DNA from: Patescibacteria group bacterium
GTDB taxonomy: Bacteria > Patescibacteriota > Patescibacteriia > Magasanikbacterales > GWA2-37-8
NCBI GenBank assembly: GCA_004321885.1
Contig: SCQK01000014.1
Coordinates: forward strand, 32,001 to 96,000
DNA length: 64,000 nucleotides
Direction of reading: 5' to 3'
Part shown: positions 1 to 64,000 of the stretch, piece by piece
How positions within the stretch are numbered: position 1 is the stretch's first letter
How the letters are laid out: each line of letters begins with the position of its first letter
Position numbers and translations under genes: made by a program
The notes under the pieces: generated by a model
Told to the model about the DNA's origin: nothing
Seen by the model: only the letters and a program-made list of their open reading frames with translations
The model's database searches: none

Positions 1-15
1 ACGCCTGAAGCGACA

Positions 16-537
16 ATGGGTGCGTCTCTATATTTGGAGTGCCAAAGAAGAAACAATGAATCACGATTTGTTAAGGTGGGGAGAGATAAATGGGCTTTGT
101 CGGAATGGGGTAAAAAAGCTATCCAAGTTGAAATTGAAAAATACGATAAGGCGACTCAAGAAATTCAATTAAAAATTCGTAAAACAATTGTTGGCGATCC
201 GTTAAATTTTGACGGGCTACAATACGCGCCCATAAATGAACAAGGTGTGGTTTTTCTTTTTGGGAAGTTGCATAAGGAGTTGGGGATAATAGTTGAGGCG
301 ATACAAACAGGATTCCCAGATGCAAAGGGACGTAAGAAAATACGAGCCGGTTGGCAAGAGATAGCAATTGAGTTTGAGTATCGCAGTTCTAATTTTTTGT
401 CTCATAAGCACGAGATTCAACACTGTGATTTGATTGTATGTTGGATGCACGATTGGAAAGAGTGCCCGTTAGAAGTAGTTGAGTTGAAGTCAATTATTGA
501 AAAGAAATTAAAAAATGGAGATGAACAAAATTTTTGA
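16..537 (+). CDS. Hypothetical protein, possible winged-helix (Mrr_N/HARE-HTH-like) N-terminus with nuclease-like C-terminus. AT-rich.
   Basis: ATG at 16; 173 aa. N-terminus RFVKVGRDKWALSEWG looks like a winged helix. C-terminal FPDAKG...IAIEFEYR resembles a degenerate PD-(D/E)xK motif. Overlaps the next ORF by 23 nt (operonic). Local GC is well below the window average. Confidence 0.3.
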   Translation: MGASLYLECQRRNNESRFVKVGRDKWALSEWGKKAIQVEIEKYDKATQEIQLKIRKTIVGDPLNFDGLQYAPINEQGVVFLFGKLHKELGIIVEAIQTGFPDAKGRKKIRAGWQEIAIEFEYRSSNFLSHKHEIQHCDLIVCWMHDWKECPLEVVELKSIIEKKLKNGDEQNF

Positions 538-1156
538 AGAAAAATATAGGAAAAGAATTGAAGGAAATATCAAAAGGTTGCTTAATATTAATTTTAGTAT
601 TCTCAAAATTGAACGACCATGGGCTGTTGGAGATTTTTTTGGAAATGACTTTGAAAAAATTTTTGGCAATTTAGGATTAAATTATTCGTTGTCTTTCGCC
701 CGTCGCGCCATGGCCGATTTGGCGTTTACGGATAAAAACGGATTTTATTATGTCGTTGACGTAAAAACGCACCGGCTTGACACAAAATTCAATATGCCCA
801 ATCTGACTTCGGTAGAACGGCTGGCGCGATTTTACGAGGAAGATGCCAATTATTTTTCTATCCTTAAGGTTGATTACCTTGCCAATGGAACGCGGGCTGA
901 AATTAAAAAAGTCACTTTCGCGCCGATTGAATTTTTTGATTGGAGTTGTCTGACTATCGGCACGTTGGGATGGGGCCAAATTCAAATCGCGAACGCGAAT
1001 GTCGTAAAAATAGCACACAAAAACAGTCGGAAAAAATGGATGCTGGATTTATGCGATACGATGTTGGATTTTTATCCAAAGGAGATAGGAAAAATACATG
1101 AGAGGGTAGAACATTTCAAGAAAGTGAGGAAATTTTGGGAGAAGAAGACGAGTTAA
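515..1156 (+). CDS. Putative PD-(D/E)xK nuclease (restriction-endonuclease-like).
   Basis: 213 aa. Motif LAFTD-x10-FYYVVDVKT fits the hPD...(D/E)xK beta-strand signature. AT-rich. Translationally coupled to the upstream ORF. No methyltransferase within the window. Confidence 0.4.
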   Translation: MEMNKIFEEKYRKRIEGNIKRLLNINFSILKIERPWAVGDFFGNDFEKIFGNLGLNYSLSFARRAMADLAFTDKNGFYYVVDVKTHRLDTKFNMPNLTSVERLARFYEEDANYFSILKVDYLANGTRAEIKKVTFAPIEFFDWSCLTIGTLGWGQIQIANANVVKIAHKNSRKKWMLDLCDTMLDFYPKEIGKIHERVEHFKKVRKFWEKKTS

Positions 1157-1172
1157 AAACGGAAATGCCAGT

Positions 1173-3869
1173 ATGAAAGAACTTCCAAAGGCCTACGAGC
1201 CGCGAAAATACGAGGATAAGATATATGAACGTTGGGAAAAGAGCGGGTTGTTCAACCCCGATGTTTGTGTGGAAAAAGGCGTTGCCGATAAGAAGGCGAA
1301 GCCGTTTTCCATTGTCCTGCCTCCGCCCAACGTGACCGGCACCTTGCATTTGGGCCAGGCCTTGATGCTGTCGGTGCAGGATTTGCTGGTTCGTTATCAC
1401 CGCATGAAGAGCGACAAGACCTTGTGGGTGCCGGGCACTGACCACGCGGCAATTGCCACGCAGACCAAAGTGGAGAAATTGCTGATTCAGCAGGGGGTGA
1501 AAGACCCGCGCGCTGAATTGGGCCGGGAAAAATTTTTGAAAGAAGTAAACAAATTCGCGCAGGAATCGCACGATATCATCGTGAACCAGTGCCGCAAAAT
1601 GGGCGCGTCCTTGGATTGGACGCGTGAGGCCTTTACTTTGGACGAGCAAAGAAATCTGGCCGTGCGCACGATGTTCAAGATGATGTACGACGACGGCCTT
1701 ATTTACCGCGGCCATCGCATTGTAAACTGGTGCCCGCGTTGTCATTCCACTCTGGCCGACGACGAGGTGGAGTACAAAGCCCAGGCCGGCAAACTTTACA
1801 CTTTTAGATACGCCGATGATTTTCCTTTTGCCATTTCCACCACCAGGCCCGAAACCAAGCTGGGCGATACGGCCGTGGCCGTAAACCCGAACGACGAGCG
1901 CTATAAAAAATATATCGGCAAAGTTTTTGAAGTAAAAAAATTCGCGGGCGGACCGGATTTGAAAATAAAAGTGATTGCCAGCGAAGACGTGGACACAGAC
2001 TTTGGCACGGGCGCGCTTGGCGTTACTCCGGCGCACAGCTTTGCTGACTATGAAATGGCGCAAAAAAATAAATTGCTGGTGATTAAAGTGATTGATGAAG
2101 ACGGGAAAATTACCAAAGAGGCCGGCAAGCATTATAAGGGGTTCACGGTTTTGGAAGCGCGGGCGCGGGTGCTGGAAAACCTGCGCGAATTGAATTTGCT
2201 GGAAAAAGAGGAAGATGTTTCCAATAATTTATCTGTTTGCTATCGCTGTGAAAGTCCGGTGGAGCCTATTCCCTCCAAGCAGTGGTTCATAGACGTGAAC
2301 AAGAAATTCAGAATCAAGAATGAAGAATTAAGAATAAAGGGATTGAAAGTGAACAGCGAAGTGACGTTGAAACAATTGATGTCGGTCGCGGTGAAAAATG
2401 GACAGATAGAAATTATTCCGGACCGCTTCAACAAAACTTATTTTCATTGGATAGACAATTTGCGCGACTGGTGTATCAGCCGGCAAATTTGGTACGGCCA
2501 CCAGATTCCGGTGTGGTACAAAGGCGAGGAAATTTTCGTGGACGTAGAGGCGCCAAAGGGCGATGGCTGGGCTCAAGACCCAGATACGCTGGATACCTGG
2601 TTCAGCTCTGGCCTGTGGACTTTTTCCACACTTGGCTGGCCCGACAAGACCGATGACTTGAAAAATTTTCATCCCACCTCGGTGATGGAAACCGGTTATG
2701 ATATTTTATTTTTTTGGGTGGCGCGCATGATTTTGATGACGACTTACGCGTTGGGCGATATTCCTTTTGAAAAGGTTTATCTGCACGGTTTGGTGCGCGA
2801 CGAGCAGGGGCGCAAAATGAGCAAATCGTTGGGTAACGCGATTGACCCGCTGGACATGATAAGAGAGTATGGAGCCGACGCCGTCCGCCTGTCGTTGCTT
2901 ATTGGCACCAGCCCGGGCAATGATATGAAGCTGTCGGTGGAAAAAATCGCTGGTTTTCGCAATTTCACCAACAAGCTGTGGAATATCTGCCGGTTTATGC
3001 TGATGAACATCGGCAAGGATGTCATTCTGACCCCGACTCAGTCGGGGGAAGAATCCCTTTCAAAAACCCTGGCCGACAAGTGGATTTTGAATCGGTTGCG
3101 CGCAGTAATTAATATTGTCACAGAAAATATTGAAAAGTTTAATTTTTCTTACGCCGGAGAGCGTCTGCGCGATTTCACCTGGGGCGATTTGGCGGATTGG
3201 TATTTGGAGGTCGCAAAAATAGAAGGTGATAAGTCGGAAATCTTAAATTACATTTTAAGCGTGATTTTGAGACTTTGGCACCCGTTCATGCCCTTTGTCA
3301 CCGAACAAATTTGGCAGGATATTTATGGGAAAGAAAAAATGTTGATGGTGGAAAAATGGCCGGAAAAAATTAAATCGTTAGTTGATTCTTCACTCATCGG
3401 GATGACTGATTTTGATTATGCGAGAAATATAATTTTTCAACTTCGCTCATTGCGAGCTGAATATAAAATTGAACCGACAAAAAAAATAAATGTCGCAATC
3501 AGCGCGGGCGCTAAAGAACAAATTTTGAAGGATAACAAGGAGATGATCGTTAAAATGGCTAAAATTGATAATTTGATAATTGGAAAAGAGGTAAAAAAAC
3601 CGATAAACGCAGTTACATTTTTTGAACCGCCATGTGTTACTGTTTTTATGGACCTGGCTGGTTCGGTGGATTTGGTCAAGGAAAAAGAACGGCTGAAAAA
3701 AGAAATTGAGCAAACGGAAAAATATGTGGAAATACAAAAGAAAAAATTAGCCAACAAAGAATTCGTGGCAAACGCCCCCGCAGAAATCGTGGAAAAAGAA
3801 CAGCAGAAACTTTCTGAATGTGAAGCGAAGCTGGGGAAATTAAAAAATCAATTGAAGAGTCTAAAATGA
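1173..3869 (+). CDS. valS: Valyl-tRNA synthetase
   Basis: 898 aa. HIGH-type motif PPPNVTGTLHLGQA, KMSKS (GRKMSKSLGN), C-terminal coiled coil typical of ValRS. Confidence 0.95.
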   Translation: MKELPKAYEPRKYEDKIYERWEKSGLFNPDVCVEKGVADKKAKPFSIVLPPPNVTGTLHLGQALMLSVQDLLVRYHRMKSDKTLWVPGTDHAAIATQTKVEKLLIQQGVKDPRAELGREKFLKEVNKFAQESHDIIVNQCRKMGASLDWTREAFTLDEQRNLAVRTMFKMMYDDGLIYRGHRIVNWCPRCHSTLADDEVEYKAQAGKLYTFRYADDFPFAISTTRPETKLGDTAVAVNPNDERYKKYIGKVFEVKKFAGGPDLKIKVIASEDVDTDFGTGALGVTPAHSFADYEMAQKNKLLVIKVIDEDGKITKEAGKHYKGFTVLEARARVLENLRELNLLEKEEDVSNNLSVCYRCESPVEPIPSKQWFIDVNKKFRIKNEELRIKGLKVNSEVTLKQLMSVAVKNGQIEIIPDRFNKTYFHWIDNLRDWCISRQIWYGHQIPVWYKGEEIFVDVEAPKGDGWAQDPDTLDTWFSSGLWTFSTLGWPDKTDDLKNFHPTSVMETGYDILFFWVARMILMTTYALGDIPFEKVYLHGLVRDEQGRKMSKSLGNAIDPLDMIREYGADAVRLSLLIGTSPGNDMKLSVEKIAGFRNFTNKLWNICRFMLMNIGKDVILTPTQSGEESLSKTLADKWILNRLRAVINIVTENIEKFNFSYAGERLRDFTWGDLADWYLEVAKIEGDKSEILNYILSVILRLWHPFMPFVTEQIWQDIYGKEKMLMVEKWPEKIKSLVDSSLIGMTDFDYARNIIFQLRSLRAEYKIEPTKKINVAISAGAKEQILKDNKEMIVKMAKIDNLIIGKEVKKPINAVTFFEPPCVTVFMDLAGSVDLVKEKERLKKEIEQTEKYVEIQKKKLANKEFVANAPAEIVEKEQQKLSECEAKLGKLKNQLKSLK
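3031..3047. repeat. Perfect palindrome CCCCGAC-TCA-GTCGGGG inside valS
   Basis: Read directly: ccccgactcagtcgggg, encoding ...TPTQSGEE.... Same CCCCGAC/GTCGGGG arms as the 38-nt element and the pseudo-tRNA hairpin. Confidence 0.6.
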
Positions 3870-3895
3870 TGGGTTTATAAGTTTGGATATTTTTT

Positions 3896-5086
3896 ATGAA
3901 AATCAACACAGACGCCAAAAAAATAGAAGAATTTTTAACGCGGGGAGTGGAGGCGCTCTATCCCAGCAAAGAGGAGTTTAGGAAAATACTTTCTTCCGGA
4001 AAACGATTGCGCGCTTATCAGGGTTTTGACCCGACCGGTCCATATTTGCATGTTGGCCATGCGATTGGCATCCGGGCGCTGCGTATTTTACAGGAGCTGG
4101 GACATGAAGTGATTTTTTTGGTAGGCGATTTTACGGCAACCATAGGAGACCCCGATAAGGATACGACAAGAGAAATGCTTACTGATGAGCAGATTGAAAA
4201 AAATATGTCCGGGTGGAAAAAGCAAGCTTCACAGTTGATTGATTTTAGAGGAAAGAATCCGGTACAATTCAAACGTAATTCGGAATGGCTCGAAAAATTG
4301 CGTTTGAGAGACGTTCTCCGGATGATGTCAAAAACAACTTTACAAAGAACCATGGAAAGAGATTTGTTTGATAGACGTTTGAAAGCTGCGGATCCGATCC
4401 GCTTGCATGAGGTGGCGTATCCCGCGATGCAAGGTTATGACGGAGTGGCGATGGACGTTGACATAGAGATTGGAGGAGCCGATCAGACTTTTAATATGTT
4501 GACTGGTCGTGTTTTGACCAAGGCATATTTAAATAAGGAAAAATTCGTGCGGGCTAATAGAATGATGAACGCGCCGGATAAAATTACAATGAGTAAAACC
4601 AAGGGTAACGGCATAAATTTATCCGATGAACCGAAGGATATGTACGGCAAGGCCATGTCTTATGCTGATAGTGAAATAATTAATGGTTTGGAATTGTTGA
4701 CTGAATTGCCAATGGCTAAAGTTGAAGAAATTAAACAATCTTTAGAAAGAGGAGAGAACCCCATTAAATACAAAAAACTGATGGCTTTTGAGATAGTAAA
4801 AATTATCAAGGGCGAGCAGACGGCTCTGAAAGCCCAGCAACATTTTGAAAGCGTTTTTCAAAGCAAGGCTAAACCGGAAGGGATGCCGGAAGTGAAGCCG
4901 AGCGTTTATGATATTATCGCGGTGCTCGTTGAATCAAAAATATGTCCGAGTAAAGGAGAAGCTCGGCGCGTCATCGCCCAGGGTGGAGTAAAAATAAACG
5001 ACAAAAAAGTTGAAGGGATTGAGGCGAGAGTGAAAGCGGGGGATGTGGTGCAGAAGGGGAGCCGGTGGTTTGTGAGAGTTCTATGA
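3896..5086 (+). CDS. tyrS: Tyrosyl-tRNA synthetase
   Basis: 396 aa. GFDPTGPYLHVGHAIG (HIGH), KMSKTKGN (KMSKS), C-terminal S4-like domain. Confidence 0.9.
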   Translation: MKINTDAKKIEEFLTRGVEALYPSKEEFRKILSSGKRLRAYQGFDPTGPYLHVGHAIGIRALRILQELGHEVIFLVGDFTATIGDPDKDTTREMLTDEQIEKNMSGWKKQASQLIDFRGKNPVQFKRNSEWLEKLRLRDVLRMMSKTTLQRTMERDLFDRRLKAADPIRLHEVAYPAMQGYDGVAMDVDIEIGGADQTFNMLTGRVLTKAYLNKEKFVRANRMMNAPDKITMSKTKGNGINLSDEPKDMYGKAMSYADSEIINGLELLTELPMAKVEEIKQSLERGENPIKYKKLMAFEIVKIIKGEQTALKAQQHFESVFQSKAKPEGMPEVKPSVYDIIAVLVESKICPSKGEARRVIAQGGVKINDKKVEGIEARVKAGDVVQKGSRWFVRVL

Positions 5087-6822
5087 AGATAATTACAGAC
5101 AAAATTGAGAAGTTTTTAACGGAAGCCGGAATCGTCGGTGAAATTAAATTTAAAAAACCCGATCCAAAAATATTGGATGTTTTTGATTACGATATTGCTA
5201 TTCCTTGTTTTAATTTAAAAACGAGGGTGCAAGATAACGCGGAAGGGGTCATGGTTGCGCAAAGGATTGTTGGTAGTTTGAAAAGCGCAAGGACAGAGCT
5301 GCCGTTTTTAGATGAAGTTAAACAAGTAAGTTCATACGTTAATATTACGTTAAATGCAGGCGAAATAGCTAATTTAGTTTTGCGGCAAGCCACAAAAAAA
5401 GATTTTGGCGCCAGCAAAACGGGCAAAGGAAAGAAAGTAATGGTGGAGTTCGCGCATCCCAACACGCACAAGCAATTTCACATCGGCCATTTGCGCAATA
5501 TCTGCACCGGCGAAAGCGTGGCGCGTATTTTGGAAAACGCCGGCCACAAAGTTATCCGCGCGAACTATCAGGGCGATGTGGGGATGCACATTGCAAAATG
5601 CCTGTGGGGCATTTTGAAATTTCCAATTTCCAATTTTCAATTTCCAAAAGCGATTGACGAGCGGGTGAAATTGCTTGGCGAAGCGTACGCGAAAGGGGCG
5701 CTGGCTTACGAAGAAAGCGAACTGGCCAAAAAAGAAATTGAAGTCATCAATGAAAAAATTTATTCTAAAAAAGATAAAGATATAAATAAACTTTACAAAG
5801 AAACGCGCGAATGGAGCTTGGAATATTTTGGTAAAATTTACAAACGAGTCGGCAGTAAGTTTGACCGGCTGTATTTTGAATCAGAGACATTCGCGCCGGG
5901 CAAGGACATAGTGCTGGTCGGTTTGAACAAAGGGATTTTCAAGGAAAGCCAGGGCGCGGTAATTTTTGAGGGAGAAAAATACGGCTTGCACAATCGCGTG
6001 TTTTTGAACAGCCGCGGCTTGCCGGTTTACGAAGCCAAAGATTTGGCGCTGGCGAGACTGCAATTTCAGGAATACAAACCAGAATATATTTTACACGTCG
6101 TGGCCAAAGAACAGACAGATTATTTCAAGGTTGTTTTCAAAGCCATGGAGTTTACTTTGCCCGAGAGCAAAGGCCGGGAAAAGCATTTGGTCTATGGCTG
6201 GGTGAGTTTGAAAGAAGGCAAGATGAGTTCGCGTTCGGGCAACGTGGTTTTGGGCGAGTGGCTTTTGGATGAAGTAAAAAAGAAAGTGGCTGAAGCAATG
6301 AAAGAGCACAATGTGCGGGATAGGGAAGGGGTGCTGGAAAAAGTGGCTATGGCCGCGGTGAAGTATGCTTTCCTGCGAACAAGCATCAGCAACGATATTG
6401 TTTTTGATATAAACCAGTCGGTGAGTTTAACCGGGGACAGCGGGCCGTATCTGCAATACATTGTCGCGCGCATTAGTAGCATCCTCAAAAAAGCAGGCAG
6501 GGGTTCGTTTGGTCTCCCCTTTAGAAGGGGAGATGCCCCGCAAGGGCAGAGGGGTATTGAACCGGCAGAAAAATCACTCCTTCTTTCTCTTTCCGAATTT
6601 CCCGAGGTCGCCCAAAGCGCGGCCGAAGAAACAGACCCGTCCAAAATCGCGCATTATCTGCTGGGACTGGCGCAATCATTCAATAGTTTTTACGGCCAGT
6701 GTCCGGTATTACCGGCCGATGAAGAAATGAAAAAATTCAGATTAGCGATAATTAGGGCGGTAAAAAATGTAATGGAAAAAGGATTGCGTTTGCTCGGCAT
6801 TGAGAGCGTGGAAGAGATGTGA
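5083..6822 (+). CDS. argS: Arginyl-tRNA synthetase
   Basis: VEFAHPNTHKQFHIGHLRN class-I motif, C-terminal DALR-type anticodon-binding region. ATG at 5083 overlaps the tyrS stop (ATGA). The ORF track start 5065 is a GTG extension. Confidence 0.85.
   Translation: MKIITDKIEKFLTEAGIVGEIKFKKPDPKILDVFDYDIAIPCFNLKTRVQDNAEGVMVAQRIVGSLKSARTELPFLDEVKQVSSYVNITLNAGEIANLVLRQATKKDFGASKTGKGKKVMVEFAHPNTHKQFHIGHLRNICTGESVARILENAGHKVIRANYQGDVGMHIAKCLWGILKFPISNFQFPKAIDERVKLLGEAYAKGALAYEESELAKKEIEVINEKIYSKKDKDINKLYKETREWSLEYFGKIYKRVGSKFDRLYFESETFAPGKDIVLVGLNKGIFKESQGAVIFEGEKYGLHNRVFLNSRGLPVYEAKDLALARLQFQEYKPEYILHVVAKEQTDYFKVVFKAMEFTLPESKGREKHLVYGWVSLKEGKMSSRSGNVVLGEWLLDEVKKKVAEAMKEHNVRDREGVLEKVAMAAVKYAFLRTSISNDIVFDINQSVSLTGDSGPYLQYIVARISSILKKAGRGSFGLPFRRGDAPQGQRGIEPAEKSLLLSLSEFPEVAQSAAEETDPSKIAHYLLGLAQSFNSFYGQCPVLPADEEMKKFRLAIIRAVKNVMEKGLRLLGIESVEEM
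6514..6534. repeat. In-frame palindrome TCTCCCC-TTTAGAA-GGGGAGA inside argS
   Basis: Perfect 7-bp arms. Encodes GLPFRRGDA in an ArgRS insertion region. Confidence 0.6.
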
Positions 6823-6928
6823 CATGCCATATAATATTCCTCTCCCTCTTAGGAGGAGGATAGAATAGGGGGTATTTGGGCAATCCACGCCCTTTTTTAA
6901 TTTATCCGCAACTTATCAACTGTACACC

Positions 6929-6957
6929 TTGACAGTACACCTAACGAGGTGTACTAT
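6929..6957 (+). promoter_or_regulatory. Sigma70-like promoter TTGACA-N17-TACTAT with GTACACC operator repeats upstream of the antitoxin gene
   Basis: TTGACA at 6929-6934, 17-nt spacer, TACTAT at 6952-6957. GTACACC occurs twice direct (6922, 6935) and once inverted (GGTGTAC 6948-6954), typical of TA autoregulatory operators. Confidence 0.4.
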
Positions 6958-6963
6958 TTATCT

Positions 6964-7185
6964 ATGAAAATCACTATCCACGGTATGTCTAAGATAATAA
7001 AAGAAGAAGGCGTTGAGAGAGTGACTCTTAAACTACCAAAAAGCGTGGCAGTGTATTTTCGCAAAGCTTTTCCGCACGGGAAGCGCAGCGATTTTGTGGC
7101 GCGGCAAATTTTGCGATACAAGCACGAACGGGAAGTGGGCGAGATTGAAGAAAAATTGCGCGAGGCCAGCGCTGGAAGGCAATAA
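6964..7185 (+). CDS. Ribbon-helix-helix (CopG/RelB-like) antitoxin
   Basis: 73 aa from ATG 6964 (track start 6949 is GTG). ERVTLKLPKSVAVYFRK followed by a helix GKRSDFVARQILR fits the RHH fold. Immediately upstream of the MazF-like toxin. Confidence 0.5.
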   Translation: MKITIHGMSKIIKEEGVERVTLKLPKSVAVYFRKAFPHGKRSDFVARQILRYKHEREVGEIEEKLREASAGRQ

Positions 7186-7191
7186 TAATTT

Positions 7192-7563
7192 ATGACAAAT
7201 GAATCGGAAAATATGTATTGCGGGGCCATAAAAAGGGGCGAGGTTTTTATCTGCGACCTGGCCGGCAAAAAAGCGTGGGCGCTTGTTCTGCAAGACAATG
7301 TTCTAAACGGCTGTTTGCCCACCGTGGTTTGCGCGCCGATAGAGCCGAGAAAAAAGACAGACAGGTTGTATATCAACGAAGTGGTTTTGCCGGGCGTGGA
7401 GACCGGCTTGGGCAAAGACGGCATTTGCCTGCCTTATAAAATAATTAGTATTGACCGCCGGCGGATTATCGCGAAAAAAGGCGAAGTTTCCAAAGAAAAA
7501 ATGGCAGAGGTTTATCAAGCGCTGGATATTACGTTGGGAAGGTTTAGGGATAAAAAATTTTGA
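7192..7563 (+). CDS. MazF/PemK-family toxin endoribonuclease
   Basis: 123 aa. GEVFICDL...ALVLQDNVLN...TVVCAPI...GLGKDGICLPYKIISIDRRRI matches the PemK/MazF/CcdB-like toxin pattern. Confidence 0.7.
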   Translation: MTNESENMYCGAIKRGEVFICDLAGKKAWALVLQDNVLNGCLPTVVCAPIEPRKKTDRLYINEVVLPGVETGLGKDGICLPYKIISIDRRRIIAKKGEVSKEKMAEVYQALDITLGRFRDKKF

Positions 7564-7675
7564 CGTTCTTTCCAGTCGCTCCTTTGATTTTGAGGCTGAA
7601 ATTCGGCGTCAGAATTGAAGGAGCGATTTTTTCGCTCTTTGACAAGTTACACAAACCATCTGGAAGGATGAATAA

Positions 7676-8857
7676 ATGAACCGGGAAAAAAATCTGAAGA
7701 CCATGCCGCGTGCGATTTTCGTATCGCACGCATTGCTCCCCGACTACAAGTCGAGTGAGCTCATCAGCCGCCGGCTCAAAGAACTCGGCCAGGGGTGGCC
7801 GGAAAAGGGGAAAGAGCCGGGGTTTATCCACTGGCTAACCTTCCCGGTGGTTCCGCCCCAGGAGAGTGGCGGTCGGCCGATTCTCGTGGATTTTCTTATC
7901 ATTCCGCTTTTCGCCGACGCCTACTTCAGGGCTATCGCCAGCGGCAAGGCCTATGTTTGGGCCTGCGAGGCTGTGGAAAGGGCCGTTGAGAACGCGCTCT
8001 TGGACGGCGTGTCGCCTGACGATATCTGGGTTGGTTGGGGGGCGTTCACTAAGATAGCCACTCATCACGGGAAGCTATTTTTGGAGAACAACCCCAAGTT
8101 CTCCTCAAATTCAACCCATGGAGACGCTGGCACTGGCGCGTTGGTGATAGAAGCTATCCTAGAAGCCGGCTTCAAGCCTGGCTTTAAGGTAGCGGTAATC
8201 GGCGCCAATGGGGCCATTGGTGACGCGGTTAGTCGCGTTCTTCCTTCCCTATCCCCGGCGAGTATCATGCTTGTGGGCAGGGAAGACGCGCCCGGGCAGG
8301 ACCGCAATTTTCTGCGTCTGCGGGAATTGGGCGTGTGCGTGGCGCAGAAAGTGAACGGCGGCCAAACCAAAGTCACCACGCACCAGGACAAGCGCACGGC
8401 CTGTCTGGAACAGGGAAGCGACCTGGTCATAGTCGCGACAAGCGGCAGTACGGTCGTTCGTCCCACTGAAGTTCCACATGGCGCGCTGGTGCTGGACATC
8501 ACGACGCCGAGCGCGTGCGGAACAGATCCGCGCGGGTGGGAGGGCAAGATGGTAGTTTTGGCCGGTTGCGGACAGTTTCTTCCGGGTGTTCTCCCGCTGG
8601 TCTTCGGCGAGACTGGCGGCGAGCCCATACTTGACGTCGGCGCCGGCGGCGCACTCTGCTTGTGGGGTTGCACGGGCGAAACAATCTCCCGTGCGGTTTT
8701 TGGGGTTCGCGGTCATCTCGCCGGACCCGAGATCCCCTTGGAAGCGGTTACGCAATGCGCCGAGCACTTTAGGGGGCTCGGCTTTGCGCCCCAGCCTTTC
8801 ACGGCGTTCGGAAAGTCCGTCGCGACCGACGCCGTGCGCCAGTTCGTCGCCGCGTAG
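7676..8857 (+). CDS. NAD(P)-binding oxidoreductase, shikimate/quinate-dehydrogenase-like fold. GC-rich gene.
   Basis: 393 aa. THGDAGTGALV...KVAVIGANGAIGDAVSRVL (GxxGxxG Rossmann after an N-terminal substrate domain). GC visibly higher than flanks (long antisense ORFs are a GC artefact). Followed by a strong terminator. Confidence 0.4.
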   Translation: MNREKNLKTMPRAIFVSHALLPDYKSSELISRRLKELGQGWPEKGKEPGFIHWLTFPVVPPQESGGRPILVDFLIIPLFADAYFRAIASGKAYVWACEAVERAVENALLDGVSPDDIWVGWGAFTKIATHHGKLFLENNPKFSSNSTHGDAGTGALVIEAILEAGFKPGFKVAVIGANGAIGDAVSRVLPSLSPASIMLVGREDAPGQDRNFLRLRELGVCVAQKVNGGQTKVTTHQDKRTACLEQGSDLVIVATSGSTVVRPTEVPHGALVLDITTPSACGTDPRGWEGKMVVLAGCGQFLPGVLPLVFGETGGEPILDVGAGGALCLWGCTGETISRAVFGVRGHLAGPEIPLEAVTQCAEHFRGLGFAPQPFTAFGKSVATDAVRQFVAA

Positions 8858-8896
8858 CGGCAGAAAGGGGGGCATTGTCGTTCATTGTGAGAAATG

Positions 8897-8932
8897 GCCT
8901 TGCGACCGTCGTGTCGCAAGGCATTTTTTTTT
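8897..8932 (+). terminator. Rho-independent terminator
   Basis: GCCTTGCGAC-cgtcgt-GTCGCAAGGC stem (10 bp) followed by A then T9. Confidence 0.6.
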
Positions 8933-8960
8933 CAACAAAATTATGTTATAATATCCATGT

Positions 8961-10619
8961 ATGGTTATAGACTTCTATTCAATCCTGCCCCTCACCTGCG
9001 CTATCTTCGTTGCTTCATTCGGCCTTTTTATTTTAGTAAAAGATTTGCGCTCAAGAATGAACCAGTTGCTGTTTGGTTTTAGCATGAGCATGTTTTTCTG
9101 GATGTTTGGCACGTTTATGATGTTCGCGACAAGAGGCGATCTGGCCGCTTCTGTTTTTTGGGATCGTTTTGTTTACGCTGGGGTGGTTTTCATGCCGCCT
9201 TTCATGCATCACTTTAGCCTGCTTTTCACGAAAAAAATCGGTAAACAAAAATTTCTTTTATTTCTAAATTATTTTTTAGCTTTCGTTTTTCTTTTCGCTA
9301 GCAGGACAGAATATTTTGTTGATGGTCTTTATTATTATTCCTGGGGAGTTCATACGCAGGCCAGGATACTTCACCATTTATTTTTAGCGTGGTTTTTTTG
9401 GGGGACAGGTCTGTTCTTTGTGAACATGATGAATTTTTACCGGAAATCAGCCGATGCTTTGGCAAAATTGCAGACAAAATACGTGTTCGTGGCTTTTGGC
9501 TGTGTGATATTTGTCGGCGGCTCGGCCTATCTTTTTGCCTACGGCATAGATACGAAGTTTCCGTTTTCCTATGTTTCCGGCTTGGTATTTCCGATAATGC
9601 TTTTTTACACGGTGAGCAGGCACCATCTTTTAAACACTAAAGTCATTACGACTGAAGTATTGGTTGGTTTGACGGAATTTTTGCTCGTCATGCAGATATT
9701 TTTTTCCAAATCCGCGTTTGATATTTTTGTCAGGGTTGTTTTCTCCTTGATAGTGGCTTTGATAGGCGTGCTGTTGATACAATCGGTGCGTCGGGAAATA
9801 AAACGCCGCGAAGAAGTGGCCAGCCTGGCCTTCTCTCTGGAAAAAGCCAACATCCGCCTCAAAGAGCTGGACCAGCAAAAGACCGAGTTTCTTTCCATCG
9901 CCTCGCACCAGTTGCGCACCCCGCTCACCGTACTCAAGGGTTACGTTGAGTTGGTGATGGATGGCGCTTACGGCAAACCCACCGCCGGCATTAGAAAAGT
10001 GATGGGTGACATAGACACCAGCAATGAACACCTGGTGAAATTGATAGACGAGTTTTTGGATATTTCGCGCATAGAGCAGGGGCGCGCCAAATACAATTTT
10101 GTCGGCGCCGATATGGTCAAAATCGTGGGCGGCATTGTGAACGAACTGCAGGAAAAAGCCAAAGCCAAAAAATTGCGGCTGACCTGGGACCCGGACGGGG
10201 TGAAAGAAAAAATTTGCGTTGACGAGGAAAAAATCAGGCACGTTATCTTTAATTTTGTGGACAACGCCATCAAGTATTCGGACAAGGGAGCAATACAAGT
10301 ATTGCTGGAGCGCGATGACGGCGGCTTGACGGTGAGGGTGCGAGACAGCGGCATCGGTTTCGGCAAAATAGACGAGGCCAGCTTTTTTCAAAAATTTTAT
10401 CGCGGCGAAAACGTGAAAGCTAAAAACGTTACCGGCACCGGCCTGGGCCTCTATGTTTGTCGCAAGTTCATAGAAGCGCACGGCGGCCGCATTTGGGCCG
10501 CGAGCCAAGGGCTGGGCGCGGGTAGCGAGTTCGGGTTCTGGGTTCCGAACAAACGAAAACCCGAAGCACCCGGTCTTAATCCGCAAAATGTAAATGTCAG
10601 TTGCGGTGTCGGCCGGTAG
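8961..10619 (+). CDS. Sensor histidine kinase with multi-TM N-terminal sensor domain
   Basis: 552 aa. N-terminal polytopic membrane region. HisKA SIASHQLRTPLTVLKGY. HATPase_c DNAIKYS...DSGIGF...GTGLGLYVCRKFIEAHGGRIWA. Confidence 0.85.
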   Translation: MVIDFYSILPLTCAIFVASFGLFILVKDLRSRMNQLLFGFSMSMFFWMFGTFMMFATRGDLAASVFWDRFVYAGVVFMPPFMHHFSLLFTKKIGKQKFLLFLNYFLAFVFLFASRTEYFVDGLYYYSWGVHTQARILHHLFLAWFFWGTGLFFVNMMNFYRKSADALAKLQTKYVFVAFGCVIFVGGSAYLFAYGIDTKFPFSYVSGLVFPIMLFYTVSRHHLLNTKVITTEVLVGLTEFLLVMQIFFSKSAFDIFVRVVFSLIVALIGVLLIQSVRREIKRREEVASLAFSLEKANIRLKELDQQKTEFLSIASHQLRTPLTVLKGYVELVMDGAYGKPTAGIRKVMGDIDTSNEHLVKLIDEFLDISRIEQGRAKYNFVGADMVKIVGGIVNELQEKAKAKKLRLTWDPDGVKEKICVDEEKIRHVIFNFVDNAIKYSDKGAIQVLLERDDGGLTVRVRDSGIGFGKIDEASFFQKFYRGENVKAKNVTGTGLGLYVCRKFIEAHGGRIWAASQGLGAGSEFGFWVPNKRKPEAPGLNPQNVNVSCGVGR

Positions 10620-10684
10620 AGCCCGTCCAGTAGCTTTTTTTCAAAAAATGTTGTAAAATATATTAGATTCCAGCGTTCGCTGGA

Positions 10685-11179
10685 ATGACAAGTAAAAATA
10701 TTATGATTTTTCAAAGAACTCCCAAATATCAGGAAGCCGAGGAAAGTTTTCAAAACGAAGAGGCGGCCGCGGGCGCCGATAACGTGGAAACCGTGGTGGG
10801 GCCATCGGTAAACGTGGAGGGCGATTTTTCATCCGAGGGCAATATCGTGGTGAAAGGCACGGTGGCCGGCAGTGTGCACACCAGCAAGCATTTGTCCGTG
10901 GAAGAGGGCGCCAAGATAATGGCCAACGTCAAAGCCGGCAGCGCGCGCGTTGCGGGCGAGGTAAAGGGCAATATGAAAATAAAAGAAACTTTGGAGCTGA
11001 CCGCCTCGGCCCGGGTGCTGGGCGATATTGAGGTGAAGACCATACAGATAGAATCTGGCGCCTTGCTTTACGGGCGAATAATCATGCCCGGCCTGGAGGG
11101 AATGGAACCGAAAACTTCGCGTCAAAAATACACGACCCGCAAGAACGATTCCTTGCCGGCAGAGAGTTTGCTGAATTAA
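10685..11179 (+). CDS. Bactofilin-family cytoskeletal protein
   Basis: 164 aa. Repetitive beta-helix-like VVGPSVNVEGDFSSEGNIVVKGTVAGSVH...ARVAGEVKGNMKIKETLELTASARVLGDIEV pattern typical of bactofilin (DUF583). Confidence 0.6.
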   Translation: MTSKNIMIFQRTPKYQEAEESFQNEEAAAGADNVETVVGPSVNVEGDFSSEGNIVVKGTVAGSVHTSKHLSVEEGAKIMANVKAGSARVAGEVKGNMKIKETLELTASARVLGDIEVKTIQIESGALLYGRIIMPGLEGMEPKTSRQKYTTRKNDSLPAESLLN

Positions 11180-11225
11180 AAAGTTTTTGGAATTTGGTCA
11201 TTGAATTTTGGGGCTTTTCAGTTTT

Positions 11226-11987
11226 ATGTATGTTTACTTGTACGACAACTTTTTGCGCAAAGATAAATTTTCTTCCACAGTCAAAGCCATGGAAGTGCGG
11301 CTGACGGACTATGGCATTGCTGGCAAAATTTTGCGCCTGAACAATTATATAGACGCCAAGCAGGTGGTGGATGACGAAATCAAAAGAGGCGCCAAGACAG
11401 TGGTGATAGCGGGCAACGACGCCACTTTCGGCCAGATACTTTCGCGCAGCGCCACGTGCGACTGTATTTTCGGTTTTTTGCCGGTTGGCCCGGGCAACAC
11501 CATCGCCGAGGTTTTGGGCATCCCAGCCGGAGTAGAAGCCTGCGCAGTACTTTCGCGCCGCCTGAAAGAACGGCTGGACGTGGGCTGGGTAAACAGCCGT
11601 TATTTTGTCTCGCAATTGCACGTGCCGCCGGCCAAAATAGAAGTGATTTACGATGAAAAATTTAAGGTCTCCAGCGTTGATAAGATGGAAGTGGTAGTTT
11701 GCAATTTACAGCCGTATTTTTGGCAAGACGGCAAAAACGCGCCGCGCCGGGTGGTGCATCCGCAAGACGGCAAGTTAGAAGCCTTTTTGCGGCCGTTGAC
11801 AAAAAAGGGCTGGTGGGGGTATAAGTACGAGGAACCGAGCGTTTTTCCCTTTGAGGAAATGGAAATTGTGGGGCGCGAGGCCTTTGCCGTGCGGGCCGAC
11901 GGCAAGGTTTCCAAAGAAGTAAAGGTAAAAATCAAGCTGGCGCGCAACAAGGTGCGGATGATAGTGGGAAGGGAGAGAAAATTTTGA
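11226..11987 (+). CDS. Diacylglycerol-kinase-catalytic-domain (YegS/NAD-kinase-like) family protein, degenerate motifs
   Basis: VVIAGNDATFGQIL and GFLPVGPGNTIAEVLGIP resemble GGDGT...GxxPxGTGNDFAR of DAGK_cat. Start taken at first ATG (track start is TTG). Confidence 0.45.
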   Translation: MYVYLYDNFLRKDKFSSTVKAMEVRLTDYGIAGKILRLNNYIDAKQVVDDEIKRGAKTVVIAGNDATFGQILSRSATCDCIFGFLPVGPGNTIAEVLGIPAGVEACAVLSRRLKERLDVGWVNSRYFVSQLHVPPAKIEVIYDEKFKVSSVDKMEVVVCNLQPYFWQDGKNAPRRVVHPQDGKLEAFLRPLTKKGWWGYKYEEPSVFPFEEMEIVGREAFAVRADGKVSKEVKVKIKLARNKVRMIVGRERKF

Positions 11988-11996
11988 AATAGAGAA

Positions 11997-12083
11997 GCCC
12001 GGGTGGCGAAACTGGAAGACGCATATCCTTGAGGTGGATACGGCCGCAAGGCCTTGGAGGTTCGAGTCCTCTCCCGGGCACCA
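11997..12083 (+). tRNA. tRNA-Leu(GAG), CCA encoded
   Basis: Acceptor GCCCGGG/CCCGGGC, anticodon stem TATCC/GGATA, loop TTGAGGT (anticodon GAG), long variable arm GGCCGCAAGGCC, T-arm GGAGGTTCGAGTCCTCT, terminal ACCA. Confidence 0.85.
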
Positions 12084-12092
12084 AATAAACTT

Positions 12093-12335
12093 ATGCGCAT
12101 CATTATTGGCATCATCATGGCGCTCGCGGGCGTGCTCGTGATAATAAAATCCGAGTGGTTTATCGCGAACTTCGGCGCCAGCGCCTGGGCCGAAGAAAAG
12201 CTGGGCACGAGCGGCGGCACGCGCCTAATGTACAAGCTGTTGGGGCTATCTTTTATTTTTATCGGCTTCCTTTTGATTACAAATTTAATCGGCGGATTTT
12301 TGATGGCGACAGTGGGCAGATTGTTTATCAGATAG
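12093..12335 (+). CDS. Small two-TM membrane protein
   Basis: 80 aa from ATG 12093 (the track ORF start at 12054 is TTG inside the tRNA). Hydrophobic MRIIIGIIMALAGVLVII... and LLGLSFIFIGFLLITNLIGG. Confidence 0.4.
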   Translation: MRIIIGIIMALAGVLVIIKSEWFIANFGASAWAEEKLGTSGGTRLMYKLLGLSFIFIGFLLITNLIGGFLMATVGRLFIR

Positions 12336-12339
12336 TAAT

Positions 12340-14337
12340 ATGATTCTGATAAAAAAAGACGACGAACTTGACATCGCGATAAGGAAAAGTCACAGTTACG
12401 CATTTTCAACGCCCCATAGCGGGTTGCATTTAATTGAAATCGTCGCGAAAGCCAATAGTTGGTGGCAAAATTTGAAAAGTTTTAAGTCATTTTTAAACGA
12501 CGATGATTTGGTGGTGAAAATAGATGAAACGGAATTTCCAAAATTAAGCGGCCGGAAGGGGTTATTCAATGGAGAGGCGGCGTGGAACGGCGACAACCTG
12601 AAAGGAAATCTAAAGACGGGAATATTTTTGGTTAGTTTGGCATCGGGCGCTCACGTGATAAATTTTTTCGCCGATCAAAAGCCGGTGTTAAAAGGTGTAA
12701 GAATTTATAAAATCGAGCAGGGAGAACCGTATGTGCCGGAAAAAAATAATCCGCCACAAGACGGAGACAGGCGGCAGTGGATGACAATCGCCCTGATTGA
12801 TTTGAGTTTGAAAAGTTTGTTTATCAGCGCTGTCGTTGGCGCTCATCAGAGAGATGACAGCGATATCAAGTTGATTGTTGACGGAAAAATTATACAAAAT
12901 GAGCAAAAAAATTCACACAAGAATTGGTTTTGGTGTGGTAATTTATCAAAAGGAGAACCAAGGGAACTCAACAAAGAGTTGAATCTGCCGAAAGGGTTGC
13001 ATTATGTGGAATTATGGGCGGACAAGACGCCAAAGTTATTGGAATTAAGAATCAATGTCGATAAAGATGATTCCAGAATTAAAGCCAAAATTATTTGGCA
13101 AACCGCCGCGTTAAGGAGAGAGCCAAATCAAAAGGCAGATACTGTAGCTGAGATTTCCGAAGGCAAACAAGTAATAATATTAGAAAAGGCGGTTTTGGGG
13201 AAAAGACCCGCGAACGTAAATGGCGTGTTACTTTCTTCCGACCGTTGGCACAAGGTTGAGTATGAAAACAATGTCGGGTATATTTATTCGGAGGCGGTAG
13301 AGATTGAGGGAGAGGATCCAAAAACGATTGAAAAATTTATTTTGAGCAAAGCCGAAGAAGTGGGAGCAGACGGATGCCTGATGGCGGCGATTGCCAAACG
13401 TGAATCGCATTTTTTCCCCTATGCGGTTTCCGGCGCTGACGCGAAGGGTTTGTTTCAAATGGTAAAAACGTCCCTGACCGATGTAAACGATATTTTTGAC
13501 AAAAAAATTGATAATCTTTTTAATATCGCGCAATCTACAGAAGCGGCAATTTTGTATTTTACAATAATTAGAGAAAGATATAAAAATAAGAACGATTTCC
13601 TTAGAAGATGCTTAGCCGCATGGAATTGGGGCAAAGGAAACGTTGATCCAGGTAATTCATTTTTAATGAAAAAATTGCCTGGCGAAACCCGGATATTTAT
13701 CAACGAGGTTCTAAAAAATTATAATGATTGCAAAAGTAGGTCTGTTTTAAAAGGAAAAATAAATTTATTATTCTTATTGATGAGCGGTTTTTTTATTTCC
13801 GCGATATTATTATCGTTTGCCATTTTTTTTGCTTTCGATGACAAAAATTATAAAGAGCCGCCGTCATATTATGGCGACAATTTTGTTTTAGCCGAGCATG
13901 AAATAGACGTGGATGGCGATGGAACAAAAGAAAAACTGGTCGTCATTAGAGACAAATTAAACTCAACATTTGGCATGACAAGAAACATTTTAGTGAGAAG
14001 TAACGGAAGGTTGCGTGAGTTGTCAAAAGAGGAGGGAAATTTTCTTTGGTGGAAGGTGGGCGATTTCAACGATAACGGCAAAGTTGATATCGCAATTCAT
14101 TATGGATATACCGGTAGCGGTGAGTTTGGAAAGTTTTATTTACAAGAGTGGAACGGAAAAGATTTTACGACTGTATTTATCAGAGAAGATGTTGACAATA
14201 AAGTAAATTTTGTTGATTTGAATCACGATGGAATGGAAGAGATTATTTATACTTATCGGCTGTCAAAGTGGAAGCCAGATAGGTATGATATTTATCAGTG
14301 GAATGCTTTTTCTTCCAAATTAATCCTATATAAGTAA
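12340..14337 (+). CDS. Large multidomain protein: unknown N-domain, SH3b-like, SLT lytic transglycosylase, TM helix, FG-GAP/VCBS-like repeats
   Basis: 665 aa. SLT motif AIAKRESHF...AKGLFQM. SH3b-like KADTVAEISEGKQVIILEKA...SDRWHKVEY. TM LLFLLMSGFFISAILLSFAIFFAF. C-terminal DVDGDGTKE / GDFNDNGKVDIAI / DLNHDGMEEII. Strongly AT-rich. Confidence 0.65.
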   Translation: MILIKKDDELDIAIRKSHSYAFSTPHSGLHLIEIVAKANSWWQNLKSFKSFLNDDDLVVKIDETEFPKLSGRKGLFNGEAAWNGDNLKGNLKTGIFLVSLASGAHVINFFADQKPVLKGVRIYKIEQGEPYVPEKNNPPQDGDRRQWMTIALIDLSLKSLFISAVVGAHQRDDSDIKLIVDGKIIQNEQKNSHKNWFWCGNLSKGEPRELNKELNLPKGLHYVELWADKTPKLLELRINVDKDDSRIKAKIIWQTAALRREPNQKADTVAEISEGKQVIILEKAVLGKRPANVNGVLLSSDRWHKVEYENNVGYIYSEAVEIEGEDPKTIEKFILSKAEEVGADGCLMAAIAKRESHFFPYAVSGADAKGLFQMVKTSLTDVNDIFDKKIDNLFNIAQSTEAAILYFTIIRERYKNKNDFLRRCLAAWNWGKGNVDPGNSFLMKKLPGETRIFINEVLKNYNDCKSRSVLKGKINLLFLLMSGFFISAILLSFAIFFAFDDKNYKEPPSYYGDNFVLAEHEIDVDGDGTKEKLVVIRDKLNSTFGMTRNILVRSNGRLRELSKEEGNFLWWKVGDFNDNGKVDIAIHYGYTGSGEFGKFYLQEWNGKDFTTVFIREDVDNKVNFVDLNHDGMEEIIYTYRLSKWKPDRYDIYQWNAFSSKLILYK

Positions 14338-14338
14338 T

Positions 14339-14887
14339 ATGTCTCACTCCGGCACGGCGCTTCTCAATCCATACAAGATTTTCGCGGACATCAAATTGGC
14401 CAAGGGCATGCGCGTGGCTGATTTGGGTTGCGGCCGCACCGGTCATTTTGTTTTTCCGGCGGCCAAGACCGTGGGCGACACCGGCATTGTTTATGGAGTG
14501 GACGTGATGAAGGATGTCCTGGAAAATATTAAGAGCACGGCGCGCGCCGAGGGTTGCGCCAACGTGCAAACTGTCTGGTCCGACCTGGAGCGCGCGGGCA
14601 AGACGCCTCTGCCTCCGGCCAGCGTGGATGCGTGTTTTTTCGTCAATGTTCTGTTCCAGGTAAAAGACAAACGTTCCGCCATTGCCGAAGCGGCCCGCTT
14701 GCTCAAAAAACAGGGCCATCTGGTGATAATTGACTGGCAAAAAAAATTGGGGATGTTGGGTCCCGCGCCAGGGCAAATGTTAATTATTGACACGCTCGTT
14801 GACTTGGCCGGCCAGAGCATGTTAAAATTGGCCAAACAATTTCAGGCCAGCGATTATCATTTCGGCTTAATTTTCGCAAAGGAATAA
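14339..14887 (+). CDS. Class I SAM-dependent methyltransferase
   Basis: Motif I VADLGCGRTG, downstream acidic/aromatic motifs, 182 aa. Confidence 0.7.
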   Translation: MSHSGTALLNPYKIFADIKLAKGMRVADLGCGRTGHFVFPAAKTVGDTGIVYGVDVMKDVLENIKSTARAEGCANVQTVWSDLERAGKTPLPPASVDACFFVNVLFQVKDKRSAIAEAARLLKKQGHLVIIDWQKKLGMLGPAPGQMLIIDTLVDLAGQSMLKLAKQFQASDYHFGLIFAKE

Positions 14888-14939
14888 AACCTCGCCCCAC
14901 CCCTCTTAATCAAGGGGAGTGAGGGGGAGGAGTAAAAAC

Positions 14940-15338
14940 ATGTCTTGGAAAAATTTATTTGATACTCATTATTGGTTCAGCCAGCCTTATATCGCGCATG
15001 GAAAAGCGCTGTGGTTGCTGGTGGGTTTGTGCCTACTACATATTGTAGTAGGCCTATTTTTACGGGCTTTTTCATACTACCAAAAAGATAAAGTCAACGC
15101 TTCTATTTGCAAACGTTTCAGTTCACTGCTCGCGACAACGGGCGTTTTGGGCGTAATCTGGCTGTTTTTACGTCAGGAGCGCATTCCTTTTTTGGCCTGG
15201 CGTTTTTGGCTGCTGATTTTGGCCGGCATATACGTCTGGTGGCTGTCGTCGGTTGTACGTTTTGCTGTAAAAAGAGCGCCGCAAATACGGCAGGAGCAAG
15301 AGCAGCGGGCGCGGTTGGGGAAGTATTTGCCTAATTAG
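14940..15338 (+). CDS. Hypothetical membrane protein
   Basis: About 4 hydrophobic helices. ATG 14940 chosen (track start 14919 is a GTG extension). Confidence 0.4.
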   Translation: MSWKNLFDTHYWFSQPYIAHGKALWLLVGLCLLHIVVGLFLRAFSYYQKDKVNASICKRFSSLLATTGVLGVIWLFLRQERIPFLAWRFWLLILAGIYVWWLSSVVRFAVKRAPQIRQEQEQRARLGKYLPN

Positions 15339-15340
15339 CT

Positions 15341-15697
15341 ATGCCGTCAAGAAATCAGAAACTGGGTCAGTGGGGAGAAGAGCAGGCCTGCGCTTTCCTG
15401 CGCCGAAACGGATTCAGAATCATTGAAAGAAATTTTCACGCCACGGTCGGAGAAATAGACGTCGTCGCCGCGCAGGGCGGCGATTATTATTTTATAGAAG
15501 TAAAGACGCGCGAGACACCGGAGATGGCCACGGATTTGGCGGTGACGGAGCTGAAAAAGCACAAGCTGGAGAAGACCATGCGCCATTATTGCTATCGCCG
15601 CGACATCAAAAATGTTTCGCTCATCATGGCCGGCTTGCTCGTGGAAATCAGGCGGCCGGAAAAGAAGCTGTTTTTTCGTTTTTGCGTGTATTATTGA
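15341..15697 (+). CDS. YraN/UPF0102-family endonuclease
   Basis: EEQACAFLRRNGFRIIERNF...GEIDVVAAQGGDYYFIEVKTRE matches the UPF0102 GEIDLI...FVEVKTR signature. Confidence 0.75.
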   Translation: MPSRNQKLGQWGEEQACAFLRRNGFRIIERNFHATVGEIDVVAAQGGDYYFIEVKTRETPEMATDLAVTELKKHKLEKTMRHYCYRRDIKNVSLIMAGLLVEIRRPEKKLFFRFCVYY

Positions 15698-15753
15698 CGA
15701 AAAAAGTTTTTTCTGTTATGATGGCGTCAAATAATTAAAATAACTTTTTACGT

Positions 15754-16332
15754 ATGGATTTCAAAAAAGAAAAAACATTCGTGATGATAAAACCAGACGG
15801 CGTGAAGAAAGGTCTGATTGGAGAAATAATCGGACGTTTTGAACAGCGCGATTTGAAGGTAGTGGCTTTGGAGATGTTTCAGCCCACGACCGAGCAAATA
15901 GACGAACACTATCCAAAAGAGGAAGCCTGGATAAGGCGTCTGGGCCAAAAAACCTTGAGCACCTATGAAAAATACGGCCTTGACCCGATGAATGATTTGG
16001 GCACGGCCGATGATTTGGCCATCGGCCAAATGGTGCGCAAGTGGGTGATAGACTATATGACTTCGGCCCCGCTCGTGCGCCTGGTGGTGGAAGGCGTGCA
16101 CGCGGTGGATATGGTGCGCAAAATTTGCGGCGTCACTTTGCCGAACTTGGCTGACGCCGGCACTATCCGCGGCGATTACTCGGTGGATTCTCCGGCCGTG
16201 GCCAACATGGAAAAACGCGCGGTCATGAACCTGGTGCACGCGTCCGAAACCGCGGCCGAGGCCGAGCACGAGATAGGGCATTGGTTTGGGAGCAGGGAAG
16301 TGATATTTGACTACAAGAGATTTACCGACTAA
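15754..16332 (+). CDS. ndk: Nucleoside diphosphate kinase (long form)
   Basis: TFVMIKPDGVKKGLIGEIIGRFE, NLVHASETAAEAEHEIGHWF (NxxHxSDS-like active-site region). Confidence 0.8.
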   Translation: MDFKKEKTFVMIKPDGVKKGLIGEIIGRFEQRDLKVVALEMFQPTTEQIDEHYPKEEAWIRRLGQKTLSTYEKYGLDPMNDLGTADDLAIGQMVRKWVIDYMTSAPLVRLVVEGVHAVDMVRKICGVTLPNLADAGTIRGDYSVDSPAVANMEKRAVMNLVHASETAAEAEHEIGHWFGSREVIFDYKRFTD

Positions 16333-16337
16333 AAAAA

Positions 16338-16362
16338 CGGCGCCCAAAGCGCCGCTTTTTTA
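16338..16362 (+). terminator. Rho-independent terminator after ndk
   Basis: CGGCGC-ccaaa-GCGCCG followed by CTTTTTT. Confidence 0.55.
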
Positions 16363-16417
16363 ATTGAAAATAAATAAAGAAGAGAGTATAATGTTTTCAT
16401 AACAGTAACATACGGGT

Positions 16418-17419
16418 ATGCCAAAAAAAGCAAAAATCGCGGTGTTGGGGGCCGGCAATATGGGCACGGCCATGGCCCAGGTGCTGGCCAAAAATGGCCA
16501 TCAAGTGTATCTGTGGAATCACGAGGGCGACCGGGAGCCGCTGGAGCAGATAAAGCGCTGGCGCGAGAACAAAAAATATTCTCCTGGTATAAAGCTGTCG
16601 CCAAAGATTGTGCCGGAGAAAGATTTGCGCGCCGCGGTCGCGGACGCGGAAATTATTTTTTTCGCGGTGCCCAGCAATTTTATGTCGGCTGTGGTCAGGC
16701 GCTCTGTCGCGTTTTTAAAAAAAGACGCGGTTTGCGTGGATGTTTCCAAGGGCCTGGACGAAAAGACCATGACGATAATTCCCCGGGTCATGCAAGGTTG
16801 TTTGCCAAAAAATTTGAATGCCAAAGTGGTTTCTATTTCCGGCCCGGCCATTGCCAACGAGCTCGCCGCGGGCGGGTTCACGGCCATGAATATCGCGGGC
16901 GCGGACAAAGCGGCCGTGGCCAAAGTCAAGCGCGCCATGGAAAGCAAAAATTTGCGCCTGCGCGCCTGCGCGGATATTCTCGGCGTGGAAATCACCGGCT
17001 CTTTCAAGAATGTTTACGCCATTGCCATGGGCGTCTGCGACGGCCTGAAAATGCCGCTCAACACCAAGGCCGCTCTTTTGGTGCTGGCGCTTAAAGAAAT
17101 CGGCCGGCTGATAAAAAAGATGGGCGGCCGGGCCGAGACGGTTTACGATTTGGCGGGCCTGGGCGACGTGGTGGGCACGGGTTTGTCTTACATCAGCCGC
17201 AACCGCAGATTTGGAGAATATCTGGCGCGCGGCTTAGCGGCCAAAAGCGCCCTCAAAAAAGTGGGCCAGACGGTTGAAGGCCTGGGCGCCAGCCGGGCTT
17301 TGATTTGTTTGGCCGGAAAATACCGGTTGAAAATGCCTTTTGCCGAGACAATTTTTCAAATTACCGAGGGCAAGGCGAAAGCGAAAGCGGCAATGGCAAA
17401 ACTGCTGGCGCATTATTGA
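16418..17419 (+). CDS. gpsA: Glycerol-3-phosphate dehydrogenase [NAD(P)+]
   Basis: KIAVLGAGNMGTAMAQVLAKNGHQVYLW N-terminal Rossmann, GpsA-like middle and C-terminal regions, 333 aa. Confidence 0.85.
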   Translation: MPKKAKIAVLGAGNMGTAMAQVLAKNGHQVYLWNHEGDREPLEQIKRWRENKKYSPGIKLSPKIVPEKDLRAAVADAEIIFFAVPSNFMSAVVRRSVAFLKKDAVCVDVSKGLDEKTMTIIPRVMQGCLPKNLNAKVVSISGPAIANELAAGGFTAMNIAGADKAAVAKVKRAMESKNLRLRACADILGVEITGSFKNVYAIAMGVCDGLKMPLNTKAALLVLALKEIGRLIKKMGGRAETVYDLAGLGDVVGTGLSYISRNRRFGEYLARGLAAKSALKKVGQTVEGLGASRALICLAGKYRLKMPFAETIFQITEGKAKAKAAMAKLLAHY

Positions 17420-17432
17420 AAACGTTAAAGCT

Positions 17433-19151
17433 ATGCTCGCAAGGAAAGAAGACCGCTCGTTAAAAATTATTTCCGGTCTTTTGGTTTTGGCGGCCTTGCT
17501 AATTGTTTGGAAGCTCTTTTTACTGCAGATTTTAAGCAATGATTTTTACGCGGCCTTGGCCCAAAACACGCACGAGATTTACCGCCAGCTCAATCCCAAG
17601 CGCGGCAACATTTATTTTTCCGACGCGCGCGGCCGGGCCGAATATCCGGCCGCCATCAGCCGGCTCTATTATCTGGTTTACGGGGTGCCGCGCGATATTT
17701 CCAGAGCCGACGTCGCTTCCACCGCGGTATATTTAGCCGGCTTGCTCAAATTTGACCCCGACGAAGCCAAAGAGCTGGAGGGTAAATTGAAAAAGGCCGA
17801 CGACCCCTACGAACCGATCGCCTCCAAAGTGGAGATGGATGTGGTAGATAAAATTAAAGACGCGAATTTGAAAGGAATTAATTTTGCCGGCCGCGAGTAT
17901 CGCTATTATCCGGAAAAAAACAGCGCGGCGCATGTGCTTGGGTTTGTGGGCGCAAACGATGTCGGCGATTTGACGGGGCGTTATGGCTTGGAGGGCGCGT
18001 GGGACAGCGAGCTGGCCGGAAGGAGCGGATTTTTGGCCGGTAGCGCCGGAGCCCTGGGCGGCTGGATACCCCTGGCCGGCCGCACCTTAAGAAAGGCGGT
18101 CAACGGCACGGATTTTGTTTTAACGGTTGACCGCGCCCTGCAGTATCGCGCCTGCGATAAATTGCGCGCCGGCTTGGAAGAGTTTAAGGCCAAAAGCGCG
18201 GCTTTGGTACTCATGGAAGCGAAAAGCGGGGCCGTGCTGGCCATGTGCAGTTTGCCGGATTTTGACCCGAACGATTATGGCAGCGTGAAAGATGTTTCTT
18301 ATTTTAACAACACGGCGATTTTCACGGCCTATGAACCGGGTTCGGTTTTCAAGCCCGTTACCATGGCCATTGGATTGGAACTGGGCCTGGTGGAGCCGGA
18401 AACGGTTTTTACGGACCCGGGCGAGCGGGTGATAAATGATTTTAAGATACACAACGCCCTGAACAAGAAATACGGCACGGTAAGCATGACAAAAGTTTTG
18501 GAAAATTCCATCAATACAGGCATGATTTGGGTGGAAGAAAAAATTGGCCCGCTCCGGTTCAAGGAATATGTGGAAAAATTCGGCTTTGGCGCGAAGACCG
18601 GCGTAAACCTGGACACCGAGTCGGCCGGCGATATTTCGTCGTTTGACAAGAAGGCCCCGATTTACAATGCCAACGCCTCGTTTGGCCAGGGATTTACGGC
18701 CACGCCCATTCAGTTGGCCGCGGCTTACGCGGCGCTGGCCACCGGCCGTTTGCCCCGACCCAACGTGCTCAAAGAAACGCGGGCCGAGAACGGCAAGATT
18801 GACCGGCCGGAAAGAGAGAGCGCAGCCGTTATATCGGCGCGCACGCAAAAACTCATTACGGCCATGCTGATTTCCGTGGTGGAAAACGGCAGTGGCTACA
18901 AAAAAGCCAAACTAAACGATTATTTCGCGGCCGGCAAAACCGGCACGGCCCAGATAGCGCGTCAGGGCAAATACGGCGAGGAGAGCAACCATACTTTCGC
19001 CGGTTATTTTCCGGCCACTGACCCCCGTTTTGTGCTGGTGGTAAAATACGAAGCCCCGCAAAGGCAATGGGCCGAATCCACCGCCGCGCCGGTCTTTCGC
19101 GAGGTGGCCAAACTCACGCTTGAATATTTCGGAATCGCGCGCGATAAATAA
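17433..19151 (+). CDS. Penicillin-binding protein transpeptidase (PBP2/FtsI-like)
   Basis: N-terminal TM anchor, SxxK (GSVFKP), SxN (ENSINT), KTGT (AGKTGTAQ). ATG 17433 (the track start 17340 overlaps gpsA). Confidence 0.85.
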   Translation: MLARKEDRSLKIISGLLVLAALLIVWKLFLLQILSNDFYAALAQNTHEIYRQLNPKRGNIYFSDARGRAEYPAAISRLYYLVYGVPRDISRADVASTAVYLAGLLKFDPDEAKELEGKLKKADDPYEPIASKVEMDVVDKIKDANLKGINFAGREYRYYPEKNSAAHVLGFVGANDVGDLTGRYGLEGAWDSELAGRSGFLAGSAGALGGWIPLAGRTLRKAVNGTDFVLTVDRALQYRACDKLRAGLEEFKAKSAALVLMEAKSGAVLAMCSLPDFDPNDYGSVKDVSYFNNTAIFTAYEPGSVFKPVTMAIGLELGLVEPETVFTDPGERVINDFKIHNALNKKYGTVSMTKVLENSINTGMIWVEEKIGPLRFKEYVEKFGFGAKTGVNLDTESAGDISSFDKKAPIYNANASFGQGFTATPIQLAAAYAALATGRLPRPNVLKETRAENGKIDRPERESAAVISARTQKLITAMLISVVENGSGYKKAKLNDYFAAGKTGTAQIARQGKYGEESNHTFAGYFPATDPRFVLVVKYEAPQRQWAESTAAPVFREVAKLTLEYFGIARDK

Positions 19152-19162
19152 TTTTATAACTT

Positions 19163-20458
19163 ATGCTCCGTTCCATTGTTCAATATCTTTTACGTTGGTT
19201 CGCCAAGAAAATCGTAAAAAAATACAAACCCGATATCGTCGGCATTACCGGCTCGGTGGGTAAGACCTCGGCCAAGGAAGCGGCCGCGGCCGTGCTGGCG
19301 CGGCGGTTTTCCGTGCGCCGCACTGTCAAAAATTACAACAATGAGATCGGCGTGCCGCTCACGATTTTAGGTTTTGACAAAACCCCGGGCGCTTCGGTTT
19401 GGGGCTGGTTGAAAGTTTTTAGTCGGGCACTGGCCTTGCTTTTCGCGCGCGACAAAAATTATCCGGATATTTTAGTTTTGGAAATGGGCGCGGACAAGCC
19501 GGGCGACGTGCAGTATCTGGTGGACATGGCCCCGTGCAAAGTGGGCGTGCTGACTTTTATTTCCCACGCGCACACCGAGTTTTTTAAGACCATCAAGAAA
19601 ATCGCCCAGGAAAAGAGGATCATTATTTCGCATTTGAACCGCGACGGTTTCGCCGTGCTGAATTTTGACAGCGAACTCGTCATGCAAAACGCCTCCGCCA
19701 CCAAAGCGGAAATTGTCACCTATGGCTACAAAGAAGGGGCGGATTTGCGCGTGACGGATGTAAATTTGATTAAGGATGAAATTACCGGCTGGCCCACAGG
19801 CATGAATTTCAAGGTCATTTTCAAGGGCAGCGTCATTCCGGTTTTTCTGCCGCGCGCCATTGCCAAAAGTCCGCTCATTTCGGCCGCGGCCTGCGGGCTG
19901 GCCATTGGCACGGTGTTTGGGGTGAATTTGATAGAGGGCTCGCAGGCTTTAAGCGAGCTGGAGCCCCTGGCCGGACACATGTGTCTGCTTCCCGGAATCA
20001 AGGAGACTTTGATTGTTGATGATACGTATAATTCCAGCCCCGAGGCCGTCAAAGCCGCGCTGGAATCCTTGGCCCAGATAAGCATTGGGCTGGAAGGGGC
20101 GCGTTATGCTGTTTTAGGCGATATGCTGGAACTGGGCGCGGAAACCGAAAACGCGCACCGCGAACTGGGCTTTCTGGCGGCCGGGTTGGGGATAGACCAT
20201 TTGTTAACAGTCGGCGTGGCGGCCAAGCATATGGCCGCGGCTGCGCGCGAGGCCGGTCTGAACACGGATAAAATTTTCAGTTTTGACCAATCCGGCGAGG
20301 CTGGCAAATTTTTGCAGGAACGGATGAAAAGAGGAGACGTGATTTTAGTCAAGGGTTCGCAAAGCATGCGCATGGAGCGTATTGTTAAAGAAATCATGGC
20401 CGAGCCGGCCCAGGCCGAGAAGCTTTTGGTGCGCCAGGGCAAAGAATGGCAAAATTGA
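19163..20458 (+). CDS. murF: UDP-N-acetylmuramoyl-tripeptide--D-alanyl-D-alanine ligase
   Basis: VGITGSVGKTSAKE P-loop, NNEIGVPLTILG (MurF signature), DDTYNSSPEA. Confidence 0.75.
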   Translation: MLRSIVQYLLRWFAKKIVKKYKPDIVGITGSVGKTSAKEAAAAVLARRFSVRRTVKNYNNEIGVPLTILGFDKTPGASVWGWLKVFSRALALLFARDKNYPDILVLEMGADKPGDVQYLVDMAPCKVGVLTFISHAHTEFFKTIKKIAQEKRIIISHLNRDGFAVLNFDSELVMQNASATKAEIVTYGYKEGADLRVTDVNLIKDEITGWPTGMNFKVIFKGSVIPVFLPRAIAKSPLISAAACGLAIGTVFGVNLIEGSQALSELEPLAGHMCLLPGIKETLIVDDTYNSSPEAVKAALESLAQISIGLEGARYAVLGDMLELGAETENAHRELGFLAAGLGIDHLLTVGVAAKHMAAAAREAGLNTDKIFSFDQSGEAGKFLQERMKRGDVILVKGSQSMRMERIVKEIMAEPAQAEKLLVRQGKEWQN

Positions 20459-20504
20459 CTTTTGCGCTTCCTTAATATAACATTATCTCCATAACATTTC
20501 CCGT

Positions 20505-22589
20505 ATGCAAAAAACATTAACTGGCGCGGTAAAATTTTTTATTTATCTCACTTTTTTCGTGCCGCTCGTGGTCGTGCCCGGTTCGTTTATCTTTCCCTTT
20601 ATCGTGCCCAAGATTTTGCTCTTGCGCTCGCTCATTATTTTGATGCTGGCGGGCTATATGCTGCTTCTGGCCGTGAATTGGTCAGAATTTCGTCCGCGCC
20701 TCACCGTGCTTAACATCGCCCTGTTGGCTTTTTTCATCAGTTTCGCGATTTCCACTTTCACGGGCGCCGACCCCTACCACAGTTTTTGGGACAATCACGA
20801 GCGCATGCTCGGGTTGTTTACTATTTTTCATTATTTCGCCTACTATTATATTTGCTCCGGCGCGTTAAAGTCGTGGACCGATTGGAAATGGGCCATGAGA
20901 ATTTTCTTACTCGCCGGGTCCATTGTGATGATTGTGGGCCTGGTGCAGACCCAGAATCCCAATTTATTGCTTAACCAGGGTTCGGACCGCGTGGCCAGCA
21001 CCCTGGGTAACCCCATCTATGTCAGCGGCTATGGATTGTTTCTGGCCTTTTTGGCTTTTCTGCTTTTGATGAGGGAAAAAAATAAAATTTGGCAATGGAT
21101 AAATTCCGTTCTGCTGGTTATTTCAATATTGGGCATGTTTTACGGCGGCTCGCGCGGCGCAGTGCTCGGCCTGCTGGTCGGCATTGGGGCCGCGGTGCTG
21201 GGCTATATTATTGTGCTGAAAGAATACAAAAAAACGCGCATTAGTTTGGCGGCCATTGGGCTGGCTGTCGTGCTGGCCGTCGTTGTTTTGTACTTAAACC
21301 GGCAGAGCGCGTTTGTGCAAAAAATTCCAGCCGTGGGTAGAACAGTGAACACGACCTTTACTGTGTTGAAAGACACTCCGCGCTGGCTGGCCTGGGAGCT
21401 GGCCATAGAGAGTTTTTTGGACCGCCCGGTGTTCGGCTGGGGGCCCAATAATTTTTTCTACGCTTTCAACTGGCACTTCCGCGCCCGTTCTTTGGAGTAT
21501 GGCTATGGCGAAACCTGGTTTGACAACGCCCACAATATTATCGTCAACACATTGGCTGTGCAGGGCGCTTTCGGCCTGGCCTCTTACTTGTTTATTTTCG
21601 CTGGCGGCTGGTGGACTTTGTGGCGCGCCTACAAGAAAAATAATCTGAACAAGCACGTGGCGGTCGTGGGCTCGGCCTTTTTGGTGGCGCATCTGGTGCA
21701 AAACATCACGGTGTTTGAAAACCCGACCTCGTATTTGTATTTTATGTTTTGGCTGGCCATGCTCAATAGCCTATCCCTTTCAGCCGCGCCGGCCCTGCAG
21801 TCGGCCAAAGCAGCTGCTGGCAGAACTATCGGCATCGGCGCCCTGTCCGCGGCCGGCGTCGCGGTTTTTATCGTCATTTTTATTTTCAACATCCAGCCGG
21901 CGCGCGCCAACACGAGAACCCTAAACGCGCTGAAAGCGATGAGCATGCTGCAAGACGCCAGGCTTTCGGGGGCGCAGATGACCCAGGTGGCGGAGCGGGT
22001 AATAGAAGCGATGGAGAGCGCGTTGTCCTTTCGTTCGCCGCACATAGACGACATCAGAAGCGACATCGGGCGCACGGCCGGCCAGATACTGGGTTCGCAA
22101 TACCAAAAATTGGACAGGTTATCGGCTACCAGGATTTTTGAACTGGCGTATTCCGAGACCGGAAAAAATTTGAACCTGCACCCGCTGGACATTCGCAATC
22201 ATTTGATTATGTCCCAGCTGGCCCAGACCGGCGCGATGATTTACAATGACGGCTCGTATTTTATCCAGGCTGAAAAGGTTTTGGAAGACGCACTGGCCAA
22301 TTCGCCAAAGCGCCAGCAGATAGCATACAATCTCGCCAACATTAAATTTCAAATTGGGAAAAAAGAAGAAGCGGAGGCATTGTTGCGGCAAACAATAACA
22401 GATGACCCAAAAATCGGGGAGGGTTATTGGCGCCTGGCTTATTTATACAAGCTGTCGGGTGAAATGAAAAAAGCTAAGGCTGTGTTCGCGGAAGCCGAGA
22501 AAAATAACGCCATCGGCGAAGGCGACCGCAACGGCATTTGGTCGCAGATATTGGCCGAAGAGAAAAAACCGGCCGCGATAAAGAAATGA
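20505..22589 (+). CDS. Polytopic membrane protein, O-antigen ligase/polymerase-like (Wzy_C) with C-terminal TPR repeats
   Basis: About 12 TM segments, [16 protein letters not shown] region, C-terminal TPR-like [24 protein letters not shown]...[20 protein letters not shown]. Confidence 0.5.
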
Positions 22590-22593
22590 CCCT

Positions 22594-23619
22594 ATGAAAA
22601 AAGCGCTTATTACCGGCATTACGGGCCAAGACGGCTCGTATCTGGCGGAATTGCTTTTGGAAAAAGGCTATGAGGCGCACGGCATTATCCGCCGTTCCAG
22701 TTCTTTTAATACCGGGCGCCTGGACCATATTTATCAAGACCCGCATGAAAAAGGAGCGCGTCTTTTTTTGCATTACGGCGACCTTACCGACGGCAGCAAC
22801 ATCAGCCGGATATTGGACAAGGTGCGGCCCGATGAAATTTATAATCTGGGCGCGCAAAGCCATGTGCGCGTCAGTTTTGAGACCCCGGTTTCCACGGCCA
22901 ACGCCGACGCCCTGGGCCCCTTGCGCCTGCTGGACGCCATCAAAGAGGAGGGCCTGAACGTAAAATTTTATCAGGCCGGTTCATCGGAAATGTTCGGCAA
23001 GGTTTTGGAAACCCCGCAGAGAGAAACCACGCCGTTTTATCCGCGCAGTCCGTACGGCTGCGCCAAGGTTTTTGCCCACCATGTCGCCGTGAATTATCGC
23101 GAGTCGTATGGTATGTTTGTGTGCAACGGCATTTTGTTCAACCACGAAAGTCCCCGCCGCGGCGGCACTTTTGTGACCAAAAAAATCACCAACGGTTTGG
23201 CGAATATAAAAGCGGGCCAACAGGAAAAGCTGTATGTCGGTAACCTGGAAGCCCGGCGCGACTGGGGTTTTGCCAAGGAATACGTGGAGGCGATGTGGCT
23301 GATGCTGCAGCAGGAAAAACCGGATGATTTTGTGATTGCCACCGGCGAATCCCACAGCGTGCGCGAGTTTGCCGAAGAGGCGGCGCGTTATTTTGGCATG
23401 GAATTGGAATGGAGCGGCTCGGGTTTGGCCGAAAAAGGCGTGGACAAAAAAACGGGCCAGACCATAATTGAAATTGACCCGCGTTATTTCCGTCCGGCCG
23501 AGGTGGATTTTCTTCTGGGCGATGCCGCCAAGGCCAAAAGAATTTTGGGCTGGGAGCCGAAAGTCAGGTTCAAGGATTTGGTGAAATTGATGTGCGAAGC
23601 CGAGGTTAGCTCACACTAA
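22594..23619 (+). CDS. gmd: GDP-mannose 4,6-dehydratase
   Basis: [46 protein letters not shown]...LHYGDLTD, a classic Gmd N-terminus. 341 aa. Confidence 0.9.
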
Positions 23620-23631
23620 GCATGTTCGCCA

Positions 23632-23907
23632 TTAGGCGACAATACTAACGTATTTCGCCATCTTTAAGTTGCCGTCAAAACGGCGCCTTTTATGAGCGCT
23701 GAATTTTACTTTGCCGGCGGACAAAGCAAAGAGCGTATCGTCTTTGCCTTGGCCCACGTTTTTGCCTGCGTGAAAGCGCGTGCCGCGCTGGCGTACGATA
23801 ATCATGCCCGGTTTGATAGCCTGGCCGTCGTGCATTTTCACGCCCAGCCGCTGGGCGTTTGAGTCGCGGCCCAGCCGCGTGGAGCCGCCCGCTTTTTTAT
23901 GAGACAT
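23632..23907 (-). CDS. rpmA: 50S ribosomal protein L27
   Basis: [29 protein letters not shown]...[26 protein letters not shown]. Confidence 0.9.
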
Positions 23908-23935
23908 ACAAAGTTATTAAAGTTAATTTTGACTT

Positions 23936-23964
23936 ATTGTAGATAAAAAAAGTGATATTGTCAA
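23936..23964 (-). promoter_or_regulatory. Sigma70-like promoter for rpmA (TTGACA-N17-TACAAT on minus strand)
   Basis: Minus-strand TTGACA (plus 23959-23964), 17-nt spacer, TACAAT (plus 23936-23941), about 29 nt upstream of the rpmA start. Confidence 0.4.
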
Positions 23965-24062
23965 GGGGTCTAAAATTTGATAACATTAATAAATCCCCAA
24001 GTCTCAATGCCTAATGCCAATTCGTTTTGGTCATTGGGGTTTGGTCATTGTAATTTTAAGTT

Positions 24063-24416
24063 ATGTTTTACTCGCTCAAGCTTTACAGCCGCGACCCATG
24101 GATTTTTGTCCCGGCTGTTTTGCTCTTGGCCGCGCAGGCGCTGATTTGGTTTTTCCTGCTGACGAGCATCAAGCCCGATTCCGAGCAGATTTTTTTGCAT
24201 TATAATATAATTTTCGGCATTGACCTGGTGGGGGATTGGTGGAAAATATTTTATTTGCCGCTCGCGGGATTGGGGGCACTGGTGTTGAATTACTGCCTGT
24301 CGTTCGCGTTTTACGGCAAGGATAAATTCGTGGCGCGCCTGCTCGTTGGCTGGGCTGTTTTCATACACGTTTTTCTGCTGCTCGCGGCGATATTGCTGTC
24401 GCGGCTAAACGGCTAA
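24063..24416 (+). CDS. Hypothetical small membrane protein
   Basis: 117 aa, 3-4 hydrophobic helices, immediately upstream of SEDS gene. Confidence 0.35.
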   Translation: MFYSLKLYSRDPWIFVPAVLLLAAQALIWFFLLTSIKPDSEQIFLHYNIIFGIDLVGDWWKIFYLPLAGLGALVLNYCLSFAFYGKDKFVARLLVGWAVFIHVFLLLAAILLSRLNG

Positions 24417-24417
24417 T

Positions 24418-25506
24418 ATGCGTCAACGCACGGACCGTTTTTTTCTGGCTTCGGTATTTGTTTTGGTGATTTTCGGCTTGATGGCGCTTACCTCGGCCTC
24501 GGCGCCTTTGGGTTTTGCCAAATTCAACGACAGCTATTTTTTCATCAAAAAACAACTGTTGTTCGGCCTGGCTCCGGGCGTGTTGCTCTTTTTTTTATTG
24601 GCGCACGCGCGCTATGAGATTTGGAAAAAATTGGCCTGGCTCGTGTACGCGTTCTCTATTATATTATTGCTCTTGGTTTTTATTCCGGGCGTTGGTCTGG
24701 TAATCAATGGCGCGCACAGCTGGCTCGGAATTTTTGGTTATACTTTTCAGCCGGCCGAATTCGCCAAGCTGGCGATGATAATAATGCTGGCCGGTCTGCT
24801 GGCCGAGCCGCGTAAAGACTATGCGGATTTCAAAACCGGACTCCTGCCGATTTTAGCGGTTATCGCGCCCATTCCGCTGCTCATTTTGCTTCAGCCCGAC
24901 GTGGGCACCCTCTCCATTGTGGCGGTGATTATTTTTGGCATGCTGTTTGCGGGCGGCATCAGGCGGGCGCATCTCTTTGTTTTGGGCGTTGTGGCTGTTT
25001 TGGGTCTGGTGGCATTGCTGGTCGCGGCGCCCTACCGTGCCACGCGTCTCACCACCTTTTTGCATCCGGAGCTGGACCCAAAAGGCGTGGGCTACCAAAC
25101 AAACCAGGCGCACCTGGCCATCGGCTCCGGCGGCTGGTGGGGTTTGGGGCTGGGGCATTCGCGGCAAAAGTTCCAATATCTGCCTGAGGTGCACGCTGAT
25201 TCCATTTTCGCCATTATCGGCGAAGAGATGGGTTTTATCGCCACCACGATTTTTGTGGTGTTGCTGGCGGTTATCGGTCTAAAAGGTCTTAAAATCGCCC
25301 AAAGGGCGCCCGACCCATTCGGCCGTTTACTTGTCTCGGGCATTATGGTATGGTTTATGTGGCAGTCTTTTTTGAATATTGGCGGCATGGTGGGGCTCTT
25401 GCCTATCACGGGCGTGCCCCTGCCTTTTGTCAGCAGTGGCGGTTCGGCGCTGGTCGTGGCCCTTGCGGCCATGGGCATTGTGGCGAGCGTCAGCAGAAAT
25501 TCGTAA
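24418..25506 (+). CDS. ftsW: SEDS-family peptidoglycan glycosyltransferase (FtsW/RodA)
   Basis: FQPAEFAKLAMII, PDVGT, GSGGWWGLGLGHSRQKFQYLPEVHADSIFAIIGEEMGFI. Confidence 0.75.
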   Translation: MRQRTDRFFLASVFVLVIFGLMALTSASAPLGFAKFNDSYFFIKKQLLFGLAPGVLLFFLLAHARYEIWKKLAWLVYAFSIILLLLVFIPGVGLVINGAHSWLGIFGYTFQPAEFAKLAMIIMLAGLLAEPRKDYADFKTGLLPILAVIAPIPLLILLQPDVGTLSIVAVIIFGMLFAGGIRRAHLFVLGVVAVLGLVALLVAAPYRATRLTTFLHPELDPKGVGYQTNQAHLAIGSGGWWGLGLGHSRQKFQYLPEVHADSIFAIIGEEMGFIATTIFVVLLAVIGLKGLKIAQRAPDPFGRLLVSGIMVWFMWQSFLNIGGMVGLLPITGVPLPFVSSGGSALVVALAAMGIVASVSRNS

Positions 25507-25508
25507 AT

Positions 25509-26513
25509 ATGCGCGTCTTAGTCACCGGCGGGGCAGGATTCATGGGTTCTCATTTCGTAAAATATTTGTTAAAAAATTACCCGGATTACAAGGTGGTGAA
25601 TTTTGATAAGCTGACCTACGCCGGCAACCCGGACAACTTAAAGGAAGTTGAAAAAAATCCCAATTACGTTTTTGTCAAAGGCGATATCTGCGACGCGGGC
25701 GTTTTGGAAAAGGCGATTAAGGACAATAAGATTGAAGCGATTGTAAATTACGCGGCCGAGACCCACGTGGATCGTTCCATCATGGACCCGACGGTTTTTT
25801 TACGCACCGACATCTTTGGCGTTTACAATTTGCTGGAAGCGGTCAGAAAATTCGGTTTGAAAAAAATGGTGCAGATTTCAACGGACGAAGTGTTTGGCAG
25901 CGCGCGCGAGGGGAGCTTCACCGAGGATTCGCCCTTCGCGCCCAACAGCCCCTACGCTTCTTCCAAGGCCGGCGGCGACCATCTGTGCCGCTCTTATTGG
26001 GTTACTTATCAAACGCCGGCGGTGGTCACCCACAGTTGTAATTTTTACGGTTCCAATCAATTCCCTGAAAAAGTGATTCCCTTGTTTATTACTAATCTTT
26101 TGGAGGGTAAAAAAGCGCCGCTTTACGGCGACGGCCAGAATGTGCGCGAATGGATACACACGAGCGATCATTGCGCGGCCGTGGACGCGGTTTTGCACCA
26201 GGCCGAAGCGGGCGCGGTGTACAACATCGGTTCAGGCGACGAAATCAAGAACATTGAATTGGTGGAAAAGATATTGAAAATAATGGGATTGGGAAAAACG
26301 ATGATTGAATACGTGAAAGATCGGCCGGGTCATGACAGACGCTATTCCATCAATCACAAAAAAATCAGCCAAGAGCTGGGCTGGAAGCCGAAGATGTCTT
26401 TTGATGAAGGGCTTAAAGCCACGATTGACTGGTATCGCGCCAATGAGTGGTGGTGGAAGAAATTGAAGAGCGGGGAGTATCTGGAATATTACAAGAAGCA
26501 ATATAGCGTATGA
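25509..26513 (+). CDS. rfbB: dTDP-glucose 4,6-dehydratase
   Basis: MRVLVTGGAGFMGSHFVKYLL, YAAETHVDRSI, YASSKAGGDHL (YxxxK). ATG 25509; the track ORF 25350 is an upstream extension overlapping ftsW. Confidence 0.85.
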   Translation: MRVLVTGGAGFMGSHFVKYLLKNYPDYKVVNFDKLTYAGNPDNLKEVEKNPNYVFVKGDICDAGVLEKAIKDNKIEAIVNYAAETHVDRSIMDPTVFLRTDIFGVYNLLEAVRKFGLKKMVQISTDEVFGSAREGSFTEDSPFAPNSPYASSKAGGDHLCRSYWVTYQTPAVVTHSCNFYGSNQFPEKVIPLFITNLLEGKKAPLYGDGQNVREWIHTSDHCAAVDAVLHQAEAGAVYNIGSGDEIKNIELVEKILKIMGLGKTMIEYVKDRPGHDRRYSINHKKISQELGWKPKMSFDEGLKATIDWYRANEWWWKKLKSGEYLEYYKKQYSV

Positions 26514-27340
26514 AGATTTTAATCATCGGAAATGGATTTTTAGGAAAGCGATGCGCGCAGGAATGGCCCGACGCTTTTTTGTCCGACAAGTTTATAAAGA
26601 CCACGGAAGATGTTTTGACTTTGCTTGACGAGCACCAGCCCGACTCCGTGCTCAACGCGGCCGGAGTAGTAGGCAAGCCCAACGTGGATTGGTGCGAGAC
26701 GCATCAAACTGAGACCATCGCCGGAAACACTATTTTACCTTTGCTTATCGCCGAGGCCTGCCAGAAAAAAGTCGTGTATTTTTTGCATATGGGTACTGGT
26801 TGCGTGTTTTACGGTAAGTCGCCGAAAAGAGGCGGCTGGCGCGAAAATGACTATGCCAATCCAGTGGCTGTCTACACCCGCACCAAATACGCGGCTGATT
26901 TGGCGCTTTCCACTTTGCCCAACATCGGCATCGCGCGTATACGCATGCCCATAGACAGCGTTCCTTCACCGGCCAATCTCGTCACCAAATTGGCGTCGTT
27001 TGAGCAAGTGGTTGACGTGGAAAACAGCGTGACGGTGGTGGATGACATGATAAAAGCATTTCGCGCGTTGTTGGAAAAAAAAGCGGTCGGGATTTTTCAC
27101 GTTACCAATCCGGGCAGTATTAAACACAAAGAAATAATGGCGATGTATAAAGAATTTGTTGATTCGCGGCATACCAACGGGTGGATAAGCGAGCGTGATT
27201 TGGTAAAAACCGGCATCGCGAAAAAAATGCGTTCCAACAACATAATGGCGTCGGAGAATTTGGAGAAACTGGGGATAAAGATGAGGCCGATAAAAGAGGC
27301 GCTAAGGGATACGTTGAAAAAATATGCAAAAAATTTATAG
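26510..27340 (+). CDS. dTDP-4-dehydrorhamnose-reductase-like NAD-dependent sugar reductase/epimerase
   Basis: ILIIGNGFLG...NAAG...VDWCE...YTRTKYAADLAL pattern similar to RfbD. ATGA overlap with rfbB. Confidence 0.55.
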   Translation: MKILIIGNGFLGKRCAQEWPDAFLSDKFIKTTEDVLTLLDEHQPDSVLNAAGVVGKPNVDWCETHQTETIAGNTILPLLIAEACQKKVVYFLHMGTGCVFYGKSPKRGGWRENDYANPVAVYTRTKYAADLALSTLPNIGIARIRMPIDSVPSPANLVTKLASFEQVVDVENSVTVVDDMIKAFRALLEKKAVGIFHVTNPGSIKHKEIMAMYKEFVDSRHTNGWISERDLVKTGIAKKMRSNNIMASENLEKLGIKMRPIKEALRDTLKKYAKNL

Positions 27341-27352
27341 ATTAATTTTTTT

Positions 27353-28426
27353 ATGCAAAATATTTTAGATAATCTGGAAGAAATAAAAAAAATAGACAGC
27401 CAGAATATGCTGGGGAGTTTGGAATTGTTGGGGAAACAGGTGGCGCAGATAGATGGACACGCCAAAGAGGTAAAGATGCCCAAAGCATACGGAGCAGTCA
27501 AAAATATTGTTATTTTGGGTATGGGTGGTTCGGCTTTGGGTGCTGACATAATAAAAAGCGTTTTTAATGATGAATTGAAAGTCCCACTGGAAGCCGCGCG
27601 CGATTATCATTTGCCGGGTTATGTTGACGCGAATTCGTTTGTAGTTGTTTCCAGCTATTCGGGGACAACGGAAGAATGTTTGGCGGGGCTATCCGAAGCA
27701 AAAAAGAAAAAAGCCAAGCTGGCGATAATTTGTTCCGGAGGGGTATTGGCGCAAGAAGCGAAGAAAAACAAAATACCGGCCCTGGTTTTTTCCACGGAAA
27801 ATAATCCCTGTGGCTCGCCGCGCATGGGTTTGGGCTATTCCATCGTCGGCTTGTTGGTTGTTCTTCATAAAGCCGGTCTGGTTGATCTGAAAAATAGCGA
27901 CATAAAAATGATGAAAGATGTGGTGGATAAATATCAAAAAAAATTCAGCGCCAGTTCGCCGGGTTCGTCCAATTTGGCCAAACAATTCGCCGAGAAAACC
28001 CAACGTAAAAGCGTCTGGTTCGTGGCTTCCGAGCATCTGGCCGGCAATGCCCATGTGGCAGCCAATCAGACCAATGAAAACACCAAACGTTTTGGCGGAT
28101 ACTTTCTTATTCCGGAGTTGAACCACCATCTGATGGAAGGAATGATGAACCCGGAAAGCAACAAAGACAATTTGCTGTTCGTATTTTTTGAATCGCTTTT
28201 GTATGACAAGCGCGTGCAAAAGCGCTACGAGGTGAGCAAAGAGGTATTGAACAAAAATAGTGTTCAATGGGTTTCATACGTTTGCGAGGAGAAAGACAGG
28301 TTGTCGCAGGCATGTGAACTTTTAGTATTCAGCGGTTATTTGAGTTTTTATAGCGCGATGCTGGCGGGCATAGACCCGACCGCCATACCGTTCGTGGATT
28401 ATTTTAAGGAGCAGTTGAAAAAGTAG
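27353..28426 (+). CDS. Bifunctional phosphoglucose/phosphomannose isomerase (SIS domain)
   Basis: NIVILGMGGSALGADIIKSVF...VVVSSYSGTTEECLAGL... two SIS-like halves, 357 aa. Confidence 0.65.
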   Translation: MQNILDNLEEIKKIDSQNMLGSLELLGKQVAQIDGHAKEVKMPKAYGAVKNIVILGMGGSALGADIIKSVFNDELKVPLEAARDYHLPGYVDANSFVVVSSYSGTTEECLAGLSEAKKKKAKLAIICSGGVLAQEAKKNKIPALVFSTENNPCGSPRMGLGYSIVGLLVVLHKAGLVDLKNSDIKMMKDVVDKYQKKFSASSPGSSNLAKQFAEKTQRKSVWFVASEHLAGNAHVAANQTNENTKRFGGYFLIPELNHHLMEGMMNPESNKDNLLFVFFESLLYDKRVQKRYEVSKEVLNKNSVQWVSYVCEEKDRLSQACELLVFSGYLSFYSAMLAGIDPTAIPFVDYFKEQLKK

Positions 28427-28427
28427 T

Positions 28428-29273
28428 ATGGATTTATCGGTAATTACCGTTACCTGGAACGCGGAAAAAGAAATCGCCGAGCAAATTCGCTCGGTGTTTT
28501 CCGGCTGTGAGAAGAGCAGCGTGGAAGAAATTATCGCTGATAATGGTTCGGCCGACCAGACCATACGGCTTATTAAAGAAAATTTTCCGCAAGTAAAACT
28601 GATTGAGAATGGCGCCAATCTGGGTTTTGGCGCGGCCAACAACGCGGGCCTGCGCCTGGCTAACGGCGAGTTCGTGCTTTTTCTCAATCCGGATATGAAG
28701 GTTTTTCCGGGCTCGTTGGATAAAATGGTTGAATGGATGAAGGCGCGTCCGGAAGTCGGGCTGGCTGGATGCAGGTTGGTTGATGAAAACGGCGATTTGA
28801 ATCAAGAGGCCAAGCCGCGACGTTTTCCCGGATTGTGGGACCAACTGGCCTTGGTGTTAAAGATTCCTCATTTATTTCCTTCAATTTTGAACCGCTATCT
28901 GTGGAAAGATTTTAACGGCGACAAAGAACAAGAGGTTGATTCAGTGCGCGGGGCTTTTATGCTGGTGCGGCGCGAGGTCTGCCAGAAACTCGGCTGGGGT
29001 TTTGATCCGCGTTATTTTTTTTGGTTTGAAGATGTTGATTTGTGCCGCGAAGTGAAACGGCTGGGATATAAAGTGATATATACGCCGATCGTTTCTTGCC
29101 TTGACCGCGTGGGGCAGAGTTTCAAAAAACGCGCTTCTCTCTGGAAACAAAAACAATTCACCAAAAGCATGATTCAATATTTTCGCAAGTGGGAACCGTG
29201 GTATAAGTGGATTATAATTGCCGCGTTTAGACCGATTGGTATTGCTTTGGCGTGGTTAGCAAGTCTTGTATGA
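28428..29273 (+). CDS. Family 2 glycosyltransferase
   Basis: LSVITVTWNAEKEI...IIADNGSADQT...ENGANLGFGAANNAGL...FLNPDMKV. Confidence 0.8.
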   Translation: MDLSVITVTWNAEKEIAEQIRSVFSGCEKSSVEEIIADNGSADQTIRLIKENFPQVKLIENGANLGFGAANNAGLRLANGEFVLFLNPDMKVFPGSLDKMVEWMKARPEVGLAGCRLVDENGDLNQEAKPRRFPGLWDQLALVLKIPHLFPSILNRYLWKDFNGDKEQEVDSVRGAFMLVRREVCQKLGWGFDPRYFFWFEDVDLCREVKRLGYKVIYTPIVSCLDRVGQSFKKRASLWKQKQFTKSMIQYFRKWEPWYKWIIIAAFRPIGIALAWLASLV

Positions 29274-30316
29274 CGAAACTCTCCGTGCACCTGGTCGCCT
29301 GGAACGGCGCGAAATATATCCCGCATTTGTTTGAGTCCTTGAGAAAACAGACCTTCAAGGATTGGTTTTTGCTGGTTATAGACAACGGTTCGGAGGACAA
29401 CGCGGTTGAGTTAATTGAAAAAGAGTTGGCGAATTTTGCGCAACCGCACCGTTTGATAAAAAACAAAGAAAACATCGGCTTCGCGGCCGGTCATAATCAG
29501 GCGTTTCGCGAAACCGAGAGCGAATATTTTTTGCCTCTTAACGAAGATATGTATTTGGCGCCCGACTGTTTGGAAAAAATGGTGTTGTTTATGGAACAAA
29601 ACTCCGACGCCGCGGCCGTGGCCCCTCGTTTGATGAGATGGAATTTCCCCACGGCTTTTTCCACCCAAGTGGACGCTTTGGGCATGAAAATTTTGCGCAA
29701 TCACCGGGTGGTGGAGCAATACACACGTCGCGAATGGAGCGAAGCGTATGAATTGGTGAAAAATAAAATTATTAGCCGCGGCAACGAGCGCGTTTTGGAG
29801 GTCTTTGGCGTTTCCGGAGCGTTTCCGCTTTTGCGACGTAGCGCCATAAAAGAAATTTTGCTGGAAGGCCAGATTTTTGACGAAAGTTATCATTCTTATA
29901 AAGAAGACGTGGATTTTGCCTTGCGTTTGGCGTCGGCCGGGCACAAGTCGTTTGTTTTGCCCGATGCCGTGGCCTATCACGACCGTACCGGCGCCGGCCC
30001 GGCCGAGCTAAGCGACGCCGCGGCGCTGGCTAACAAGAAAAAACAGCCCCCCCACGTCCGTTATCACAGCTACAAGAACCATTTGATGTCCTTGTACAAA
30101 AATGAGTACTGGCAGAATTTCACCCTTGATTTTCCTTTCATTTTGTGGTATGAAATCAAGAAGTTCGTTTATTATCTTTTCGCTGAACCAAAGGTTTTAA
30201 CCGGTTTGGCCGAAATCTGGCGCGCCCGGCGCGGTTTGCGGCAGAAAAGGAAAATTATAAAGAGTTTAAGGAAAATTGACTGGCGCGAAATGAGGCGCTG
30301 GTGGACCAAAATGTAG
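29270..30316 (+). CDS. Family 2 glycosyltransferase
   Basis: LSVHLVAWNGAKYIPHL...LVIDNGSEDN...NKENIGFAAGHNQAF. ATGA overlap with the previous gene. Confidence 0.75.
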   Translation: MTKLSVHLVAWNGAKYIPHLFESLRKQTFKDWFLLVIDNGSEDNAVELIEKELANFAQPHRLIKNKENIGFAAGHNQAFRETESEYFLPLNEDMYLAPDCLEKMVLFMEQNSDAAAVAPRLMRWNFPTAFSTQVDALGMKILRNHRVVEQYTRREWSEAYELVKNKIISRGNERVLEVFGVSGAFPLLRRSAIKEILLEGQIFDESYHSYKEDVDFALRLASAGHKSFVLPDAVAYHDRTGAGPAELSDAAALANKKKQPPHVRYHSYKNHLMSLYKNEYWQNFTLDFPFILWYEIKKFVYYLFAEPKVLTGLAEIWRARRGLRQKRKIIKSLRKIDWREMRRWWTKM

Positions 30317-30323
30317 GATAAAT

Positions 30324-30352
30324 GTCATTCCAGTCCGGGAACTGGAATCCAG
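30324..30352. repeat. Intergenic palindromic element GTCATTCC-AGTCCGGGAACT-GGAATCCAG
   Basis: Shares the GTCATTCC...GGAATCCAG ends with elements at 31209 and 34464 (ATTCC-N-GGAAT arms, dRS3-like shape). Confidence 0.55.
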
Positions 30353-30359
30353 TCGCATT

Positions 30360-31202
30360 ATGAAGGACATCAACATTGTTTTCGTGAATTATCTGATGAA
30401 AGACGACATCTTGAATGCCGTTTCCAGTATCTTGAAAGATATCGCGGGCGCTTCTTGTGATGTCCAAATTACGGTTGCTGACAATTCGGAAAATAAAGAC
30501 GGAATCAAGGAAGAGTTGGCGACAAAATTTCCACAAATAAAATACGTGAATAGCGGTGGTAATGTCGGGTTTGGTAAGGGCAATGTCGTGGGATTTAAAG
30601 ATACTCCGGCCCGCTATTATTTCGCTCTTAATCCGGACACGGTTATTCCGGAAAATTCCCAAACAATAGAGCGGATAATTAAATTTATGGATGCCAACCC
30701 AAAAGTAGGTTGTATAGGCCCGAAGATGGTAAATGTCGAGGATAATTCCCTGCAACATTCGTGCTATCGTTTTGATTTGCCGTCCATACTGATAAAACCG
30801 CTCAAGCAGATGAATTTTGACAGAAAATATGAGTGGGTGAAAAAACACGCGGACCGTTTGCTGATGAAAGATTTTGACCACAACGAAACAATGCCCGTGG
30901 ATTGGGTGCTCGGCGCGGCCATGGTGGTGAGAAAAGAAGTGACCGACGCCATTGGCTGGTTTGACGAAAGATATTTCATGTACATGGAGGACTGCGACTG
31001 GTGCCGCGTCATGTGGGAAAATGGCTGGCCGGTTTATTATGTGCACGACATAGTAATCACCCATAAACACGAAAGGGCTTCGGCCAAAGTGCCCGGCGTT
31101 TTCAAGGCCTTTATAAAAAACAAGCTGGCCAGAATACATTTTTACAGCTGGCTCAAGTACATGTGGAAATGGCGCGGCAATCATAAATATTACGCCTATT
31201 AG
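30360..31202 (+). CDS. Family 2 glycosyltransferase
   Basis: NIVFVNYLMKDDI...VADNSENKDG...NVGFGKGNVVGF...ALNPDTVIP. Confidence 0.75.
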   Translation: MKDINIVFVNYLMKDDILNAVSSILKDIAGASCDVQITVADNSENKDGIKEELATKFPQIKYVNSGGNVGFGKGNVVGFKDTPARYYFALNPDTVIPENSQTIERIIKFMDANPKVGCIGPKMVNVEDNSLQHSCYRFDLPSILIKPLKQMNFDRKYEWVKKHADRLLMKDFDHNETMPVDWVLGAAMVVRKEVTDAIGWFDERYFMYMEDCDWCRVMWENGWPVYYVHDIVITHKHERASAKVPGVFKAFIKNKLARIHFYSWLKYMWKWRGNHKYYAY

Positions 31203-31208
31203 TCAACC

Positions 31209-31235
31209 GTCATTCCCGCGAAGGCGGGAATCCAG
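31209..31235. repeat. Intergenic palindromic element GTCATTCCCGCGAAGGCGGGAATCCAG
   Basis: ATTCCCGC-gaag-GCGGGAAT perfect hairpin with the same flanks as the 30324 copy. Confidence 0.55.
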
Positions 31236-31239
31236 GTTT

Positions 31240-32328
31240 ATGCCCAAAGTCGCTATAATATATTTGTCATTCCACTCCGAGCAGTATTTGGATGACGCGG
31301 TCTCGGCCTTGAAAAAAATGACATATCCCAGGGACCGGGCGGCCTTTGTGGTGGTTGACAACCCGCACCCGGAGTATGGTTCGTCCGTGCGCGCAGCGGA
31401 AGAGACCCTGTTGCCTTTGTCCGAGAAAGAAATCCCGCGTGTGGTGATTTTGCCGCAGGAAAAAAATCTTGGGTTCGCCGGGGGCAATAACGTTGGCATG
31501 CAGTGGGCGCTTGACAATGGTTTTGATTTTGTCTTTTTGCACAACGACGACGGTTTTATGGCTTCTGACTGTTTGGAGCGGTTGGTGGAAGTCATGGAAA
31601 AAGACAAAACAATCGGGGCGGCGCAGTCCTTGCTGTTGATGCATCCGGAAACCGAATTGATAAACAGCGACGGCAACTCTTTTCATTATTTGGGTTTTGG
31701 TTTTTGCAATCATTTGCGGGTTCCCAAAAGCGAGATTAAAATTGACTCAATCAAAGATATTGGTTACGCCAGCGGGGCCGCGGTTTTGATGAGGGCGGAT
31801 TTATTAAAACAACATGGCCTGTGGGATGATGATTTTTTCTTGTATCACGAGGACTTGGAATATTCCTTGCGCTTGAAACAACGGGGGTACCGCGTGGTTC
31901 TGGCGCCCGCGTCGGTTTTTTATCACAAATATAACTTCGGGCGAAACACCAGCAAGTATTATTACATGGAGCGCAATCGTTATGGCGTGATGCTGATGTA
32001 CATGAAAATCGCCACTTTGGTCTTGCTTCTGCCAATCGCCCTGGCCGTGGAATTGGGAATACTTTTGCTGGCCGCCAAAAATGGCTGGCTGAAAGAAAAA
32101 ATCAGCGCTTACGGATATTGGCTCAAAGCAACCAGTTGGAAATTATGGCTGAAAAAACGCGTGGCTCGGCAGGGCGCGCGCAAGGTCAAAGACAAAGATA
32201 TTCTGCGCTCGGCCGAGAGTCGTCTGATTTTCGCGGAAAGAAGTTTCCAAAGTCCGCTCCTAAAATATTTTGGCAATCCGATTATGGCCGCCTGCTGGTT
32301 TGTGGCGAAGAAGATAATTTTTTGGTAA
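31240..32328 (+). CDS. Family 2 glycosyltransferase with C-terminal TM region
   Basis: VAIIYLSFHSEQYL...VVVDNPHPEYG...KNLGFAGGNNVGM...HNDDGF. C-terminal hydrophobic helices. Confidence 0.7.
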   Translation: MPKVAIIYLSFHSEQYLDDAVSALKKMTYPRDRAAFVVVDNPHPEYGSSVRAAEETLLPLSEKEIPRVVILPQEKNLGFAGGNNVGMQWALDNGFDFVFLHNDDGFMASDCLERLVEVMEKDKTIGAAQSLLLMHPETELINSDGNSFHYLGFGFCNHLRVPKSEIKIDSIKDIGYASGAAVLMRADLLKQHGLWDDDFFLYHEDLEYSLRLKQRGYRVVLAPASVFYHKYNFGRNTSKYYYMERNRYGVMLMYMKIATLVLLLPIALAVELGILLLAAKNGWLKEKISAYGYWLKATSWKLWLKKRVARQGARKVKDKDILRSAESRLIFAERSFQSPLLKYFGNPIMAACWFVAKKIIFW

Positions 32329-32329
32329 T

Positions 32330-33418
32330 ATGCGCAAGCTCAAAAAAGCGATACTGACCGGCGGCGGACGGGCGACCCGCTTGCGCCCTCTGACCCATAC
32401 CATCAACAAGCATCTTTTGCCTTTGGCCAACAAGCCGATGATTTTTTACGCCATAGAAAAAGCGGTTGAGGCCGGGGTGGAGGAAATTTTTATTAATACC
32501 AATCCGGGGGAAGACCAAATTAAAAAAGTGGTCGGCGACGGCGGGCATTGGGGCGTGAGTATAACCTACTTTGAACAAGAGGGCGGGCCCCAGGGCATAG
32601 CGCACGTGGTAAAGTGCGCCCAGAAGTTCATCGGCGATGAGCCGTTCATGTTTTATTTGTCGGATAATATCGTGCTGGGCAGTTTGCGCCCGCTGTTCGC
32701 GAATTTTGAAAAAAATAACGTTGACTGCCAACTGGCTTTCGCCAAAGTGCCGGACCCGCAAAGATTCGGCGTGCCGGTTTTCGGTCCGGCCGGACAACTG
32801 ATTGACGTGGTGGAAAAACCGGCCGCGCCGGCTTCTGATTTCGCCGTGACCGGCATTTATTTGTTCGGGCCGAAAGTATTTTTTGACGCCTTTACGCGCA
32901 TCAAAAAGAGCGCCCGCGGCGAGTACGAAATAGCGTCTATTTTTTCTTACTTTTTGAAAAACAATTATAAAGTCGGCTACAGCGAAGTCACTGGCTGGTG
33001 GAAAGACACAGGCAAACCCGAAGATCTGATCATGGCCAATCGTTTGCTTTTAGACGAAATGTCTGTTGAAGAATTTAAAATTGAAGGTCAAGCGGATCAG
33101 GGGTCGTTTATCACCGGCAAAGTGCAGGTTGGCATGGGCACCACGATAGACAAGAGCTGTCGTATTGAAGGACCGGTTATAATCGGAGAGAATTGCACGC
33201 TGGAGTCGTGCCAAATTTTACCCTACACCACCATCGGCGCCGGTTCAATCATAAAAAGGGCGCGTATTAGCAACTCCATATTCTTGAACAGCGGTCAGAT
33301 AGATTGCGATTTGACGATAGACGCCAGCATGGTAGGCGCGAACGTGAGTATAATAAAAAACGGTGGAGAGGGTATCCACCGCGTCATTCTGGGAGACAAT
33401 ACGCTGATACAGATTTAG
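32330..33418 (+). CDS. Sugar-1-phosphate nucleotidyltransferase (RmlA-like, long form with C-terminal left-handed beta-helix)
   Basis: KAILTGGGRATRLRPLTHTINKHLLPLANKPMIFYAIE N-terminal NTP-transferase motif. C-terminal hexapeptide-like repeats. Confidence 0.7.
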   Translation: MRKLKKAILTGGGRATRLRPLTHTINKHLLPLANKPMIFYAIEKAVEAGVEEIFINTNPGEDQIKKVVGDGGHWGVSITYFEQEGGPQGIAHVVKCAQKFIGDEPFMFYLSDNIVLGSLRPLFANFEKNNVDCQLAFAKVPDPQRFGVPVFGPAGQLIDVVEKPAAPASDFAVTGIYLFGPKVFFDAFTRIKKSARGEYEIASIFSYFLKNNYKVGYSEVTGWWKDTGKPEDLIMANRLLLDEMSVEEFKIEGQADQGSFITGKVQVGMGTTIDKSCRIEGPVIIGENCTLESCQILPYTTIGAGSIIKRARISNSIFLNSGQIDCDLTIDASMVGANVSIIKNGGEGIHRVILGDNTLIQI

Positions 33419-34017
33419 TCCGCGTGCGCGCCGCGCACGATAACTTCGGCTTTTTTGTCGCGAGCCAGGTAGCCCACCAGGCGCAGAATTTCTTCCTGCG
33501 CTTTTTTGTTGGCAGCCTCCAGCGCCGCGGTGGTGGCCGATGCCAGCTCGGCTTGTTTGGTTAGTTCGGCGATGGCTTTGTTGTAGCCGTCGTCTTTTTC
33601 CAGCAAACGTTTCAAAATTCCCTGTTTGTTTTCCACGTTCACGTCGCCGGCCACGCGCGAGTTAAAAATCTCGGCTTGAGGCATGTATATTGTTATTTTG
33701 TTCGCGGCAACTCGCACATCGTTGGCCGTCATTTTTTTCAAATCCACGCCCACGTTCACTTCCACCACGGCCTGCGCGCGCACTACCTGGCCCCACAAAA
33801 GTTTTTGCCAAAATGTCTGCTCGCCGCTGTCTATTTTCACGCTTTGGTTGATGATATTTGTTTGGGTCACCAAAAACCCGCGCTCGCGCAGGGCTTCCAA
33901 AATTGTTTGGCTGGTGATAGCCGCCGGTTGGCTTTTTTTATTTATTTTCCAACCCAAAAATATACCCAGGCCGAAGATGGCGAGAAAGAGTATTAAAATT
34001 GTGACGAATTTTTTCAT
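33415..34017 (-). CDS. Membrane-anchored hypothetical protein (DUF4230-like)
   Basis: ATG at 34017 (MKKFVTILILFLAIFGLGIFLGW TM anchor). The track start 34068 would run into tRNA-Pro. Confidence 0.4.
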   Translation of the reverse strand: MKKFVTILILFLAIFGLGIFLGWKINKKSQPAAITSQTILEALRERGFLVTQTNIINQSVKIDSGEQTFWQKLLWGQVVRAQAVVEVNVGVDLKKMTANDVRVAANKITIYMPQAEIFNSRVAGDVNVENKQGILKRLLEKDDGYNKAIAELTKQAELASATTAALEAANKKAQEEILRLVGYLARDKKAEVIVRGAHAD

Positions 34018-34035
34018 GTCAATATTTGTTACGAG

Positions 34036-34108
34036 TCGGGCTGGCGGGACTTGAACCCGCGGCCTCATGGTCCCGAACCATGCGCGCTACCAACTGCGCT
34101 ACAGCCCG
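34036..34108 (-). tRNA. tRNA-Pro(CGG)
   Basis: Minus-strand CGGGCTG-TA-GCGC-AGTTGGTA-GCGC-G-CATGG-TTCGGGA-CCATG-AGGCC-GCGGG-TTCAAGT-CCCGC-CAGCCCG-A. Anticodon CGG. Confidence 0.85.
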
Positions 34109-34117
34109 AATTATTAC

Positions 34118-34384
34118 TTATTTCGTTTTGATTAGTTTATCATTAATAATTTTTTCAATATAGTCTCTTCTTTTTAATCTTTTAAGTTTGAGTTCAATTC
34201 GTCTCGCTTCCGTCGTTGTTTCGTAGTGCTGTTTAAATTTTATTATCCATGGGCCTTTATTTTTTGTTGAAGGTGTCTCCCCATTATTGTGTTCAATCAG
34301 CCGGTTTTCCGGATTGTTTGAAGACCCTATATAATACATTCCTGATTTAAGACTTTGCAAGATATAAACGTAAAAACCCTCCAT
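34118..34384 (-). CDS. Small free-standing GIY-YIG nuclease-domain protein
   Basis: 88 aa from MEGFYVYILQSLKSGMYYIGSSNNPENRLIEHN (GIY...YIG...R...E.N). Extremely AT-rich. Sits between tRNA-Pro and a partial tRNA-Pro copy. Confidence 0.7.
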   Translation of the reverse strand: MEGFYVYILQSLKSGMYYIGSSNNPENRLIEHNNGETPSTKNKGPWIIKFKQHYETTTEARRIELKLKRLKRRDYIEKIINDKLIKTK

Positions 34385-34400
34385 AATTGACTTTTTAATA

Positions 34401-34459
34401 GAACCCGCGGCCTCCCCGACGTACCGTCGGGGCGCGCTACCAACTGCGCTACAGCCCGA
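34401..34459 (-). pseudogene. Partial tRNA-Pro copy (acceptor 5' strand + D-arm + T-arm start) with anticodon arm replaced by CCCCGAC-GTACC-GTCGGGG hairpin
   Basis: 28 nt (34432-34459) identical to the 5' portion of tRNA-Pro (34082-34109) and gaacccgcggcc (34401-34412) identical to 34055-34066. No 3' acceptor strand. Confidence 0.6.
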
Positions 34460-34463
34460 TTGT

Positions 34464-34509
34464 ATGGATTCCCGCTTTCCCGCCAAAGGCGGGCAGGCGC
34501 GGGAATGAT
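34464..34509. repeat. Third GTCATTCCCGC...GCGGGAATCCA palindromic element (inverted orientation) with nested CCCGCC-AAAG-GCGGG hairpin
   Basis: Reverse complement reads ATCATTCCCGCgcctgCCCGCCTTTGGCGGGaaaGCGGGAATCCA. Confidence 0.5.
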
Positions 34510-34620
34510 ACCGACAGTAGGGTATCACGTTTTTTTGCGCTTTTCAAGGGGTAAAATTTGTGATAGAATATGCCCTGTCCGCTGGATTACCAGCGACAGA
34601 TAATTTTTACCCCCACCCAA

Positions 34621-34643
34621 CCTCCCCCTTTTAAGGGGGGAGG
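34621..34643. repeat. GC-rich palindrome CCTCCCCC-TTTTAA-GGGGGGAGG upstream of pilT start
   Basis: Member of the CTCCCC-TTAxAAA-GGGGAG family. Lies in the N-terminal extension of the track ORF before MNIESY. Confidence 0.55.
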
Positions 34644-34656
34644 GGAGGAGAAACCT

Positions 34657-35688
34657 ATGAACATAGAATCATATTTCAAGGAAGCCATAAAACAGGACGC
34701 GTCGGATTTGCATTTGGTGGGCGGGGAACTGCCGCGCCTGCGCGTGGAAGGCGAGCTCAAAGAGCTTTCCGACAAGCCGCTGAATAATAAAGAACTGGAG
34801 ACCGCGATTTACACTCTCATCTCCAAAGCCCAGCAAGATAGGTATGAGGAAGACAAGGAACTGGACTTTAGCTATTCCGTGGACCAGACCCGCTTCCGCG
34901 TGAACTTGCACCAGCAGGAAGAAAACATCGGCCTGGCCGCCCGCCTGATTCCCAAAACCATTCCCAAACCAGAAGACTTGCACTTTGAACCAACGCTCTC
35001 CGAACTCACCAAACTGATGGACGGTTTGATACTGGTCACCGGTCCCACGGGTTGCGGCAAATCCACCACCATTGCCAGCCTGATTGAAGAGATAAACAAA
35101 AGCCGCCAGGCGCACATTGTGACCGTGGAAGACCCGATAGAATTTTTGTTTGAAGATAAAAAAAGTTTGATAGAACAGCGCGAGGTGGGCACGGACACGA
35201 AATCGTTTGCCAACGCCCTGAAGTATGTGCTGCGCCAGGACCCGAACGTGATATTCGTGGGCGAAATGCGCGACCCCGAGACAATTTCCACGGTGCTGAC
35301 CGCGGCCGAAACCGGCCACCTGGTTTTTTCTACCCTGCACACGCCCAGCGCGGCCGAGGCCGTGGAGCGCATTGTGGACGTGTTTGAGGGCGGCCGGCAA
35401 AAACAGGTTTTGATTCAGCTGTCGTCGGTACTGCGGGCCGTGGTGGCCCAGCAATTACTGCCGGCCAAAGACGGCGGCCGCGTGCCGGCGCGCGAGATTT
35501 TGATAAACAATTCGGCCGTTTCCAACCTCATCCGCGAAAACAATATCAACCAGATAAAATCTTCCATCCAAACCGGCGCCAAAGACGGCATGGTGACCAT
35601 GGAAAATTCCATCAAGCAATTGCTGAAAGAGGGCTGGATTACCGAGGATACAGCCGAGAAAAGAGCGGGCAAGGCGCGGAGGGTGTAA
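34657..35688 (+). CDS. pilT: Type IV pilus retraction ATPase PilT
   Basis: LILVTGPTGCGKSTT (Walker A), PilT-type Asp box, His box, 343 aa from MNIESYFKEAIKQDASDLHL. Confidence 0.8.
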   Translation: MNIESYFKEAIKQDASDLHLVGGELPRLRVEGELKELSDKPLNNKELETAIYTLISKAQQDRYEEDKELDFSYSVDQTRFRVNLHQQEENIGLAARLIPKTIPKPEDLHFEPTLSELTKLMDGLILVTGPTGCGKSTTIASLIEEINKSRQAHIVTVEDPIEFLFEDKKSLIEQREVGTDTKSFANALKYVLRQDPNVIFVGEMRDPETISTVLTAAETGHLVFSTLHTPSAAEAVERIVDVFEGGRQKQVLIQLSSVLRAVVAQQLLPAKDGGRVPAREILINNSAVSNLIRENNINQIKSSIQTGAKDGMVTMENSIKQLLKEGWITEDTAEKRAGKARRV

Positions 35689-35802
35689 ATGGATATGGAG
35701 ATGGAAATAAGTTACTCGTGAAAATTGTATTTGGGTTTGTATTTTGGTATAATGAAAGCAGAGGGGAGTTTTAATTTACCGCCAGTGGCGGGTAAAAAAT
35801 AT

Positions 35803-36312
35803 ATGCGCTTGAGAGTCATAATTTTGGCGTTGGTTTTGTTGGTCGCGGGGTTGCTGGCGGTTTTCGCTGGTTATGGATGGTTTTGGGAAAAGCAAAAACG
35901 GGTGGCGGCCGGCACGGCGCGGCCCACGTTTCCATACGGCGATTATTCGCTGGAAGAATTGGCGAAATTGTACCCGCAGACCGTGAACGAGAACGTGCCC
36001 ACCAAACAGGCGCCCGAGGAAACGCACGCGAAGTTTGTGTCTGCGTTGAAAGCGGGAAAAATTGATGAGGCAGTGGAGTGTTGTTTTAGGAAAGGGGATT
36101 GGGGGAAGATGAAAGAAGGATTGAAGAGGGTGAGGGATAAAGGCGAAATGGGCCAGATGATTAAGGATTTGGATGCGGCGATTAAACCTGATTTTGTAGG
36201 AGATACAAAGGCGAGTTATACCTATATCGTTTTAGAGAACGGAAAAAAGATTGGTAATGTTATGACTTTTATAAAAAACATTCAGGGTATCTGGTTGATA
36301 GAGTCATTGTAA
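35803..36312 (+). CDS. Hypothetical membrane-anchored protein
   Basis: MRLRVIILALVLLVAGLLAVFAGYGWFW N-terminal TM. No recognisable domain. Confidence 0.35.
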   Translation: MRLRVIILALVLLVAGLLAVFAGYGWFWEKQKRVAAGTARPTFPYGDYSLEELAKLYPQTVNENVPTKQAPEETHAKFVSALKAGKIDEAVECCFRKGDWGKMKEGLKRVRDKGEMGQMIKDLDAAIKPDFVGDTKASYTYIVLENGKKIGNVMTFIKNIQGIWLIESL

Positions 36313-36361
36313 TTACCCATTCTTAATCCTCCCCTTGTAAAGAGGAGGGTAATACAGCAAT

Positions 36362-39300
36362 ATGCGAAGAGCGAAAATAATATTTTTCATTATTATCTTC
36401 GCCGCGTTCAGCTCGGCCGCCTTTGGCGGTCGTGTTTTGTCTTTTGACACCAATATCGCTCATCCAAACATCGCGACATTGGCCGTAAAGCTTTACAATG
36501 AGAATTTTGACCCGGATTTAACCGAGGAACAGACGCGTTGGATAGAGCAGGGAGCTGTTGCCGAGGACACGCCCAACCGGTGGTACAACCATTTTTACGA
36601 CCCGGTCTACAATCGTGGCATCTGGTTTGGCAAACAACATTTATCAGCCAAAAATTGGGCTGTTAATCCCCGAGCTCAAACTGGTTTTGCCTTGGGCGAC
36701 AAGAGCTGGCAAAGAGCGCTTGATGATTTTAGAAATAGTGATGAGGAAAAGGCATACAGGGCCCTGGGGCATATTATTCACCTTATTTCAGATATGGCTG
36801 TGCCGGCGCATACCCGAGACGACATTCATCCGCTCGGCGATTCGTTTGAGCAATTTGTGAAAAAGAATTGGGCCAGCGCGACAAAGAATTTGCGCTATGG
36901 AATGATATCTGTATCTGATTTAGATTCAGCTTTTGATTCTGTGGCCAATTATTCAAACAATAATTTTTATAGTGATGATACGATTGAAAATAAAAAATAT
37001 CAGAATCCAGATTTGAATCACATTATACTAAAATATGTGGAAGTTGGAAATGGCATTTCTTATAAATTTTTAGTCAATTCAGTTGGTGGTCAAGAAAGTT
37101 TGCTTTGTAGAACTAATAGCAATAAGAATTGGTTAGACACTCTTGGGGATGACATTCTAAAAGAGTGCAAAGTTGGTGATGATCTCGTTCTCACCGACTA
37201 CTCCCGCCACCTGCTCCCAAAAGCCATCGGTTACAGCGCCGGAATTATTAAACTATTTTTTGACCAAGCCAAGAGTGATAAGGAAGTGGGTAATTTGCCC
37301 GGCAAAAGAACTAGTTTTTCCGGATACCTTGATCAATTTCTTGGTTTCGCTGTCTCGGGAGCGGAAAAATTATACAGCGTGATTAAGATAGCGTTAGGAA
37401 TAGAGCCGGCTTATTCCGAGGGAAGCGCGGAGATTGAGGAACAAGCGCCCTCCCTCCCGCCAGAGGCAGGCAAGCATCAAGGGGAGGGAACGACCACAAC
37501 CACACCAACCACGCCAACCACGACCAACGTCGCGCAGACCACGACCAAACCCAAACCCCCCGCCACCATAAAAAAAGCGGTCGGGAGAAAGACCGGGGCG
37601 TCTGGCGCGCCGGTCGCTGGCTCCATAGTCCCCGACTTAGTCGGGGCTGTGGAGCCCAATGCCAGCACCCTGGCTCCACAGCCTCCTGCGGGGGACAATG
37701 GAGCCAGCCAAGAAGGAACGACGACCACGCCTGTGTATTTTCCTCCATCGTCAAGAGACGGGGGAGCGTATCCGCCAAATACCCCTCCCCTAATAGGGGA
37801 GGGAGATGTTGTGCCTACCACCACCCCGACACCCACCACCACCCCGTCTTCTACAACTACCCCTTCGTCCACCACCACCCCAACCCCCTCCCCCACCACC
37901 ACTCCCACCAGCACTCCGGCTCTGCCACCGCCACCGCTCGTCATCAGCGAAATCGCCTGGGCCGGCACCTCGGCCGCCAGGTCCAACAACGAATGGCTGG
38001 AGCTTTACAACAACTCCACCTCGTCAATAGATTTCACCTCGGGCTGGAAAATTTTTGTTTCCGGCGCCCAGCTCAACATCTCCAATTTTGTTAATCCAGT
38101 CATTTTACCAAAAACATATTACCTGTTGGAACGCACCGACGATTTTACGGTCAAAGAAATTTCCGCGGACGCGATTTACACCGGCGCCCTAAACAATAAT
38201 GGCGCGAAAGTGGAACTCGTCAATCCAAGCGGAGAAACCATAGACACCGTGGACGGCTCCTCGGGCTGGTTCGCGGGTCAGGCCAGTCCCAGTTACGCTA
38301 GTATGGAAAGAAAAGACCTCACCGCCAGCGGTACGAGTCCCGGCAACTGGCAATCCAGCATTGGCGGGCGCGCCACTGGCACGAGCGATGAAATGCCGCC
38401 CAAGCCCATCATGGGCTCGCCCAAACGCCCCAATTTCGGCTACATTGTGCTTACTGGTACCCAAGCCCAAACCACCCGCACACTCACCACAGACAACAGT
38501 CCCTATCTTTTGTGGAGTTACACTATTCCAGCCGGCTTTACATTAAACATCAATCCCGGCGTGGTGATAAAAAGTTACACCCAAAGCGCGGTGATGATTG
38601 TAGATGGGACGCTGAATGTTGGCGGGGGAGACAATAAAGTCATCTTCACCTCGGGCAAAGACCAGTCTTTCACCAGTCCCGACCTCAACCTGATAGACAT
38701 CAATTATCTTTGGACAACTCCCGGGCCGGCTGAAAAAGATTGGCAGGGGCTGTGGTTCAAGCCCGGCTCCCAGGGCAACATCGCCAATACAGAAATCAGA
38801 TACGCGGGCAAAGAGTTTTACCCCACCGGAGGCCCGGCCATGTCCCAGGGCATTCGCGCCGAATCCGGGCTTTCCCTATCAAACTCCACCATCGCCAACT
38901 CCGGCTCCGCGCTTATCTTTCTCCAAAATGCTTCTTCCACCATTACTAACACCAACTTCACCGGCTCCGATCTGGCCATAGAAGCCAACAATTCCCGGCT
39001 CACAATCAACGGCGCGCACTTCACGGGCTTTGGCTCACAGGGCCCTTTGCAAATCAAAGACGCCTGGCCCGAATTTTCCAATCTCACCTACACCACCGGC
39101 ACTGTGCCTTATGCCCGTTTGTACATGGTAAAAACCAGCGCCCCGCAGACCACGGCCAAAAAAGAAATCAATTACCTCTTTGACAACATTGAAGTGGCGT
39201 CTTCCACCACCTTAAACATTGAACCCGGCGCCAACGTCAAAATGACCAACAGCTCCATACTCACGGTCAATGGCGTTCTCAATGCCAATGGCACGCCCAC

Positions 39301-39805
39301 CGACCCCGTCAGTATCGGTCAATTTACCCCGGCCATTCCCAATACTTTATGGGGTTCACTCTACTTCACGGGCAATACTTCCACCATCAAATACACCAAC
39401 ATCTCTGGCGGCGGGCACATACCATCGGGCAGTGGCGTATTCGGCGCCATCACGGCGCAAAATGCCGAAGTCATCATTGAAAACAGCGCCATAAAAAACA
39501 CGGAACAGCCGGGCAATGCCATACAATCCGCCAACGCAGTCATTAGAATAAAGAACAGCGAGATTTCCAATGACACCAAGACGCGCGAAGACCCGCCCGC
39601 GGGCCCGTCGCCTTACAATATCGGGGTCAGCATCGGCGGCGGCAGTCTTCACCTGGACAACACCCTGTTCAAAAATCTCAACATCGGCTTGCAGGGAACA
39701 TACATATCTGGTAGTTTGCCACAGGTGGAGCTGGTCAACATGAATACATCCACTGCGTATTTTCAGAATGTGGGGCGGGTGATGAATCCGTTGGTATGGT
39801 TTTAG
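36362..39805 (+). CDS. Giant secreted surface protein: N-terminal Zn-phospholipase-C/S1-P1-like domain, P/T-rich linkers, lamin-tail domain, parallel beta-helix repeats
   Basis: Signal peptide MRRAKIIFFIIIFAAFSSAAFG. TTTTPTTPTTT and TPTPTTTPSSTTTPSSTTTPTPSPTTTPTSTP linkers. LTD motif EWLELYNNSTSSIDF...NNNGAKVELVNPSGETIDTVD. NxTIxNSGS beta-helix repeats. Confidence 0.6.
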   Translation: MRRAKIIFFIIIFAAFSSAAFGGRVLSFDTNIAHPNIATLAVKLYNENFDPDLTEEQTRWIEQGAVAEDTPNRWYNHFYDPVYNRGIWFGKQHLSAKNWAVNPRAQTGFALGDKSWQRALDDFRNSDEEKAYRALGHIIHLISDMAVPAHTRDDIHPLGDSFEQFVKKNWASATKNLRYGMISVSDLDSAFDSVANYSNNNFYSDDTIENKKYQNPDLNHIILKYVEVGNGISYKFLVNSVGGQESLLCRTNSNKNWLDTLGDDILKECKVGDDLVLTDYSRHLLPKAIGYSAGIIKLFFDQAKSDKEVGNLPGKRTSFSGYLDQFLGFAVSGAEKLYSVIKIALGIEPAYSEGSAEIEEQAPSLPPEAGKHQGEGTTTTTPTTPTTTNVAQTTTKPKPPATIKKAVGRKTGASGAPVAGSIVPDLVGAVEPNASTLAPQPPAGDNGASQEGTTTTPVYFPPSSRDGGAYPPNTPPLIGEGDVVPTTTPTPTTTPSSTTTPSSTTTPTPSPTTTPTSTPALPPPPLVISEIAWAGTSAARSNNEWLELYNNSTSSIDFTSGWKIFVSGAQLNISNFVNPVILPKTYYLLERTDDFTVKEISADAIYTGALNNNGAKVELVNPSGETIDTVDGSSGWFAGQASPSYASMERKDLTASGTSPGNWQSSIGGRATGTSDEMPPKPIMGSPKRPNFGYIVLTGTQAQTTRTLTTDNSPYLLWSYTIPAGFTLNINPGVVIKSYTQSAVMIVDGTLNVGGGDNKVIFTSGKDQSFTSPDLNLIDINYLWTTPGPAEKDWQGLWFKPGSQGNIANTEIRYAGKEFYPTGGPAMSQGIRAESGLSLSNSTIANSGSALIFLQNASSTITNTNFTGSDLAIEANNSRLTINGAHFTGFGSQGPLQIKDAWPEFSNLTYTTGTVPYARLYMVKTSAPQTTAKKEINYLFDNIEVASSTTLNIEPGANVKMTNSSILTVNGVLNANGTPTDPVSIGQFTPAIPNTLWGSLYFTGNTSTIKYTNISGGGHIPSGSGVFGAITAQNAEVIIENSAIKNTEQPGNAIQSANAVIRIKNSEISNDTKTREDPPAGPSPYNIGVSIGGGSLHLDNTLFKNLNIGLQGTYISGSLPQVELVNMNTSTAYFQNVGRVMNPLVWF
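37619..37656. mobile_element. 38-nt palindromic element GGCTCCATAGTCCCCGACTTAGTCGGGGCTGTGGAGCC inserted in frame (encodes [13 protein letters not shown])
   Basis: 100% identical, in inverse orientation, to 62514-62551 inside guaA. Both are read in the same frame by the host genes. Confidence 0.7.
37783..37803. repeat. In-frame palindrome CCCTCCCC-TAATA-GGGGAGGG
   Basis: Perfect 8-bp arms. Encodes PPLIGEG in the surface protein. Confidence 0.55.
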
Positions 39806-41298
39806 ATAAAATTTTCAAAAAAATTCAGGCAGTGGCCCAAAAAAATAAGACCCCGTGCTATGTGGTGGGCGGTTTTGTGCGCGATATGCTGATGGACAAG
39901 GCGCGGGAAAAAGACGTGGATTTTGTGATTTTGGGAAGCGGGCTGGGGTTTGCCAAAAAATTTGACCAGGCCATGAAGCAAGAGGGGAGTTTAATTGAGT
40001 TTCCGGATTTTGACACGGCGCGGTATATTTTGACCCCTTCTAAATCCTCCCCTTATCAAGGGGAGGATAACGAGCAAATCGTGCTGGAGTTCGCGGGCGC
40101 GCGAGGGGAAGAATATGACGAGAAAAGCCGCAAGCCCAGGGTAAAGCCGGCCACGTTAAAACAAGATTTAGAGCGCCGCGATTTTACCATCAACGCGATG
40201 GCCATGAGTATTGACGACTACCCCTCCGGCCGTCCGCCACAGGGCGGACGGCCGCCTCCCCTTATAAAGGGGAGGCTGATAGACCCGTTCGGCGGGCAGG
40301 AAGATTTGAAAAATAAAATTCTGCGCACGCCGCTTGACCCGGACAAAATATTTTCCGAGGACCCTTTGCGCATGATGCGCGCCGCGCGCTTCGCGGGCCA
40401 GCTTGGTTTTGCCATAGACACTTTTGCTTTGCAGGCCATTTACCGCAACCGCGAGCGCCTGAAAATCGTTTCGGCCGAGCGCGTGCAAGAGGAGCTGTTA
40501 AAAATGCTTTCCACGCCCGAGCCATCTATTTGTCTGGCTCTGCTTTTTCAAACCCACCTGTTGGATTTGGTGTTGCCAGAGGTGGCCAAGCTGGACGGGG
40601 TGGAAGAAATTTACGGCCACCAGCACAAAAACAATTTATCACACACCTTTAAAGTGGTGGACAATATCGCCGAGCGCTCGCCCAAAGTCATGTTGCGCTT
40701 TGCCGGCCTGCTGCACGACATCGGCAAGGCGTCCACTAAAAAATTTATTCCGCGTCAGGGCTGGACTTTTTACCAGCACGAGCACATGGGCAAAAAAATG
40801 GTTTATCAAATCGGCAAGCGCCTGCGCTTGTCCACGGACCACACGGATTATTTGGCCAAAATGGTGCGCTGGCACCAGCAGCCGATAAGCCTGATGGACA
40901 AGGGCATCACGGATTCGGCGGTGCGTCGCCTGATTGTGAATTTGGGTGATGAGTTGGAAGATTTGTTGATACTTGGCCGGAGCGACATTACCACGGGCAA
41001 TCCGTTGAAAAAAGAAAAACGCCTGGGCAATTACGACCGACTGGAAAAGCGCATTGCCGAGGTTTTGGAAAAAGATAAATTGCGCGCCTTTCAGTCGCCG
41101 GTGCGCGGGGAAGAAATCATGAAAGAGTGCGGCTTGAAAGCCGGGCCGACAGTGGGAAAAATAAAAGACGCGATAGAGGAGGCCATTCTTGACGGAATCA
41201 TACCAAATGAGTATGATAAAGCGAGGGAGTACTTGTTTGAAATTAAGAATAAGTATCTGGAAAAAGCCCAGGATTGGGAAAGAGTGAAAAATATATGA
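39796..41298 (+). CDS. cca: CCA-adding tRNA nucleotidyltransferase with HD domain
   Basis: VVGGFVRDMLM...DVDFV (PolyA_pol head), C-terminal HD motif FAGLLHDIGK. Contains two adjacent palindromic inserts. Confidence 0.8.
   Translation: MVLDKIFKKIQAVAQKNKTPCYVVGGFVRDMLMDKAREKDVDFVILGSGLGFAKKFDQAMKQEGSLIEFPDFDTARYILTPSKSSPYQGEDNEQIVLEFAGARGEEYDEKSRKPRVKPATLKQDLERRDFTINAMAMSIDDYPSGRPPQGGRPPPLIKGRLIDPFGGQEDLKNKILRTPLDPDKIFSEDPLRMMRAARFAGQLGFAIDTFALQAIYRNRERLKIVSAERVQEELLKMLSTPEPSICLALLFQTHLLDLVLPEVAKLDGVEEIYGHQHKNNLSHTFKVVDNIAERSPKVMLRFAGLLHDIGKASTKKFIPRQGWTFYQHEHMGKKMVYQIGKRLRLSTDHTDYLAKMVRWHQQPISLMDKGITDSAVRRLIVNLGDELEDLLILGRSDITTGNPLKKEKRLGNYDRLEKRIAEVLEKDKLRAFQSPVRGEEIMKECGLKAGPTVGKIKDAIEEAILDGIIPNEYDKAREYLFEIKNKYLEKAQDWERVKNI
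40046..40068. repeat. In-frame palindrome TCCTCCCC-TTATCAA-GGGGAGGA in cca
   Basis: Perfect 8-bp arms, encodes SSPYQGED. Confidence 0.6.
40227..40276. repeat. Tandem in-frame palindromes CGGCCGTCCGCC-acag-GGCGGACGGCCG + GCCTCCCC-TTATAAA-GGGGAGGC in cca
   Basis: 12-bp and 8-bp perfect stems sharing one G. Encode SGRPPQGGRPPPLIKGRL between conserved Cca blocks. Confidence 0.6.
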
Positions 41299-43022
41299 AA
41301 AGAAAATATTGGATTATCGGGGGAATAGTCGTGTTGGCCATCGGCGGCCTGGTTTATCGCGGCTACAAAAAAAGCCATCCGCCGGCGCAATACGAAACAG
41401 TGAAAATTCAGCGCGGGGATTTGAAACAGACCGTGGAGGTAACCGGCAAGGTGGAGGCAAACGATGATTTGTCTTTGCGTTTTGAGGTGCCTGGCACAGT
41501 GGGCAATGTGGCGGTAAAAGAAGGGCAGAAGGTTAAAAAAGGGCAGACACTGGCGTCTTTGCGTCTGGCCGACCTCAACGCGGCCGTGGCCCAGGCCGCG
41601 GCCAATTTGAACCAAAAATTAGCCGGCGCCACGCAGTCGGAACGGGATTATTACAAGGCCGTGATGGAACAGGCCCAGGCCGACTGGGATAAGGCCAAAG
41701 TGGACACGGCCGCCAGTATTGCCACAGCCGAGTCCGCGTACATCACCGCCAAAAATAATCTTAAGCTGGCCGAGGGCGGGGAAAACAGCCTCATTGTAAA
41801 TAACGCCTACGACAACGCCATCATCACGGCTCAAACTTCCCTTTCGGTTTTAGACGACGGCCTCACCCAGGCCGACAATATCTTGGGCATAGACAACACT
41901 CTGGCCAACGACAGTTTTGAAAGTTATTTATCTTTGCTTGACCTAAACAAATTAAATTTAGCAAAATCCTCTTATGCCACTGCCAAAGAAGCCAAGGCCG
42001 CGGCGCGCGCCGCGATTTCGGCTCTGGCCGTAAAAGTTTCCAGTCATAGCGATGTGGACAGCGCGCTCGTCAAAGCCGCCGATGCCGCGACCAGGATGAA
42101 TACCTTGCTTTCGCAGGTCTCGGAAGTTTTATACAACACCGCGCCCATGGGTTCGCTGACACAAGCCTCTTTGGACGCCAAAAAAACTACTATTGAAACC
42201 ACGCGCGCCAGCGTCAATGCCCAGTATAAAAAAATAGTGGAGGCCCAGCAGGCTATCGTGGACGCCAAGAGCAGTTATTCAAACTACCAGGTGGCCTATG
42301 ATAAAGCGGCCAAAGATTTAGCTGATGCCAAAGCCGCCGCCGAGAGCGCCCTTAAAATAAAAGAAGCGCTGTACAACCAGGCGTACGCGAATTGGCAGAA
42401 TAAAACTAGCCCCACCCGCGCCGTGGACGTGGCCGCCTATCGCGCCGCTCTGGCCCAGGCCGCGGCCAACAGAAACAAGGCTATCATCGCCGCGCCCATA
42501 GACGGCCAGGTGGCCAAGATAAACAAAAAAGTCGGCGAGCTGGTAACCTCGGCCGACGTGATGATAAATTTGATATCCCCGCATTTTGTGATAAAGGTGG
42601 ATGTGCCCGAGACCGATGTTTCCAAGCTGACCGTGGGCGACCAGGCGGCGATAACCTTGGACGCCTGGGGCAGTGACACAAAATTTTCCGGCGGGGTAAC
42701 GGCAATAGAATCCAATTCCACCGAGATTCAGGATGTGGTTTATTACAAGGTTAAAATTCGCATCATGCCGGCCAGCGCGCCGGTTAAAGCCGGCATGACC
42801 GCGAATATTACCGTGGACACGGATGCGCGCGCCGGAGTTTTGTTTGTGCCCCTACGCTCGGTGCGCACCGATGTGGAAGACAAGCGCTTTGTGAAGGTGT
42901 TAGAGAACGGCGAAGAGAAAGACGTGTACGTGAGATTGGGTTTGAAAGCGAATGAGGGGAAGGTGGAAATTTTAGAGGGGCTGACCGAGGGGCAGGAAGT
43001 GATTCTCTCCATAAAAAAATAA
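41295..43022 (+). CDS. HlyD/MacA-family periplasmic adaptor (membrane fusion protein) with long coiled coil
   Basis: N-terminal TM, biotinyl/lipoyl-like VKIQRGDL...GKVEA...GQKVKKGQTLASL, extended Ala/Gln-rich coiled coil, C-terminal beta-barrel. ATG 41295 overlaps the cca stop. Confidence 0.75.
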   Translation: MKRKYWIIGGIVVLAIGGLVYRGYKKSHPPAQYETVKIQRGDLKQTVEVTGKVEANDDLSLRFEVPGTVGNVAVKEGQKVKKGQTLASLRLADLNAAVAQAAANLNQKLAGATQSERDYYKAVMEQAQADWDKAKVDTAASIATAESAYITAKNNLKLAEGGENSLIVNNAYDNAIITAQTSLSVLDDGLTQADNILGIDNTLANDSFESYLSLLDLNKLNLAKSSYATAKEAKAAARAAISALAVKVSSHSDVDSALVKAADAATRMNTLLSQVSEVLYNTAPMGSLTQASLDAKKTTIETTRASVNAQYKKIVEAQQAIVDAKSSYSNYQVAYDKAAKDLADAKAAAESALKIKEALYNQAYANWQNKTSPTRAVDVAAYRAALAQAAANRNKAIIAAPIDGQVAKINKKVGELVTSADVMINLISPHFVIKVDVPETDVSKLTVGDQAAITLDAWGSDTKFSGGVTAIESNSTEIQDVVYYKVKIRIMPASAPVKAGMTANITVDTDARAGVLFVPLRSVRTDVEDKRFVKVLENGEEKDVYVRLGLKANEGKVEILEGLTEGQEVILSIKK

Positions 43023-43028
43023 ACCCCA

Positions 43029-43067
43029 CCCTGCCACCACACCAAAGATTTTGGTGTGGTGGCAGGG
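43029..43067. repeat. Strong intergenic hairpin CCCTGCCACCACACCAAA-gat-TTTGGTGTGGTGGCAGGG
   Basis: 18-bp perfect stem between the adaptor and ABC ATPase genes. Shares the CACACCAA/TTGGTGTG core with the inverted repeats bounding the tRNA-Gly intervening sequence. Confidence 0.55.
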
Positions 43068-43081
43068 GGAGGGGTATTTTT

Positions 43082-43804
43082 ATGTCGCTCATAGATGTTA
43101 AGAATTTGAGCAAAGAATACAGAAACGGAGAAGTGGTAACGCCGGTCTTGCGCGGGCTTAATTTTGCCATCCAAAAAGGCGAGTTCGCGGCCATTATGGG
43201 GCCGAGCGGTTCGGGCAAATCCACCCTAATGCATATCTTGGGGTTTTTGGACACGCTTTCCTCCGGCCAATATATTTTTGACGGCCGCGACGTTAGCACG
43301 CTTTCCGAAGACGAGCTGGCGGAGATGCGCAGCTGCTCGGTTGGTTTTGTTTTTCAATCCTTTAATTTACTGCCGCGCACCACTGTGCTTGATAACGCCA
43401 TTCTGCCTTTGATGTATACCAAAGACAAGCGCCCGGAGTGGTCGGCCAAAGCCAAAGCGGCGCTTGAAAGCGTGGGCCTGGGCCACCGCCTGCACCACAT
43501 GTCCGACCAGCTCTCGGGCGGGGAAAAACAGCGCGTGGCCATCGCGCGGGCGCTGATAAACAAGCCCGAGCTCATTTTTGCCGACGAGCCCACAGGCAAT
43601 CTTGATTCCAAATCCGGCTTGCAGGTCATGAAAATTTTTCAGGACTTGAACGCGCAAGGCCATACTGTAATTCTGGTAACGCACGAAAAATACACGGCCG
43701 AGCACGCCCAGCGCATTTTGCGCCTCAAGGACGGTGCGTTGGTGGGCGATGAGAAGGTGAGAGACCGCCAGCTCGCGGACGGAAACGGCGAATTGAGGAA
43801 ATGA
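43082..43804 (+). CDS. ABC transporter ATP-binding protein (MacB/LolD-like)
   Basis: [10 protein letters not shown] Walker [16 protein letters not shown] signature, [10 protein letters not shown] Walker B. Confidence 0.9.
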
Positions 43805-43823
43805 ATAGTGAAGGGAATACCTT

Positions 43824-45062
43824 ATGCACTACGGCAACAGCATGCATTGTTCGTGGAAAACGCTCGCGGCTAATAAGGCGCGTTCTTTTTTGTCTATGCT
43901 CGGCGTGATTATCGGCGTGATGGTCGTCATTATCATTATTTCCGTGGGCGCGGGCGCGCAAAGCTTGATTTTGAATCAGATCAAGAGTTTGGGCTCAAAT
44001 TTAGTCGGGGTTTTGCCCGGCCAGTCCGAGGAAAAAGGCCCGCCCGTGGCCGCCCTGGGCGTGGTTATCACCACTTTGAAATATGAAGACGGCAAAGCCA
44101 TTGCCCAGTCTGGCAATCCGCATATCATTGGCGTGGCCTCTTATGTGCGCGGCATTGATACGGTTGTTGTTGGAGATAAAAAAACAGATACGAATTTTTT
44201 GGGCACTACGGCCAGCTATATCAATGTGGAAGACGCGAACGTGGAAACCGGCAGATTTTTTACCGAGGAAGAAGAGCGGGCCATGGGCCGGGTGGCGGCG
44301 CTGGGCAGCCAAGTGGCGCAGGATTTGTTTGGCAATGATGACCCGCTCGGCAAACAAATAAAAATTAAGCGCACGCCGTTTACGATTATCGGCGTGATGA
44401 AAGCGCGCGGGGTGAGCGGTTTTCAAAACCAGGATAATCAGATTTTTGTGCCCCTGCCCGCGGCGCAAAAATTACTGCTCGGCATCAATCATGTCAGTTT
44501 TATGCGCGTAAAAGTTGACAGCGGCGAGTATGTGGACAGCGCCATGGATTTCGTGAAACAGATTTTGCGCGCAGAGCACGGCATTACGAACGCGGCTGAC
44601 GATGACTTTACCGTGCGCTCGGCCACCGATGGTTTGGCCGCGCTCACTCAAATTACCAATGCCCTGCGTTTTTTCCTGGCCGCGGTGGCCAGCATCGCGC
44701 TGGTGGTGGGCGGATTTGGCATAATGAATATCATGCTGGCGGCTGTTACCGAGCGCACCCGCGAAATCGGTTTGCGCAAAGCAGTCGGGGCGCGTCACAG
44801 CGATATCACGCGTCAGTTTTTGGTGGAGACCGTTACCATTACTTTGTCCGGCGGCATTATCGGGGCGCTGTTTGGCATTTTGCTCTCGGTAATCGCGGCC
44901 ACGGTGGCGCAAAATTTGGGCTATAAATGGGATTTGGTCGTCACGTTTTCCTCGGTGCTCTTTGCCGGCGCGGTGTCTGTCGCCATCGGACTTATTTTTG
45001 GCATTGTGCCGGCCCGCCGCGCCAGCCGCCTCAATCCGATAGAAGCCTTGCGGTACGAGTAA
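43824..45062 (+). CDS. ABC transporter permease, MacB_PCD + FtsX domains
   Basis: N-terminal TM, periplasmic domain, C-terminal FtsX-type 3-TM bundle with conserved AAVTERTREIGLRKAVGA. Confidence 0.8.
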   Translation: MHYGNSMHCSWKTLAANKARSFLSMLGVIIGVMVVIIIISVGAGAQSLILNQIKSLGSNLVGVLPGQSEEKGPPVAALGVVITTLKYEDGKAIAQSGNPHIIGVASYVRGIDTVVVGDKKTDTNFLGTTASYINVEDANVETGRFFTEEEERAMGRVAALGSQVAQDLFGNDDPLGKQIKIKRTPFTIIGVMKARGVSGFQNQDNQIFVPLPAAQKLLLGINHVSFMRVKVDSGEYVDSAMDFVKQILRAEHGITNAADDDFTVRSATDGLAALTQITNALRFFLAAVASIALVVGGFGIMNIMLAAVTERTREIGLRKAVGARHSDITRQFLVETVTITLSGGIIGALFGILLSVIAATVAQNLGYKWDLVVTFSSVLFAGAVSVAIGLIFGIVPARRASRLNPIEALRYE

Positions 45063-45065
45063 CTT

Positions 45066-46310
45066 ATGAATAAAACCATTTTTCAATTAGCCATTACTGC
45101 TTTGCGGCGCCAGAAAACGCGCGCCATTTTAACCATGGTCGCCATCAGCATTGGCATCGCGGCTGTCGTGGTAATGTCTGCGGCCGGCAAGGGGCTGGAA
45201 AAAATGGTCATTAGCGAGCTTGATGTTTTTGGGCCCAATACGATTGAAATAGAAGTAAAGGTGCCGAGCGTGAAAAAAACTTCTAGCGAAAACGCCATGG
45301 GTCTTTCCACGGGCATTACCATTACCACGCTTAAGGACCGCGACATTGATTCGGTGCGCCAGCATCCCAACATTGAATACGCCAACGGCTCGGTGATGGG
45401 GCAGGAATCGGTGAGCTACGGCGGGCAAATAAAAAAAGTGGTGCTGATGGGGCACGGCTGGGAGCAGGCACTGATAGACGACGTGAAATTTGCCAGCGGC
45501 CGTTTTTTTACCAAAGAAGAAGAAGAGTCGCTGAATTCGGTGGCGGTGCTGGGCAACGCGGTCAAGCAAAAAATGTTTGGCGATGACGAGGCAATCGGCA
45601 AAACCATTTACGTGAAAGGCAAGCCTTTCAAGGTGGTGGGCGTGATGGCCAAGCGCGGGGCCGCTTTTTTCTTTGACATAGACAACATGGTTACCCTGCC
45701 CACCAAAACAATGCAAAAAAAACTTTTAGGCATCAATTATGTCATGTACATCATGGCCAAGATGAAAGACCGTACGCAAGCCAAGCAGACCGCGGTCGAG
45801 CTCACGGAAATAATTCGCGCCAATCACGGCATCACGGACCCGGACAAAGATGATTTCGCTGTCAATACCATGGAAGAGGCCAAAGCCATTTTGAAAACCA
45901 TTATCGGCGCGCTGACCCTGCTTCTCATCGCGCTGGTGTGCATTTCGCTGGTGGTGGGCGGGGTGGGTATTATGAATATAATGTATGTGTCCGTGGCCGA
46001 GCGTAAATTTGAAATCGGCCTGCGCAAATCCGTGGGCGCCAGGCGTCAGGATATTTTATGGCAATTTTTGGACGAAGCTGTCATTCTCACCACCGGCGGA
46101 GGAGTGCTGGGAATTGTTTTGGGCGCCCTGCTCGCGTTTGTCATCTACATTGTGGCAATATCCTACGGCTTCAAATGGTCGTATATTTTGCCGTTCTCTT
46201 CCATTTTATTATCCCTCGGCTTCTCGGCCTTTATCGGCATTCTTTTTGGTGTTTACCCGGCCAAAAAAGCCGCCTCACTAAACCCCATTGAGGCCTTGCG
46301 CCGGGAGTAA
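45066..46310 (+). CDS. Second ABC transporter permease, MacB_PCD + FtsX domains
   Basis: Paralogous architecture. VSVAERKFEIGLRKSVGA. Confidence 0.8.
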   Translation: MNKTIFQLAITALRRQKTRAILTMVAISIGIAAVVVMSAAGKGLEKMVISELDVFGPNTIEIEVKVPSVKKTSSENAMGLSTGITITTLKDRDIDSVRQHPNIEYANGSVMGQESVSYGGQIKKVVLMGHGWEQALIDDVKFASGRFFTKEEEESLNSVAVLGNAVKQKMFGDDEAIGKTIYVKGKPFKVVGVMAKRGAAFFFDIDNMVTLPTKTMQKKLLGINYVMYIMAKMKDRTQAKQTAVELTEIIRANHGITDPDKDDFAVNTMEEAKAILKTIIGALTLLLIALVCISLVVGGVGIMNIMYVSVAERKFEIGLRKSVGARRQDILWQFLDEAVILTTGGGVLGIVLGALLAFVIYIVAISYGFKWSYILPFSSILLSLGFSAFIGILFGVYPAKKAASLNPIEALRRE

Positions 46311-46332
46311 GAGCTTGGTATGCTATGCCCGT

Positions 46333-48147
46333 ATGACCGACACTCAAGCCATCAAAGACCGGCTGGATATTGTGCAAATCATCGGCGAATATCTGCAGTT
46401 GAAAAAAGCCGGGGCCAACTGGAAGGCCAACTGCCCATTTCATCAGGAGAAAACCCCGTCTTTTATGGTGCACCCGGAAAAGCAGATATTTCATTGCTTT
46501 GGCTGCGGCAAAGGCGGGGATGTTTTTACCTTTGTGCAGGAAATGGAAGGGTTTGATTTTCCCGAAGCCCTGAAATTTTTGGCTGACCGCGCCGGGGTGA
46601 AGATAGACACGTATCGCAGTGAAATAGACAAAAGCCAGCGCAACCGGATTTTGGAAATCAACAACAAGGCCGCGTATTTTTTTCATCATTTTTTACTGGA
46701 AATGCCCGGGGCGCAAAAGGCCCGCGATTATTTAACGGAAAGAAAATTAAAACCCGAAACAATAGAAGAATGGCAGGTGGGCTTTGTGCCTGACCAGTGG
46801 GACTTGCTTACGCAATATTTATTAAAAAAAGGATTTGGCATAGATGATTTGGTTTTAGCGGGGTTGACCATAAAAAGAGAAGGGGCCAGCTTGTACTCGG
46901 GCAAGGGTTTTTACGACCGTTTTCGCGGTCGCATCATGTTTCCCATTTGGGACGCGCACGATAATGTCGTCGGTTTTACGGGCAGGATTTTGGTGGAAAC
47001 CGAACATTCCGGCGGCAAGTACGTCAATACTCCCCAAACCCTGGTTTATGATAAGTCACGCGTGCTTTACGGCATAAACAAGGCCAAACAAGAAATAAAA
47101 GCCAAAGATTTGGCTGTGCTAGTGGAAGGACAAATGGACGTCATCGCTTGCCATCAGGCCGGCATGAAAAATGTCTTCGCGGTTTCGGGCACGGCCCTGA
47201 CTGCGGAGCAGATAAAATTAATAAAGCGATACACCAACAACGCGGCCTTTGCTTTTGACGTGGACGCGGCCGGGCAAAACGCGGCCAAGCGAGGGATAGA
47301 CGCGGCCATAGAACAAGGCTTGAACACAAAAATTGTTCAACTACCCGAAGGCGCCGGCAAAGACGCGGATGAGTGTATAAAAGCAAATTCACAAATTTGG
47401 TTCAAGGCTGTGGAACAAGCCAAGGATGTGATGCAATGGCTGTTTGAAAAAAATTTGGCCGGGGTGGATATAGTCGACCCCAAGCAAAAACAGAGAGCCG
47501 GGCACAATTTACTCATAGAAATCAGCCGTTTGCCTTATGCTTTGGAACGCGACCATTGGCTAAAAGTATTGGCTGAGCGCCTGCGTGTGGACGAGGAAGT
47601 ATTGAGAGAAGAAATGAAGAGCGCGGCCAAAGACGCGGCCAAAGAAGACAGGCGCGGCGGTTCCCCTCCCATTGATAAGAAGAGGGATGGGGAGGGGTCT
47701 GTGAACACATTAGTTGTTCAAACCCGCTATGACCTGCTCCTGCAGAATCTGTGGGCTTTGCTTCTTAAATACCCCTCGCTCATTAGCGCGTTTTGGAGCT
47801 CGCTGAAAGAGGACTATTTTTCCGGCACAGGGTTTGGATTGCTTTACGATTTGGCGAAAAAGAGGTATAATACCGGCAGTGTGTCGCCCGAGGATTTGAG
47901 GGCTGATTTTGGCAACCAAGAGCAAAATTTTATTGATGTTTTATTGCTCAAGGCAGACACCATTTATGGCGATTACAAAGAGAGTGAGAGCGCGAAAGAA
48001 ATTGAATTGATTTTGGCCGAGTTAAATAAAAGCTGGGTGAAAAACAAGCGTGAACAGCTGATGGAAAAATTGAAAGAAGCGCAAAAAAACGGGGATTTGG
48101 GCGAGGTTAAAGATATTTTGTATAAAATTATTGAGTTAAACGAATAA
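46333..48147 (+). CDS. dnaG: DNA primase
   Basis: Zn-finger CPFHQEKTPSFMVHPEKQIFHCFGCGKGGD, TOPRIM EGQMDV...SGTALT. ATG 46333 (the track start 46288 overlaps the upstream gene). Confidence 0.85.
   Translation: MTDTQAIKDRLDIVQIIGEYLQLKKAGANWKANCPFHQEKTPSFMVHPEKQIFHCFGCGKGGDVFTFVQEMEGFDFPEALKFLADRAGVKIDTYRSEIDKSQRNRILEINNKAAYFFHHFLLEMPGAQKARDYLTERKLKPETIEEWQVGFVPDQWDLLTQYLLKKGFGIDDLVLAGLTIKREGASLYSGKGFYDRFRGRIMFPIWDAHDNVVGFTGRILVETEHSGGKYVNTPQTLVYDKSRVLYGINKAKQEIKAKDLAVLVEGQMDVIACHQAGMKNVFAVSGTALTAEQIKLIKRYTNNAAFAFDVDAAGQNAAKRGIDAAIEQGLNTKIVQLPEGAGKDADECIKANSQIWFKAVEQAKDVMQWLFEKNLAGVDIVDPKQKQRAGHNLLIEISRLPYALERDHWLKVLAERLRVDEEVLREEMKSAAKDAAKEDRRGGSPPIDKKRDGEGSVNTLVVQTRYDLLLQNLWALLLKYPSLISAFWSSLKEDYFSGTGFGLLYDLAKKRYNTGSVSPEDLRADFGNQEQNFIDVLLLKADTIYGDYKESESAKEIELILAELNKSWVKNKREQLMEKLKEAQKNGDLGEVKDILYKIIELNE
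47663..47697. repeat. In-frame imperfect palindrome CCCCTCCC...GGGGAGGGG in dnaG
   Basis: Encodes GGSPPIDKKRDGEGS in the DnaG C-terminal linker. Confidence 0.45.
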
Positions 48148-48153
48148 CGCGTT

Positions 48154-49482
48154 ATGTCTAGAAAAAGAGGGAAAAAGGTTTTGGCGCGAAAAAAATTGAA
48201 GGTTACGAAGCGCCAAGCGCCAAAGCGCGCCGTAAAAAAAATCAAGCGGGTCAAGAAAAAAGCGCGCGCCTCCAAAGGCCGCAAAATAAAAAAGACGTTT
48301 AGGTCCGCGAAAAAGCCTGCCCATGCGGCAGGCAGGCCTGTTTTTGTTAAAGGTAAAAAATCCATACCGCCGCTGGAAGTTATCGCCGAGCCGACCGGCG
48401 AGCAAATTTGGGCGCTCATTGCCAAGGGGCGCAACCGCGGTTTTATCACCCAGATGGAATTGGAGCAGTTATTCTCTCGTCCCGAGCGCTATTTAGATTT
48501 GTACGAGGGTTTTATAGAAACGTTGGATAAAAACGGGGTCTCGCTGGTAGAGCACGTCGGCGGTCTTTTGGCCGACAAAAAAGACAAGCAGATAGTTTTG
48601 AAACAATTTCAGGGAGAACAACCGGACATGGATTCACCTTTTGATTTAGGGCAAATTTCTTCGGATTCAATTCAGATGTACTTGCGCGAAATCGGCAAGA
48701 TTCCGTTGCTTACCGGCGAGGAAGAAGTGTCTTTAGCCAAGCGTAAAGAGCGCGGCGATAAAGAGGCCGAGCAGAAATTAATTTCGGCCAATTTGCGCCT
48801 GGTGGTTTCTATTGCTAAAAAATTTATCGGCAAATCCCTGTCTTTGCTGGATTTGATTCAGGAAGGCAACATCGGCCTGTTTCGCGCCGTCAAAAAATTT
48901 GACTACCGCAAGGGCTATAAATTTTCCACCTACGCCACCTGGTGGATTCGTCAGGCCATTACCCGCGCCTTGGCGGACCAGAGTCGCACTATCCGCATTC
49001 CGGTGCACATGGTGGAAACCATCAACCGCTTCCAGCAGGTGCAGAGGCGGCTGTTGCAGGATTTGGGGCGCGACCCCACGCCCGAAGAATTGGCCGCCGA
49101 GATGGGCGAAGAGGTGGGCAAGATAAATCACATCATCAAAATTTCGCAGGAGACCGTGTCTTTGGAAATGTCCGTGGGCGACGACGATGACGATGATTCG
49201 TCTTTGCAGGATTTTGTGGAGGACGTGAAAAACTTGTCGCCGGACCGCGTGGCCGGCATGGAGATTTTGCGCGATTATGTCAAAGACGCCATCAAAGACC
49301 TGTCCCCGCGCGAGCAGAAAATTTTGGAAATGCGCTTTGGCCTCACCGACGGCGTAACCCACACCCTGGAAGAAGTGGGCAAGGAATTTGACGTGACCCG
49401 CGAGCGCATCCGCCAGATAGAAGCCAAGGCCCTGGAAAAAATCAAAGCCATGGGCATTATCAGCAAGTTGAGGGATTATTAA
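48154..49482 (+). CDS. rpoD: RNA polymerase sigma factor RpoD (sigma-70) with K/R-rich N-terminus
   Basis: Region 2 [39 protein letters not shown]. Region 4 [15 protein letters not shown]...[24 protein letters not shown]. Confidence 0.9.
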
Positions 49483-49498
49483 TCACAAACCTGTCAAT

Positions 49499-51106
49499 AT
49501 GGCAGAGAAACCGTCGCCCTTGTATTTACACAAGGAAAGCAGGGCTCTTGAACAACTGAGAGACGCTTCTTTGAGTAAGGAAAAATTAACATCCGAAGAT
49601 GTTAAGGAATATGTTGACGGGGTTTTGGATGAAATAAAAACCGCCACCAGTAAAAGAAAAAAAGAAAGTATTTTGGCGAAGGCTTTGGATAAAGAAATCG
49701 TCTTGCGATATTTAAGTACGGAAGAAAGTATTTTTGATGAACAATCTAAGGATGAAATTGAGGCCAAGGCCGATGTCGACGTCAGGACAATGGTTGCCGA
49801 GCGTCTTTTGAAGGCGATAATGGAAGAATTCCAGAAGAGGGGCGAGCACGATATTAATCTTTATACTCTATTGCATGGCAGAGGGATGATTAGCAGACTG
49901 GAAAGAACAGGGGGCGTTAATAGGATATACAAAGAGCATTTAACCAAGAGAGAAGGCATGCAGGAAGCAGACAAGCAGGCAAAGTATGGCGAAGGCCTGG
50001 AGGCGGCTAAAAAGACCATGCAAAAGTATATGCGCATGCCGAAAAGCGAGCATTTATTGCATGTATTCAAATTTGATCCTGACACCATGGCAGTGATAGT
50101 TCCGGAAATTCCGAATTATACCACTTTGGCGGATGTTGCTGATTTTCCAGAAAGAAATAAGTTAGCGGAGGCGTTGAAGATTTTGCTTGGAGGGATTGAA
50201 GGCGTGGAAGAATTAAGGAGGGCGGGCTTTATCATGCAGGATATCAAGGGGCTCAATATCGTAAAAATAGAGATTGTTAGAGAAGTAGAGGATACAGAGG
50301 GCAAAAAGACAATCATAAAAGAAACAAGCGGCGCGCTTCCCGATCTTGACGGTCTCACCCGAGAAAAAGATATTAAGAAAAATACGCGGTTATTTTTTGG
50401 AACACCGGGGCACGTGCCGCCGGAACTGGGAGAGGAAAAACAAACGCGAACAGCCGAAACCGGGCAGACCGTTTCTTTGGAGAGTCCGCCGATGGCTATA
50501 GCTGATGATGAAAGTGGTCGGGTCGATTCAGGGGATACCGAAATCAATGCCGCGCCGTCGACTACAGCAGAAGACGTCGCTCCCGGCGGTATTGATAAAG
50601 GGCAGGAAAATAAAGATATTTCTCGCGACCGCACGGTATTGGCTCCGACAGCGGCCATTTCTCCGGAAGATAGCAGTCATTTAAGGCCTAAGGTTATTTC
50701 CGAATTTAACCAAGGCGGTTACAAAGAAGAGGTTTTTCAATTAGGGAGATGTCTTGAGGATATCGTGGTTGCTTTACCGCATGAAATGGAAGACAAAAAC
50801 GCGGCTTCTCGCTTAAAGGATAATTATGCGGATCTAAAGGGTTTGCCTGGGAAAGACAGGAGGTCATTTATGGCGGAACTTTCTTCTTTATATCTAAAAA
50901 TGAAACAGAGGGACCCAAAAAAAAGGCCGAATTTAGAAGAGGTTAGCGCGATTTTAAGCGGTCTCATCAGGCGGTTGGAAAGTCGAGGCGCTGATACGCA
51001 GGCAATTGCCGAAATCTCAAGAAGAATTGAAGAGATGACGCCAACTGTTTCTGATACGACGAAGACGGCGATTGTTGACACAAAAATAGTAAAAAAAGCC
51101 GCATGA
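49499..51106 (+). CDS. Divergent Hanks-type Ser/Thr protein-kinase-like protein
   Basis: Gly-loop-like HGRGMISRL...RIYK, catalytic loop QDIKGLN (DxKxxN), DLDG (DFG-like), GTPGHVPPE (GTPxYxAPE), YKEEVFQLGRCLEDIV (subdomain IX), DPKKRPNLEEV (subdomain XI), with a long acidic insert. Confidence 0.5.
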   Translation: MAEKPSPLYLHKESRALEQLRDASLSKEKLTSEDVKEYVDGVLDEIKTATSKRKKESILAKALDKEIVLRYLSTEESIFDEQSKDEIEAKADVDVRTMVAERLLKAIMEEFQKRGEHDINLYTLLHGRGMISRLERTGGVNRIYKEHLTKREGMQEADKQAKYGEGLEAAKKTMQKYMRMPKSEHLLHVFKFDPDTMAVIVPEIPNYTTLADVADFPERNKLAEALKILLGGIEGVEELRRAGFIMQDIKGLNIVKIEIVREVEDTEGKKTIIKETSGALPDLDGLTREKDIKKNTRLFFGTPGHVPPELGEEKQTRTAETGQTVSLESPPMAIADDESGRVDSGDTEINAAPSTTAEDVAPGGIDKGQENKDISRDRTVLAPTAAISPEDSSHLRPKVISEFNQGGYKEEVFQLGRCLEDIVVALPHEMEDKNAASRLKDNYADLKGLPGKDRRSFMAELSSLYLKMKQRDPKKRPNLEEVSAILSGLIRRLESRGADTQAIAEISRRIEEMTPTVSDTTKTAIVDTKIVKKAA

Positions 51107-51137
51107 AAATATCCAAAGATATTTTCATGATTCGTTC

Positions 51138-51166
51138 GGAAATAGCCGCTTACAGCGGCTATTTCC
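51138..51166. repeat. 12-bp perfect hairpin GGAAATAGCCGC-ttaca-GCGGCTATTTCC
   Basis: Intergenic before murG. Preceded by a second hairpin at 51105-51126. No U-tract. Confidence 0.5.
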
Positions 51167-51176
51167 CTCACTCATT

Positions 51177-52256
51177 ATGAAAATAATGTTTTCCGGCGGG
51201 GGGACTTTGGGGCCGGTGACGCCGCTTTTGGCGGTGCACGAGATTTATCGCCGCCGCAATCCGGGGGCGAAATTTGTGTGGGTGGGCACAAAGCGCGGCC
51301 CAGAGAAAAAAATTTTGGAAAAATATAACATAGTTTTTTACGCGGTCACATCGTGCAAGTGGCGCCGCTATTTTTCTTTGCGCAACATCATAGACGCGAT
51401 TAAATTCGGCGTTGCTTTTTTCCAGTGTTTGATTTTGCTGTGGATAGAAACGCCCGACCTGCTTGTTTCCGCCGGCGGGTTCGTGAGCGTGCCTTTGCAT
51501 TGGGCCGGCGCCCTGCTGGGCATACCGGCCTGGGTTCATCAGCAAGACCCGAGCGTGGGATTGGCCAACAAATTGAACGCGCGTTTTGCCAAGAAAATTA
51601 CCACGGCCCTGCGCGACACCGCGCGATTTTTTCCCGAGAAAAAAACCGAATGGCTGGGCAACCCGGTGCGCGACCTGACAGTGGGCGATGCGCAAGCGGC
51701 GCGCGGGCGTTTGGGTTTGCCGCTGACCGGCCCGGTTATTTTTGCCTTGGGCGGCGGCACCGGGGCCTCAAAATTAAACGAGCTGGTGTTGCAATCCTTG
51801 GCTTCTCTGCCCAAGGATTGGCAGGTCATTCATCTGCTCGGCGACAGACCCATGGAAATGGCCGAGCGGGCCGCGCAGACATTTACCAATTACCATCCGC
51901 GCCAATTTTTTACTCACGAGATGAAAGACGCCTACGCGGCGGCTGATGTGGTTATCGCGCGCGCCGGTTTTGGCACCATCAGCGAGCTGGCGGCCCTGGG
52001 CAAGGCCGCGGTCATAATTCCTATGCCCGGCTCGCATCAGGAAGAAAACGCGAAATTGCTTTCAGCCAACAAAGCGGCCATCGTGCTCCGCGAAGAAACA
52101 GCTAACGGAATGAAGCTGGCGCATATCGTGGATGAGATTGCGCGCTATCCGGAATTCAAAGATTATCTCGGCAACCGCTTGCGCTCTATTTTACCGCCGG
52201 CTAGGCCCGAGAGGGTCGTGGAAATTATTGAAGAACTTACAGAATCAAAGAAATAA
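51177..52256 (+). CDS. murG: UDP-GlcNAc:undecaprenyl-PP-MurNAc-pentapeptide GlcNAc transferase
   Basis: MKIMFSGGGTLGPVTPLLAV N-terminal G-loop, C-terminal GT-B domain, 359 aa. Confidence 0.85.
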   Translation: MKIMFSGGGTLGPVTPLLAVHEIYRRRNPGAKFVWVGTKRGPEKKILEKYNIVFYAVTSCKWRRYFSLRNIIDAIKFGVAFFQCLILLWIETPDLLVSAGGFVSVPLHWAGALLGIPAWVHQQDPSVGLANKLNARFAKKITTALRDTARFFPEKKTEWLGNPVRDLTVGDAQAARGRLGLPLTGPVIFALGGGTGASKLNELVLQSLASLPKDWQVIHLLGDRPMEMAERAAQTFTNYHPRQFFTHEMKDAYAAADVVIARAGFGTISELAALGKAAVIIPMPGSHQEENAKLLSANKAAIVLREETANGMKLAHIVDEIARYPEFKDYLGNRLRSILPPARPERVVEIIEELTESKK

Positions 52257-52299
52257 AAATTTGAACGGTGAATCGCTCGGAGAATTTGGGATTCAATGT

Positions 52300-53631
52300 T
52301 CAAATTTTTATTTCTTTGATTTTATTTTGTAAAGTTTGTTTTGATTTTACTCGCACCCGCACAAATTCCGGCGTATATCCCGCGAAGTAGCCGGATTTTT
52401 TTTGTTCAAACAGTACTGGGCGGGTTTTGCCGGTGAATTTGGCCGCGAATTTTTTGGCCTCGGCTTTGGAAATTTTGAGCAGTTTTTTTACGCGTTCGGT
52501 TTTGATTTTGTCCTGCACTTGGTTTGGCATTTTGGCCGCGGCAGTGCCAGGGCGCGGAGAAAAAGGGAAAACGTGTATTTTGGCAAAGCCCCCGCCAAAG
52601 GCGGGTCCGTCTTGGGCGGACATTTTTTTTACAAACGCGCAGGTCTCGGTGAATTCTTTTTCGGTCTCGCCCGGGAAGCCGACGATAATGTCGGTGGTAA
52701 AAGAAAACAGGGGATTGGCCTGGCGCAGTTTTTGAACAATTCCAAGATATTGTTTCGCGTTATATCCGCGCCGCATCCGTTTGAGCATTGTGTCCGAGCC
52801 CGATTGCAAGGACAAATGCCAATGCGGCATCAATCTGTTTTGTCCCCCCTTTTTAAGGGGGGAATAAAAGGGGGGTAAGAATAATTTTATTAATTTTTCC
52901 GAAATCAGCCGCGGGTCCAGCGAACCGAGCCGGATGCGCTCTATTTTTGTTTCTCGTAAAATTTTTTTCAGCAGTTCGGCCAAGTCTCCCCCACTGCCAG
53001 AGGGGGGGACGAAGGGGGGGTGGGAGCTGTCTTTGTATTGGCAAATATTTACTCCGGTCAGTACCGCTTCTTTATAGCCGTCTTTTTCCGCTTCTTTGAT
53101 TTTTTTTATCACCGCCTCGGATGGCACACTTCGCGTTCGGCCGCGGAAAGATGGAATAATACAATAGGCGCAGTTAAAATTACAGCCGGTTTGGATTTTG
53201 ATGAGAGTGCGTGTTCTATCATTGCGTAGCCGAGCGGTCGGATGTGTTCGTAGCGCCTTATGCCGCCGCAGCGGCATGGCCGAGGCCTCGCGGCCGAGGG
53301 AAGCGAGAACACATCCGACCGCTCCTCTGCGAGCTTCGCAATGGCTCACAACTTCCTCATTCCCTCTCGCCACAAAATCAATCTCGGGCAAATCCTTGTT
53401 TTCCAGACAGCCAACCGCGATTACGTACGCCCCGCGCCGTTTGGCCCGCCGAATCATCTCGCGCGTGGTCTGACTGGCGTCCACGGTCACTCCGCAGGCG
53501 CGCACCACGGCTACGTCTTCGTGCGCGCCAAAAAGCACGACAGAAAAACCTCGCTGTACGAGGTCTTTTTTCAGTTCTTCTGTCTCGGCTTGATTCAATT
53601 TGCACCCCAGGGTGTGGAATGAAATTTTCAC
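52300..53631 (-). CDS. Radical-SAM methylthiotransferase, MiaB/RimO/MtaB family (MtaB-like) carrying palindromic inserts
   Basis: N-terminal MTTase ISFHTLGCKLNQAETE, radical SAM IQTGCNFNCAYCIIP, C-terminal TRAM. 443 aa, inflated by inserts. Confidence 0.75.
   Translation of the reverse strand: MKISFHTLGCKLNQAETEELKKDLVQRGFSVVLFGAHEDVAVVRACGVTVDASQTTREMIRRAKRRGAYVIAVGCLENKDLPEIDFVARGNEEVVSHCEARRGAVGCVLASLGREASAMPLRRHKALRTHPTARLRNDRTRTLIKIQTGCNFNCAYCIIPSFRGRTRSVPSEAVIKKIKEAEKDGYKEAVLTGVNICQYKDSSHPPFVPPSGSGGDLAELLKKILRETKIERIRLGSLDPRLISEKLIKLFLPPFYSPLKKGGQNRLMPHWHLSLQSGSDTMLKRMRRGYNAKQYLGIVQKLRQANPLFSFTTDIIVGFPGETEKEFTETCAFVKKMSAQDGPAFGGGFAKIHVFPFSPRPGTAAAKMPNQVQDKIKTERVKKLLKISKAEAKKFAAKFTGKTRPVLFEQKKSGYFAGYTPEFVRVRVKSKQTLQNKIKEIKI
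52843..52863. repeat. In-frame palindrome TCCCCCC-TTTTTAA-GGGGGGA in the MtaB-like gene
   Basis: Encodes (minus strand) FYSPLKKGG. A second imperfect one at about 52985-53010 encodes HPPFVPPSGSGG. Confidence 0.5.
53220..53344. mobile_element. About 125-bp highly structured palindromic insertion with 18-bp perfect terminal inverted repeats inside the MtaB-like coding sequence
   Basis: GAGCGGTCGGATGTGTTC (53232-53249) and its exact reverse complement (53307-53324). Outer CATTGCG/CGCAATG. Internal ATGCCGC-cgca-GCGGCAT. GC-rich. Translated as a 40-aa insert between the MTTase and radical-SAM domains. Confidence 0.55.
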
Positions 53632-53632
53632 G

Positions 53633-54277
53633 CTATTCCATTAAAATGTAAGACCGAAAGCCGCCTCCATAACTCGATTCCGCGAATTGTTTTACAAAGT
53701 CATTCATCACCCTTCTGGTTGGTTCGTCTTTGATGTTTTCGTGCTGTTTGATCAGGTTGTTCAGCACGAATTTGTCCCTAAAGTCGCCTTTGCTGTTTAG
53801 GTTGGTATTGCCTATGTTGTAATGTTCAAAGAAAAATTGGTGGTCCATCTGGTCTATTATTCTTGCCACTTTCGTCTCGTCCGAATCCCCGTGTTCAAAT
53901 TCGTTGAACAGTTCCTTGAGTTCGCGTCCATCCGGTTCTTCCAGGTAGCCGGCCAAAAGCTCCATCGCTTTTTCTCCAATTTTGTTTTTATATTCGGTAA
54001 GTTCTGGGTAGCGGCGGTGCAAGGGCGCAGAGATATCACCTCCGAAAAGTTCACCCAAATCATGCACCAAGAGCATGGACATTATTTTTTCGCCGTCAAT
54101 TTTTCCGCCCTCCCTCTTTATTTTTTTCAGTAAAAAATAGGCGATAATGCAGGCGCCATAATGATGCTCGGCCAGGGTTTCAACCTCGTGCAGGCGGATG
54201 CCGCCCAAAAGATAGCCGGTGAGCGGCTGTTCTTTGGTGAGTTGTAAGATGGAAAAAAGTTTGACGAGATTTTGCAT
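53633..54277 (-). CDS. HD-domain phosphohydrolase
   Basis: 214 aa from MQNLVKLF... H...HD...D pattern (EHHYGACIIAY...LLVHDLGELFGGD). Confidence 0.6.
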   Translation of the reverse strand: MQNLVKLFSILQLTKEQPLTGYLLGGIRLHEVETLAEHHYGACIIAYFLLKKIKREGGKIDGEKIMSMLLVHDLGELFGGDISAPLHRRYPELTEYKNKIGEKAMELLAGYLEEPDGRELKELFNEFEHGDSDETKVARIIDQMDHQFFFEHYNIGNTNLNSKGDFRDKFVLNNLIKQHENIKDEPTRRVMNDFVKQFAESSYGGGFRSYILME

Positions 54278-54278
54278 A

Positions 54279-54298
54279 TTTGTGACCCGGCTGGGATT
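54279..54298 (-). repeat. 20-nt direct duplicate of tRNA-Lys 3' end (T-loop to trailer)
   Basis: tttgtgacccggctgggatt identical to 54470-54489 at the 3' end of tRNA-Lys, 191 bp away. Degenerate similarity continues a few nt beyond. Confidence 0.6.
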
Positions 54299-54473
54299 TG
54301 GCCTCGCCTCTCGCTCGCTTCCGCTCGCTCGGGCTGGCCACCGCCTCGCGGTTTGGCTCGCCCATAAGCTCGCCAAACATCGCTCCGGCGTTCGAATCCC
54401 ACCGCGAGCAAAACTATTTGCTCGCTGCCGGTTCCCAAAATTCAAATCCGCCTAATTGCGGATTTTAATTTTG

Positions 54474-54546
54474 TGACCCGGCTGGGATTCGAACCCAGGA
54501 CCTCTTCCTTAAAAGGGAATTGCTCTACCAACTGAGCTACCGGGCC
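54474..54546 (-). tRNA. tRNA-Lys(UUU)
   Basis: Minus-strand GGCCCGG-TA-GCTC-AGTTGGTA-GAGC-A-ATTCC-CTTTTAA-GGAAG-AGGTC-CTGGG-TTCGAAT-CCCAG-CCGGGTC-A. Anticodon TTT. Confidence 0.85.
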
Positions 54547-54634
54547 GTCACTTCACTTTTAACTTATTAAATGATATACTAAATTCACAAGAAAATCAAG
54601 AGTCTGGCGTCGTTAAGACGCTATATTACGTATT

Positions 54635-55207
54635 ATGCTCAATAAAAAGTATTTTCAAAAAGTCCGGGGAGATTTGTTAAATTATGCCGGCGTGCACCGT
54701 GAGGTGATAAAAATTTGCGGTGATGCCCAGCATTTAGCCAAAAAAGCCATTTTTGCCATGCAAAGAGACGGGGGCAAAGACGCGGACAAGCTTTTGGAGC
54801 AGGCGCGCGCGCTTTTGGCCGGTCTGCAAAAAAAGCACGCCAAAGACAGCCGCGTGTTTGACGAGGGCGCCTACAAAGCGGCTATGGAGGAGTTCGCGGA
54901 AGCGGCGCTGTTTTCGGAATATTTGCGGGGCGAAGAAATGGGTGAAATAAAAAATTTAAACGTCAGTTCGGAAAGTTTCGTCGGCGGTTTGTGTGATGTG
55001 CCGGGCGAACTCTTGCGTTATGCCATCAAGTCGGCCACGGAAAAGGATTTCAAAAAAGTAAAAAAATGTTTTGACGCGGCCGATGCTGTTTTGCGTGAAT
55101 TAATGGACATGGACTTGACCGGATACAACCGCCAGAAATTTGACCAGGCCAAACAGGCCTGGTACAAGCTGGAGCAGGTGGCGTATGAGGTGAGCATGAA
55201 GGGGTGA
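54635..55207 (+). CDS. Hypothetical all-helical protein, possible translin-family
   Basis: 190 aa. C-terminus YKLEQVAYEVSMKG and GAYKAAMEEFAEAALFSEYLRGEE resemble translin C-terminal motifs. Weak. Confidence 0.35.
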   Translation: MLNKKYFQKVRGDLLNYAGVHREVIKICGDAQHLAKKAIFAMQRDGGKDADKLLEQARALLAGLQKKHAKDSRVFDEGAYKAAMEEFAEAALFSEYLRGEEMGEIKNLNVSSESFVGGLCDVPGELLRYAIKSATEKDFKKVKKCFDAADAVLRELMDMDLTGYNRQKFDQAKQAWYKLEQVAYEVSMKG

Positions 55208-55209
55208 GT

Positions 55210-56499
55210 ATGAAGAGAATGTTTCATTTGTTAATCGCGTGGCTGGCCTATTGGTTTTACGGCCGGCCGGCGAGAAAATTGATTGTGGTGGGCGTTACCG
55301 GCACCAAGGGTAAATCCACCGCCTGCCGGCTCATCGCTTCGGTGATGGAAGCCGGCGGGCACAAAGTCGGTCTGCTTACCACGGTGGAGTTTCAAATAGC
55401 GGACAAGCGCTGGGCCAATGACAAAAAAATGACCATGCTCGGGCGCGGGCAGATTCAAAAAATGCTGGCGGAAATGGTGAAAGCTGGTTGCCGCTATGCC
55501 GTGGTAGAGACATCGTCAGAGGGAATTTTGCAATTTCGGCATTATGGTTTGAATTACGACATCGCCGTGTTCATGAATTTGGGCGAAGAGCACAGCGAAC
55601 GTCACGGCGGATTTGCCAATTTGAAACGTGATAAGGGAAAAATGTTCGCCGGTCTGAACCGGGCGCGCCGCAAAATTATCGGCGGCAAATCAGTGCCTAA
55701 AGTTATCGTGGCAAACGTTGACGATGAAAACGCGAAATACTACATGTCTTTCGCGGCTGATGAAAAATACGAATTTGGAATGCGCGACGCGAACATTACA
55801 AAGAGCGATGAAAGCGGCGTGGAGTTCGCGGCGCAAAATGTAAAATACAAAATAAATTTAGTGGGTGAGTTCAATGTTTATAACGCCTTGGCCGCGATAG
55901 CCGTGGGCAAGTCGCAAGGAATAAGCGAAGCGCAAATCGCGGCCGGATTGGCGAGCGTGAAACTGGTGCCGGGCAGGATGGAGTTTATAAACGAAGGGCA
56001 GGATTTCAAAGTGGTGGTTGACTACGCTCATGAGCCGATGAGTTTGACCGAACTATTCAAAACTTTGCGCCGGCTGATTGGGCCGCAGAACAAAATTATC
56101 GCCGTGGTCGGCTCGGACGGCGGCGGCCGCGACAAAGGCAAGCGCGCTAAAATGGGCGAGATAGCGGGCCGGCTCACCGACCGCGTGGTTATCACTGATG
56201 TAAATTGTTTTGATGAAGATCCCAAGTCCATTGCCGAGATGCTCGCGGCCGGGGCGCGCGCGGCCGGCAAAACAGAGAGCATTGATTTGTTTATAGAGCT
56301 GGACCGTGCCAAGGCGATGGAAAAAGCAATGTCGCTGGCCGGCGCTGGCGACGCCGTGGTTATCACGGCCAAAGGCACCGAGCAGTGGATTGCCGTGGCC
56401 AAGGGCAAGAAAATTCCGTGGGACGACAGAGAAGTGGCGCGAAAAATTTTGAATCAAATACCCAGCCCAAGCAAGTGTATTAGTGTGATTAGTGAATAA
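55210..56499 (+). CDS. murE: UDP-N-acetylmuramoyl-L-alanyl-D-glutamate--2,6-diaminopimelate (or L-Lys) ligase
   Basis: VGVTGTKGKSTACRLI P-loop, DYAHEPMSL, GSDGGGRDKGKR. Confidence 0.7.
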   Translation: MKRMFHLLIAWLAYWFYGRPARKLIVVGVTGTKGKSTACRLIASVMEAGGHKVGLLTTVEFQIADKRWANDKKMTMLGRGQIQKMLAEMVKAGCRYAVVETSSEGILQFRHYGLNYDIAVFMNLGEEHSERHGGFANLKRDKGKMFAGLNRARRKIIGGKSVPKVIVANVDDENAKYYMSFAADEKYEFGMRDANITKSDESGVEFAAQNVKYKINLVGEFNVYNALAAIAVGKSQGISEAQIAAGLASVKLVPGRMEFINEGQDFKVVVDYAHEPMSLTELFKTLRRLIGPQNKIIAVVGSDGGGRDKGKRAKMGEIAGRLTDRVVITDVNCFDEDPKSIAEMLAAGARAAGKTESIDLFIELDRAKAMEKAMSLAGAGDAVVITAKGTEQWIAVAKGKKIPWDDREVARKILNQIPSPSKCISVISE

Positions 56500-56512
56500 G
56501 ATTAGTGGTTCT

Positions 56513-57151
56513 ATGTCTCTCATTAAAAAAATCCAGCCGCGCGAGGGCGAGCTCGTGGTGCGCGCGGTCTATCGCTACCAGCTGACAAACTGGTGGAAGT
56601 ACATGCTGGGTTTCGCGCTCTTGTTCGCGGCCTCGTTTTTCATGTTTCGGTTTTTTTCCTGGGGGCTTTTCGGTTACGGGCTTTTCGGCGTTTGTGTTCT
56701 TGTCGGTGCCATGTTCATTTTAAGAACATACATATTCAATCGCACGAATTGCCTTGTTATCACCGACCAGAGGGTCGTTGACATCAATCGCGTCAGCATG
56801 TTTGACGAGGTGATTTCTTCGGTCGGGCATCATGATATTTTGGACGTTTCAGCCAGGCGCAACGGCATTTTGGAAAATATTTTCAATTACGGCGGCATCA
56901 GCATTCATACCAAAAACAGCCAGTTCGCGCTGGATATCGTGAAAGTGCGCCGTCCGATTGACGTGCAGGCTGTCATTTTGGAGCTGGGCGACCGCCACTT
57001 GCGCGCCCGCGCCGCGAGCGATTCGGCCGCCGTTTGCCGCGGCTTTATCAAAATAATTCCCGAACTCTCGCAGAAAGACCTTATAGCTATCGGCAATTTG
57101 ATAAATGAACAGATAGATAAGGTTTCGCCTTTCGGAGAGCGTCAAATATGA
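56513..57151 (+). CDS. Membrane protein with bacterial PH-like domain (DUF304/YdbS-like)
   Basis: Two TM helices followed by LVITDQRVVDINRV...GGISIHTKNSQFALDIV. ATG 56513 (the track start is GTG inside the murE stop region). Confidence 0.45.
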   Translation: MSLIKKIQPREGELVVRAVYRYQLTNWWKYMLGFALLFAASFFMFRFFSWGLFGYGLFGVCVLVGAMFILRTYIFNRTNCLVITDQRVVDINRVSMFDEVISSVGHHDILDVSARRNGILENIFNYGGISIHTKNSQFALDIVKVRRPIDVQAVILELGDRHLRARAASDSAAVCRGFIKIIPELSQKDLIAIGNLINEQIDKVSPFGERQI

Positions 57152-57570
57152 CGAGACAAGATCGGGGCTGGAAAAAAATTTTTAATTCGCGCTTGTTTTT
57201 GTTCGCTTTGACAGGCGCGGCCGTGTTTGTAATTTTTGTTTACGTCAAAACTTATTATCAGGACTTCTTGGTGCGCCAGGAAATAGCGCGCCTGCAGGAA
57301 AGCGCCGCTGTTTTGCAGGCCAGAAAATTGGAATTGGCCCAGGCCTTGCAATACGCCAAATCCAGCTCTTTTGTGGAGGAAAAAGCGCGCACCGAGCTGA
57401 ATATGGCCAAGCCGGGCGAGCGCGTTTTGATTATCCCGGATGCCGCGGCCGGTCCGGCCGGCGTTAACGGGGAAAGCGGACAAAAAATTTATGGACAAGC
57501 CGGGAAAACTGTGGTACAATCGTCAAACGAATCAAATTTTTACAAGTGGTGGAAATTTTTTACAAGATAA
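57148..57570 (+). CDS. Septum-formation-initiator-like protein (FtsB/DivIC/FtsL family)
   Basis: N-terminal TM, coiled coil EIARLQESAAVLQARKLELAQ..., ...EEKARTELNMAKPGERVLIIPD. Confidence 0.5.
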   Translation: MTRQDRGWKKIFNSRLFLFALTGAAVFVIFVYVKTYYQDFLVRQEIARLQESAAVLQARKLELAQALQYAKSSSFVEEKARTELNMAKPGERVLIIPDAAAGPAGVNGESGQKIYGQAGKTVVQSSNESNFYKWWKFFTR

Positions 57571-57580
57571 AAATTAAATT

Positions 57581-58594
57581 ATGCAAGAGCAAAACATGTC
57601 AGGAGGAGCGGAAAATTTTAATCAGGAGAAAAAATTTAACGGCAAAATGTTTTTGCTGGGTCTCTTGGGATTTTTGGCTTTGGCTTTGGCCGCGGCGCTG
57701 GCCGTGGGCATTTACCGCGTTTACGCCAAGGCGGCCACAGACGGCTTTACCCTGACCGTGGCCAGGGTTTTACGTTTGCCCGCGTTTAAGGCGGATGACA
57801 AGGCCGTGCTGTACGTGGATTATGCCGATGACCTGCGCGCCATTCGCGCGATGAGAGACTTTGACAAGAAAAATAACGGCGAAAACGCCGAGCTCACGGA
57901 CCAGCAGATGTCGGACCAGGTTTTGTGGCGACTGCTGAATAATGTTTTGCTGGACAAAGCCGCCAAAACATATAATTTGAAAGTGCAGGAAAGCGATTTG
58001 CGCGATTTGAAGCGCCAGGTGATGCAGAATTTCAAGAATGAAGACGAAGCGAATAAGGAAATTAAAGAAAGATACGGCTGGGATTTTGCCACCTATCAAA
58101 AAAAGGTGATGAGCCAGTATGTCTTGCAAAGCAAGCTTGACCAGGAGGTGCAGGGGGATAAAAAATTGCTTGACGAACAGTTTGTTTTGGCGAATAAAGT
58201 ACTGACCGAGGTAAAGGGCGGGGCGGATTTTGCCGAGCTGGCGAAAAAATACGGGCAGGACGGCACGGCCGCGGCCGGGGGCGATTTGGGCTGGTTTGCC
58301 AAAGGCGAAATGGTGCCGGCGTTTGAAACCGCCGCGTTCGCGCTAAAGAAAGGCGAGCTGGCCAAAGACCCGGTAGAAACCGAATTTGGTTTTCATGTTT
58401 TGAAAGTGACTGACAAGAAAACCGAGAAGAAAAAAGACGCCAAGGGCAAGACAACCTCGGTGGCGCAAGTGCGAGCCAGTCATATTCTTTTCCGTCGGCC
58501 CAACGCGTCGCAATATCTGGACAAGCTGGCGCGGCAGGCCAATTTACATTTATATATAGCCGTGCACGACCCGTTTGCCGGGTTGAAGAAATAA
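57581..58594 (+). CDS. Parvulin-type peptidyl-prolyl isomerase (PrsA/SurA-like)
   Basis: N-terminal TM, rotamase domain GGDLGWFAKGEMVPAFETAAFALKKGEL...TEFGFHVLKV. Confidence 0.75.
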   Translation: MQEQNMSGGAENFNQEKKFNGKMFLLGLLGFLALALAAALAVGIYRVYAKAATDGFTLTVARVLRLPAFKADDKAVLYVDYADDLRAIRAMRDFDKKNNGENAELTDQQMSDQVLWRLLNNVLLDKAAKTYNLKVQESDLRDLKRQVMQNFKNEDEANKEIKERYGWDFATYQKKVMSQYVLQSKLDQEVQGDKKLLDEQFVLANKVLTEVKGGADFAELAKKYGQDGTAAAGGDLGWFAKGEMVPAFETAAFALKKGELAKDPVETEFGFHVLKVTDKKTEKKKDAKGKTTSVAQVRASHILFRRPNASQYLDKLARQANLHLYIAVHDPFAGLKK

Positions 58595-58595
58595 T

Positions 58596-58787
58596 TGGAG
58601 CGGGATACGAGAATCGAACTCGCATCTCTTGCTTGCCCCCACACCAATAATATTGAGCGGACGATGGGAATCGAACCCACGCCTCAACCTTGGGAAGGTC
58701 GCATACTACCATTATACTACGCCCGCGTATCGCACTATTGGTGTGGGGGCTTGGGAAGCAAGCATACTGCCACTGTACTAATCCCGC
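58596..58787 (-). tRNA. Split tRNA-Gly(CCC) gene: 5' half 58787-58751 and 3' half 58632-58596 (CCA encoded), interrupted at position 37/38 by a 118-nt intervening sequence
   Basis: Halves join to GCGGGAT-TA-GTAC-AGTGGCA-GTAT-G-CTTGC-TTCCCAA-GCAAG-AGAT-GCGAG-TTCGATT-CTCGT-ATCCCGC-T-CCA with perfect acceptor and anticodon stems. Intervening sequence is bounded by 15-bp inverted repeats GCCCCCACACCAATA/TATTGGTGTGGGGGC. Confidence 0.55.
58656..58726 (-). tRNA. tRNA-Gly(CCC), intact, nested inside the split tRNA-Gly intervening sequence
   Basis: GCGGGCG-TA-GTAT-AATGGTA-GTAT-G-CGACC-TTCCCAA-GGTTG-AGGC-GTGGG-TTCGATT-CCCAT-CGTCCGC-T. Confidence 0.8.
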
Positions 58788-58792
58788 GATTG

Positions 58793-58865
58793 AGCCGACC
58801 ATGGGACTCGGACCCATAACCTACGGTTTACGATACCGTTGCTCTACCAGTTGAGCTAGGTCGGC
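58793..58865 (-). tRNA. tRNA-Thr(CGU)
   Basis: GCCGACC-TA-GCTC-AACTGGTA-GAGC-A-ACGGT-ATCGTAA-ACCGT-AGGTT-ATGGG-TCCGAGT-CCCAT-GGTCGGC-T. Confidence 0.85.
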
Positions 58866-58913
58866 GTTACTGCATACATTTTGCCAGAAAAACTGGCGCG
58901 GGTCAATGACCTG

Positions 58914-58922
58914 TGGTATAAT
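58914..58922 (+). promoter_or_regulatory. Extended -10 promoter element TGgTATAAT upstream of ftsE
   Basis: TATAAT at 58917-58922 preceded by TGG. About 17 nt upstream of the ftsE ATG. Confidence 0.3.
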
Positions 58923-58938
58923 ATCGTCATCCCGTCGT

Positions 58939-59619
58939 ATGATTACCATCAGCGGAGTGACAAAAATTTATCCCACCGGCACGCCCGCTTTGCGCAACGT
59001 GAACCTGCATATCAATGCGGGCGATTTTGTTTCTATCGTGGGCCAGAGCGGCACCGGCAAATCCACGCTGGTGAAATTGATGATTGCCGAAGAAAAGCCG
59101 TCCAAGGGCACGATAGACATCGGCGGCTGGGATATCACGCGCATCAGGCGCGGCGACGTGCCGTTTTTCCGCCGGCAAATCGGCGTGGTCTTTCAGGATT
59201 ACAAGCTTCTGCCGAAAAAGACCGCCTACGAAAACATTGCCTTTGCTTTGGAAGTGGCCGGCGAAACTTATCGCCGCATTCACAAAATCATTCCGCAGGT
59301 GCTTGACATCGTTGGTCTCTCGCACAAGCACAACAGCTATCCTTTTCAGCTTTCCGGCGGTGAACAACAGCGCATCGCCATCGCGCGTTCTTTGGTGCAC
59401 CGGCCTAAAATCATCGTGGCCGACGAGCCCACGGGAAATTTAGACGCCATCAACGCGGCCGAGATTGTTTCTATCCTCAAAAAAATAAACGAATTCGGCA
59501 CCACGGTTTTACTGGTCACGCACAACCGCGAAATCGTCAATCATTTGCGCCGCCGCGTCATCACCCTGCACGGCGGAGAAATCGTCAACGACGAACAGGA
59601 AGGAAAATACCGTTTATAG
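58939..59619 (+). CDS. ftsE: Cell-division ABC ATPase FtsE
   Basis: [35 protein letters not shown]. 226 aa from MITISGV. Confidence 0.85.
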   Translation: MITISGVTKIYPTGTPALRNVNLHINAGDFVSIVGQSGTGKSTLVKLMIAEEKPSKGTIDIGGWDITRIRRGDVPFFRRQIGVVFQDYKLLPKKTAYENIAFALEVAGETYRRIHKIIPQVLDIVGLSHKHNSYPFQLSGGEQQRIAIARSLVHRPKIIVADEPTGNLDAINAAEIVSILKKINEFGTTVLLVTHNREIVNHLRRRVITLHGGEIVNDEQEGKYRL

Positions 59620-59620
59620 T

Positions 59621-60529
59621 ATGCTCGCTCTACTGCGCATCATCAAATACGCCCTGCAAGACATTTGGCGCAACATCAGTCTGTCGTTCATGACGGTTTT
59701 TATTTTGGTGCTGATGCTACTTTCGGTAAACACCCTGTGGTCACTGGATGTTTTAACCAAAGAAGCCGTGGGCCTGGTGAAAAAACAGGTTGACGTCAGC
59801 TTTTATTTTTACGCCGGCGCCAATCCCAAAGACGTGGCCGAGATAAAAAAATATCTGGGCTCGTTTCCCGAAGTGGTTTCAGTGGCGGTGCAGTCGCCCG
59901 AGGACGTGCTGAAATCTTTTAAGGAGCGGCACAAAGACGAAAGCGACGTGGAAAACGCTCTGACCGAATTGGGCGAAAATCCGTTCGGTCCCACGCTCAC
60001 CGTGAAAACCAAAGAGCCGAAGGATTACCAGAAAATAATGACGGCGATGAACGTGCCTGAGTACAAAAATTTGATAGAAAAGCGCAGTTTTGAGAATCAC
60101 GAGGCGGCCATAGAACGTTTGCAAAACATTATCAACCGCATAGAAAAAATCGTGCTGGGCCTCACCGCCATGTTCGCCATTATTTCTTTCTTGATTATTT
60201 TCAACACCATCCGCGTGGCCATCAACACCCAGCGCGTGGAAATCAGCATCAAGCGCCTGGTGGGAGCCAGCAATTGGTTTATCCGCGGGCCGTATATAGT
60301 GGAGTCGTTTTTATTTACCTGCCTAAGCGTGGCGGCCACCGTCTTTTTGGTTTTTTTCGCTTTGCAATACCTGGACCCTTATTTGGCCGCTGTTTTGCCC
60401 GCGGGTTCATCCTTGACAAATTACTACAATTCGCATATATTCGTCCTGTTCGGCGTGCAAACAACGGCCGTGCTCCTGCTTACTATCGCTTCCAGCGTTT
60501 TGGCGATGAGGAAGCAGTTGAAGGTGTAA
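59621..60529 (+). CDS. ftsX: Cell-division permease FtsX
   Basis: 4 TM, FtsX C-terminal bundle, follows ftsE by 1 nt. Confidence 0.8.
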   Translation: MLALLRIIKYALQDIWRNISLSFMTVFILVLMLLSVNTLWSLDVLTKEAVGLVKKQVDVSFYFYAGANPKDVAEIKKYLGSFPEVVSVAVQSPEDVLKSFKERHKDESDVENALTELGENPFGPTLTVKTKEPKDYQKIMTAMNVPEYKNLIEKRSFENHEAAIERLQNIINRIEKIVLGLTAMFAIISFLIIFNTIRVAINTQRVEISIKRLVGASNWFIRGPYIVESFLFTCLSVAATVFLVFFALQYLDPYLAAVLPAGSSLTNYYNSHIFVLFGVQTTAVLLLTIASSVLAMRKQLKV

Positions 60530-60530
60530 T

Positions 60531-60601
60531 TCCGGGGTCGTCCAATGGCAAGACAGAGGCCTTTGAAGCCTCTTATCCAGGTCCGAATCCTGGCCCCGGA
60601 A
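60531..60601 (+). tRNA. tRNA-Gln(UUG)
   Basis: TCCGGGG-TC-GTC-CAATGGCAA-GAC-A-GAGGC-CTTTGAA-GCCTC-TTAT-CCAGG-TCCGAAT-CCTGG-CCCCGGA-A. U1-A72 pair typical of tRNA-Gln. Confidence 0.8.
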
Positions 60602-60658
60602 CACAGTTAATTGTGCAGTCGCTTTTAAGGCGGCTTTTTGGTATAATGCCAGAATCGT

Positions 60659-61111
60659 ATGGAAATTAATTATTCAAGAGCCAACAGGCGCGATAAGCAA
60701 GATGTTTATGAGCTTAGCTTGTTGTTGAACAAAGGGGACGATACCAAAACAACCAAAGACATAGAAGAATCTGTTAATAGGGCGCTGAAAAATAATTTGG
60801 TGTGGTCGGCGAAAGACGAAGACAGAATCATCGGTTATGTTCTTTGTGAATTGTTTGATGAGACCCAATTGAATTTTCCGAACTCAATTTTTATTTCCGA
60901 ACTTTATGTAGTTGACGCGTTTCGCAAGCAAGGAGTTGGTAAAGAGCTCGTTAAAATGGTGCTATCCAATAAATTTCCAAAAAAGTATTACTATTTTTCC
61001 GTAACACACGATCCTAAGGCGTTTTATTTAACTGATTTTTATAAATCCTGCGGGTTTGAAGAAAAGGGCATAACGAATGCGGGAAATATAAAATTAACGA
61101 GAAAAATATAA
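60659..61111 (+). CDS. GNAT-family N-acetyltransferase
   Basis: Motif A FRKQGVGKELVKMV, 150 aa, AT-rich. Confidence 0.7.
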   Translation: MEINYSRANRRDKQDVYELSLLLNKGDDTKTTKDIEESVNRALKNNLVWSAKDEDRIIGYVLCELFDETQLNFPNSIFISELYVVDAFRKQGVGKELVKMVLSNKFPKKYYYFSVTHDPKAFYLTDFYKSCGFEEKGITNAGNIKLTRKI

Positions 61112-61128
61112 TTAACATCAAAAATAAT

Positions 61129-61968
61129 ATGGAGAAAACAAAAATCGCAATTTTTAAGGGCAAAAAAGTTCGCAAGATTCTATTTCAAAAAGAGTGGTGG
61201 TTTGTCATAAATGATGTCATTGAAATGTTGACGGATTCAGGTGATCCAGCCCAATACTTTAAGAGATTAAAAGAAAGAGACGAGGAGCTGGCAAAAATCG
61301 TAGACAAAGGGGGGGTACAATTTGTACCACCCCTCATGCTTGTTGTAGAAACTGCCGGTGGCAAGCAAAAAATGTATTGCTGGAATACTGAGGGTATTTT
61401 TCGTCTTGTACAATCAATCCCGTCGCCAAAAGCCGAGCCATTTAAGCGCTGGCTGGCCAGGGTGGGCTATGAGCGTGTGCAGGAAATTGAGAACCCGGAA
61501 TTGGCCACTAAACGAACGCGGATGTTATACAAGTTAAAAGGCTATCCTGATAGTTGGATAGAAAAACGAATGCGCGGCATTGAAGTGCGCGAAACCCTGA
61601 CTGACCAGTGGCAAAAACACGAAGTGAAACTGCAAAAAGAGTACGAAATACTAACCGCCGAAATCGCCCGTGCCACTTTCGGCCTTACTCCAAGCCAGCA
61701 TAAAAAAGTTAAAGGTTTAAAAAGAGAAAATCTGCGCGACCACATGAACGACTTGGAGTTGATTTTTTCCATGCTTGGCGAAGCCGCCACCACGGAAATC
61801 GTCCGCAACGAACATCCGCTTGGATTTGTGAAAAATAAAAAAGTTGCCAAACGCGGCGGCGGCGTGGCCGGTTTGGCCAGAAAGAAGATGGAAATAGAAA
61901 CCGGTAAAAAAGTAGTGAGCAAAGAAAATTATCTGCCGCTGATAAAAAGAAAAAAGCGGTTAAAATAA
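61129..61968 (+). CDS. Bro-N-domain / DNA-damage-inducible-protein-D (DinD)-like protein
   Basis: IFKGKKVRKILFQKEWWFVINDVIEML resembles the Bro-N F.G..VR.I...G..WFVA.DV..LG motif. Length matches DinD. Basic C-terminus. Confidence 0.45.
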   Translation: MEKTKIAIFKGKKVRKILFQKEWWFVINDVIEMLTDSGDPAQYFKRLKERDEELAKIVDKGGVQFVPPLMLVVETAGGKQKMYCWNTEGIFRLVQSIPSPKAEPFKRWLARVGYERVQEIENPELATKRTRMLYKLKGYPDSWIEKRMRGIEVRETLTDQWQKHEVKLQKEYEILTAEIARATFGLTPSQHKKVKGLKRENLRDHMNDLELIFSMLGEAATTEIVRNEHPLGFVKNKKVAKRGGGVAGLARKKMEIETGKKVVSKENYLPLIKRKKRLK

Positions 61969-61972
61969 TTTT

Positions 61973-63802
61973 TTACTCCCACTCAATAGTTCCGGGTGGT
62001 TTGTTGGTGAGGTCGTAGAAGATGAAGTCCACGGCGTTTAGAGCGTGGATTTTTTTGATGATTTTTTTCAGAGTGGGCGAGGGTATGACGCCAAACGAGA
62101 CGGTCATCGCTTCTTCTGATTCCACGGGTCGCAGGACAATTGATTCGCCGTGCTTGTGCCCAAACGGCACGAGCACCGTGGGCATTTGCCAGATTTTTTG
62201 GCATTGCTTGTCGGTCAAAATGGCGCTGTCGGCGATGTCATCTATTTTTCGCAAAAGGTCCAGCCGTTTTTTGGTAAGATACGCTTTTTTCAGCGTGGCT
62301 TTTGGCAATGATTTTTTGTCGCCGGAAACAAGCAGTAGAACGCGGTTGATGTCTTTGTGGGCGTTGGTGATTTTAGGAGAAAGGGATTGATAATACCCCC
62401 ACCCGGCCTCCCCCTTATAAAGGGGGAGGGGACCTGTGATAACGGCGGGGTGGGCGTAGGAGCGCTCGTCGCCTTGCACGCCCACGGATTTGATGGGGAG
62501 ACGCCAAATTGTTGGCTCCACAGCCCCGACTAAGTCGGGGACTATGGAGCCAGCGTCGTTTGATCCTTCCGAGCACAGACAGCGAATGGCCAGGCCCGGG
62601 CCCGGAAAGGGATGGCGGTTTATCAATTTTTGCGGCAGACCGAGCTTAAGGCCGATGGCGCGCACTTCGTCTTTGTACAAATCCTTAATCGGCTCTATGA
62701 TTTTTCCTTCGGCGATCATTTGTTTTATCCGCGGTACGCGATTGTGATGCGTTTTTATGACGTCGGCGTTTTTGGTGCCGCCCGATTCAATAGTGTCGGG
62801 ATAAATGGTGCCTTGGCCGACCAACCATTTGTCTCCGGTCAATTTTTTTCTACCAGACCCGCCTTTGGCGGGTTCGGCCATTACTTTGTCCACAATATCC
62901 AAAAACAAATCGCCGATGATTTTTCTTTTTTGTTCCGGATCAGACACGCCTTTGAGCGCGGATAAAAATTCTTTTTCGGCGTTATACACCCGCAAGTTGT
63001 CTCCCAGTCGCTTCAGAGCCGCTATGATTTTTTTTGTCTCATCCAACCGCATCAGGCCGCTGTCAATGTGCAAGCCGAAAACCCTTTTTTCGCCAAGCAC
63101 TTTTCGCAATAGGGCGAAACAAACCGTGGAATCAACGCCGCCGGAGACGAGCAAGAAAACATTTTTACCGCCCGCTTCCTTTTTTATATTTTTTTCAATT
63201 TGATCCAGCATTGTCTCTGTCGTCCAGTTTTTTTCCGCCCCGCAAATATTTAAAATAAAATTGGCCAGAATTTTTTTTCCTTCTTTCGTGTGATTTACTT
63301 CCGGATGAAACTGAAAGCCGAAGAACTTTTTTGATAAATTTTGCATGGCCGCCACCGAACGGTTGCCGGTTGAAGCGATTGGCGTAAAACCGAACGGCAG
63401 TTTGTCCACGTGATCGCCGTGGCTCATCCAGACAACGGTATTTTTACTTACGCCCGAAAAAATCGGCGAGGCGCTGACGGATAATTTCGCCAAACCGTAT
63501 TCACGCGCCTTGCCCGATTCAACGCGCCCGCCAAAAAAATCTGCCATCAACTGATGCCCGTAGCACAGACCCAAAATCGGCGCGCTGAGCGTAAAAATTT
63601 TTTTATCAAAAGGCAAACGCGCGTCGCGCACCAGCGAACGCGGACCGCCGGAAAGGATGATTCCACACGCGTTTTTCAATCGTTCGGCTTTGACGTTATT
63701 CGGGTAAATACGTGAAATAACGCCCAGTTCGCGCACGCGACGGGCGATGAGATGGGTGTACTGGGAACCGAAATCAAGGATGGCGATTTCACTTTTTGGC
63801 AT
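61973..63802 (-). CDS. guaA: GMP synthase (glutamine-hydrolysing), with in-frame palindromic inserts
   Basis: GATase [22 protein letters not shown]...GLCYGHQLM...HGDHV. ATP-PPase [14 protein letters not shown]-terminal dimerisation domain. ATG 63802. Confidence 0.85.
62407..62429. repeat. In-frame palindrome CCTCCCCC-TTATAAA-GGGGGAGG in guaA
   Basis: Encodes (minus strand) [11 protein letters not shown]. Confidence 0.55.
62514..62551. mobile_element. Second copy of the 38-nt palindromic element (encodes [13 protein letters not shown] in guaA)
   Basis: Reverse complement is identical (38/38) to 37619-37656. The flanking CGCTGG is also shared. Confidence 0.7.
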
Positions 63803-63857
63803 ACTTGCAATAAAATCGGCTATACTATACCATACAACCAATTTACAGCCAATATTT

Positions 63858-64000
63858 ATGCGTGAAACACTTACATTTGATGATGTTTTGCTGGTGCCGC
63901 AGAAGTCCGACGTTCTGCCCAAAGACGCCCATCTGACCAGTTTTTTAACACACGAAATCAAATTGAATTTGCCGTTTTTGAGCGCGCCCATGGACACGGT
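63858..64000 (+). CDS. guaB: IMP dehydrogenase, 5' end (partial, runs off window)
   Basis: [48 protein letters not shown] matches the GuaB N-terminus. Divergent from guaA. Confidence 0.75.

Follow-up and report, generated by a model that had tools for sequence, protein, structure and literature searches.

An identical 42-nt palindromic block lies within two genes of the 64-kb stretch of DNA analysed here (the window), one encoding a secreted surface protein and the other GMP synthase (guaA), and both genes read it in frame. The block is probably a small, non-autonomous palindromic repeat of the REP/REPIN type, copied between sites and tolerated in frame in loops. Selfish palindromic repeats that behave in this way, such as REPs and the Rickettsia palindromic elements, are already known from other bacteria; the groundwater Patescibacteria (CPR) genome studied here adds a lineage to them. 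The coordinates of the features are given in Table 1.

Table 1. Features of the window discussed in the text
Feature	Position	Strand	Remarks
Host gene 1, secreted surface protein, 1147 aa	36362..39805	+	
Copy A, 42-nt unit (CGCT tag and 38-nt nested hairpin)	37615..37656	+	In frame, surface-protein gene
Inner mini-hairpin CCCCGAC-TTA-GTCGGGG	37630..37646	+	In the loop of the outer hairpin of copy A
Spacer, 13 nt, CAATGCCAGCACC	37657..37669	+	Homologous to 18-nt spacer in L002 (alignment)
Inverted, diverged second unit CTGGCTCCACAGCCTCCTGCGGGGGACAATGGAGCCAGCC, read as LAPQPPAGDNGASQ	37670..37709	-	Blastn, nhmmer, fold
Host gene 2, guaA, glutamine-hydrolysing GMP synthase, 609 aa	61973..63802	-	
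Copy B, 42-nt unit, singlet	62514..62555	-	In frame, guaA

The first-pass annotation of the window had described a 38-mer in two genes on opposite strands. Exact matching bore this out: GGCTCCATAGTCCCCGACTTAGTCGGGGCTGTGGAGCC is present at 37619-37656 on the forward strand and as its exact reverse complement at 62514-62551. When up to 3 mismatches were allowed, the window held 2 matches, compared to 0 in 100 dinucleotide-preserving shuffles. A further 6 nt upstream (CGCTGG) had been described as shared, but only CGCT is additional, as the first GG of the 38-mer had been counted twice. The length of the unit was corrected from 38 to 42 nt accordingly, and the sequences flanking this exact block in the two genes are unrelated.

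In the predicted fold, the unit starts with an unpaired CGCT tag at the 5' end, followed by a 38-nt nested hairpin in which the CCCCGAC-TTA-GTCGGGG mini-hairpin occupies the loop of an outer GGCTCCA/TGGAGCC hairpin. The structure is very stable: the 42-nt block has a folding energy of -32.2 kcal/mol as RNA and -17.6 kcal/mol as DNA, with z-scores of -6.8 and -7.5, respectively.

In the surface protein, a conserved N-terminal domain (no match in the PDB) is joined by a hypervariable S/T/P-rich linker to a Lamin Tail Domain (aa 523-631), which is followed by a C-terminal region; copy A corresponds to aa 418-432, in this inter-domain linker. GuaA, which is identical to TAN32702.1, belongs to the long type, in which the dimerisation domain is duplicated, and copy B encodes residues A417-P430, between two motifs. 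Translation of the two ORFs confirmed that the block, exactly 14 codons long, is read in the same phase in both, giving the same 14-residue peptide. Since four of its six frames are free of stop codons, a shared frame is expected by chance in about 1 in 4 cases. On both sides of each window copy the host ORF continues in frame, with orthologous sequence either side.

The peptide was present in 0 of 29 GuaA orthologues and 0 of 11 surface-protein orthologues, which supports the earlier proposal that the insert is lineage-specific. Comparison of the four stop-free translations to 5.8 billion protein clusters gave 14 word-sharing candidates, none with E ≤ 10, in a database where a 14-aa match cannot reach significance; the peptide appears to be rare among the proteins searched. 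The GuaA linker holding the insert (residues 413-432) could not be aligned with human GMPS, and AlphaFold modelled most of the insert at reduced confidence (mean pLDDT of 61 for block 421-430), in agreement with the loop position anticipated in the first-pass annotation. The site is a hypervariable inter-domain loop. In the closest GuaA orthologue on a long contig (P0003, locus L022), the loop at this site is short and unstructured. Minus the 14 codons, the GuaA loop would count 7 residues. This is shorter than any orthologue loop (13-21 residues), and the event was therefore not a simple insertion. Other CPR guaA genes (P0064, P0017 and P0014) contain different palindromes in the same two loops, and at locus L020 guaA and its neighbour dus share one repeat of ~70 nt with two hairpins.

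A conserved peptide motif in both proteins, with selection on the protein and not on the DNA, would explain the common frame and the identical 14 residues. We give this explanation practically no credence: the peptide is missing from all aligned orthologues, the nucleotide identity includes all synonymous positions, the DNA is a near-perfect palindrome and two other copies, described below, are non-coding. The intergenic copies and the orthologue alignments refute it.

A pattern with 19 fixed bases was run against 596 Gb of genomes and the JGI metagenomes to find further copies. Only 4 copies and 2 degraded partners were found, a count that applies to collections without the source genome; the 64-kb window itself contains two full copies and a degraded one. 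The copy number seen so far is low. The two copies outside the window both have sharp boundaries and unrelated flanks. One, from Oak Ridge groundwater (L002), is a 42/42 match located between genes, 3 nt after the stop codon of a LamG-repeat gene. The other, from Hainich groundwater (L017), is a 39/42 match, also intergenic, 9 nt past a stop codon and 48 nt ahead of creD. It differs in two of the three loop bases and in the first base of the tag, which reads TGCT in L017 and CGCT in the three other copies. The stems do not vary between copies and so give no covariation evidence. Thus two of the four copies are placed just after a stop codon and two within genes. The contigs that host these near-identical copies have a G + C content of 38% and 49%. 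Given the extra copies, with their sharp boundaries and unrelated flanks, the block is a dispersed repeat and neither conserved protein sequence nor an assembly chimera.

The L002 bin is labelled Nitrospirae, yet its composition and hairpins are like those of the window. L002 may come from the window's own organism, in which case the number of independent genomes would drop to two. A host outside the CPR was considered for L017 on the basis of the CreD neighbour, but the best named relatives of this CreD are from Parcubacteria, Falkowbacteria and Patescibacteria, and the claim of a cross-phylum distribution was therefore dropped.

Alignment showed no direct repeat, and so no target-site duplication, flanking any of the four copies. 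Their 3' flanks read CAATGC, AACAAT, TAAATG and TTAATG, and no convincing target motif was seen around them, only a loose AAT 1-3 nt downstream. Viral contigs, scanned with both the core pattern and the outer hairpin, gave no match, and therefore no phage vector was identified. Apart from inverted partners, an nhmmer search of the window and of every fetched locus with a profile of the four copies revealed no additional diverged copies.

One such partner, overlooked in the first-pass annotation, lies directly downstream of copy A. This inverted, diverged unit has 80% identity on the minus strand by blastn and an nhmmer E-value of 0.0013. Copy A and the second unit form a tail-to-tail doublet of ~90-95 nt (37615-37709) with the tags pointing outward and a folding energy of -66.8 kcal/mol. 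The element that the first-pass annotation placed at 37619-37656 is half of a ~95-nt inverted doublet in the surface-protein gene. L002 has the same organisation: an inverted and degraded second unit follows the 42-nt unit, together spanning 4582-4670 (~90 nt) and folding as RNA at -57.8 kcal/mol. The ends of the L002 doublet form a perfect terminal inverted repeat of 14 nt (TCGCTGGCTCCATA...TATGGAGCCAGCGA); those of the window doublet are near-perfect. The element is thus found as a singlet in guaA and L017, and as an inverted doublet in the surface-protein gene and L002.

It could be argued that 42 nt were transferred once between the two window genes, by ectopic gene conversion or as a repair patch, with no repeat family or mobility involved. 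The window contains only two full copies, which are 100% identical, and the guaA loop is not simply 14 residues longer, as a replacement patch would give. We consider such an event very unlikely, since a block with the same boundaries is present at L002 and L017, at unrelated loci from different aquifers, and the doublet organisation is common to the window and L002. Still less probable is an artefact of assembly or binning, in which a chimeric join or a collapsed repeat made the identical segment. The source is a metagenome-assembled genome, and the labelling of the L002 bin, given its window-like composition and hairpins, would fit such an error. Against this, the reading frame of the host ORF runs on through both flanks of each window copy, where the sequence is orthologous, and the independent assemblies from Oak Ridge and Hainich also carry the element. 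Moreover, typical reads are longer than a repeat of 42 nt, and such a repeat cannot give rise to a join that leaves both genes intact.

The stability of the hairpin and its orientation relate to a possible function at the RNA level. Three of the four copies are in the sense direction relative to a gene transcribed through or into them. At the single internal mismatch, the sense strand has a U.G wobble and the antisense strand a C.A mismatch (-32.2 versus -29.6 kcal/mol); because all copies are near-identical by descent, this asymmetry counts as a single observation. The L017 hairpin differs in its loop only, with the same stems, despite contigs of 38% and 49% G + C, and a role as RNA elements downstream of ORFs has been proposed for REPs (PMC3733652). 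The block might on these grounds be a functional RNA element under selection, for example a stabiliser of mRNA 3' ends, a barrier to RNase or a site where transcription or translation pauses, with the genic copies being regulatory and not selfish. We find this unlikely. The L017 copy is antisense to both flanking genes, and it is hard to imagine which regulatory requirement guaA, a surface protein, a LamG gene and the neighbour of creD would have in common. An Rfam search of the element yielded no family at gathering score, and only sub-threshold chance matches with a permissive E-value. There is no U-tract after the hairpin at any of the four copies, and a terminator scan of the window did not return this site; the hairpin is therefore not an intrinsic terminator. 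An integron attC site and a CRISPR repeat were likewise ruled out on sequence grounds.

If the block is a REP/REPIN-type repeat, as we favour, the 42-nt unit would have spread to four or more unrelated sites in the Patescibacteria of two aquifers. It would presumably move as a hairpin of single-stranded DNA, acted on by an enzyme whose gene lies elsewhere in the genome; none of the window's 58 ORFs encodes a transposase, of the RAYT/IS200 type or other. The usual landing place would be just downstream of a stop codon, and genic copies would persist only where selection tolerates them, with the frame kept and a loop that can take up the insert. Both genic copies appear to fit this, as they are situated in hypervariable segments, the GuaA inter-domain loop and the low-complexity linker of the surface protein. 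There the hairpin would be translated into a harmless loop of 14 residues.

The window contains other hairpins of this kind. The stem of the CCCCGAC mini-hairpin has 4 matches in the window, with 0 expected; apart from copy A it is found at 3031-3047 (ValRS), 34414-34432 (tRNA-Pro fragment) and 62524-62540. It is nested in three different outer contexts, and the mini-hairpin may be mobile by itself. A second case of nested hairpins is located at 34465-34500. Other small GC-rich hairpins occur in frame in the ValRS, ArgRS, CCA-adding enzyme, MiaB-like and GuaA genes of the window, and those in the CCA-adding enzyme and MiaB-like genes coincide with insertions of 9-10 aa relative to solved homologues. 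In addition, an identical 21-mer, CCCTCCCCTAATAGGGGAGGG, is in frame both in the window's surface-protein gene and in trmD at locus L014. A GIY-YIG ORF adjoins the CCCCGAC hairpin (34118-34432).

These hairpins allow a wider reading, which we offer tentatively and, taken as a whole, regard as doubtful. Ultra-small hairpin modules (17-42 nt) in the Magasanikbacteria-Falkowbacteria group would insert into each other's loops and into loop-coding parts of essential genes, and would be exchanged between lineages by a mover other than RAYT or a classical transposase. The mover may be a small nuclease, for example the GIY-YIG ORF near 34118-34432, or an RNA intermediate. The exchange may be reflected in a nested 42-mer with 3 differences, on contigs of 38% and 49% G + C, in aquifers on two continents. 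If true, such modules would be a main source of the many insertions by which CPR proteins differ between lineages.

Lineage-specific insertions are a known feature of CPR/Patescibacteria proteins, and an origin for them is rarely given. On the REP/REPIN-type interpretation, several insertions in essential enzymes (GuaA, the CCA-adding enzyme and the MiaB-like enzyme) are traceable to dispersed palindromic DNA, so that a process originally reported in Rickettsia would also operate in a very different group whose genomes are reduced. For annotators, odd CPR peptides such as PLxKGE, HCERSEAI and the 14-residue peptide are then best treated as repeat-derived, not as functional motifs. A nested hairpin differing in 3 of 42 bases between two aquifers and two base compositions also offers a tractable marker for the movement of tiny elements.

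We know of no Rfam model for the Rickettsia palindromic elements (RPEs), which are DNA repeats. The first-pass annotation had called the element a selfish repeat like the RPEs, and with regard to behaviour (dispersed copies, in frame) this holds. RPEs are palindromic and inserted in frame in unrelated housekeeping genes, where the extra peptide fits the protein fold, and several families coexist in a small, host-dependent genome (PMC10969869; Ogata et al. 2000). Likewise, the present repeat is palindromic (hairpin z = -6.8) and in frame in two unrelated genes, in one shared frame. Judged by its unit size, it is probably not a member of the RPE family. Classical RPEs are ~100-150 bp, with dozens of copies and a conserved peptide of 30-50 aa (PMC10969869), and 44 insertions have been reported in R. 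conorii. Compared by description only, the unit here is 42 nt (14 aa) and the doublet ~95 nt, few copies are known and the lineage is different; short tagged REPs and REPINs are closer than the 100-150-bp RPE-1.

The doublet resembles a MITE in its terminal inverted repeats (perfect over 14 nt in L002), its non-coding origin and its overlap with ORFs. However, neither a target-site duplication nor a parent insertion sequence was found here, the doublet of ~90 nt is below the 150-400 bp of the Coxiella MITEs QMITE1/2 (PMC5896051), and the 42-nt unit also occurs alone.

Cyanobacterial small dispersed repeats (SDR), described by Elhai et al. in 2008, are reportedly hairpin modules of ~20 nt nested in other repeats. 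The three outer contexts of the CCCCGAC mini-hairpin and the second nested case at 34465-34500 are similar to this, whereas the sequences and the phylum are different.

REPINs are REP doublets that form hairpins. REPs themselves are palindromic units of 20-40 bp with an unpaired GTAG or CGTC (TGTC/CCTC) at one end, occurring singly or as inverted dimers, and intergenic copies are found at most 20 nt from the 3' end of the upstream ORF (PMC3733652). RPE-4 and RPE-6 are short REPs of the CGTC type (PMC3733652). We found no report in the literature of palindromic repeats of the REP kind in Patescibacteria/CPR. Judged by its CGCT/TGCT tag, the element does not belong to the GTAG or CGTC families of REPs. 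It further differs from REPs in its stem, which is far above 8-9 bp and forms a nested hairpin with a bulge. A high copy number is the usual hallmark of REPs and RPEs; here 4 copies were seen, in collections without the source genome. REPINs are associated with RAYT (a Y1 HUH transposase); none is encoded among the 58 ORFs of the window. Several other features are alike. A 38-nt hairpin with a 4-nt unpaired tag corresponds to a REP unit of ~40 nt with a short tag, and both are found as single units or inverted doublets (37615-37709 in the window, 4582-4670 in L002). The L002 and L017 copies, 3 and 9 nt past a stop codon, match the position of REPs near ORF 3' ends. Finally, some REPs, like the two window copies, are wholly inside ORFs, including tRNA synthetase genes, where they add ~10-30 residues (PMC3733652, Di Nocera et al. 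2013).

The 38-nt palindrome reported by the first-pass annotation was found exactly as described, once in each orientation (see table). At ≤3 mismatches these were the 2 matches in the window, and 100 dinucleotide-preserving shuffles gave none. The exact block common to both sites is 42 nt (CGCTGGCTCCATAGTCCCCGACTTAGTCGGGGCTGTGGAGCC), and the bases in common upstream of the 38-mer are therefore four, and not six as had been proposed. One host is a gene for a 1147-aa surface protein, the other is guaA, encoding 609 aa from its real start (MPKSEIAIL). In both genes the block is read in the same phase as one 14-residue peptide; because the 42-mer has no stop in four of its six frames, this common frame is a mere 1-in-4 coincidence. 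The predicted fold leaves the first four bases (CGCT) unpaired and turns the other 38 nt into a nested hairpin, in which there is a single bulged T and a single T.G pair. Folding as RNA gives -32.2 kcal/mol and folding as DNA -17.6 kcal/mol (z about -7).

The window (G+C content 49%) carries ordinary bacterial housekeeping genes (aminoacyl-tRNA synthetases, mur, primase, sigma-70, PilT, FtsX). Its GuaA is identical to TAN32702.1 ('Patescibacteria group bacterium') and has its nearest relatives in Candidatus Magasanikbacteria, at about 70% identity.

Further copies were searched for with the pattern AGTCCCCGACNNNGTCGGGGCT in one genome per GTDB species (596 Gb). Five loci were obtained, four of them without the element (one of these, L003, has the inner hairpin only), and the fifth, L002, holds the complete 42-mer with 0 mismatches. 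L002 is a 9.6-kb contig (SCQE01000103.1) binned as 'Nitrospirae bacterium DP16D_bin.35', from the Oak Ridge groundwater well DP16D; the element is intergenic, starting 3 nt past the stop codon that ends the gene for a LamG-repeat surface protein. The contig has a G+C content of 49.9% and a second hairpin family (GCCTACTAC...GTAGTAGGC) in common with the window, and is probably a mis-binned contig from the organism of the window or a very close one. L003 (CAZHFX010000023.1) is labelled Gammaproteobacteria. Both labels are probably binning errors, as composition (tetranucleotide correlation with the window r = 0.84 for L002 and r = 0.94 for L003) and common hairpin families point to Patescibacteria.

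Scanning JGI/ENA metagenome contigs with the same pattern gave one further true copy, on a 1.9-kb contig (L017, 38% G+C) from Hainich groundwater; none was found in the viral contigs scanned. This copy has CAA instead of TTA in the loop and T instead of C as its first base, the rest being identical. It lies 9 nt past the stop of one gene and 48 nt ahead of a creD gene, antisense to both, and the best named relatives of this CreD are from Parcubacteria, Falkowbacteria and Patescibacteria. The check for copies elsewhere yielded two, both intergenic. The 42-nt block is therefore a sharply bounded, dispersed repeat, with at least four unrelated sites (two coding, two directly downstream of ORFs) in Patescibacteria of two aquifers. 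A Bacteroidales MAG and, from the metagenomes, a related contig hold a tandem array (L005 2238-2789 and L007 3572-3593; period about 177 nt, AGTCCCCGACAACGTCGGGGCT in each unit), which was rejected as a relative, having nothing in common with the element beyond the short stem.

Aligned with their flanks, the copies in guaA and L017 are singlets; those in the surface-protein gene and L002 are followed by a short homologous spacer and a second, inverted unit. The second unit in the window matches the first, taken as reverse complement, at about 80% identity, and that of L002 has lost its inner hairpin (CTGGCTCCACACGCAGTATGGAGCCAGCG). Since the tags of the doublet face outward, L002 has a perfect terminal inverted repeat of 14 nt (TCGCTGGCTCCATA...TATGGAGCCAGCGA). 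The ~90-nt doublet can fold three-way, at -57.8 kcal/mol (L002) and -66.8 kcal/mol (window) as RNA. There is some support for a functional RNA hairpin behind the element, given that three of the four copies are in sense orientation, that the U.G wobble exists on the sense strand only and that variation within the hairpin is confined to the loop; against this, the L017 copy has the antisense orientation, and common descent accounts for the near-identity of all copies. An intrinsic terminator was rejected because no U-tract follows the hairpin.

The inner hairpin (AGTCCCCGACTTAGTCGGGGCT) occurs by itself, followed by CTTTAATTT, in L003 and L014, which are the same sequence (both r = 0.94), and the outer hairpin without the nested one persists as the right-hand unit of L002. 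The stem CCCCGAC/GTCGGGG occurs four times in the window, versus 0 expected, in three outer contexts: the 42-mer, a ValRS hairpin that has an intergenic copy of 92% identity in L014, and a tRNA-Pro fragment. The 42-mer looks like one small hairpin inserted in the loop of another, which then spread as a unit, since the junctions are the same in all four copies. A second hairpin-in-hairpin case was seen in the window, where ATTCCCGC-GAAG-GCGGGAAT recurs with an inner hairpin (CCCGCCTTTGGCGGG) added in its loop; the ATTCCCGC/ATCCCCGC family is also found in L019 and L020. On the minus strand of the window, three features lie in a row: a partial copy of tRNA-Pro, which is identical to the gene over 28 nt and 13 nt but has the hairpin CCCCGACGGTACGTCGGGG in place of its anticodon arm; a small ORF for a GIY-YIG nuclease; and the intact tRNA-Pro(CGG). 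The arrangement resembles that of a tRNA gene into which a GIY-YIG cassette was inserted, the gene being duplicated.

Positions of the element, hairpins and associated features (in the window unless a locus is named)
Feature	Position	Strand	Remarks
42-nt block (38-mer), surface-protein gene	37615-37656 (37619-37656)	plus	ORF 36362-39805
42-nt block (38-mer), guaA	62514-62555 (62514-62551)	minus	reverse complement
Second unit of doublet	37670-37709		
ValRS hairpin GTCATTCTGA...GAAGAATC, full GTCATTCTGACCCCGACTCAGTCGGGGGAAGAATC	3018-3058		ORF 1173-3869; in frame, encodes DVILTPTQSGEES
Intergenic copy of ValRS hairpin	L014 1008-1046		
tRNA-Pro fragment	34414-34432		
ATTCCCGC-GAAG-GCGGGAAT	31212-31231		
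Same, with inner hairpin	34465-34500		
tRNA-Pro copy, GIY-YIG ORF, tRNA-Pro(CGG)	34035-34528	minus	
GuaA hairpin	62407-62429		in frame, PLPLYKGEA
CCA-adding enzyme, three hairpins			ORF 39796-41298; coincide with 9-aa insertions versus 3wfo
CCA-adding enzyme, two abutting perfect hairpins	40227-40276		CGGCCGTCCGCC-ACAG-GGCGGACGGCCG and GCCTCCCCTT-ATA-AAGGGGAGGC
MiaB-like enzyme hairpin			in frame, SPLKKGG; 10-aa insertion versus 7mjv
MiaB-like inverted repeat, 107 nt	53225-53331	minus	ORF 52300-53631; 25-nt arms, 88% complementary, 57 nt apart
ArgRS hairpin			in frame; net length unchanged
21-mer CCCTCCCCTAATAGGGGAGGG, surface-protein gene	37783-37803		in frame
21-mer CCCTCCCCTAATAGGGGAGGG, trmD	L014 8346-8366		ORF 7791-8510; in frame
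CCTCCCC family	6513-6533, 6839-6859, 14900-14920, 34621-34643, 36328-36348, 37783-37803, 40044-40068, 40254-40276, 52843-52863, 62407-62429		
Two-hairpin repeat, guaA and dus	L020 11293-11363 and 12783-12852	guaA plus, dus minus	
Free-standing endonuclease gene	L019 3599-4030		

A search of 1.84 billion representatives gave many proteins with the architecture of the surface protein, which in an alignment of 11 consists of a conserved N-terminal domain, a hypervariable S/T/P/G-rich linker and a Lamin Tail Domain (Pfam LTD, aa 523-631). The lineage-specificity proposed for the insert was upheld in both hosts: its peptide is present in none of the 11 surface-protein orthologues and in none of the 29 GuaA orthologues (alignment of 30 GuaA sequences). 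That the genic copies reflect a conserved protein motif, a single gene-conversion event or an assembly artefact is contradicted by these alignments and by the independent intergenic copies.

The GuaA insert lies between two invariant motifs, in a segment of 13 to 21 residues that is much longer in some lineages. Alignment to human GMPS covers residues 5-412 and 433-609, leaving 413-432 unaligned, and in the AlphaFold model (mean pLDDT 82.8) residues 421-430 have a mean of 61, versus 91 and 86 in the flanking blocks. The predicted loop location agrees with this for most of the insert, but its first four residues (417-420) fall in the high-confidence block 411-420. Without the 14 codons the loop would be 7 residues, shorter than in any orthologue; therefore, the event in guaA was not a pure insertion, and replacement or later trimming was involved. 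The closest long-contig orthologue (P0003, on L022) has SNEVATEIKPNLLK at this site, encoded by unstructured DNA, and no coding hairpins were found in the 21.8-kb neighbourhood of its gene. Both an essential enzyme and a surface protein tolerate the element, which is in frame and in variable loops. The window GuaA has a second insertion of 8 residues (PAKGGSGR, residues about 311-318; block mean pLDDT 53), found in 0 of the 29 orthologues and not in human GMPS. Another GuaA homologue from CPR (P0043, 792 aa) contains DUF559 (PF04480) and MTES_1575 (PF18741) endonuclease domains, which suggests in-frame insertion of an endonuclease gene in guaA; a free-standing gene of this kind is located among purine genes in L019.

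Two GuaA loops, that of the insert among them, hold different, strongly palindromic DNA in other CPR genomes, namely those of P0064 (HCERSEAIP...AAVAALPRN), P0017 and P0014. The Magasanikbacteria-like genome of P0017 (L020) has a ~70-nt repeat of two hairpins (ATCCCCGC..GCGGGGAT and ATTCCCG..CGGGAAT) in guaA and the adjacent dus (85-94% identity). In the window about 32 perfect hairpins with a stem of ≥8 bp are present (raw count 62 versus 5-10 in shuffles), many in frame in housekeeping genes. The abutting pair in the CCA-adding enzyme encodes SGRPPQGGRPPPLIKGRL, between the conserved NAMA and IDPFGG motifs, where the solved homologue 3wfo is 9 residues shorter, and the MiaB-like inverted repeat encodes RRGAVGCVLASLGREASAMPLRRHKALRTHPTARLR, between the UPF0004 and radical-SAM domains. 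One 21-mer is common to the surface-protein gene and trmD of L014, where it is situated in the segment NPALYPSPNRGGARGGVLKS ahead of the conserved EYPQYTRP motif. A second hairpin family of the window, CCTCCCC-loop-GGGGAGG, often preceded by TACCCC.ACCC, gave 7 pattern matches versus 0.17 expected. Some members are intergenic; others are in frame in ArgRS (LPFRRGD), the surface protein (PPLIGEG), the CCA-adding enzyme (SSPYQGED, PPLIKGRL), GuaA and the MiaB-like enzyme.

No transposase, of the RAYT type or any other, was found among the 58 ORFs of the window, and a typical MITE was rejected because target-site duplications are absent at the copies. Accounts of such elements in CPR/Patescibacteria were not found in the searchable literature. 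The finding would be of greater interest were the mobilising mechanism unusual, or the phenomenon general across CPR.

REPs, as described by Di Nocera et al., consist of an unpaired tag and a palindrome, occur as singlets and inverted dimers right after stop codons, and are occasionally found inside genes, with examples in tRNA synthetase genes and R. conorii RPE-4 and RPE-6 (PMC3733652). The element resembles them in anatomy (tag and palindrome, singlets or inverted dimers, occasional genic copies) and, with two of its four copies, in placement after stops, but its tag is CGCT instead of GTAG or CGTC. The initial comparison to Rickettsia palindromic elements was essentially right as to survival in frame inside essential genes (PMC10969869), but does not extend to family membership, the unit being 42 nt versus 100–150 bp. 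With these defining features failing, the element is outside both families. It represents a family of palindromic repeats that is REP/REPIN-like but new, carried by a groundwater Patescibacteria genome.

Follow-up and report, generated by a model that had tools for sequence, protein, structure and literature searches.

A composite hairpin repeat inside the cca gene of a Patescibacteria bacterium, best read as a REP/RPE-like selfish element with its own tag

Selfish palindromic repeats that lie in frame inside unrelated essential genes were described as Rickettsia palindromic elements (RPE; Ogata et al. 2000, summarised in PMC10969869 and PMC3733652). According to these summaries, translation of RPE adds surface peptides with which the proteins can still function, and several copies may reside in one gene. 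RPE-1 is given there as about 100-150 bp long with a conserved peptide (PMC10969869), and RPE-4 and RPE-6 as short elements with a CGTC tag (PMC3733652). REP and REPIN sequences, which are GTAG- or CGTC-tagged and RAYT-associated, are outlined as hairpins of 20-40 nt that bear an unpaired tag asymmetrically, beside one arm only (PMC3733652, PMC3116915). For the CGTC-tagged REP, the outline in PMC3733652 names an unpaired CGTC (or TGTC/CCTC), an 8-9-bp stem starting with two A/T pairs, a 4-5-nt loop and a CCA-like tail. These accounts also document in-frame repeats of both kinds inside genes, in some cases at one and the same site of orthologues (PMC3733652, PMC10969869). Our literature search retrieved nothing on the sequence described here or on in-frame palindromes of the candidate phyla radiation (CPR); outside Rickettsia and some scattered REP cases, hardly any essential genes with in-frame palindromic repeats are known. 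Miniature elements of the MITE type are non-autonomous repeats with terminal inverted repeats and a target-site duplication, usually 70-300 bp long. The SDR of heterocystous cyanobacteria are reportedly hairpin-capable mobile repeats of about 21-27 nt, often nested and also found inside MITE-like repeats; they are said to be mainly intergenic and restricted to cyanobacteria.

We analysed a window of 64 kb (the whole stretch of Patescibacteria DNA under study). Its cca gene contains a 57-nt segment (40220-40276) that, with a probability of roughly 65%, is one composite copy of a small dispersed non-coding hairpin repeat, selfish, of the REP/RPE type and filtered by selection. The features of the gene are as follows.

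39796 to 41298, plus strand: host gene cca, an intact ORF of 500 aa for a class II CCA-adding enzyme / tRNA nucleotidyltransferase with HD domain
40033 to 40068, plus strand: simple family-A copy (the third hairpin), consisting of the C-box ACCCCTTC, a spacer and the hairpin
40220 to 40227, plus strand: C-rich box ACCCCTCC, 8 nt, the 'tag' of the composite element
40227 to 40254, plus strand: hairpin 1, variable and nested, CGGCCGTCCGCC-ACAG-GGCGGACGGCCG, 12 perfect pairs
40254 to 40276, plus strand: hairpin 2, the conserved family-A hairpin G-CCTCCCC-TTATAAA-GGGGAGG-C, with the arms GCCTCCCC and GGGGAGGC and the loop TTATAAA

The Cca protein, with the Pfam domains PolyA_pol (residues 21-177), PolyA_pol_RNAbd (204-264) and HD (282-367), is 100% identical to the public protein P0001 of a Patescibacteria MAG. 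A preliminary description of this DNA had reported two back-to-back palindromes at 40227-40276, and the sequence reads as claimed: hairpins 1 and 2 have G40254 in common, and the final C of the C-box (C40227) doubles as the first base of hairpin 1. The segment thus consists of the C-box, a variable GC hairpin, one spacer base and the conserved hairpin CCTCCCC-TTATAAA-GGGGAGG, whose 8-bp stem extends to 10 bp when the T/A pairs of the loop are counted. Both hairpins lie within the ORF and are read as part of the peptide ...DDYPSGRPPQGGRPPPLIKGRLIDPF.... The folding energy of a 74-nt stretch was -27.7 kcal/mol as DNA (z = -7.3) and -46.3 kcal/mol as RNA (z = -6.1), and 0 of 200 shuffles were as good in either case. 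Across the window, 10 perfect hairpins with a stem of at least 10 bp and 4 with a stem of at least 12 bp were counted, against 0.77 and 0.13, respectively, expected from dinucleotide-preserving shuffles. The third hairpin, also noticed before, is present further upstream at 40044-40068 (ATCCTCCCC-TTATCAA-GGGGAGGAT), and its right arm overlaps ancestral Gly-Glu-Gly/Asp codons. Hairpins 2 and 3 are members of one family, here called family A, and hairpin 1 alone differs. An intrinsic terminator was rejected: neither hairpin is followed by a T-run, both are located inside a gene, copies of the family point in either direction, and the terminator scan did not list the two hairpins. In Rfam, only tRNAs reached the gathering score in the window, and permissive searches of 39900-40400 and of five element-bearing loci gave chance-level matches only.

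Typical Cca orthologues comprise 484-485 aa compared to 500 aa here. Codon-level comparison with three of them (L244, L245, L246) revealed a clean 27-nt insertion at 40033-40059 (site 1). At the composite segment (site 2) there is no likeness to the orthologues except for a possible G-x-(K/R)-P-P match. The preliminary description had proposed an insert of 19 residues at this site; the net gain relative to the orthologues is only 12 nt (4 aa), and therefore the ancestral loop was replaced and not simply enlarged by an insertion. The view that the hairpin DNA is foreign to the ancestral gene was borne out, as the orthologue alignment shows other residues at this turn. In an AlphaFold model of Cca (mean pLDDT 85) the only segments with values below 50 are residues 83-92 and 145-152, i.e. 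the two inserts. The model places both sites in loops between strands, as had been expected for the insert. Site 2, however, belongs to the head domain, where motif B (RRDFT.N) precedes it and the IDPFGG strand follows, and it does not separate head and neck domains as had been supposed.

The site-2 turn is hypervariable in length and sequence among orthologues, and in other Patescibacteria different hairpins or tandem repeats occupy the same two Cca turns. Relatives with 78-82% DNA identity and 85-89% protein identity differ in whether site 2 carries a 66-nt multi-copy hairpin. Hence, the idea of an integration hotspot holds in so far as unrelated hairpins recur at the same turn in other lineages. 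A true integration preference was not supported; selection for permissive loops explains the recurrence equally well or better, and the hotspot probably reflects such loops. We also considered a common ancestry of hairpin 2 with the CCCCCC...GGGGGG hairpins that P0006 and P0038 carry at the same turn, and rejected it as the simplest reading. In a distance analysis the window Cca forms a lone long branch that is no closer to P0006 and P0038 than to hairpin-free orthologues. The protein database contained no Cca relative closer than 70% identity, which leaves cca without a pair of empty and filled sites; mobility of the family is inferred from its dispersal. The syntenic 21.5 kb of the closest relative contained 0 CCCC..GGGG hairpins, which indicates that the expansion is lineage-specific.

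A relaxed scan found about 10 family-A copies in the 64 kb. Seven of them are in frame inside five genes, namely cca, argS, guaA, a miaB-like gene and the gene of a surface protein; the 3 intergenic copies are all directly upstream of start codons. Outside cca, the following copies are referred to below.

6513 to 6554, minus strand (reverse to the gene): composite family-A copy in argS, encoding LPFRRGDAPQGQRG
34609 to 34643, plus strand: intergenic family-A copy ACCCCCACCC-AA-CCTCCCCC-TTTTAAG-GGGGGAGG, just 5' of the start of a T2SSE-type ATPase gene
36313 to 36348, plus strand: intergenic family-A copy TTACCC...CCTCCCC-TTGTAAA-GAGGAGG, whose stem has one mismatch; the ATG of the surface-protein gene follows after 13 nt
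37779 to 37803, plus strand: family-A copy ACCCCTCCCC-TAATA-GGGGAGGG in the surface protein, read PPLIGEG, in a linker of this 1147-aa lamin-tail-domain protein
52843 to 52878, minus strand: family-A copy in the miaB/rimO-like radical-SAM gene, a 10-aa insertion relative to solved MiaB
52984 to 53026, minus strand: imperfect family-A-like copy in the same miaB-like gene, with the C-box CCCACCCCCCC and a one-mismatch hairpin, a 6-aa insertion relative to solved MiaB
62395 to 62429, plus strand: family-A copy ACCCCCACCC-GG-CCTCCCCC-TTATAAA-GGGGGAGG in guaA, which is on the minus strand, so that the element is reversed relative to the gene

Hairpin 2 matched three other window loci with at most 3 mismatches, where 0 were expected. 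On the minus strand, the argS copy reads CCCCTCT-[GCCC-TTGCG-GGGC]-A-TCTCCCC-TTCTAAA-GGGGAGA and thus repeats the composite layout; the gene was identified by the Pfam domains tRNA-synt_1d and DALR_1, and the element corresponds to a variable or gapped stretch relative to solved ArgRS structures. The 52843-52878 copy reads TTACCCCCC-TTTTAT-TCCCCCC-TTAAAAA-GGGGGGA on the same strand. The guaA copy is read as 13 residues, opposite a 5-aa gap in the alignment to human GMP synthase. All ORFs that carry hairpins remain intact. The copies are translated in two forward phases and also in reverse (PPLIKG, SPYQGE, LPLYKGE/LPFRRGD); this use of several phases and both orientations indicates that the conserved entity is the nucleic acid and not the peptide. 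Every family-A copy keeps its own palindrome: 5 of 8 stem pairs have changed on both sides, 93.8% of the cells are paired, and the covariation score was reached by 0 of 500 shuffles. The window copies, 21-57 nt long, have no common flanks, terminal inverted repeats or target-site duplication. A further hairpin at 34414 (CCCCGAC/GTCGGGG) lies in a stretch that resembles the 5' part of a tRNA, yet neither ARAGORN (with or without introns) nor Rfam found a tRNA, and a tRNA origin was rejected.

The exact family-A 21-mer was found in more than 120 metagenome contigs of 31 to 60% GC, cyanobacteria included. Among the metagenome matches listed, a C-box CCCC[ACT][CT]C lies upstream in 93 of 113 unique copies of hairpin A, compared to 6 downstream, and most copies are situated outside long ORFs. 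The preliminary description had taken the site-2 pair for two unrelated hairpins in tandem, but the same arrangement recurs in argS and in at least seven unrelated metagenome copies, in which a different GC hairpin stands in the same slot with a 1-nt spacer. In several of these composites (L129, L162, L215, L225, L201) the box (T/A)ACCCCTC(C/T) directly precedes the nested hairpin. The nested hairpins differ in every composite copy, are always perfect and always occupy the same slot. The suggestion of an element inserted into an element agrees with this layout, in which hairpin 1 separates the C-box of a family-A element from its hairpin. Several nested hairpins have a GTCC...GGAC core, and the core of one (L126) equals that of an independent hairpin of the window, family B. 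In cyanobacterial (HIP1-rich) contigs, two inverted modules form the core of a repeat of ~170 nt with 21-nt terminal inverted repeats. A second copy of hairpin 1, which had been proposed as something to look for, was not detected in the window, in the metagenome contigs (exact 28-mer) or in the fetched loci. When the hairpin-1 stem was searched in the genome collection with a free loop, at least 120 loci were obtained, and the source genome was not among the matches listed. The stem was discarded as a query because it is too generic: the matches were mostly terminator-like hairpins of high-GC phyla and repeats of Elusimicrobia and Nitrospira. The viral contigs contained no copy of the family-B 38-mer and only 1 match to the family-A 21-mer, so phages are no obvious vehicle.

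Compared to RPE, the window element is likewise an in-frame palindromic repeat of selfish type in essential genes of a small-genome bacterium, with several copies in one gene. The in-frame insertion into several essential genes corresponds to RPE-1, while size and multiple translated readings do not fit. Other differences to RPE are the length of 21-57 nt, the C-rich box in place of CGTC, the several phases and orientations, the slot for a variable second hairpin, and the occurrence in Patescibacteria and, in an extended form, in cyanobacteria. With REP/REPIN the family has in common its dispersal as short palindromes (20-40 nt) in many copies, an unpaired tag placed asymmetrically beside the hairpin, a lineage-specific abundance, inverted dimers (the cyanobacterial copies), occasional in-frame intragenic positions, sometimes the same site in orthologous genes, and the ability to sit inside other palindromes. 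It differs by the sequence of the tag, TACCCC(A/T)CC at 0-5 nt from the stem: the composite copy is flanked by ACCCCTCC and TTACCCCACCC, and no GTAG lies beside any copy. The CGTC within hairpin 1 is base-paired in the stem, the stems start with G/C and not with A/T pairs, and the 3' neighbour of hairpin 1 is one base plus hairpin A instead of a CCA tail; of the CGTC-type characters only the 4-nt loop fits. REP are mainly extragenic and downstream of genes, in contrast to the window copies, most of which are intragenic (7 of ~10), with the remaining 3 upstream of starts. A Pfam scan of 28 window ORFs, about half of the ~56 that reach 100 aa, detected neither a RAYT (Y1/HUH) gene nor any other transposase or mobilising gene. 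The cyanobacterial relatives resemble MITEs in their ~170-nt unit; the window copies share only box and hairpin and are far shorter than a MITE. Compared by description only, the nested layout and the presence of part of the family in cyanobacterial contigs recall the SDR.

We therefore favour a REP/RPE-like selfish repeat with its own tag as the best reading of the sequence. Such a repeat would consist of the C-rich box TACCCC[A/T]CC, an optional variable GC hairpin, one spacer base and CCTCCCC-TTATAAA-GGGGAGG. Its copies would be scattered through the Patescibacteria genome, both intergenic and in frame inside essential genes, and selection would spare only those that keep the reading frame open and lie in a surface loop; in Cca, the surviving copies would be those at two turns between head-domain strands. 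The translated peptides (SGRPPQGGRPPPLIKGR and TPSKSSPYQ) would be by-products without a role of their own. The repeat presumably spreads as DNA. An enzyme acting in trans could recognise the tagged hairpin in the manner of Y1/HUH RAYT or IS200-type transposases, or microhomology could guide templated copying. A fixed slot of the element may either capture the variable hairpin or give rise to it, and the apparent hotspot would mainly be a selection filter. Against this reading count the lack of a mobilising gene in the scanned half of the window ORFs, the lack of an empty and filled pair of sites for cca, the very short copies with no common flanks, terminal inverted repeats or target-site duplication, and the replacement at site 2 in place of a simple insertion.

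Alternatively, hairpin 1, and perhaps all nested hairpins, could be a local product of template switching during replication or of hairpin-primed repair. Here, 11-12 nt of local sequence would have been copied inverted beside a resident family-A hairpin, events that the structured or cruciform-prone DNA of the element would promote. We consider this origin doubtful. It would account for a 12-bp stem without mismatches around a 4-nt loop that is unmatched elsewhere in the window, in the metagenome collection and in the fetched loci, for an individual perfect hairpin in the one slot of each composite, and for a net gain at site 2 of about one arm (12 nt). The left arm GGCCGTCCGCC moreover resembles the orthologous GGC GCG AAA CCG CC (G-A-K-P-P) of the nearest relative, and together with the missing second copy this likeness speaks against a purely selfish origin of hairpin 1. 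However, that relative is only 70% identical, the resemblance of G-R-P-P to A-K-P-P may be chance, and either arm of hairpin 1 could be the 'ancestral' one. The GTCC...GGAC cores common to several nested hairpins, including the family-B core in L126, suggest instead a pool of pre-existing mini-hairpins, and a template switch leaves the C-box and hairpin A themselves unexplained.

That C-box and hairpin form a functional nucleic-acid signal selected by the host seems very unlikely to us. Candidates are a REP-like protein-binding or supercoiling site, an mRNA-stability or ribosome-pausing structure, a hairpin in which a Shine-Dalgarno-like arm pairs with an anti-Shine-Dalgarno-like one, and a hairpin/G-quadruplex switch; a coding density of ~90% would force such a signal into genes. 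The perfect 21-mer with its C-box in contigs of such different GC content and phylum could mean a selected function and argues against selfishness; the paired changes that maintain palindromy would also suit such a signal. The G-rich strand (GGGGAGGG-TTA-GGGTGGGG) offers four G-tracts, GGGGAGG contains GGAGG and CCTCC, the 3 intergenic window copies are just 5' of start codons, and in a few metagenome copies the spacing of the G-rich arm would suit a Shine-Dalgarno sequence. Copies near start codons are nevertheless not enriched overall (11 of 103 copies compared to about 6.5 in shifted controls), and a mobile Shine-Dalgarno provider was rejected for this reason. Both orientations relative to transcription occur, positions are not conserved among orthologues, the syntenic region of the closest relative has no copy, and neither a T-run for termination nor an Rfam family match was found. 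Patchy, lineage-specific abundance is, according to PMC3733652, typical of selfish repeats. The hypervariability of the turn and the predicted disorder of its peptide would also suit a fast-evolving, lineage-specific Pro/Gly/Arg-rich loop whose palindromy is incidental or an assembly artefact. This explanation is scarcely credible given adjacent perfect stems of 12 and 10 bp with z-scores of -6 to -7, the covariation, and the same hairpin, loop and box in other genes and phases and in more than 120 independent contigs. Moreover, independent assemblies of other lineages show the same phenomenon, with all ORFs intact.

The window extends in-frame palindromic repeats to the CPR, with at least five genes affected in 64 kb. 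A more far-reaching proposal, which we rate as quite unlikely, is that an undescribed mobilisation system acting across phyla, or a hairpin/G-quadruplex structural switch, uses the module of box and hairpin as its recognition unit. The module would then have a dedicated slot between box and hairpin that generates or captures new perfect GC hairpins; tolerated in essential genes of Patescibacteria, it would be a running source of loop variation in core enzymes. The box, the slot and the hairpin together define a concrete family, which gives a search for the mobilising enzyme a starting point. The same two Cca turns are landing pads for differing hairpin and tandem-repeat elements across Patescibacteria, and this recurrence provides a natural map of permissive loops in the catalytic head domain. 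The inserts inflate protein lengths and create spurious 'lineage-specific' motifs (PPLIKG, SPYKGE, LPFIRGG), and they can mislead the alignment and annotation of CPR proteins.

Two abutting palindromes at 40227-40276 within the CCA-adding enzyme gene (cca) match the sequence reported in the preliminary description, and the third hairpin placed upstream in the same gene is also present.

39796..41298, + strand: cca, 500 aa, the host ORF (domain search and public protein match)
40044-40068: third hairpin
40227-40254, + strand: hairpin 1, CGGCCGTCCGCC-ACAG-GGCGGACGGCCG (sequence inspection)
40254-40276, + strand: hairpin 2, GCCTCCCC-TTATAAA-GGGGAGGC; G40254 is common to hairpins 1 and 2

The ORF product is identical to a public protein from a Patescibacteria MAG and contains poly(A)-polymerase/CCA head, RNA-binding and HD domains (Pfam); the region of hairpins 1 and 2 is translated as ...DDYPSGRPPQGGRPPPLIKGRLIDPF... 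The cca palindromes are well above chance level. A 74-nt stretch of cca is far more stably folded than its 200 shuffles (z = -7.3 for DNA, -6.1 for RNA). Perfect hairpins with stems of 10 bp or more number 10 in the window (0.77 expected), and those with 12 bp or more number 4 (0.13 expected).

Hairpin 2 and the third hairpin are members of one dispersed family, termed family A, whose conserved hairpin is CCTCCCC-TTATAAA-GGGGAGG. This sequence was found at 4 window loci at up to 3 mismatches, versus 0 expected. Scanning the window for hairpins, and under relaxed settings for CCCC...GGGG, yielded about 10 copies:

6513: in argS
14900, 34621 and 36328: intergenic, each directly upstream of a start
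37783: in a lamin-tail-domain (LTD) surface protein gene
40044 and 40254: in cca
52843 and 52988: in a miaB/rimO-like radical-SAM gene
62407: in guaA

Both orientations and differing codon phases are represented among these copies; when read in one of the forward phases, the canonical loop TTATAAA gives a stop codon. The same DNA is translated as PPLIKG or SPYQGE and, in reverse orientation, as LPLYKGE or LPFRRGD, and therefore the nucleic acid is conserved, not the peptide. Each copy keeps a perfect stem despite sequence change (TCTCCCC/GGGGAGA, TCCCCCC/GGGGGGA, CCTCCCCC/GGGGGAGG). In 5 of 8 stem pairs both partners have changed, pairing holds in 93.8% of cells, and the covariation score was reached by none of 500 shuffles. 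Relative to the leading strand, 7 elements run forward and 3 in reverse.

The exact family-A 21-mer matches at least 120 loci on metagenome contigs, with 31-60% GC. Among the matches listed, a C-rich box, CCCC[ACT][CT]C, lies upstream in 93 of 113 unique copies and downstream in 6, usually as TTACCCCACCC with 3 or 5 nt between it and the stem. In at least 7 independent metagenome copies a second GC hairpin is nested between box and conserved hairpin, with a 1-base spacer to the latter. The nested hairpin is always perfect or nearly so and differs in every composite; none was found twice when the composites were compared. Two of these metagenome loci and the window copies, including those at the two Cca head-domain turns (site 1 with the third hairpin, site 2 with hairpins 1 and 2), read as follows:

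L129, metagenome composite: TTACCCCTCT-(GTCCGC AAA GCGGAC)-A-CCTCCCC...
L225, metagenome composite: AACCCCTCC-(GTCCCGAG CAA CTCGGGAC)-A-...
L162, L185, L201, L215: similar metagenome composites
cca site 2, same layout: CT-ACCCCTCC-(GGCCGTCCGCC ACAG GGCGGACGGCC)-G-CCTCCCC TTATAAA GGGGAGG-C
argS, minus strand, also composite: CCCCTCT-(GCCC TTGCG GGGC)-A-TCTCCCC TTCTAAA GGGGAGA
cca site 1, simple form: ACCCCTTC-TAA-ATCCTCCCC...

Given this recurrent box-hairpin-spacer-hairpin layout, hairpin 1 therefore lies inside a family-A element, in a repeatedly used slot. The tandem palindromes, previously called unrelated, are instead one composite element with the layout of argS and at least 7 metagenome copies. 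The stem of hairpin 1 is a common GC stem across many phyla and uninformative alone, and its exact 28-mer had no match in the metagenome collection.

The G-rich strand of the simple element, GGGGAGGG-TTA-GGGTGGGG (for example 62395-62429; metagenome loci L125-L242), has four G-tracts with 1-3-nt loops, a canonical predicted G-quadruplex motif. Two of the four tracts would compete with the hairpin, and in composite copies the variable hairpin would sit in the middle loop of the motif.

Cca orthologues (n = 120) are typically 484-485 aa long. The best non-self match is 70% identical, and the window protein forms a lone long branch that retains every invariant catalytic residue. At site 1, the turn that joins FDTARYI to xxIVLEFAGAR, a clean 27-nt insertion, ACCCCTTCTAAATCCTCCCCTTATCAA (40033-40059), stands out when the codons are aligned with those of three hairpin-free orthologues; it lies directly 5' of ancestral GGN-GAA-GGN codons that now form the right arm GGGGAGG. 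Site 2, the turn that leads from motif B (RRDFTxNAMA) to the IIDPFGGxxDL strand, measures about 20 residues in orthologues (e.g. VPVSVFAGAKPPTLTVVKKE) and 24 in the window, so the 57-nt element has taken the place of most of the ancestral loop and lengthened the turn by no more than 4 residues net. Given a faint resemblance of GGC CGT CCG CC to orthologue GGC GCG AAA CCG CC (G-R-P-P vs G-A-K-P-P), one of the arms of hairpin 1 may be ancestral. Exactly two segments, residues 83-92 and 145-152, fall below pLDDT 50 in an AlphaFold2 model that used 50 orthologues (mean pLDDT 85.2), and these are the two inserts. Both are predicted as loops between strands of the head domain and therefore lie away from the head-neck boundary, where the insert had been expected.

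Orthologues that are longer at these turns likewise carry structured or repetitive DNA there, as seen in cca of other Patescibacteria:

L121: CCCCCC-TCAA-GGGGGG together with a tandem repeat
L122: a pair of hairpins that abut each other at site 1 and a C-run/G-run hairpin at site 2
L123: (AAATCA)n at site 1, a 66-nt hairpin (RGVKRRGDPMGLLRFSRND) at site 2

The 66-nt hairpin is present or absent within one clade (85-89% protein, 78-82% DNA identity) and takes the place of about 42 nt of the standard site-2 loop. Its junctions differ between orthologues P0091 and P0103, and further copies lie elsewhere on the same contigs. The 3' junction was directly before (I/L)IDPF in every case examined. At recB, different REPs have been reported at one position shared by orthologues (PMC3733652). 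Recurrence with replacement would be expected from a selection filter for permissive loops. Of the suggested hotspot or element-into-element insertion, recurrent use of the turn and the position of hairpin 1 inside an element stand, and an integration preference is not needed.

The 66-nt long-stem repeat (TGTCATCGCGAGGAGT.AAGCGACGCGGCGATCC.ATGGGATTGCTTCGTTTCTCTCGCAATGACA) is multi-copy in other Patescibacteria (L123 10460-10530 and ~286, L248 ~1420-1490, L122 ~11577). Many Cca orthologues have short tandem repeats in place of hairpins at site 1 (~window 40030-40070), such as a 7-nt repeat giving QSPKSKVQS or (AAATCA)n giving KIKNQKSKIKI (L123 10001-11533); the turn therefore also gathers slippage-type insertions.

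In other host genes, the two miaB-like copies correspond to 6-aa and 10-aa gaps against solved MiaB and the guaA copy to a 5-aa gap against human GMP synthase. The argS copy lies within a variable, partly gapped stretch. A guaA hairpin of another family, B, falls in a break of the alignment to human GMP synthase. The closest relative, syntenic over 21.5 kb, has zero CCCC...GGGG hairpins, so the family-A expansion is lineage-specific.

Further hairpins were noted in the window:

37619-37656 (+), LTD surface protein gene, and 62514-62551 (-), guaA: family B, an identical 38-nt imperfect palindrome, GGCTCCATAGTCCCCGACTTAGTCGGGGCTGTGGAGCC
3024-3054 (+), valS: ATTCTGA-CCCCGAC-TCA-GTCGGGG-GAAGAAT, encoding VILTPTQSGEES
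~34390-34446 (-): tRNA-like 5' fragment with acceptor 5' strand, D arm, anticodon-like hairpin and T-arm start
43015-43081: long hairpin, 18-bp perfect stem CCCTGCCACCACACCAAA-GAT-TTTGGTGTGGTGGCAGGG, with A-run and T-run flanks

The two family-B copies, in unrelated genes, are translated alike over 13 residues, share about 43 identical nt including flanks and lie 85-130 nt from a family-A copy; their core is the nested hairpin of metagenome composite L126. The valS hairpin, between the ValRS catalytic and anticodon-binding domains, has a related core. The tRNA-like fragment lacks a 3' half and was not called by ARAGORN (with or without introns) or Rfam. Its 7-bp/5-nt anticodon-like hairpin, CCCCGAC-GGTAC-GTCGGGG, has the family-B core as its stem and may be a clue to where the family-B hairpin came from. 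Perfect hairpins with CCCC/GGGG arms have the C-run 5' and the G-run 3' in 12:0 (window) and 13:0 (L121-L123) cases; they are ~10-fold enriched over triplet shuffles, and the opposite polarity is absent. The 43015-43081 hairpin directly follows an HlyD-like gene that lies downstream of cca; it has the look of a bidirectional terminator, an example of a real one in this genome.

Outside the window, 30 of the listed metagenome loci are HIP1-rich (7.3 per 10 kb) and are assigned to cyanobacteria on this basis. There, two inverted modules (box and hairpin, then hairpin and G-box GGGGGGTAA) make up the core of a ~170-nt repeat bounded by 21-nt terminal inverted repeats, an organisation that recalls REP dimers (REPINs). 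A second subfamily lies within another long repeat of 57% GC. Many other listed contigs lack HIP1 and some resemble candidate phyla radiation (CPR) genomes, such as one of 35% GC with an in-frame copy in a holA-like gene. The 21-mer was found on only one viral contig. Rfam searches with the element regions gave no family match, and a literature search for the family-A sequence found no report.

The family-A repeats are dispersed, structured and non-coding, and they carry an asymmetric tag. In essential genes, copies keep the reading frame and lie at disordered loops, and the family combines a composite layout and variable slot with lineage-specific abundance. Spread would be a DNA-level process in which only copies keeping the frame open survive, and the translated peptide would itself serve no role. 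Both the tag-plus-hairpin design and the cyanobacterial inverted dimers are reminiscent of the DNA on which Y1/HUH transposases (RAYT, IS200/IS605) act; a Pfam scan of 28 window ORFs (about half of the window ORFs) found no gene of this kind. Microhomology-guided templated copying is an alternative route, and the ancestral codons reused as right arm at site 1 could represent microhomology at the target. For the variable hairpin, replication template switching is a serious alternative origin.

A selected function of the module, for instance as REP-like binding site, Shine-Dalgarno-like masking or hairpin/G-quadruplex switch, is possible. A G-rich arm or G-box (with GGAGG) does lie at Shine-Dalgarno distance from a start at 34621-34660 and 36328-36364 and in L149, L165, L185 and L214, and judged from such placement some intergenic copies may supply or mask a ribosome-binding site. 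However, we do not favour this explanation, because orthologues do not share the positions, copies are found in either orientation and there is no enrichment near start codons; Shine-Dalgarno-distance placement was not enriched across 103 copies versus shifted controls.

Small dispersed repeats of cyanobacteria (Elhai et al. 2008) may be relatives of the family-A element. The window copies have neither terminal inverted repeats nor target-site duplication, so they are not MITEs. The element works similarly to Rickettsia RPEs and intragenic REPs (PMC10969869; PMC3733652), but belongs to neither: it lacks the GTAG tag and the unpaired CGTC tag, its stems do not start with an A/T pair, it has no CCA tail, and it is far shorter than RPE-1. 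The phenomenon falls within a documented class; its interest lies in palindromes within essential genes of CPR bacteria, in a core that is identical across phyla and in the slot for a variable hairpin.

Follow-up and report, generated by a model that had tools for sequence, protein, structure and literature searches.

The window, that is, the whole 64-kb stretch of DNA that was analyzed, contains an open reading frame that directly follows dnaG and rpoD and directly precedes murG (Table 1); the position after dnaG and rpoD, which had been proposed in a sequence-only reading of the same DNA, is borne out by both the ORF map and Pfam. We refer to this ORF as the kinase-like gene. There is no terminator-like site between rpoD and the kinase-like ORF, and the gap is so short (16 nt) that the two genes are probably cotranscribed. 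Promoter-like sites occur at chance level (7 found vs 6.9 expected), and the only Rfam matches are tRNAs. On the downstream side, the spacer between the kinase-like gene and murG contains two perfect hairpins and is specific to the window, and in the relatives murG overlaps the kinase-like gene or is located within 10 nt of it; the possibility that these hairpins are a dispersed repeat was ruled out. An HMM search of the 64-kb window detects no paralogs of the kinase-like gene.

The deposited protein contains 473 residues and starts with a TTG that is codon 63 of the window ORF. Since the N-terminal helical region with its [DE]-[IV]-[KR]-x-Y-[AV] motif is common to all members of the family, the ATG at 49499 is the likelier start. 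The N-terminal domain (residues 1–118) is not assigned to any known fold or family. The protein is predicted to be soluble and cytoplasmic, with no transmembrane segment (maximum hydropathy, KD19, 0.98), and Pfam identifies no sensor domain in it, including PASTA. The four motif strings that the sequence-only reading had picked out are all present in the translation: DIKGLN (residues 248–253), GTPGHVPPE (301–309), YKEEVFQLGRCLEDIV (408–423), and DPKKRPNLEEV (472–482). The acidic insert that follows PPE and precedes the next conserved helix had been estimated at 120 residues but measures ∼93–98; its net charge is −10, and its GC content is 0.51 vs 0.43 for the remainder of the ORF. This insert is absent from all 25 relatives, and in only one of them (P0004) is the site occupied by a short insertion; an origin from tandem repeats was ruled out because the insert contains none.

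Table 1. Coordinates of the kinase-like gene, its predicted features, and its neighbors in the window.
Feature	Position	Strand	Description
dnaG (primase)	46333..48147	+	ATG 46333 likely start, by comparison with loci L007 and L008; Pfam Zn-ribbon, DNAG_N, Toprim
rpoD (primary sigma-70)	48154..49482	+	Pfam sigma-70 regions 1.1 to 4; ends 16 nt 5′ of the kinase-like ORF
Kinase-like ORF	49499..51106	+	complete, 535 aa plus stop, ATG-initiated
N-terminal helical domain, family-specific	49499..49852	+	aa 1–118; shared motif at aa 33–39
Kinase N-lobe	49871..50113	+	aa ∼125–205: strands 131–137 and 140–145, αC 156–178, β4, β5
K145 codon (β3 lysine equivalent)	49931..49933	+	Lys or Arg in every member covering the region
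Catalytic loop MQDIKGLN	50234..50257	+	aa 246–253; HRD His/Arg replaced by [LM][QT]
Elongated β7–β8 hairpin	50258..50341	+	aa 254–281; ∼10-aa insertion, window protein only
DFG equivalent DLDG	50342..50353	+	aa 282–285
Activation segment ending in GTPGHVPPE	50354..50425	+	aa 286–309
Acidic Ser/Thr-rich disordered insert	50432..50710	+	aa 312–404, between the APE motif and αF
αF helix with E410..Q414.G416	50711..50770	+	aa 405–424; pLDDT about 93
αH and αI helices with DPKKRP	50849..51037	+	aa 451–513; R476 is the PKA R280 equivalent
Two perfect hairpins in the spacer to murG	51102–51129 and 51139–51165	+	spacer window-specific
murG	51177..52256	+	GT28 N- and C-terminal domains; directly downstream of the kinase-like ORF
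Mur ligase	55204–56499		

Fold of the kinase-like protein

As a single sequence, the protein matches Pfam Pkinase (PF00069) with 15.2 bits (E 0.014; residues 180–313), which is below the gathering score of 31.7 bits; the single sequence has no match in NCBIfam and nothing meaningful in PHROGs, and its only phmmer matches in the PDB, ribosomal S25 and NK-lysin, are spurious. PADLOC reports weak matches to mad6 (2.9e-4) and MkoA (1.1e-3) that probably reflect kinase-like segments; no defence genes are located near the kinase-like ORF.

The fold is recognized when the relatives are included. An exhaustive phmmer search over 1.84 billion representative proteins identifies, apart from the deposited copy, only four relatives (E 4e-8 to 3e-5; 25–31% identity), and four of the resulting five members match Pfam Pkinase individually (best 2.1e-7). 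The profile of the window protein and these four relatives has 827 matches in the PDB at E ≤ 10, and the best 60 of the 827 are all protein kinases; the top match is PKR (E 4e-9), LKB1, KSR1, CDPKs, DAPKs, and BRAF are also among the matches listed, and the alignment to the PDB kinases spans β3 to αI. A 15-sequence profile has 171 matches in the PDB at E ≤ 1e-3, and the best 60 of the 171 are again all protein kinases.

The AlphaFold2 model (15-sequence alignment, model 2) has the canonical kinase topology, that is, β3 ending at K145, αC, β4–β5, αD, αE, the catalytic loop, β7–β8, DFG, the activation segment, αEF, αF, αH, and αI, with pLDDT values of 80–94 in the C-lobe; residues 312–404 are disordered. 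The N-lobe strands have low confidence (pLDDT ∼40–55 for residues 120–165), so the nucleotide pocket is ill-defined in the model. Foldseek with the first model places IRAK4 first (E 2e-6), and the best 50 matches are all kinases; no aminoglycoside- or choline-kinase-type structure is present among the 60 fold matches listed, and neither the profile nor the fold matches listed include an APH or choline kinase (Pfam PF01636). The best structural matches are ScRIPK, IRAK3, IRAK4, RIPK3, and LYK3; with 13–18% identity and no accessory domains in common, the resemblance to the IRAK/RIPK/receptor-like-kinase group is that of a generic kinase core and not of specific ancestry. The assignment of residues ∼125–513 to a very divergent eukaryotic-type (Hanks) protein kinase fold is thus well supported by the family profiles, the model, and the fold search, in agreement with the sequence-only reading; the searches yielded kinases and no better-scoring unrelated fold.

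The family and its genome contexts

The family gathered here contains 26 sequences, which come from phmmer, from scanning contigs of genomes and metagenomes for patterns, and from a word-indexed search in which the alignment was trimmed to the C-lobe. The word-indexed search returned only the protein itself when the full protein or alignment A1 was used, probably because of low-complexity words; the C-lobe core recovered 10 more members. Wherever a source names a member, the name is ‘hypothetical protein’, and the members recovered by the word-indexed search are all without a precomputed Pfam domain. The record titles refer to the Patescibacteria group, Parcubacteria, Candidatus Uhrbacteria, and Candidatus Magasanikbacteria; other labels occur in three cases. 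At least one of these labels, ‘Udaeobacter’ for locus L007, conflicts with the DnaG and RpoD of the locus, which have 64% and 78% identity to the proteins of the window. No relatives were found in viral contigs, and tandem duplicates of the gene occur at three loci (L006, L007, and L021). A literature search located no description of this kinase-like family; PMC13622651 deals with host kinases and not with those of Patescibacteria. The family is thus far known mainly from Patescibacteria, carries no annotation, and diverges rapidly.

The order dnaG–rpoD–kinase-like gene–murG is shared by the window, L007, and L008, and rpoD–kinase-like gene–murG by L003 and L011; L010, truncated upstream, retains only the kinase-like gene and murG. 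Relative to the window, RpoD is 78–88%, DnaG 64%, and MurG 54–60% identical in the syntenic loci, whereas the kinase-like protein reaches only 24–27% in the four syntenic loci with a full-length copy, and 34% across 155 aligned residues of L010, where the copy is truncated; in this comparison the kinase-like gene evolves much faster than its neighbors. In at least eight other loci the order is murJ–lepA–(NUDIX)–129-aa membrane ORF–kinase-like gene–recJ; an HMM for this membrane ORF, a feature of clade B, finds no counterpart in the window or the clade-A loci. In further contexts the gene follows pheS–pheT and precedes an SH3_3 protein or is near dinB and lexA, and in a Uhrbacteria genome a tandem pair is located between two Mur ligases.

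Co-occurrence with rpoD, which the sequence-only reading had suggested as a check, is therefore found as adjacency in one close-knit clade, but the other clades carry the gene elsewhere. Because the syntenic genomes are close relatives, their shared gene order is expected from descent; the adjacency looks like inherited synteny, does not count as evidence for sigma or primase as the target, and serves as a caution that conserved adjacency to rpoD in related genomes gives no evidence for a functional link. The sole theme that recurs across independent contexts is the presence of nearby lipid II/peptidoglycan genes (murG, murJ, and Mur ligases), an observation made post hoc.

Conservation of catalytic and structural residues

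The kinase-like superfamily is characterized by ten key residues (G52, K72, E91, P104, H158, H164, D166, N171, D184, and D220; Kannan et al., PMC1821047). We counted conservation in the 26 family members, which share 15–30% identity, and use window numbering for the residues of the family. The catalytic Asp (D248) and the DFG Asp (D282) are present in 26/26 members and the catalytic-loop Asn (N253) in 25/26. The Gly of the D-x-[DE]-G motif (G285) is also invariant (26/26), and position 284, between the DFG Asp and this Gly, is Asp or Glu in every member; in the HMMER alignment this acidic residue falls outside position 186 itself and is treated as inserted between F and G. K145 terminates a predicted strand (140–145) and belongs to a Lys/Arg column, with Arg in six members, that is aligned with the VIK lysine of PKR; no covariation of this column with Asp/Glu at position 284 is apparent by eye.

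Other positions have diverged. The GxGxxG loop is absent (HGRGMIS at 126–132 in the window protein), and no Gly is conserved there across the family; the sequence-only reading had described the Gly-loop/VAIK region as degenerate, which holds for the loop but not for the β3 lysine. The His and Arg of HRD are replaced, with MQD in the window protein; the first position is Leu or Met in 26/26 members, and the second is Gln or Thr in 13/13. In the predicted αC, E168 occupies a column that is Glu in 11/26 members and is two residues off E308 of PKR in the HMMER alignment. The residue equivalent to H158 is not conserved, the D220 column is split between Glu and Ser, and K250 of DxKxxN is Lys in 10/26 members. 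In all, five of the ten positions (the G52 loop, H158, H164, D220, and, judged by its best-aligned column, E91) are either lost or variable in the family.

The positions that distinguish protein kinases are retained: P308 of PPE (26/26), the APE Glu (E309; 25/26), the αF Gly (G416; 26/26), and the equivalent of PKA R280 (R476; 24/26). The αF motif is Q/E-[LF]-G in the family instead of W-S-x-G, and helices αF, αH, and αI are predicted. The APE motif, the αF W-[SA]-x-G, and R280 form a network that is specific to ePK/pknB (PMC1821047); the activation segment and the GHI subdomain set EPKs apart from ePK-like kinases, as stated by Taylor et al. (PMC3415842). We place the family on the protein-kinase side because this network (APE Glu, αF Gly, and R280) is present together with the activation segment and the GHI helices. 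From the alignment, the family appears to keep a minimal catalytic set and to have lost regulatory and ATP-clamp residues.

Proposed catalysis, regulation, and possible functions

We consider it likely that the protein is an active enzyme, most likely in the form of a protein kinase, and we hold with moderate confidence that the whole is explained by a soluble cytoplasmic Hanks-fold kinase that would transfer phosphate to Ser/Thr residues of proteins. The sequence-only reading offered an active atypical kinase or a pseudokinase; the evidence leans toward the first, with K145, D248, and D282 present in the window protein. Because the Asp/Asn/Asp set (D248, N253, and D282) is invariant or nearly so at 15–30% identity, selection on catalysis is suggested. 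In the mechanism that we propose, D248 would serve as the catalytic base, N253 and D282 would bind metal-ATP, and K145 would hold the phosphates with the aid of the invariant acidic residue of D-x-[DE]-G, in an arrangement resembling the R72/E186 pairing of choline kinases. In active families of the choline-kinase type, the replacement of K72 by Arg co-occurs with changes in the Gly-rich loop and with the replacement of G186 by Glu, and the acidic residue stabilizes the Arg (PMC1821047). By analogy, the acidic residue in D-x-[DE]-G is likely to be the reason for the interchange of Lys and Arg in β3, and it may also explain why the Gly-rich loop is dispensable.

The HRD Arg is tied to the activation-loop phosphate (Kannan et al., PMC1821047). 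Since this Arg is absent, that is, the family is non-RD, phosphorylation of the activation loop is probably not the on-switch; regulation would more likely be exerted by the N-terminal domain or, in the window protein, by the acidic insert. No phosphatase (PP2C), FHA domain, or second kinase is encoded at 39.8–58.6 kb, which counts against an active kinase, and the very fast divergence could also mean relaxed constraint.

The last point also belongs to the main alternative, that the protein is a pseudokinase that retains the kinase fold for scaffolding or as an allosteric binding module, perhaps able to bind a nucleotide, without phosphotransfer. The missing Gly-rich loop, the replacement of HRD by [LM][QT]D, the αC Glu in only 11/26 members, the unconserved H158 and D220, the β3 Arg in six members, the variable K250, a divergence far faster than that of the neighboring genes, and the occurrence of IRAK3 and other pseudokinases among the top structural matches are all in its favor. 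We nevertheless regard it as unlikely: the near-invariance of D248, N253, and D282 in 26 members would be difficult to account for if catalysis were not under selection, and nearly every key residue of the superfamily has been lost in some lineage of active kinases, with each of the others at issue here lost in known active families (PMC1821047). In addition, according to a published account, a pseudokinase is defined by sequence as lacking at least one of the β3 Lys, the catalytic Asp, and the DFG Asp (PMC13519141), and the window protein has all three. The six relatives with Arg in β3 would formally qualify as pseudokinases by this definition.

The proximity of murG, murJ, and Mur ligases gives the one hint of a pathway that spans the family, and this hint is weak. 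This proximity recalls the PknB-type kinases, which act in wall synthesis. The extended proposal is of an active lineage specific to Patescibacteria that would combine an ePK substrate-binding lobe with a choline-kinase-like nucleotide pocket and would control lipid II/peptidoglycan synthesis or growth (through MurG, MurJ, or the Mur ligases) in minimal episymbiotic cells, with fast divergence and tandem duplication as adaptations to lineage-specific partners or hosts; we consider this quite unlikely as it stands.

That the kinase fold supports a different chemistry, that is, a kinase for a small molecule (lipid, sugar, or cell-wall precursor) or, for example, AMPylation, is in our view improbable. 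The family shares with the choline/aminoglycoside kinases (CAK) the possible Arg in β3, the acidic residue at or beside the DFG Gly, downstream of the DFG Asp, and a Gly-loop that departs from the canonical form (PMC1821047), and together these features recall a choline-kinase-type pocket; murG, murJ, or Mur ligases adjoin the gene in three separate contexts, and K250, the Lys of DxKxxN in Ser/Thr kinases, is unconserved. However, the listed profile and fold matches are all protein kinases or pseudokinases and include no APH or choline kinase, Pfam gives no match to either, and the family has the full ePK activation segment, the APE–αF–R280 network of ePK/pknB, and the GHI helices, which the CAK enzymes lack.

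Least probable of all is the proposal, made in the sequence-only reading, that the protein specifically regulates RpoD and/or DnaG and for this reason resides in their operon: the order (dnaG–)rpoD–kinase-like gene–murG recurs in L003, L007, L008, and L011 as in the window, the gap after rpoD has no terminator-like site, and the acidic insert might, speculatively, bind basic partners, but ancestry suffices to explain an order shared by close relatives, and the link to sigma or primase is left unsupported by the absence of rpoD linkage from every other clade (the murJ–lepA–recJ, pheST, Mur ligase, and dinB/lexA contexts). The known anti-sigma Ser kinases (SpoIIAB and RsbW) have the GHKL fold, unlike the ePK fold here, and Pfam finds no HATPase_c (GHKL) match in the protein.

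For the favored reading, an active Hanks-fold kinase, the nearest known proteins are the bacterial Hanks-type kinases (Pfam PF00069; e.g., PknB of M. tuberculosis, PknS of Xanthomonas, and PknG of Corynebacterium). The family differs from these in that it is non-RD and has no GxGxxG, [LM][QT]D in place of HRD, D-x-[DE]-G in place of DFG, Lys or Arg in β3, and an unconserved αC Glu, with the window sequence below the Pfam gathering score; in addition, it has its own N-terminal helical domain instead of a transmembrane segment and PASTA or another sensor. What is new, as far as sequences and a predicted structure can establish it, is thus an unannotated, soluble Hanks-type family with this combination of motifs and domains. 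On the same grounds the family is mechanistically unsurprising.

The family is a case of the plasticity of the kinase core, in which the Asp/Asn/Asp set is kept while the Gly-loop, the HRD His and Arg, H158, and apparently the αC Glu are lost and Lys and Arg are exchanged in β3. Patescibacteria have tiny genomes in which little signaling machinery is recognizable and many of the encoded proteins are annotated as ‘hypothetical’; an unnamed family now gains a confident fold assignment and a testable catalytic hypothesis that are useful for the annotation of Patescibacteria genomes.

Gene starts and taxon labels

The deposited product of KIN, the kinase-like gene that lies between rpoD and murG in the window, is a protein of 473 aa ('hypothetical protein EPN28_04170') that starts at a TTG, codon 63 of the longer frame (49499-49687 region). 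Judged from the aligned sequences, translation more likely begins upstream of it, at the ATG at 49499, because the alignment of the relatives to the window protein begins at about residue 10 and they have in common a conserved motif at residues 33-39. For dnaG, a mechanical ORF call places the start at a TTG at 46288; in the syntenic loci L007 and L008, DnaG starts with MTDTQAIKDRLDI, and the equivalent position in the window is the ATG at 46333.

The records for L007 (DATION010000004.1) and two other loci with KIN relatives, L005 and L009, carry the labels 'Candidatus Udaeobacter' and 'uncultured Gammaproteobacteria'. The DnaG and RpoD of L007 are 64% and 78% identical, respectively, to those of the window, so by sequence the taxon label looks wrong for L007 at least.

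Defence-profile matches, spacer hairpins and other genes of the window

KIN gives weak PADLOC matches to two defence proteins, mad6 (E 2.9e-4) and MkoA (E 1.1e-3), which probably reflect its kinase-like segments; no defence genes were found near KIN, and no viral relative of it was found.

The spacer between KIN and murG in the window is 70 nt long and carries two perfect hairpins (RNA MFE -34.8 kcal/mol, z -8.8); neither is followed on its 3' side by a T-run, and each is unique in the window. In the relatives, KIN and murG overlap or are separated by a gap of ≤10 nt; the hairpin-bearing spacer is therefore specific to the window genome.

Elsewhere in the window, a 190-aa protein (54635-55207) has a Pfam hit to Translin (PF01997, E 8e-17), a family that is chiefly eukaryotic and archaeal and uncommon among bacteria. 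At 55204-57151, the gene for a Mur-ligase-family protein of 431 aa with only the middle and C-terminal domains overlaps the next ORF, which is 219 aa long and gives no Pfam hit at E≤0.001, a layout that we take to be reminiscent of MurT/GatD-type pairs (putative). The only Rfam matches at the gathering threshold in the whole window are five tRNA genes.

Features in the window and in loci with KIN relatives
Feature	Locus	Position	Strand	Detail
PADLOC-matching segment of KIN	window	49964-50263		aa 156-255
PADLOC-matching segment of KIN	window	50708-51058		aa 404-520
Hairpin 1	window	within 51102-51165		AT-rich 12-bp stem; overlaps KIN stop codon
Hairpin 2	window	within 51102-51165		13-bp stem
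tRNA gene	window	34036-34108	-	Rfam
tRNA gene	window	54474-54546	-	Rfam
tRNA gene	window	58656-58726	-	Rfam
tRNA gene	window	58793-58865	-	Rfam
tRNA gene	window	60531-60601	+	Rfam
Tandem KIN duplicate	L006	3028-5861		
Tandem KIN duplicate	L007	3817-6014		
Tandem KIN duplicate	L021	1114-3466		
129-aa membrane protein	L013	1949-2338		
129-aa membrane protein	L015	5610-5999		
129-aa membrane protein	L019, L021, L022			equivalents

Tandem copies and a membrane protein upstream of KIN

Three separate loci carry KIN as a tandem duplicate, and the paralogues of L007 are only 40% identical. In the second clade, that is, the loci in which KIN precedes recJ, a well-conserved polytopic membrane protein of 129 aa is encoded upstream of KIN; it has no Pfam match, and no homologue was found in the window or in the loci syntenic with it. 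Its ORF always ends 1 nt upstream of KIN; this suggests translational coupling of the two and that the 129-aa protein may be a membrane partner of the KIN product.
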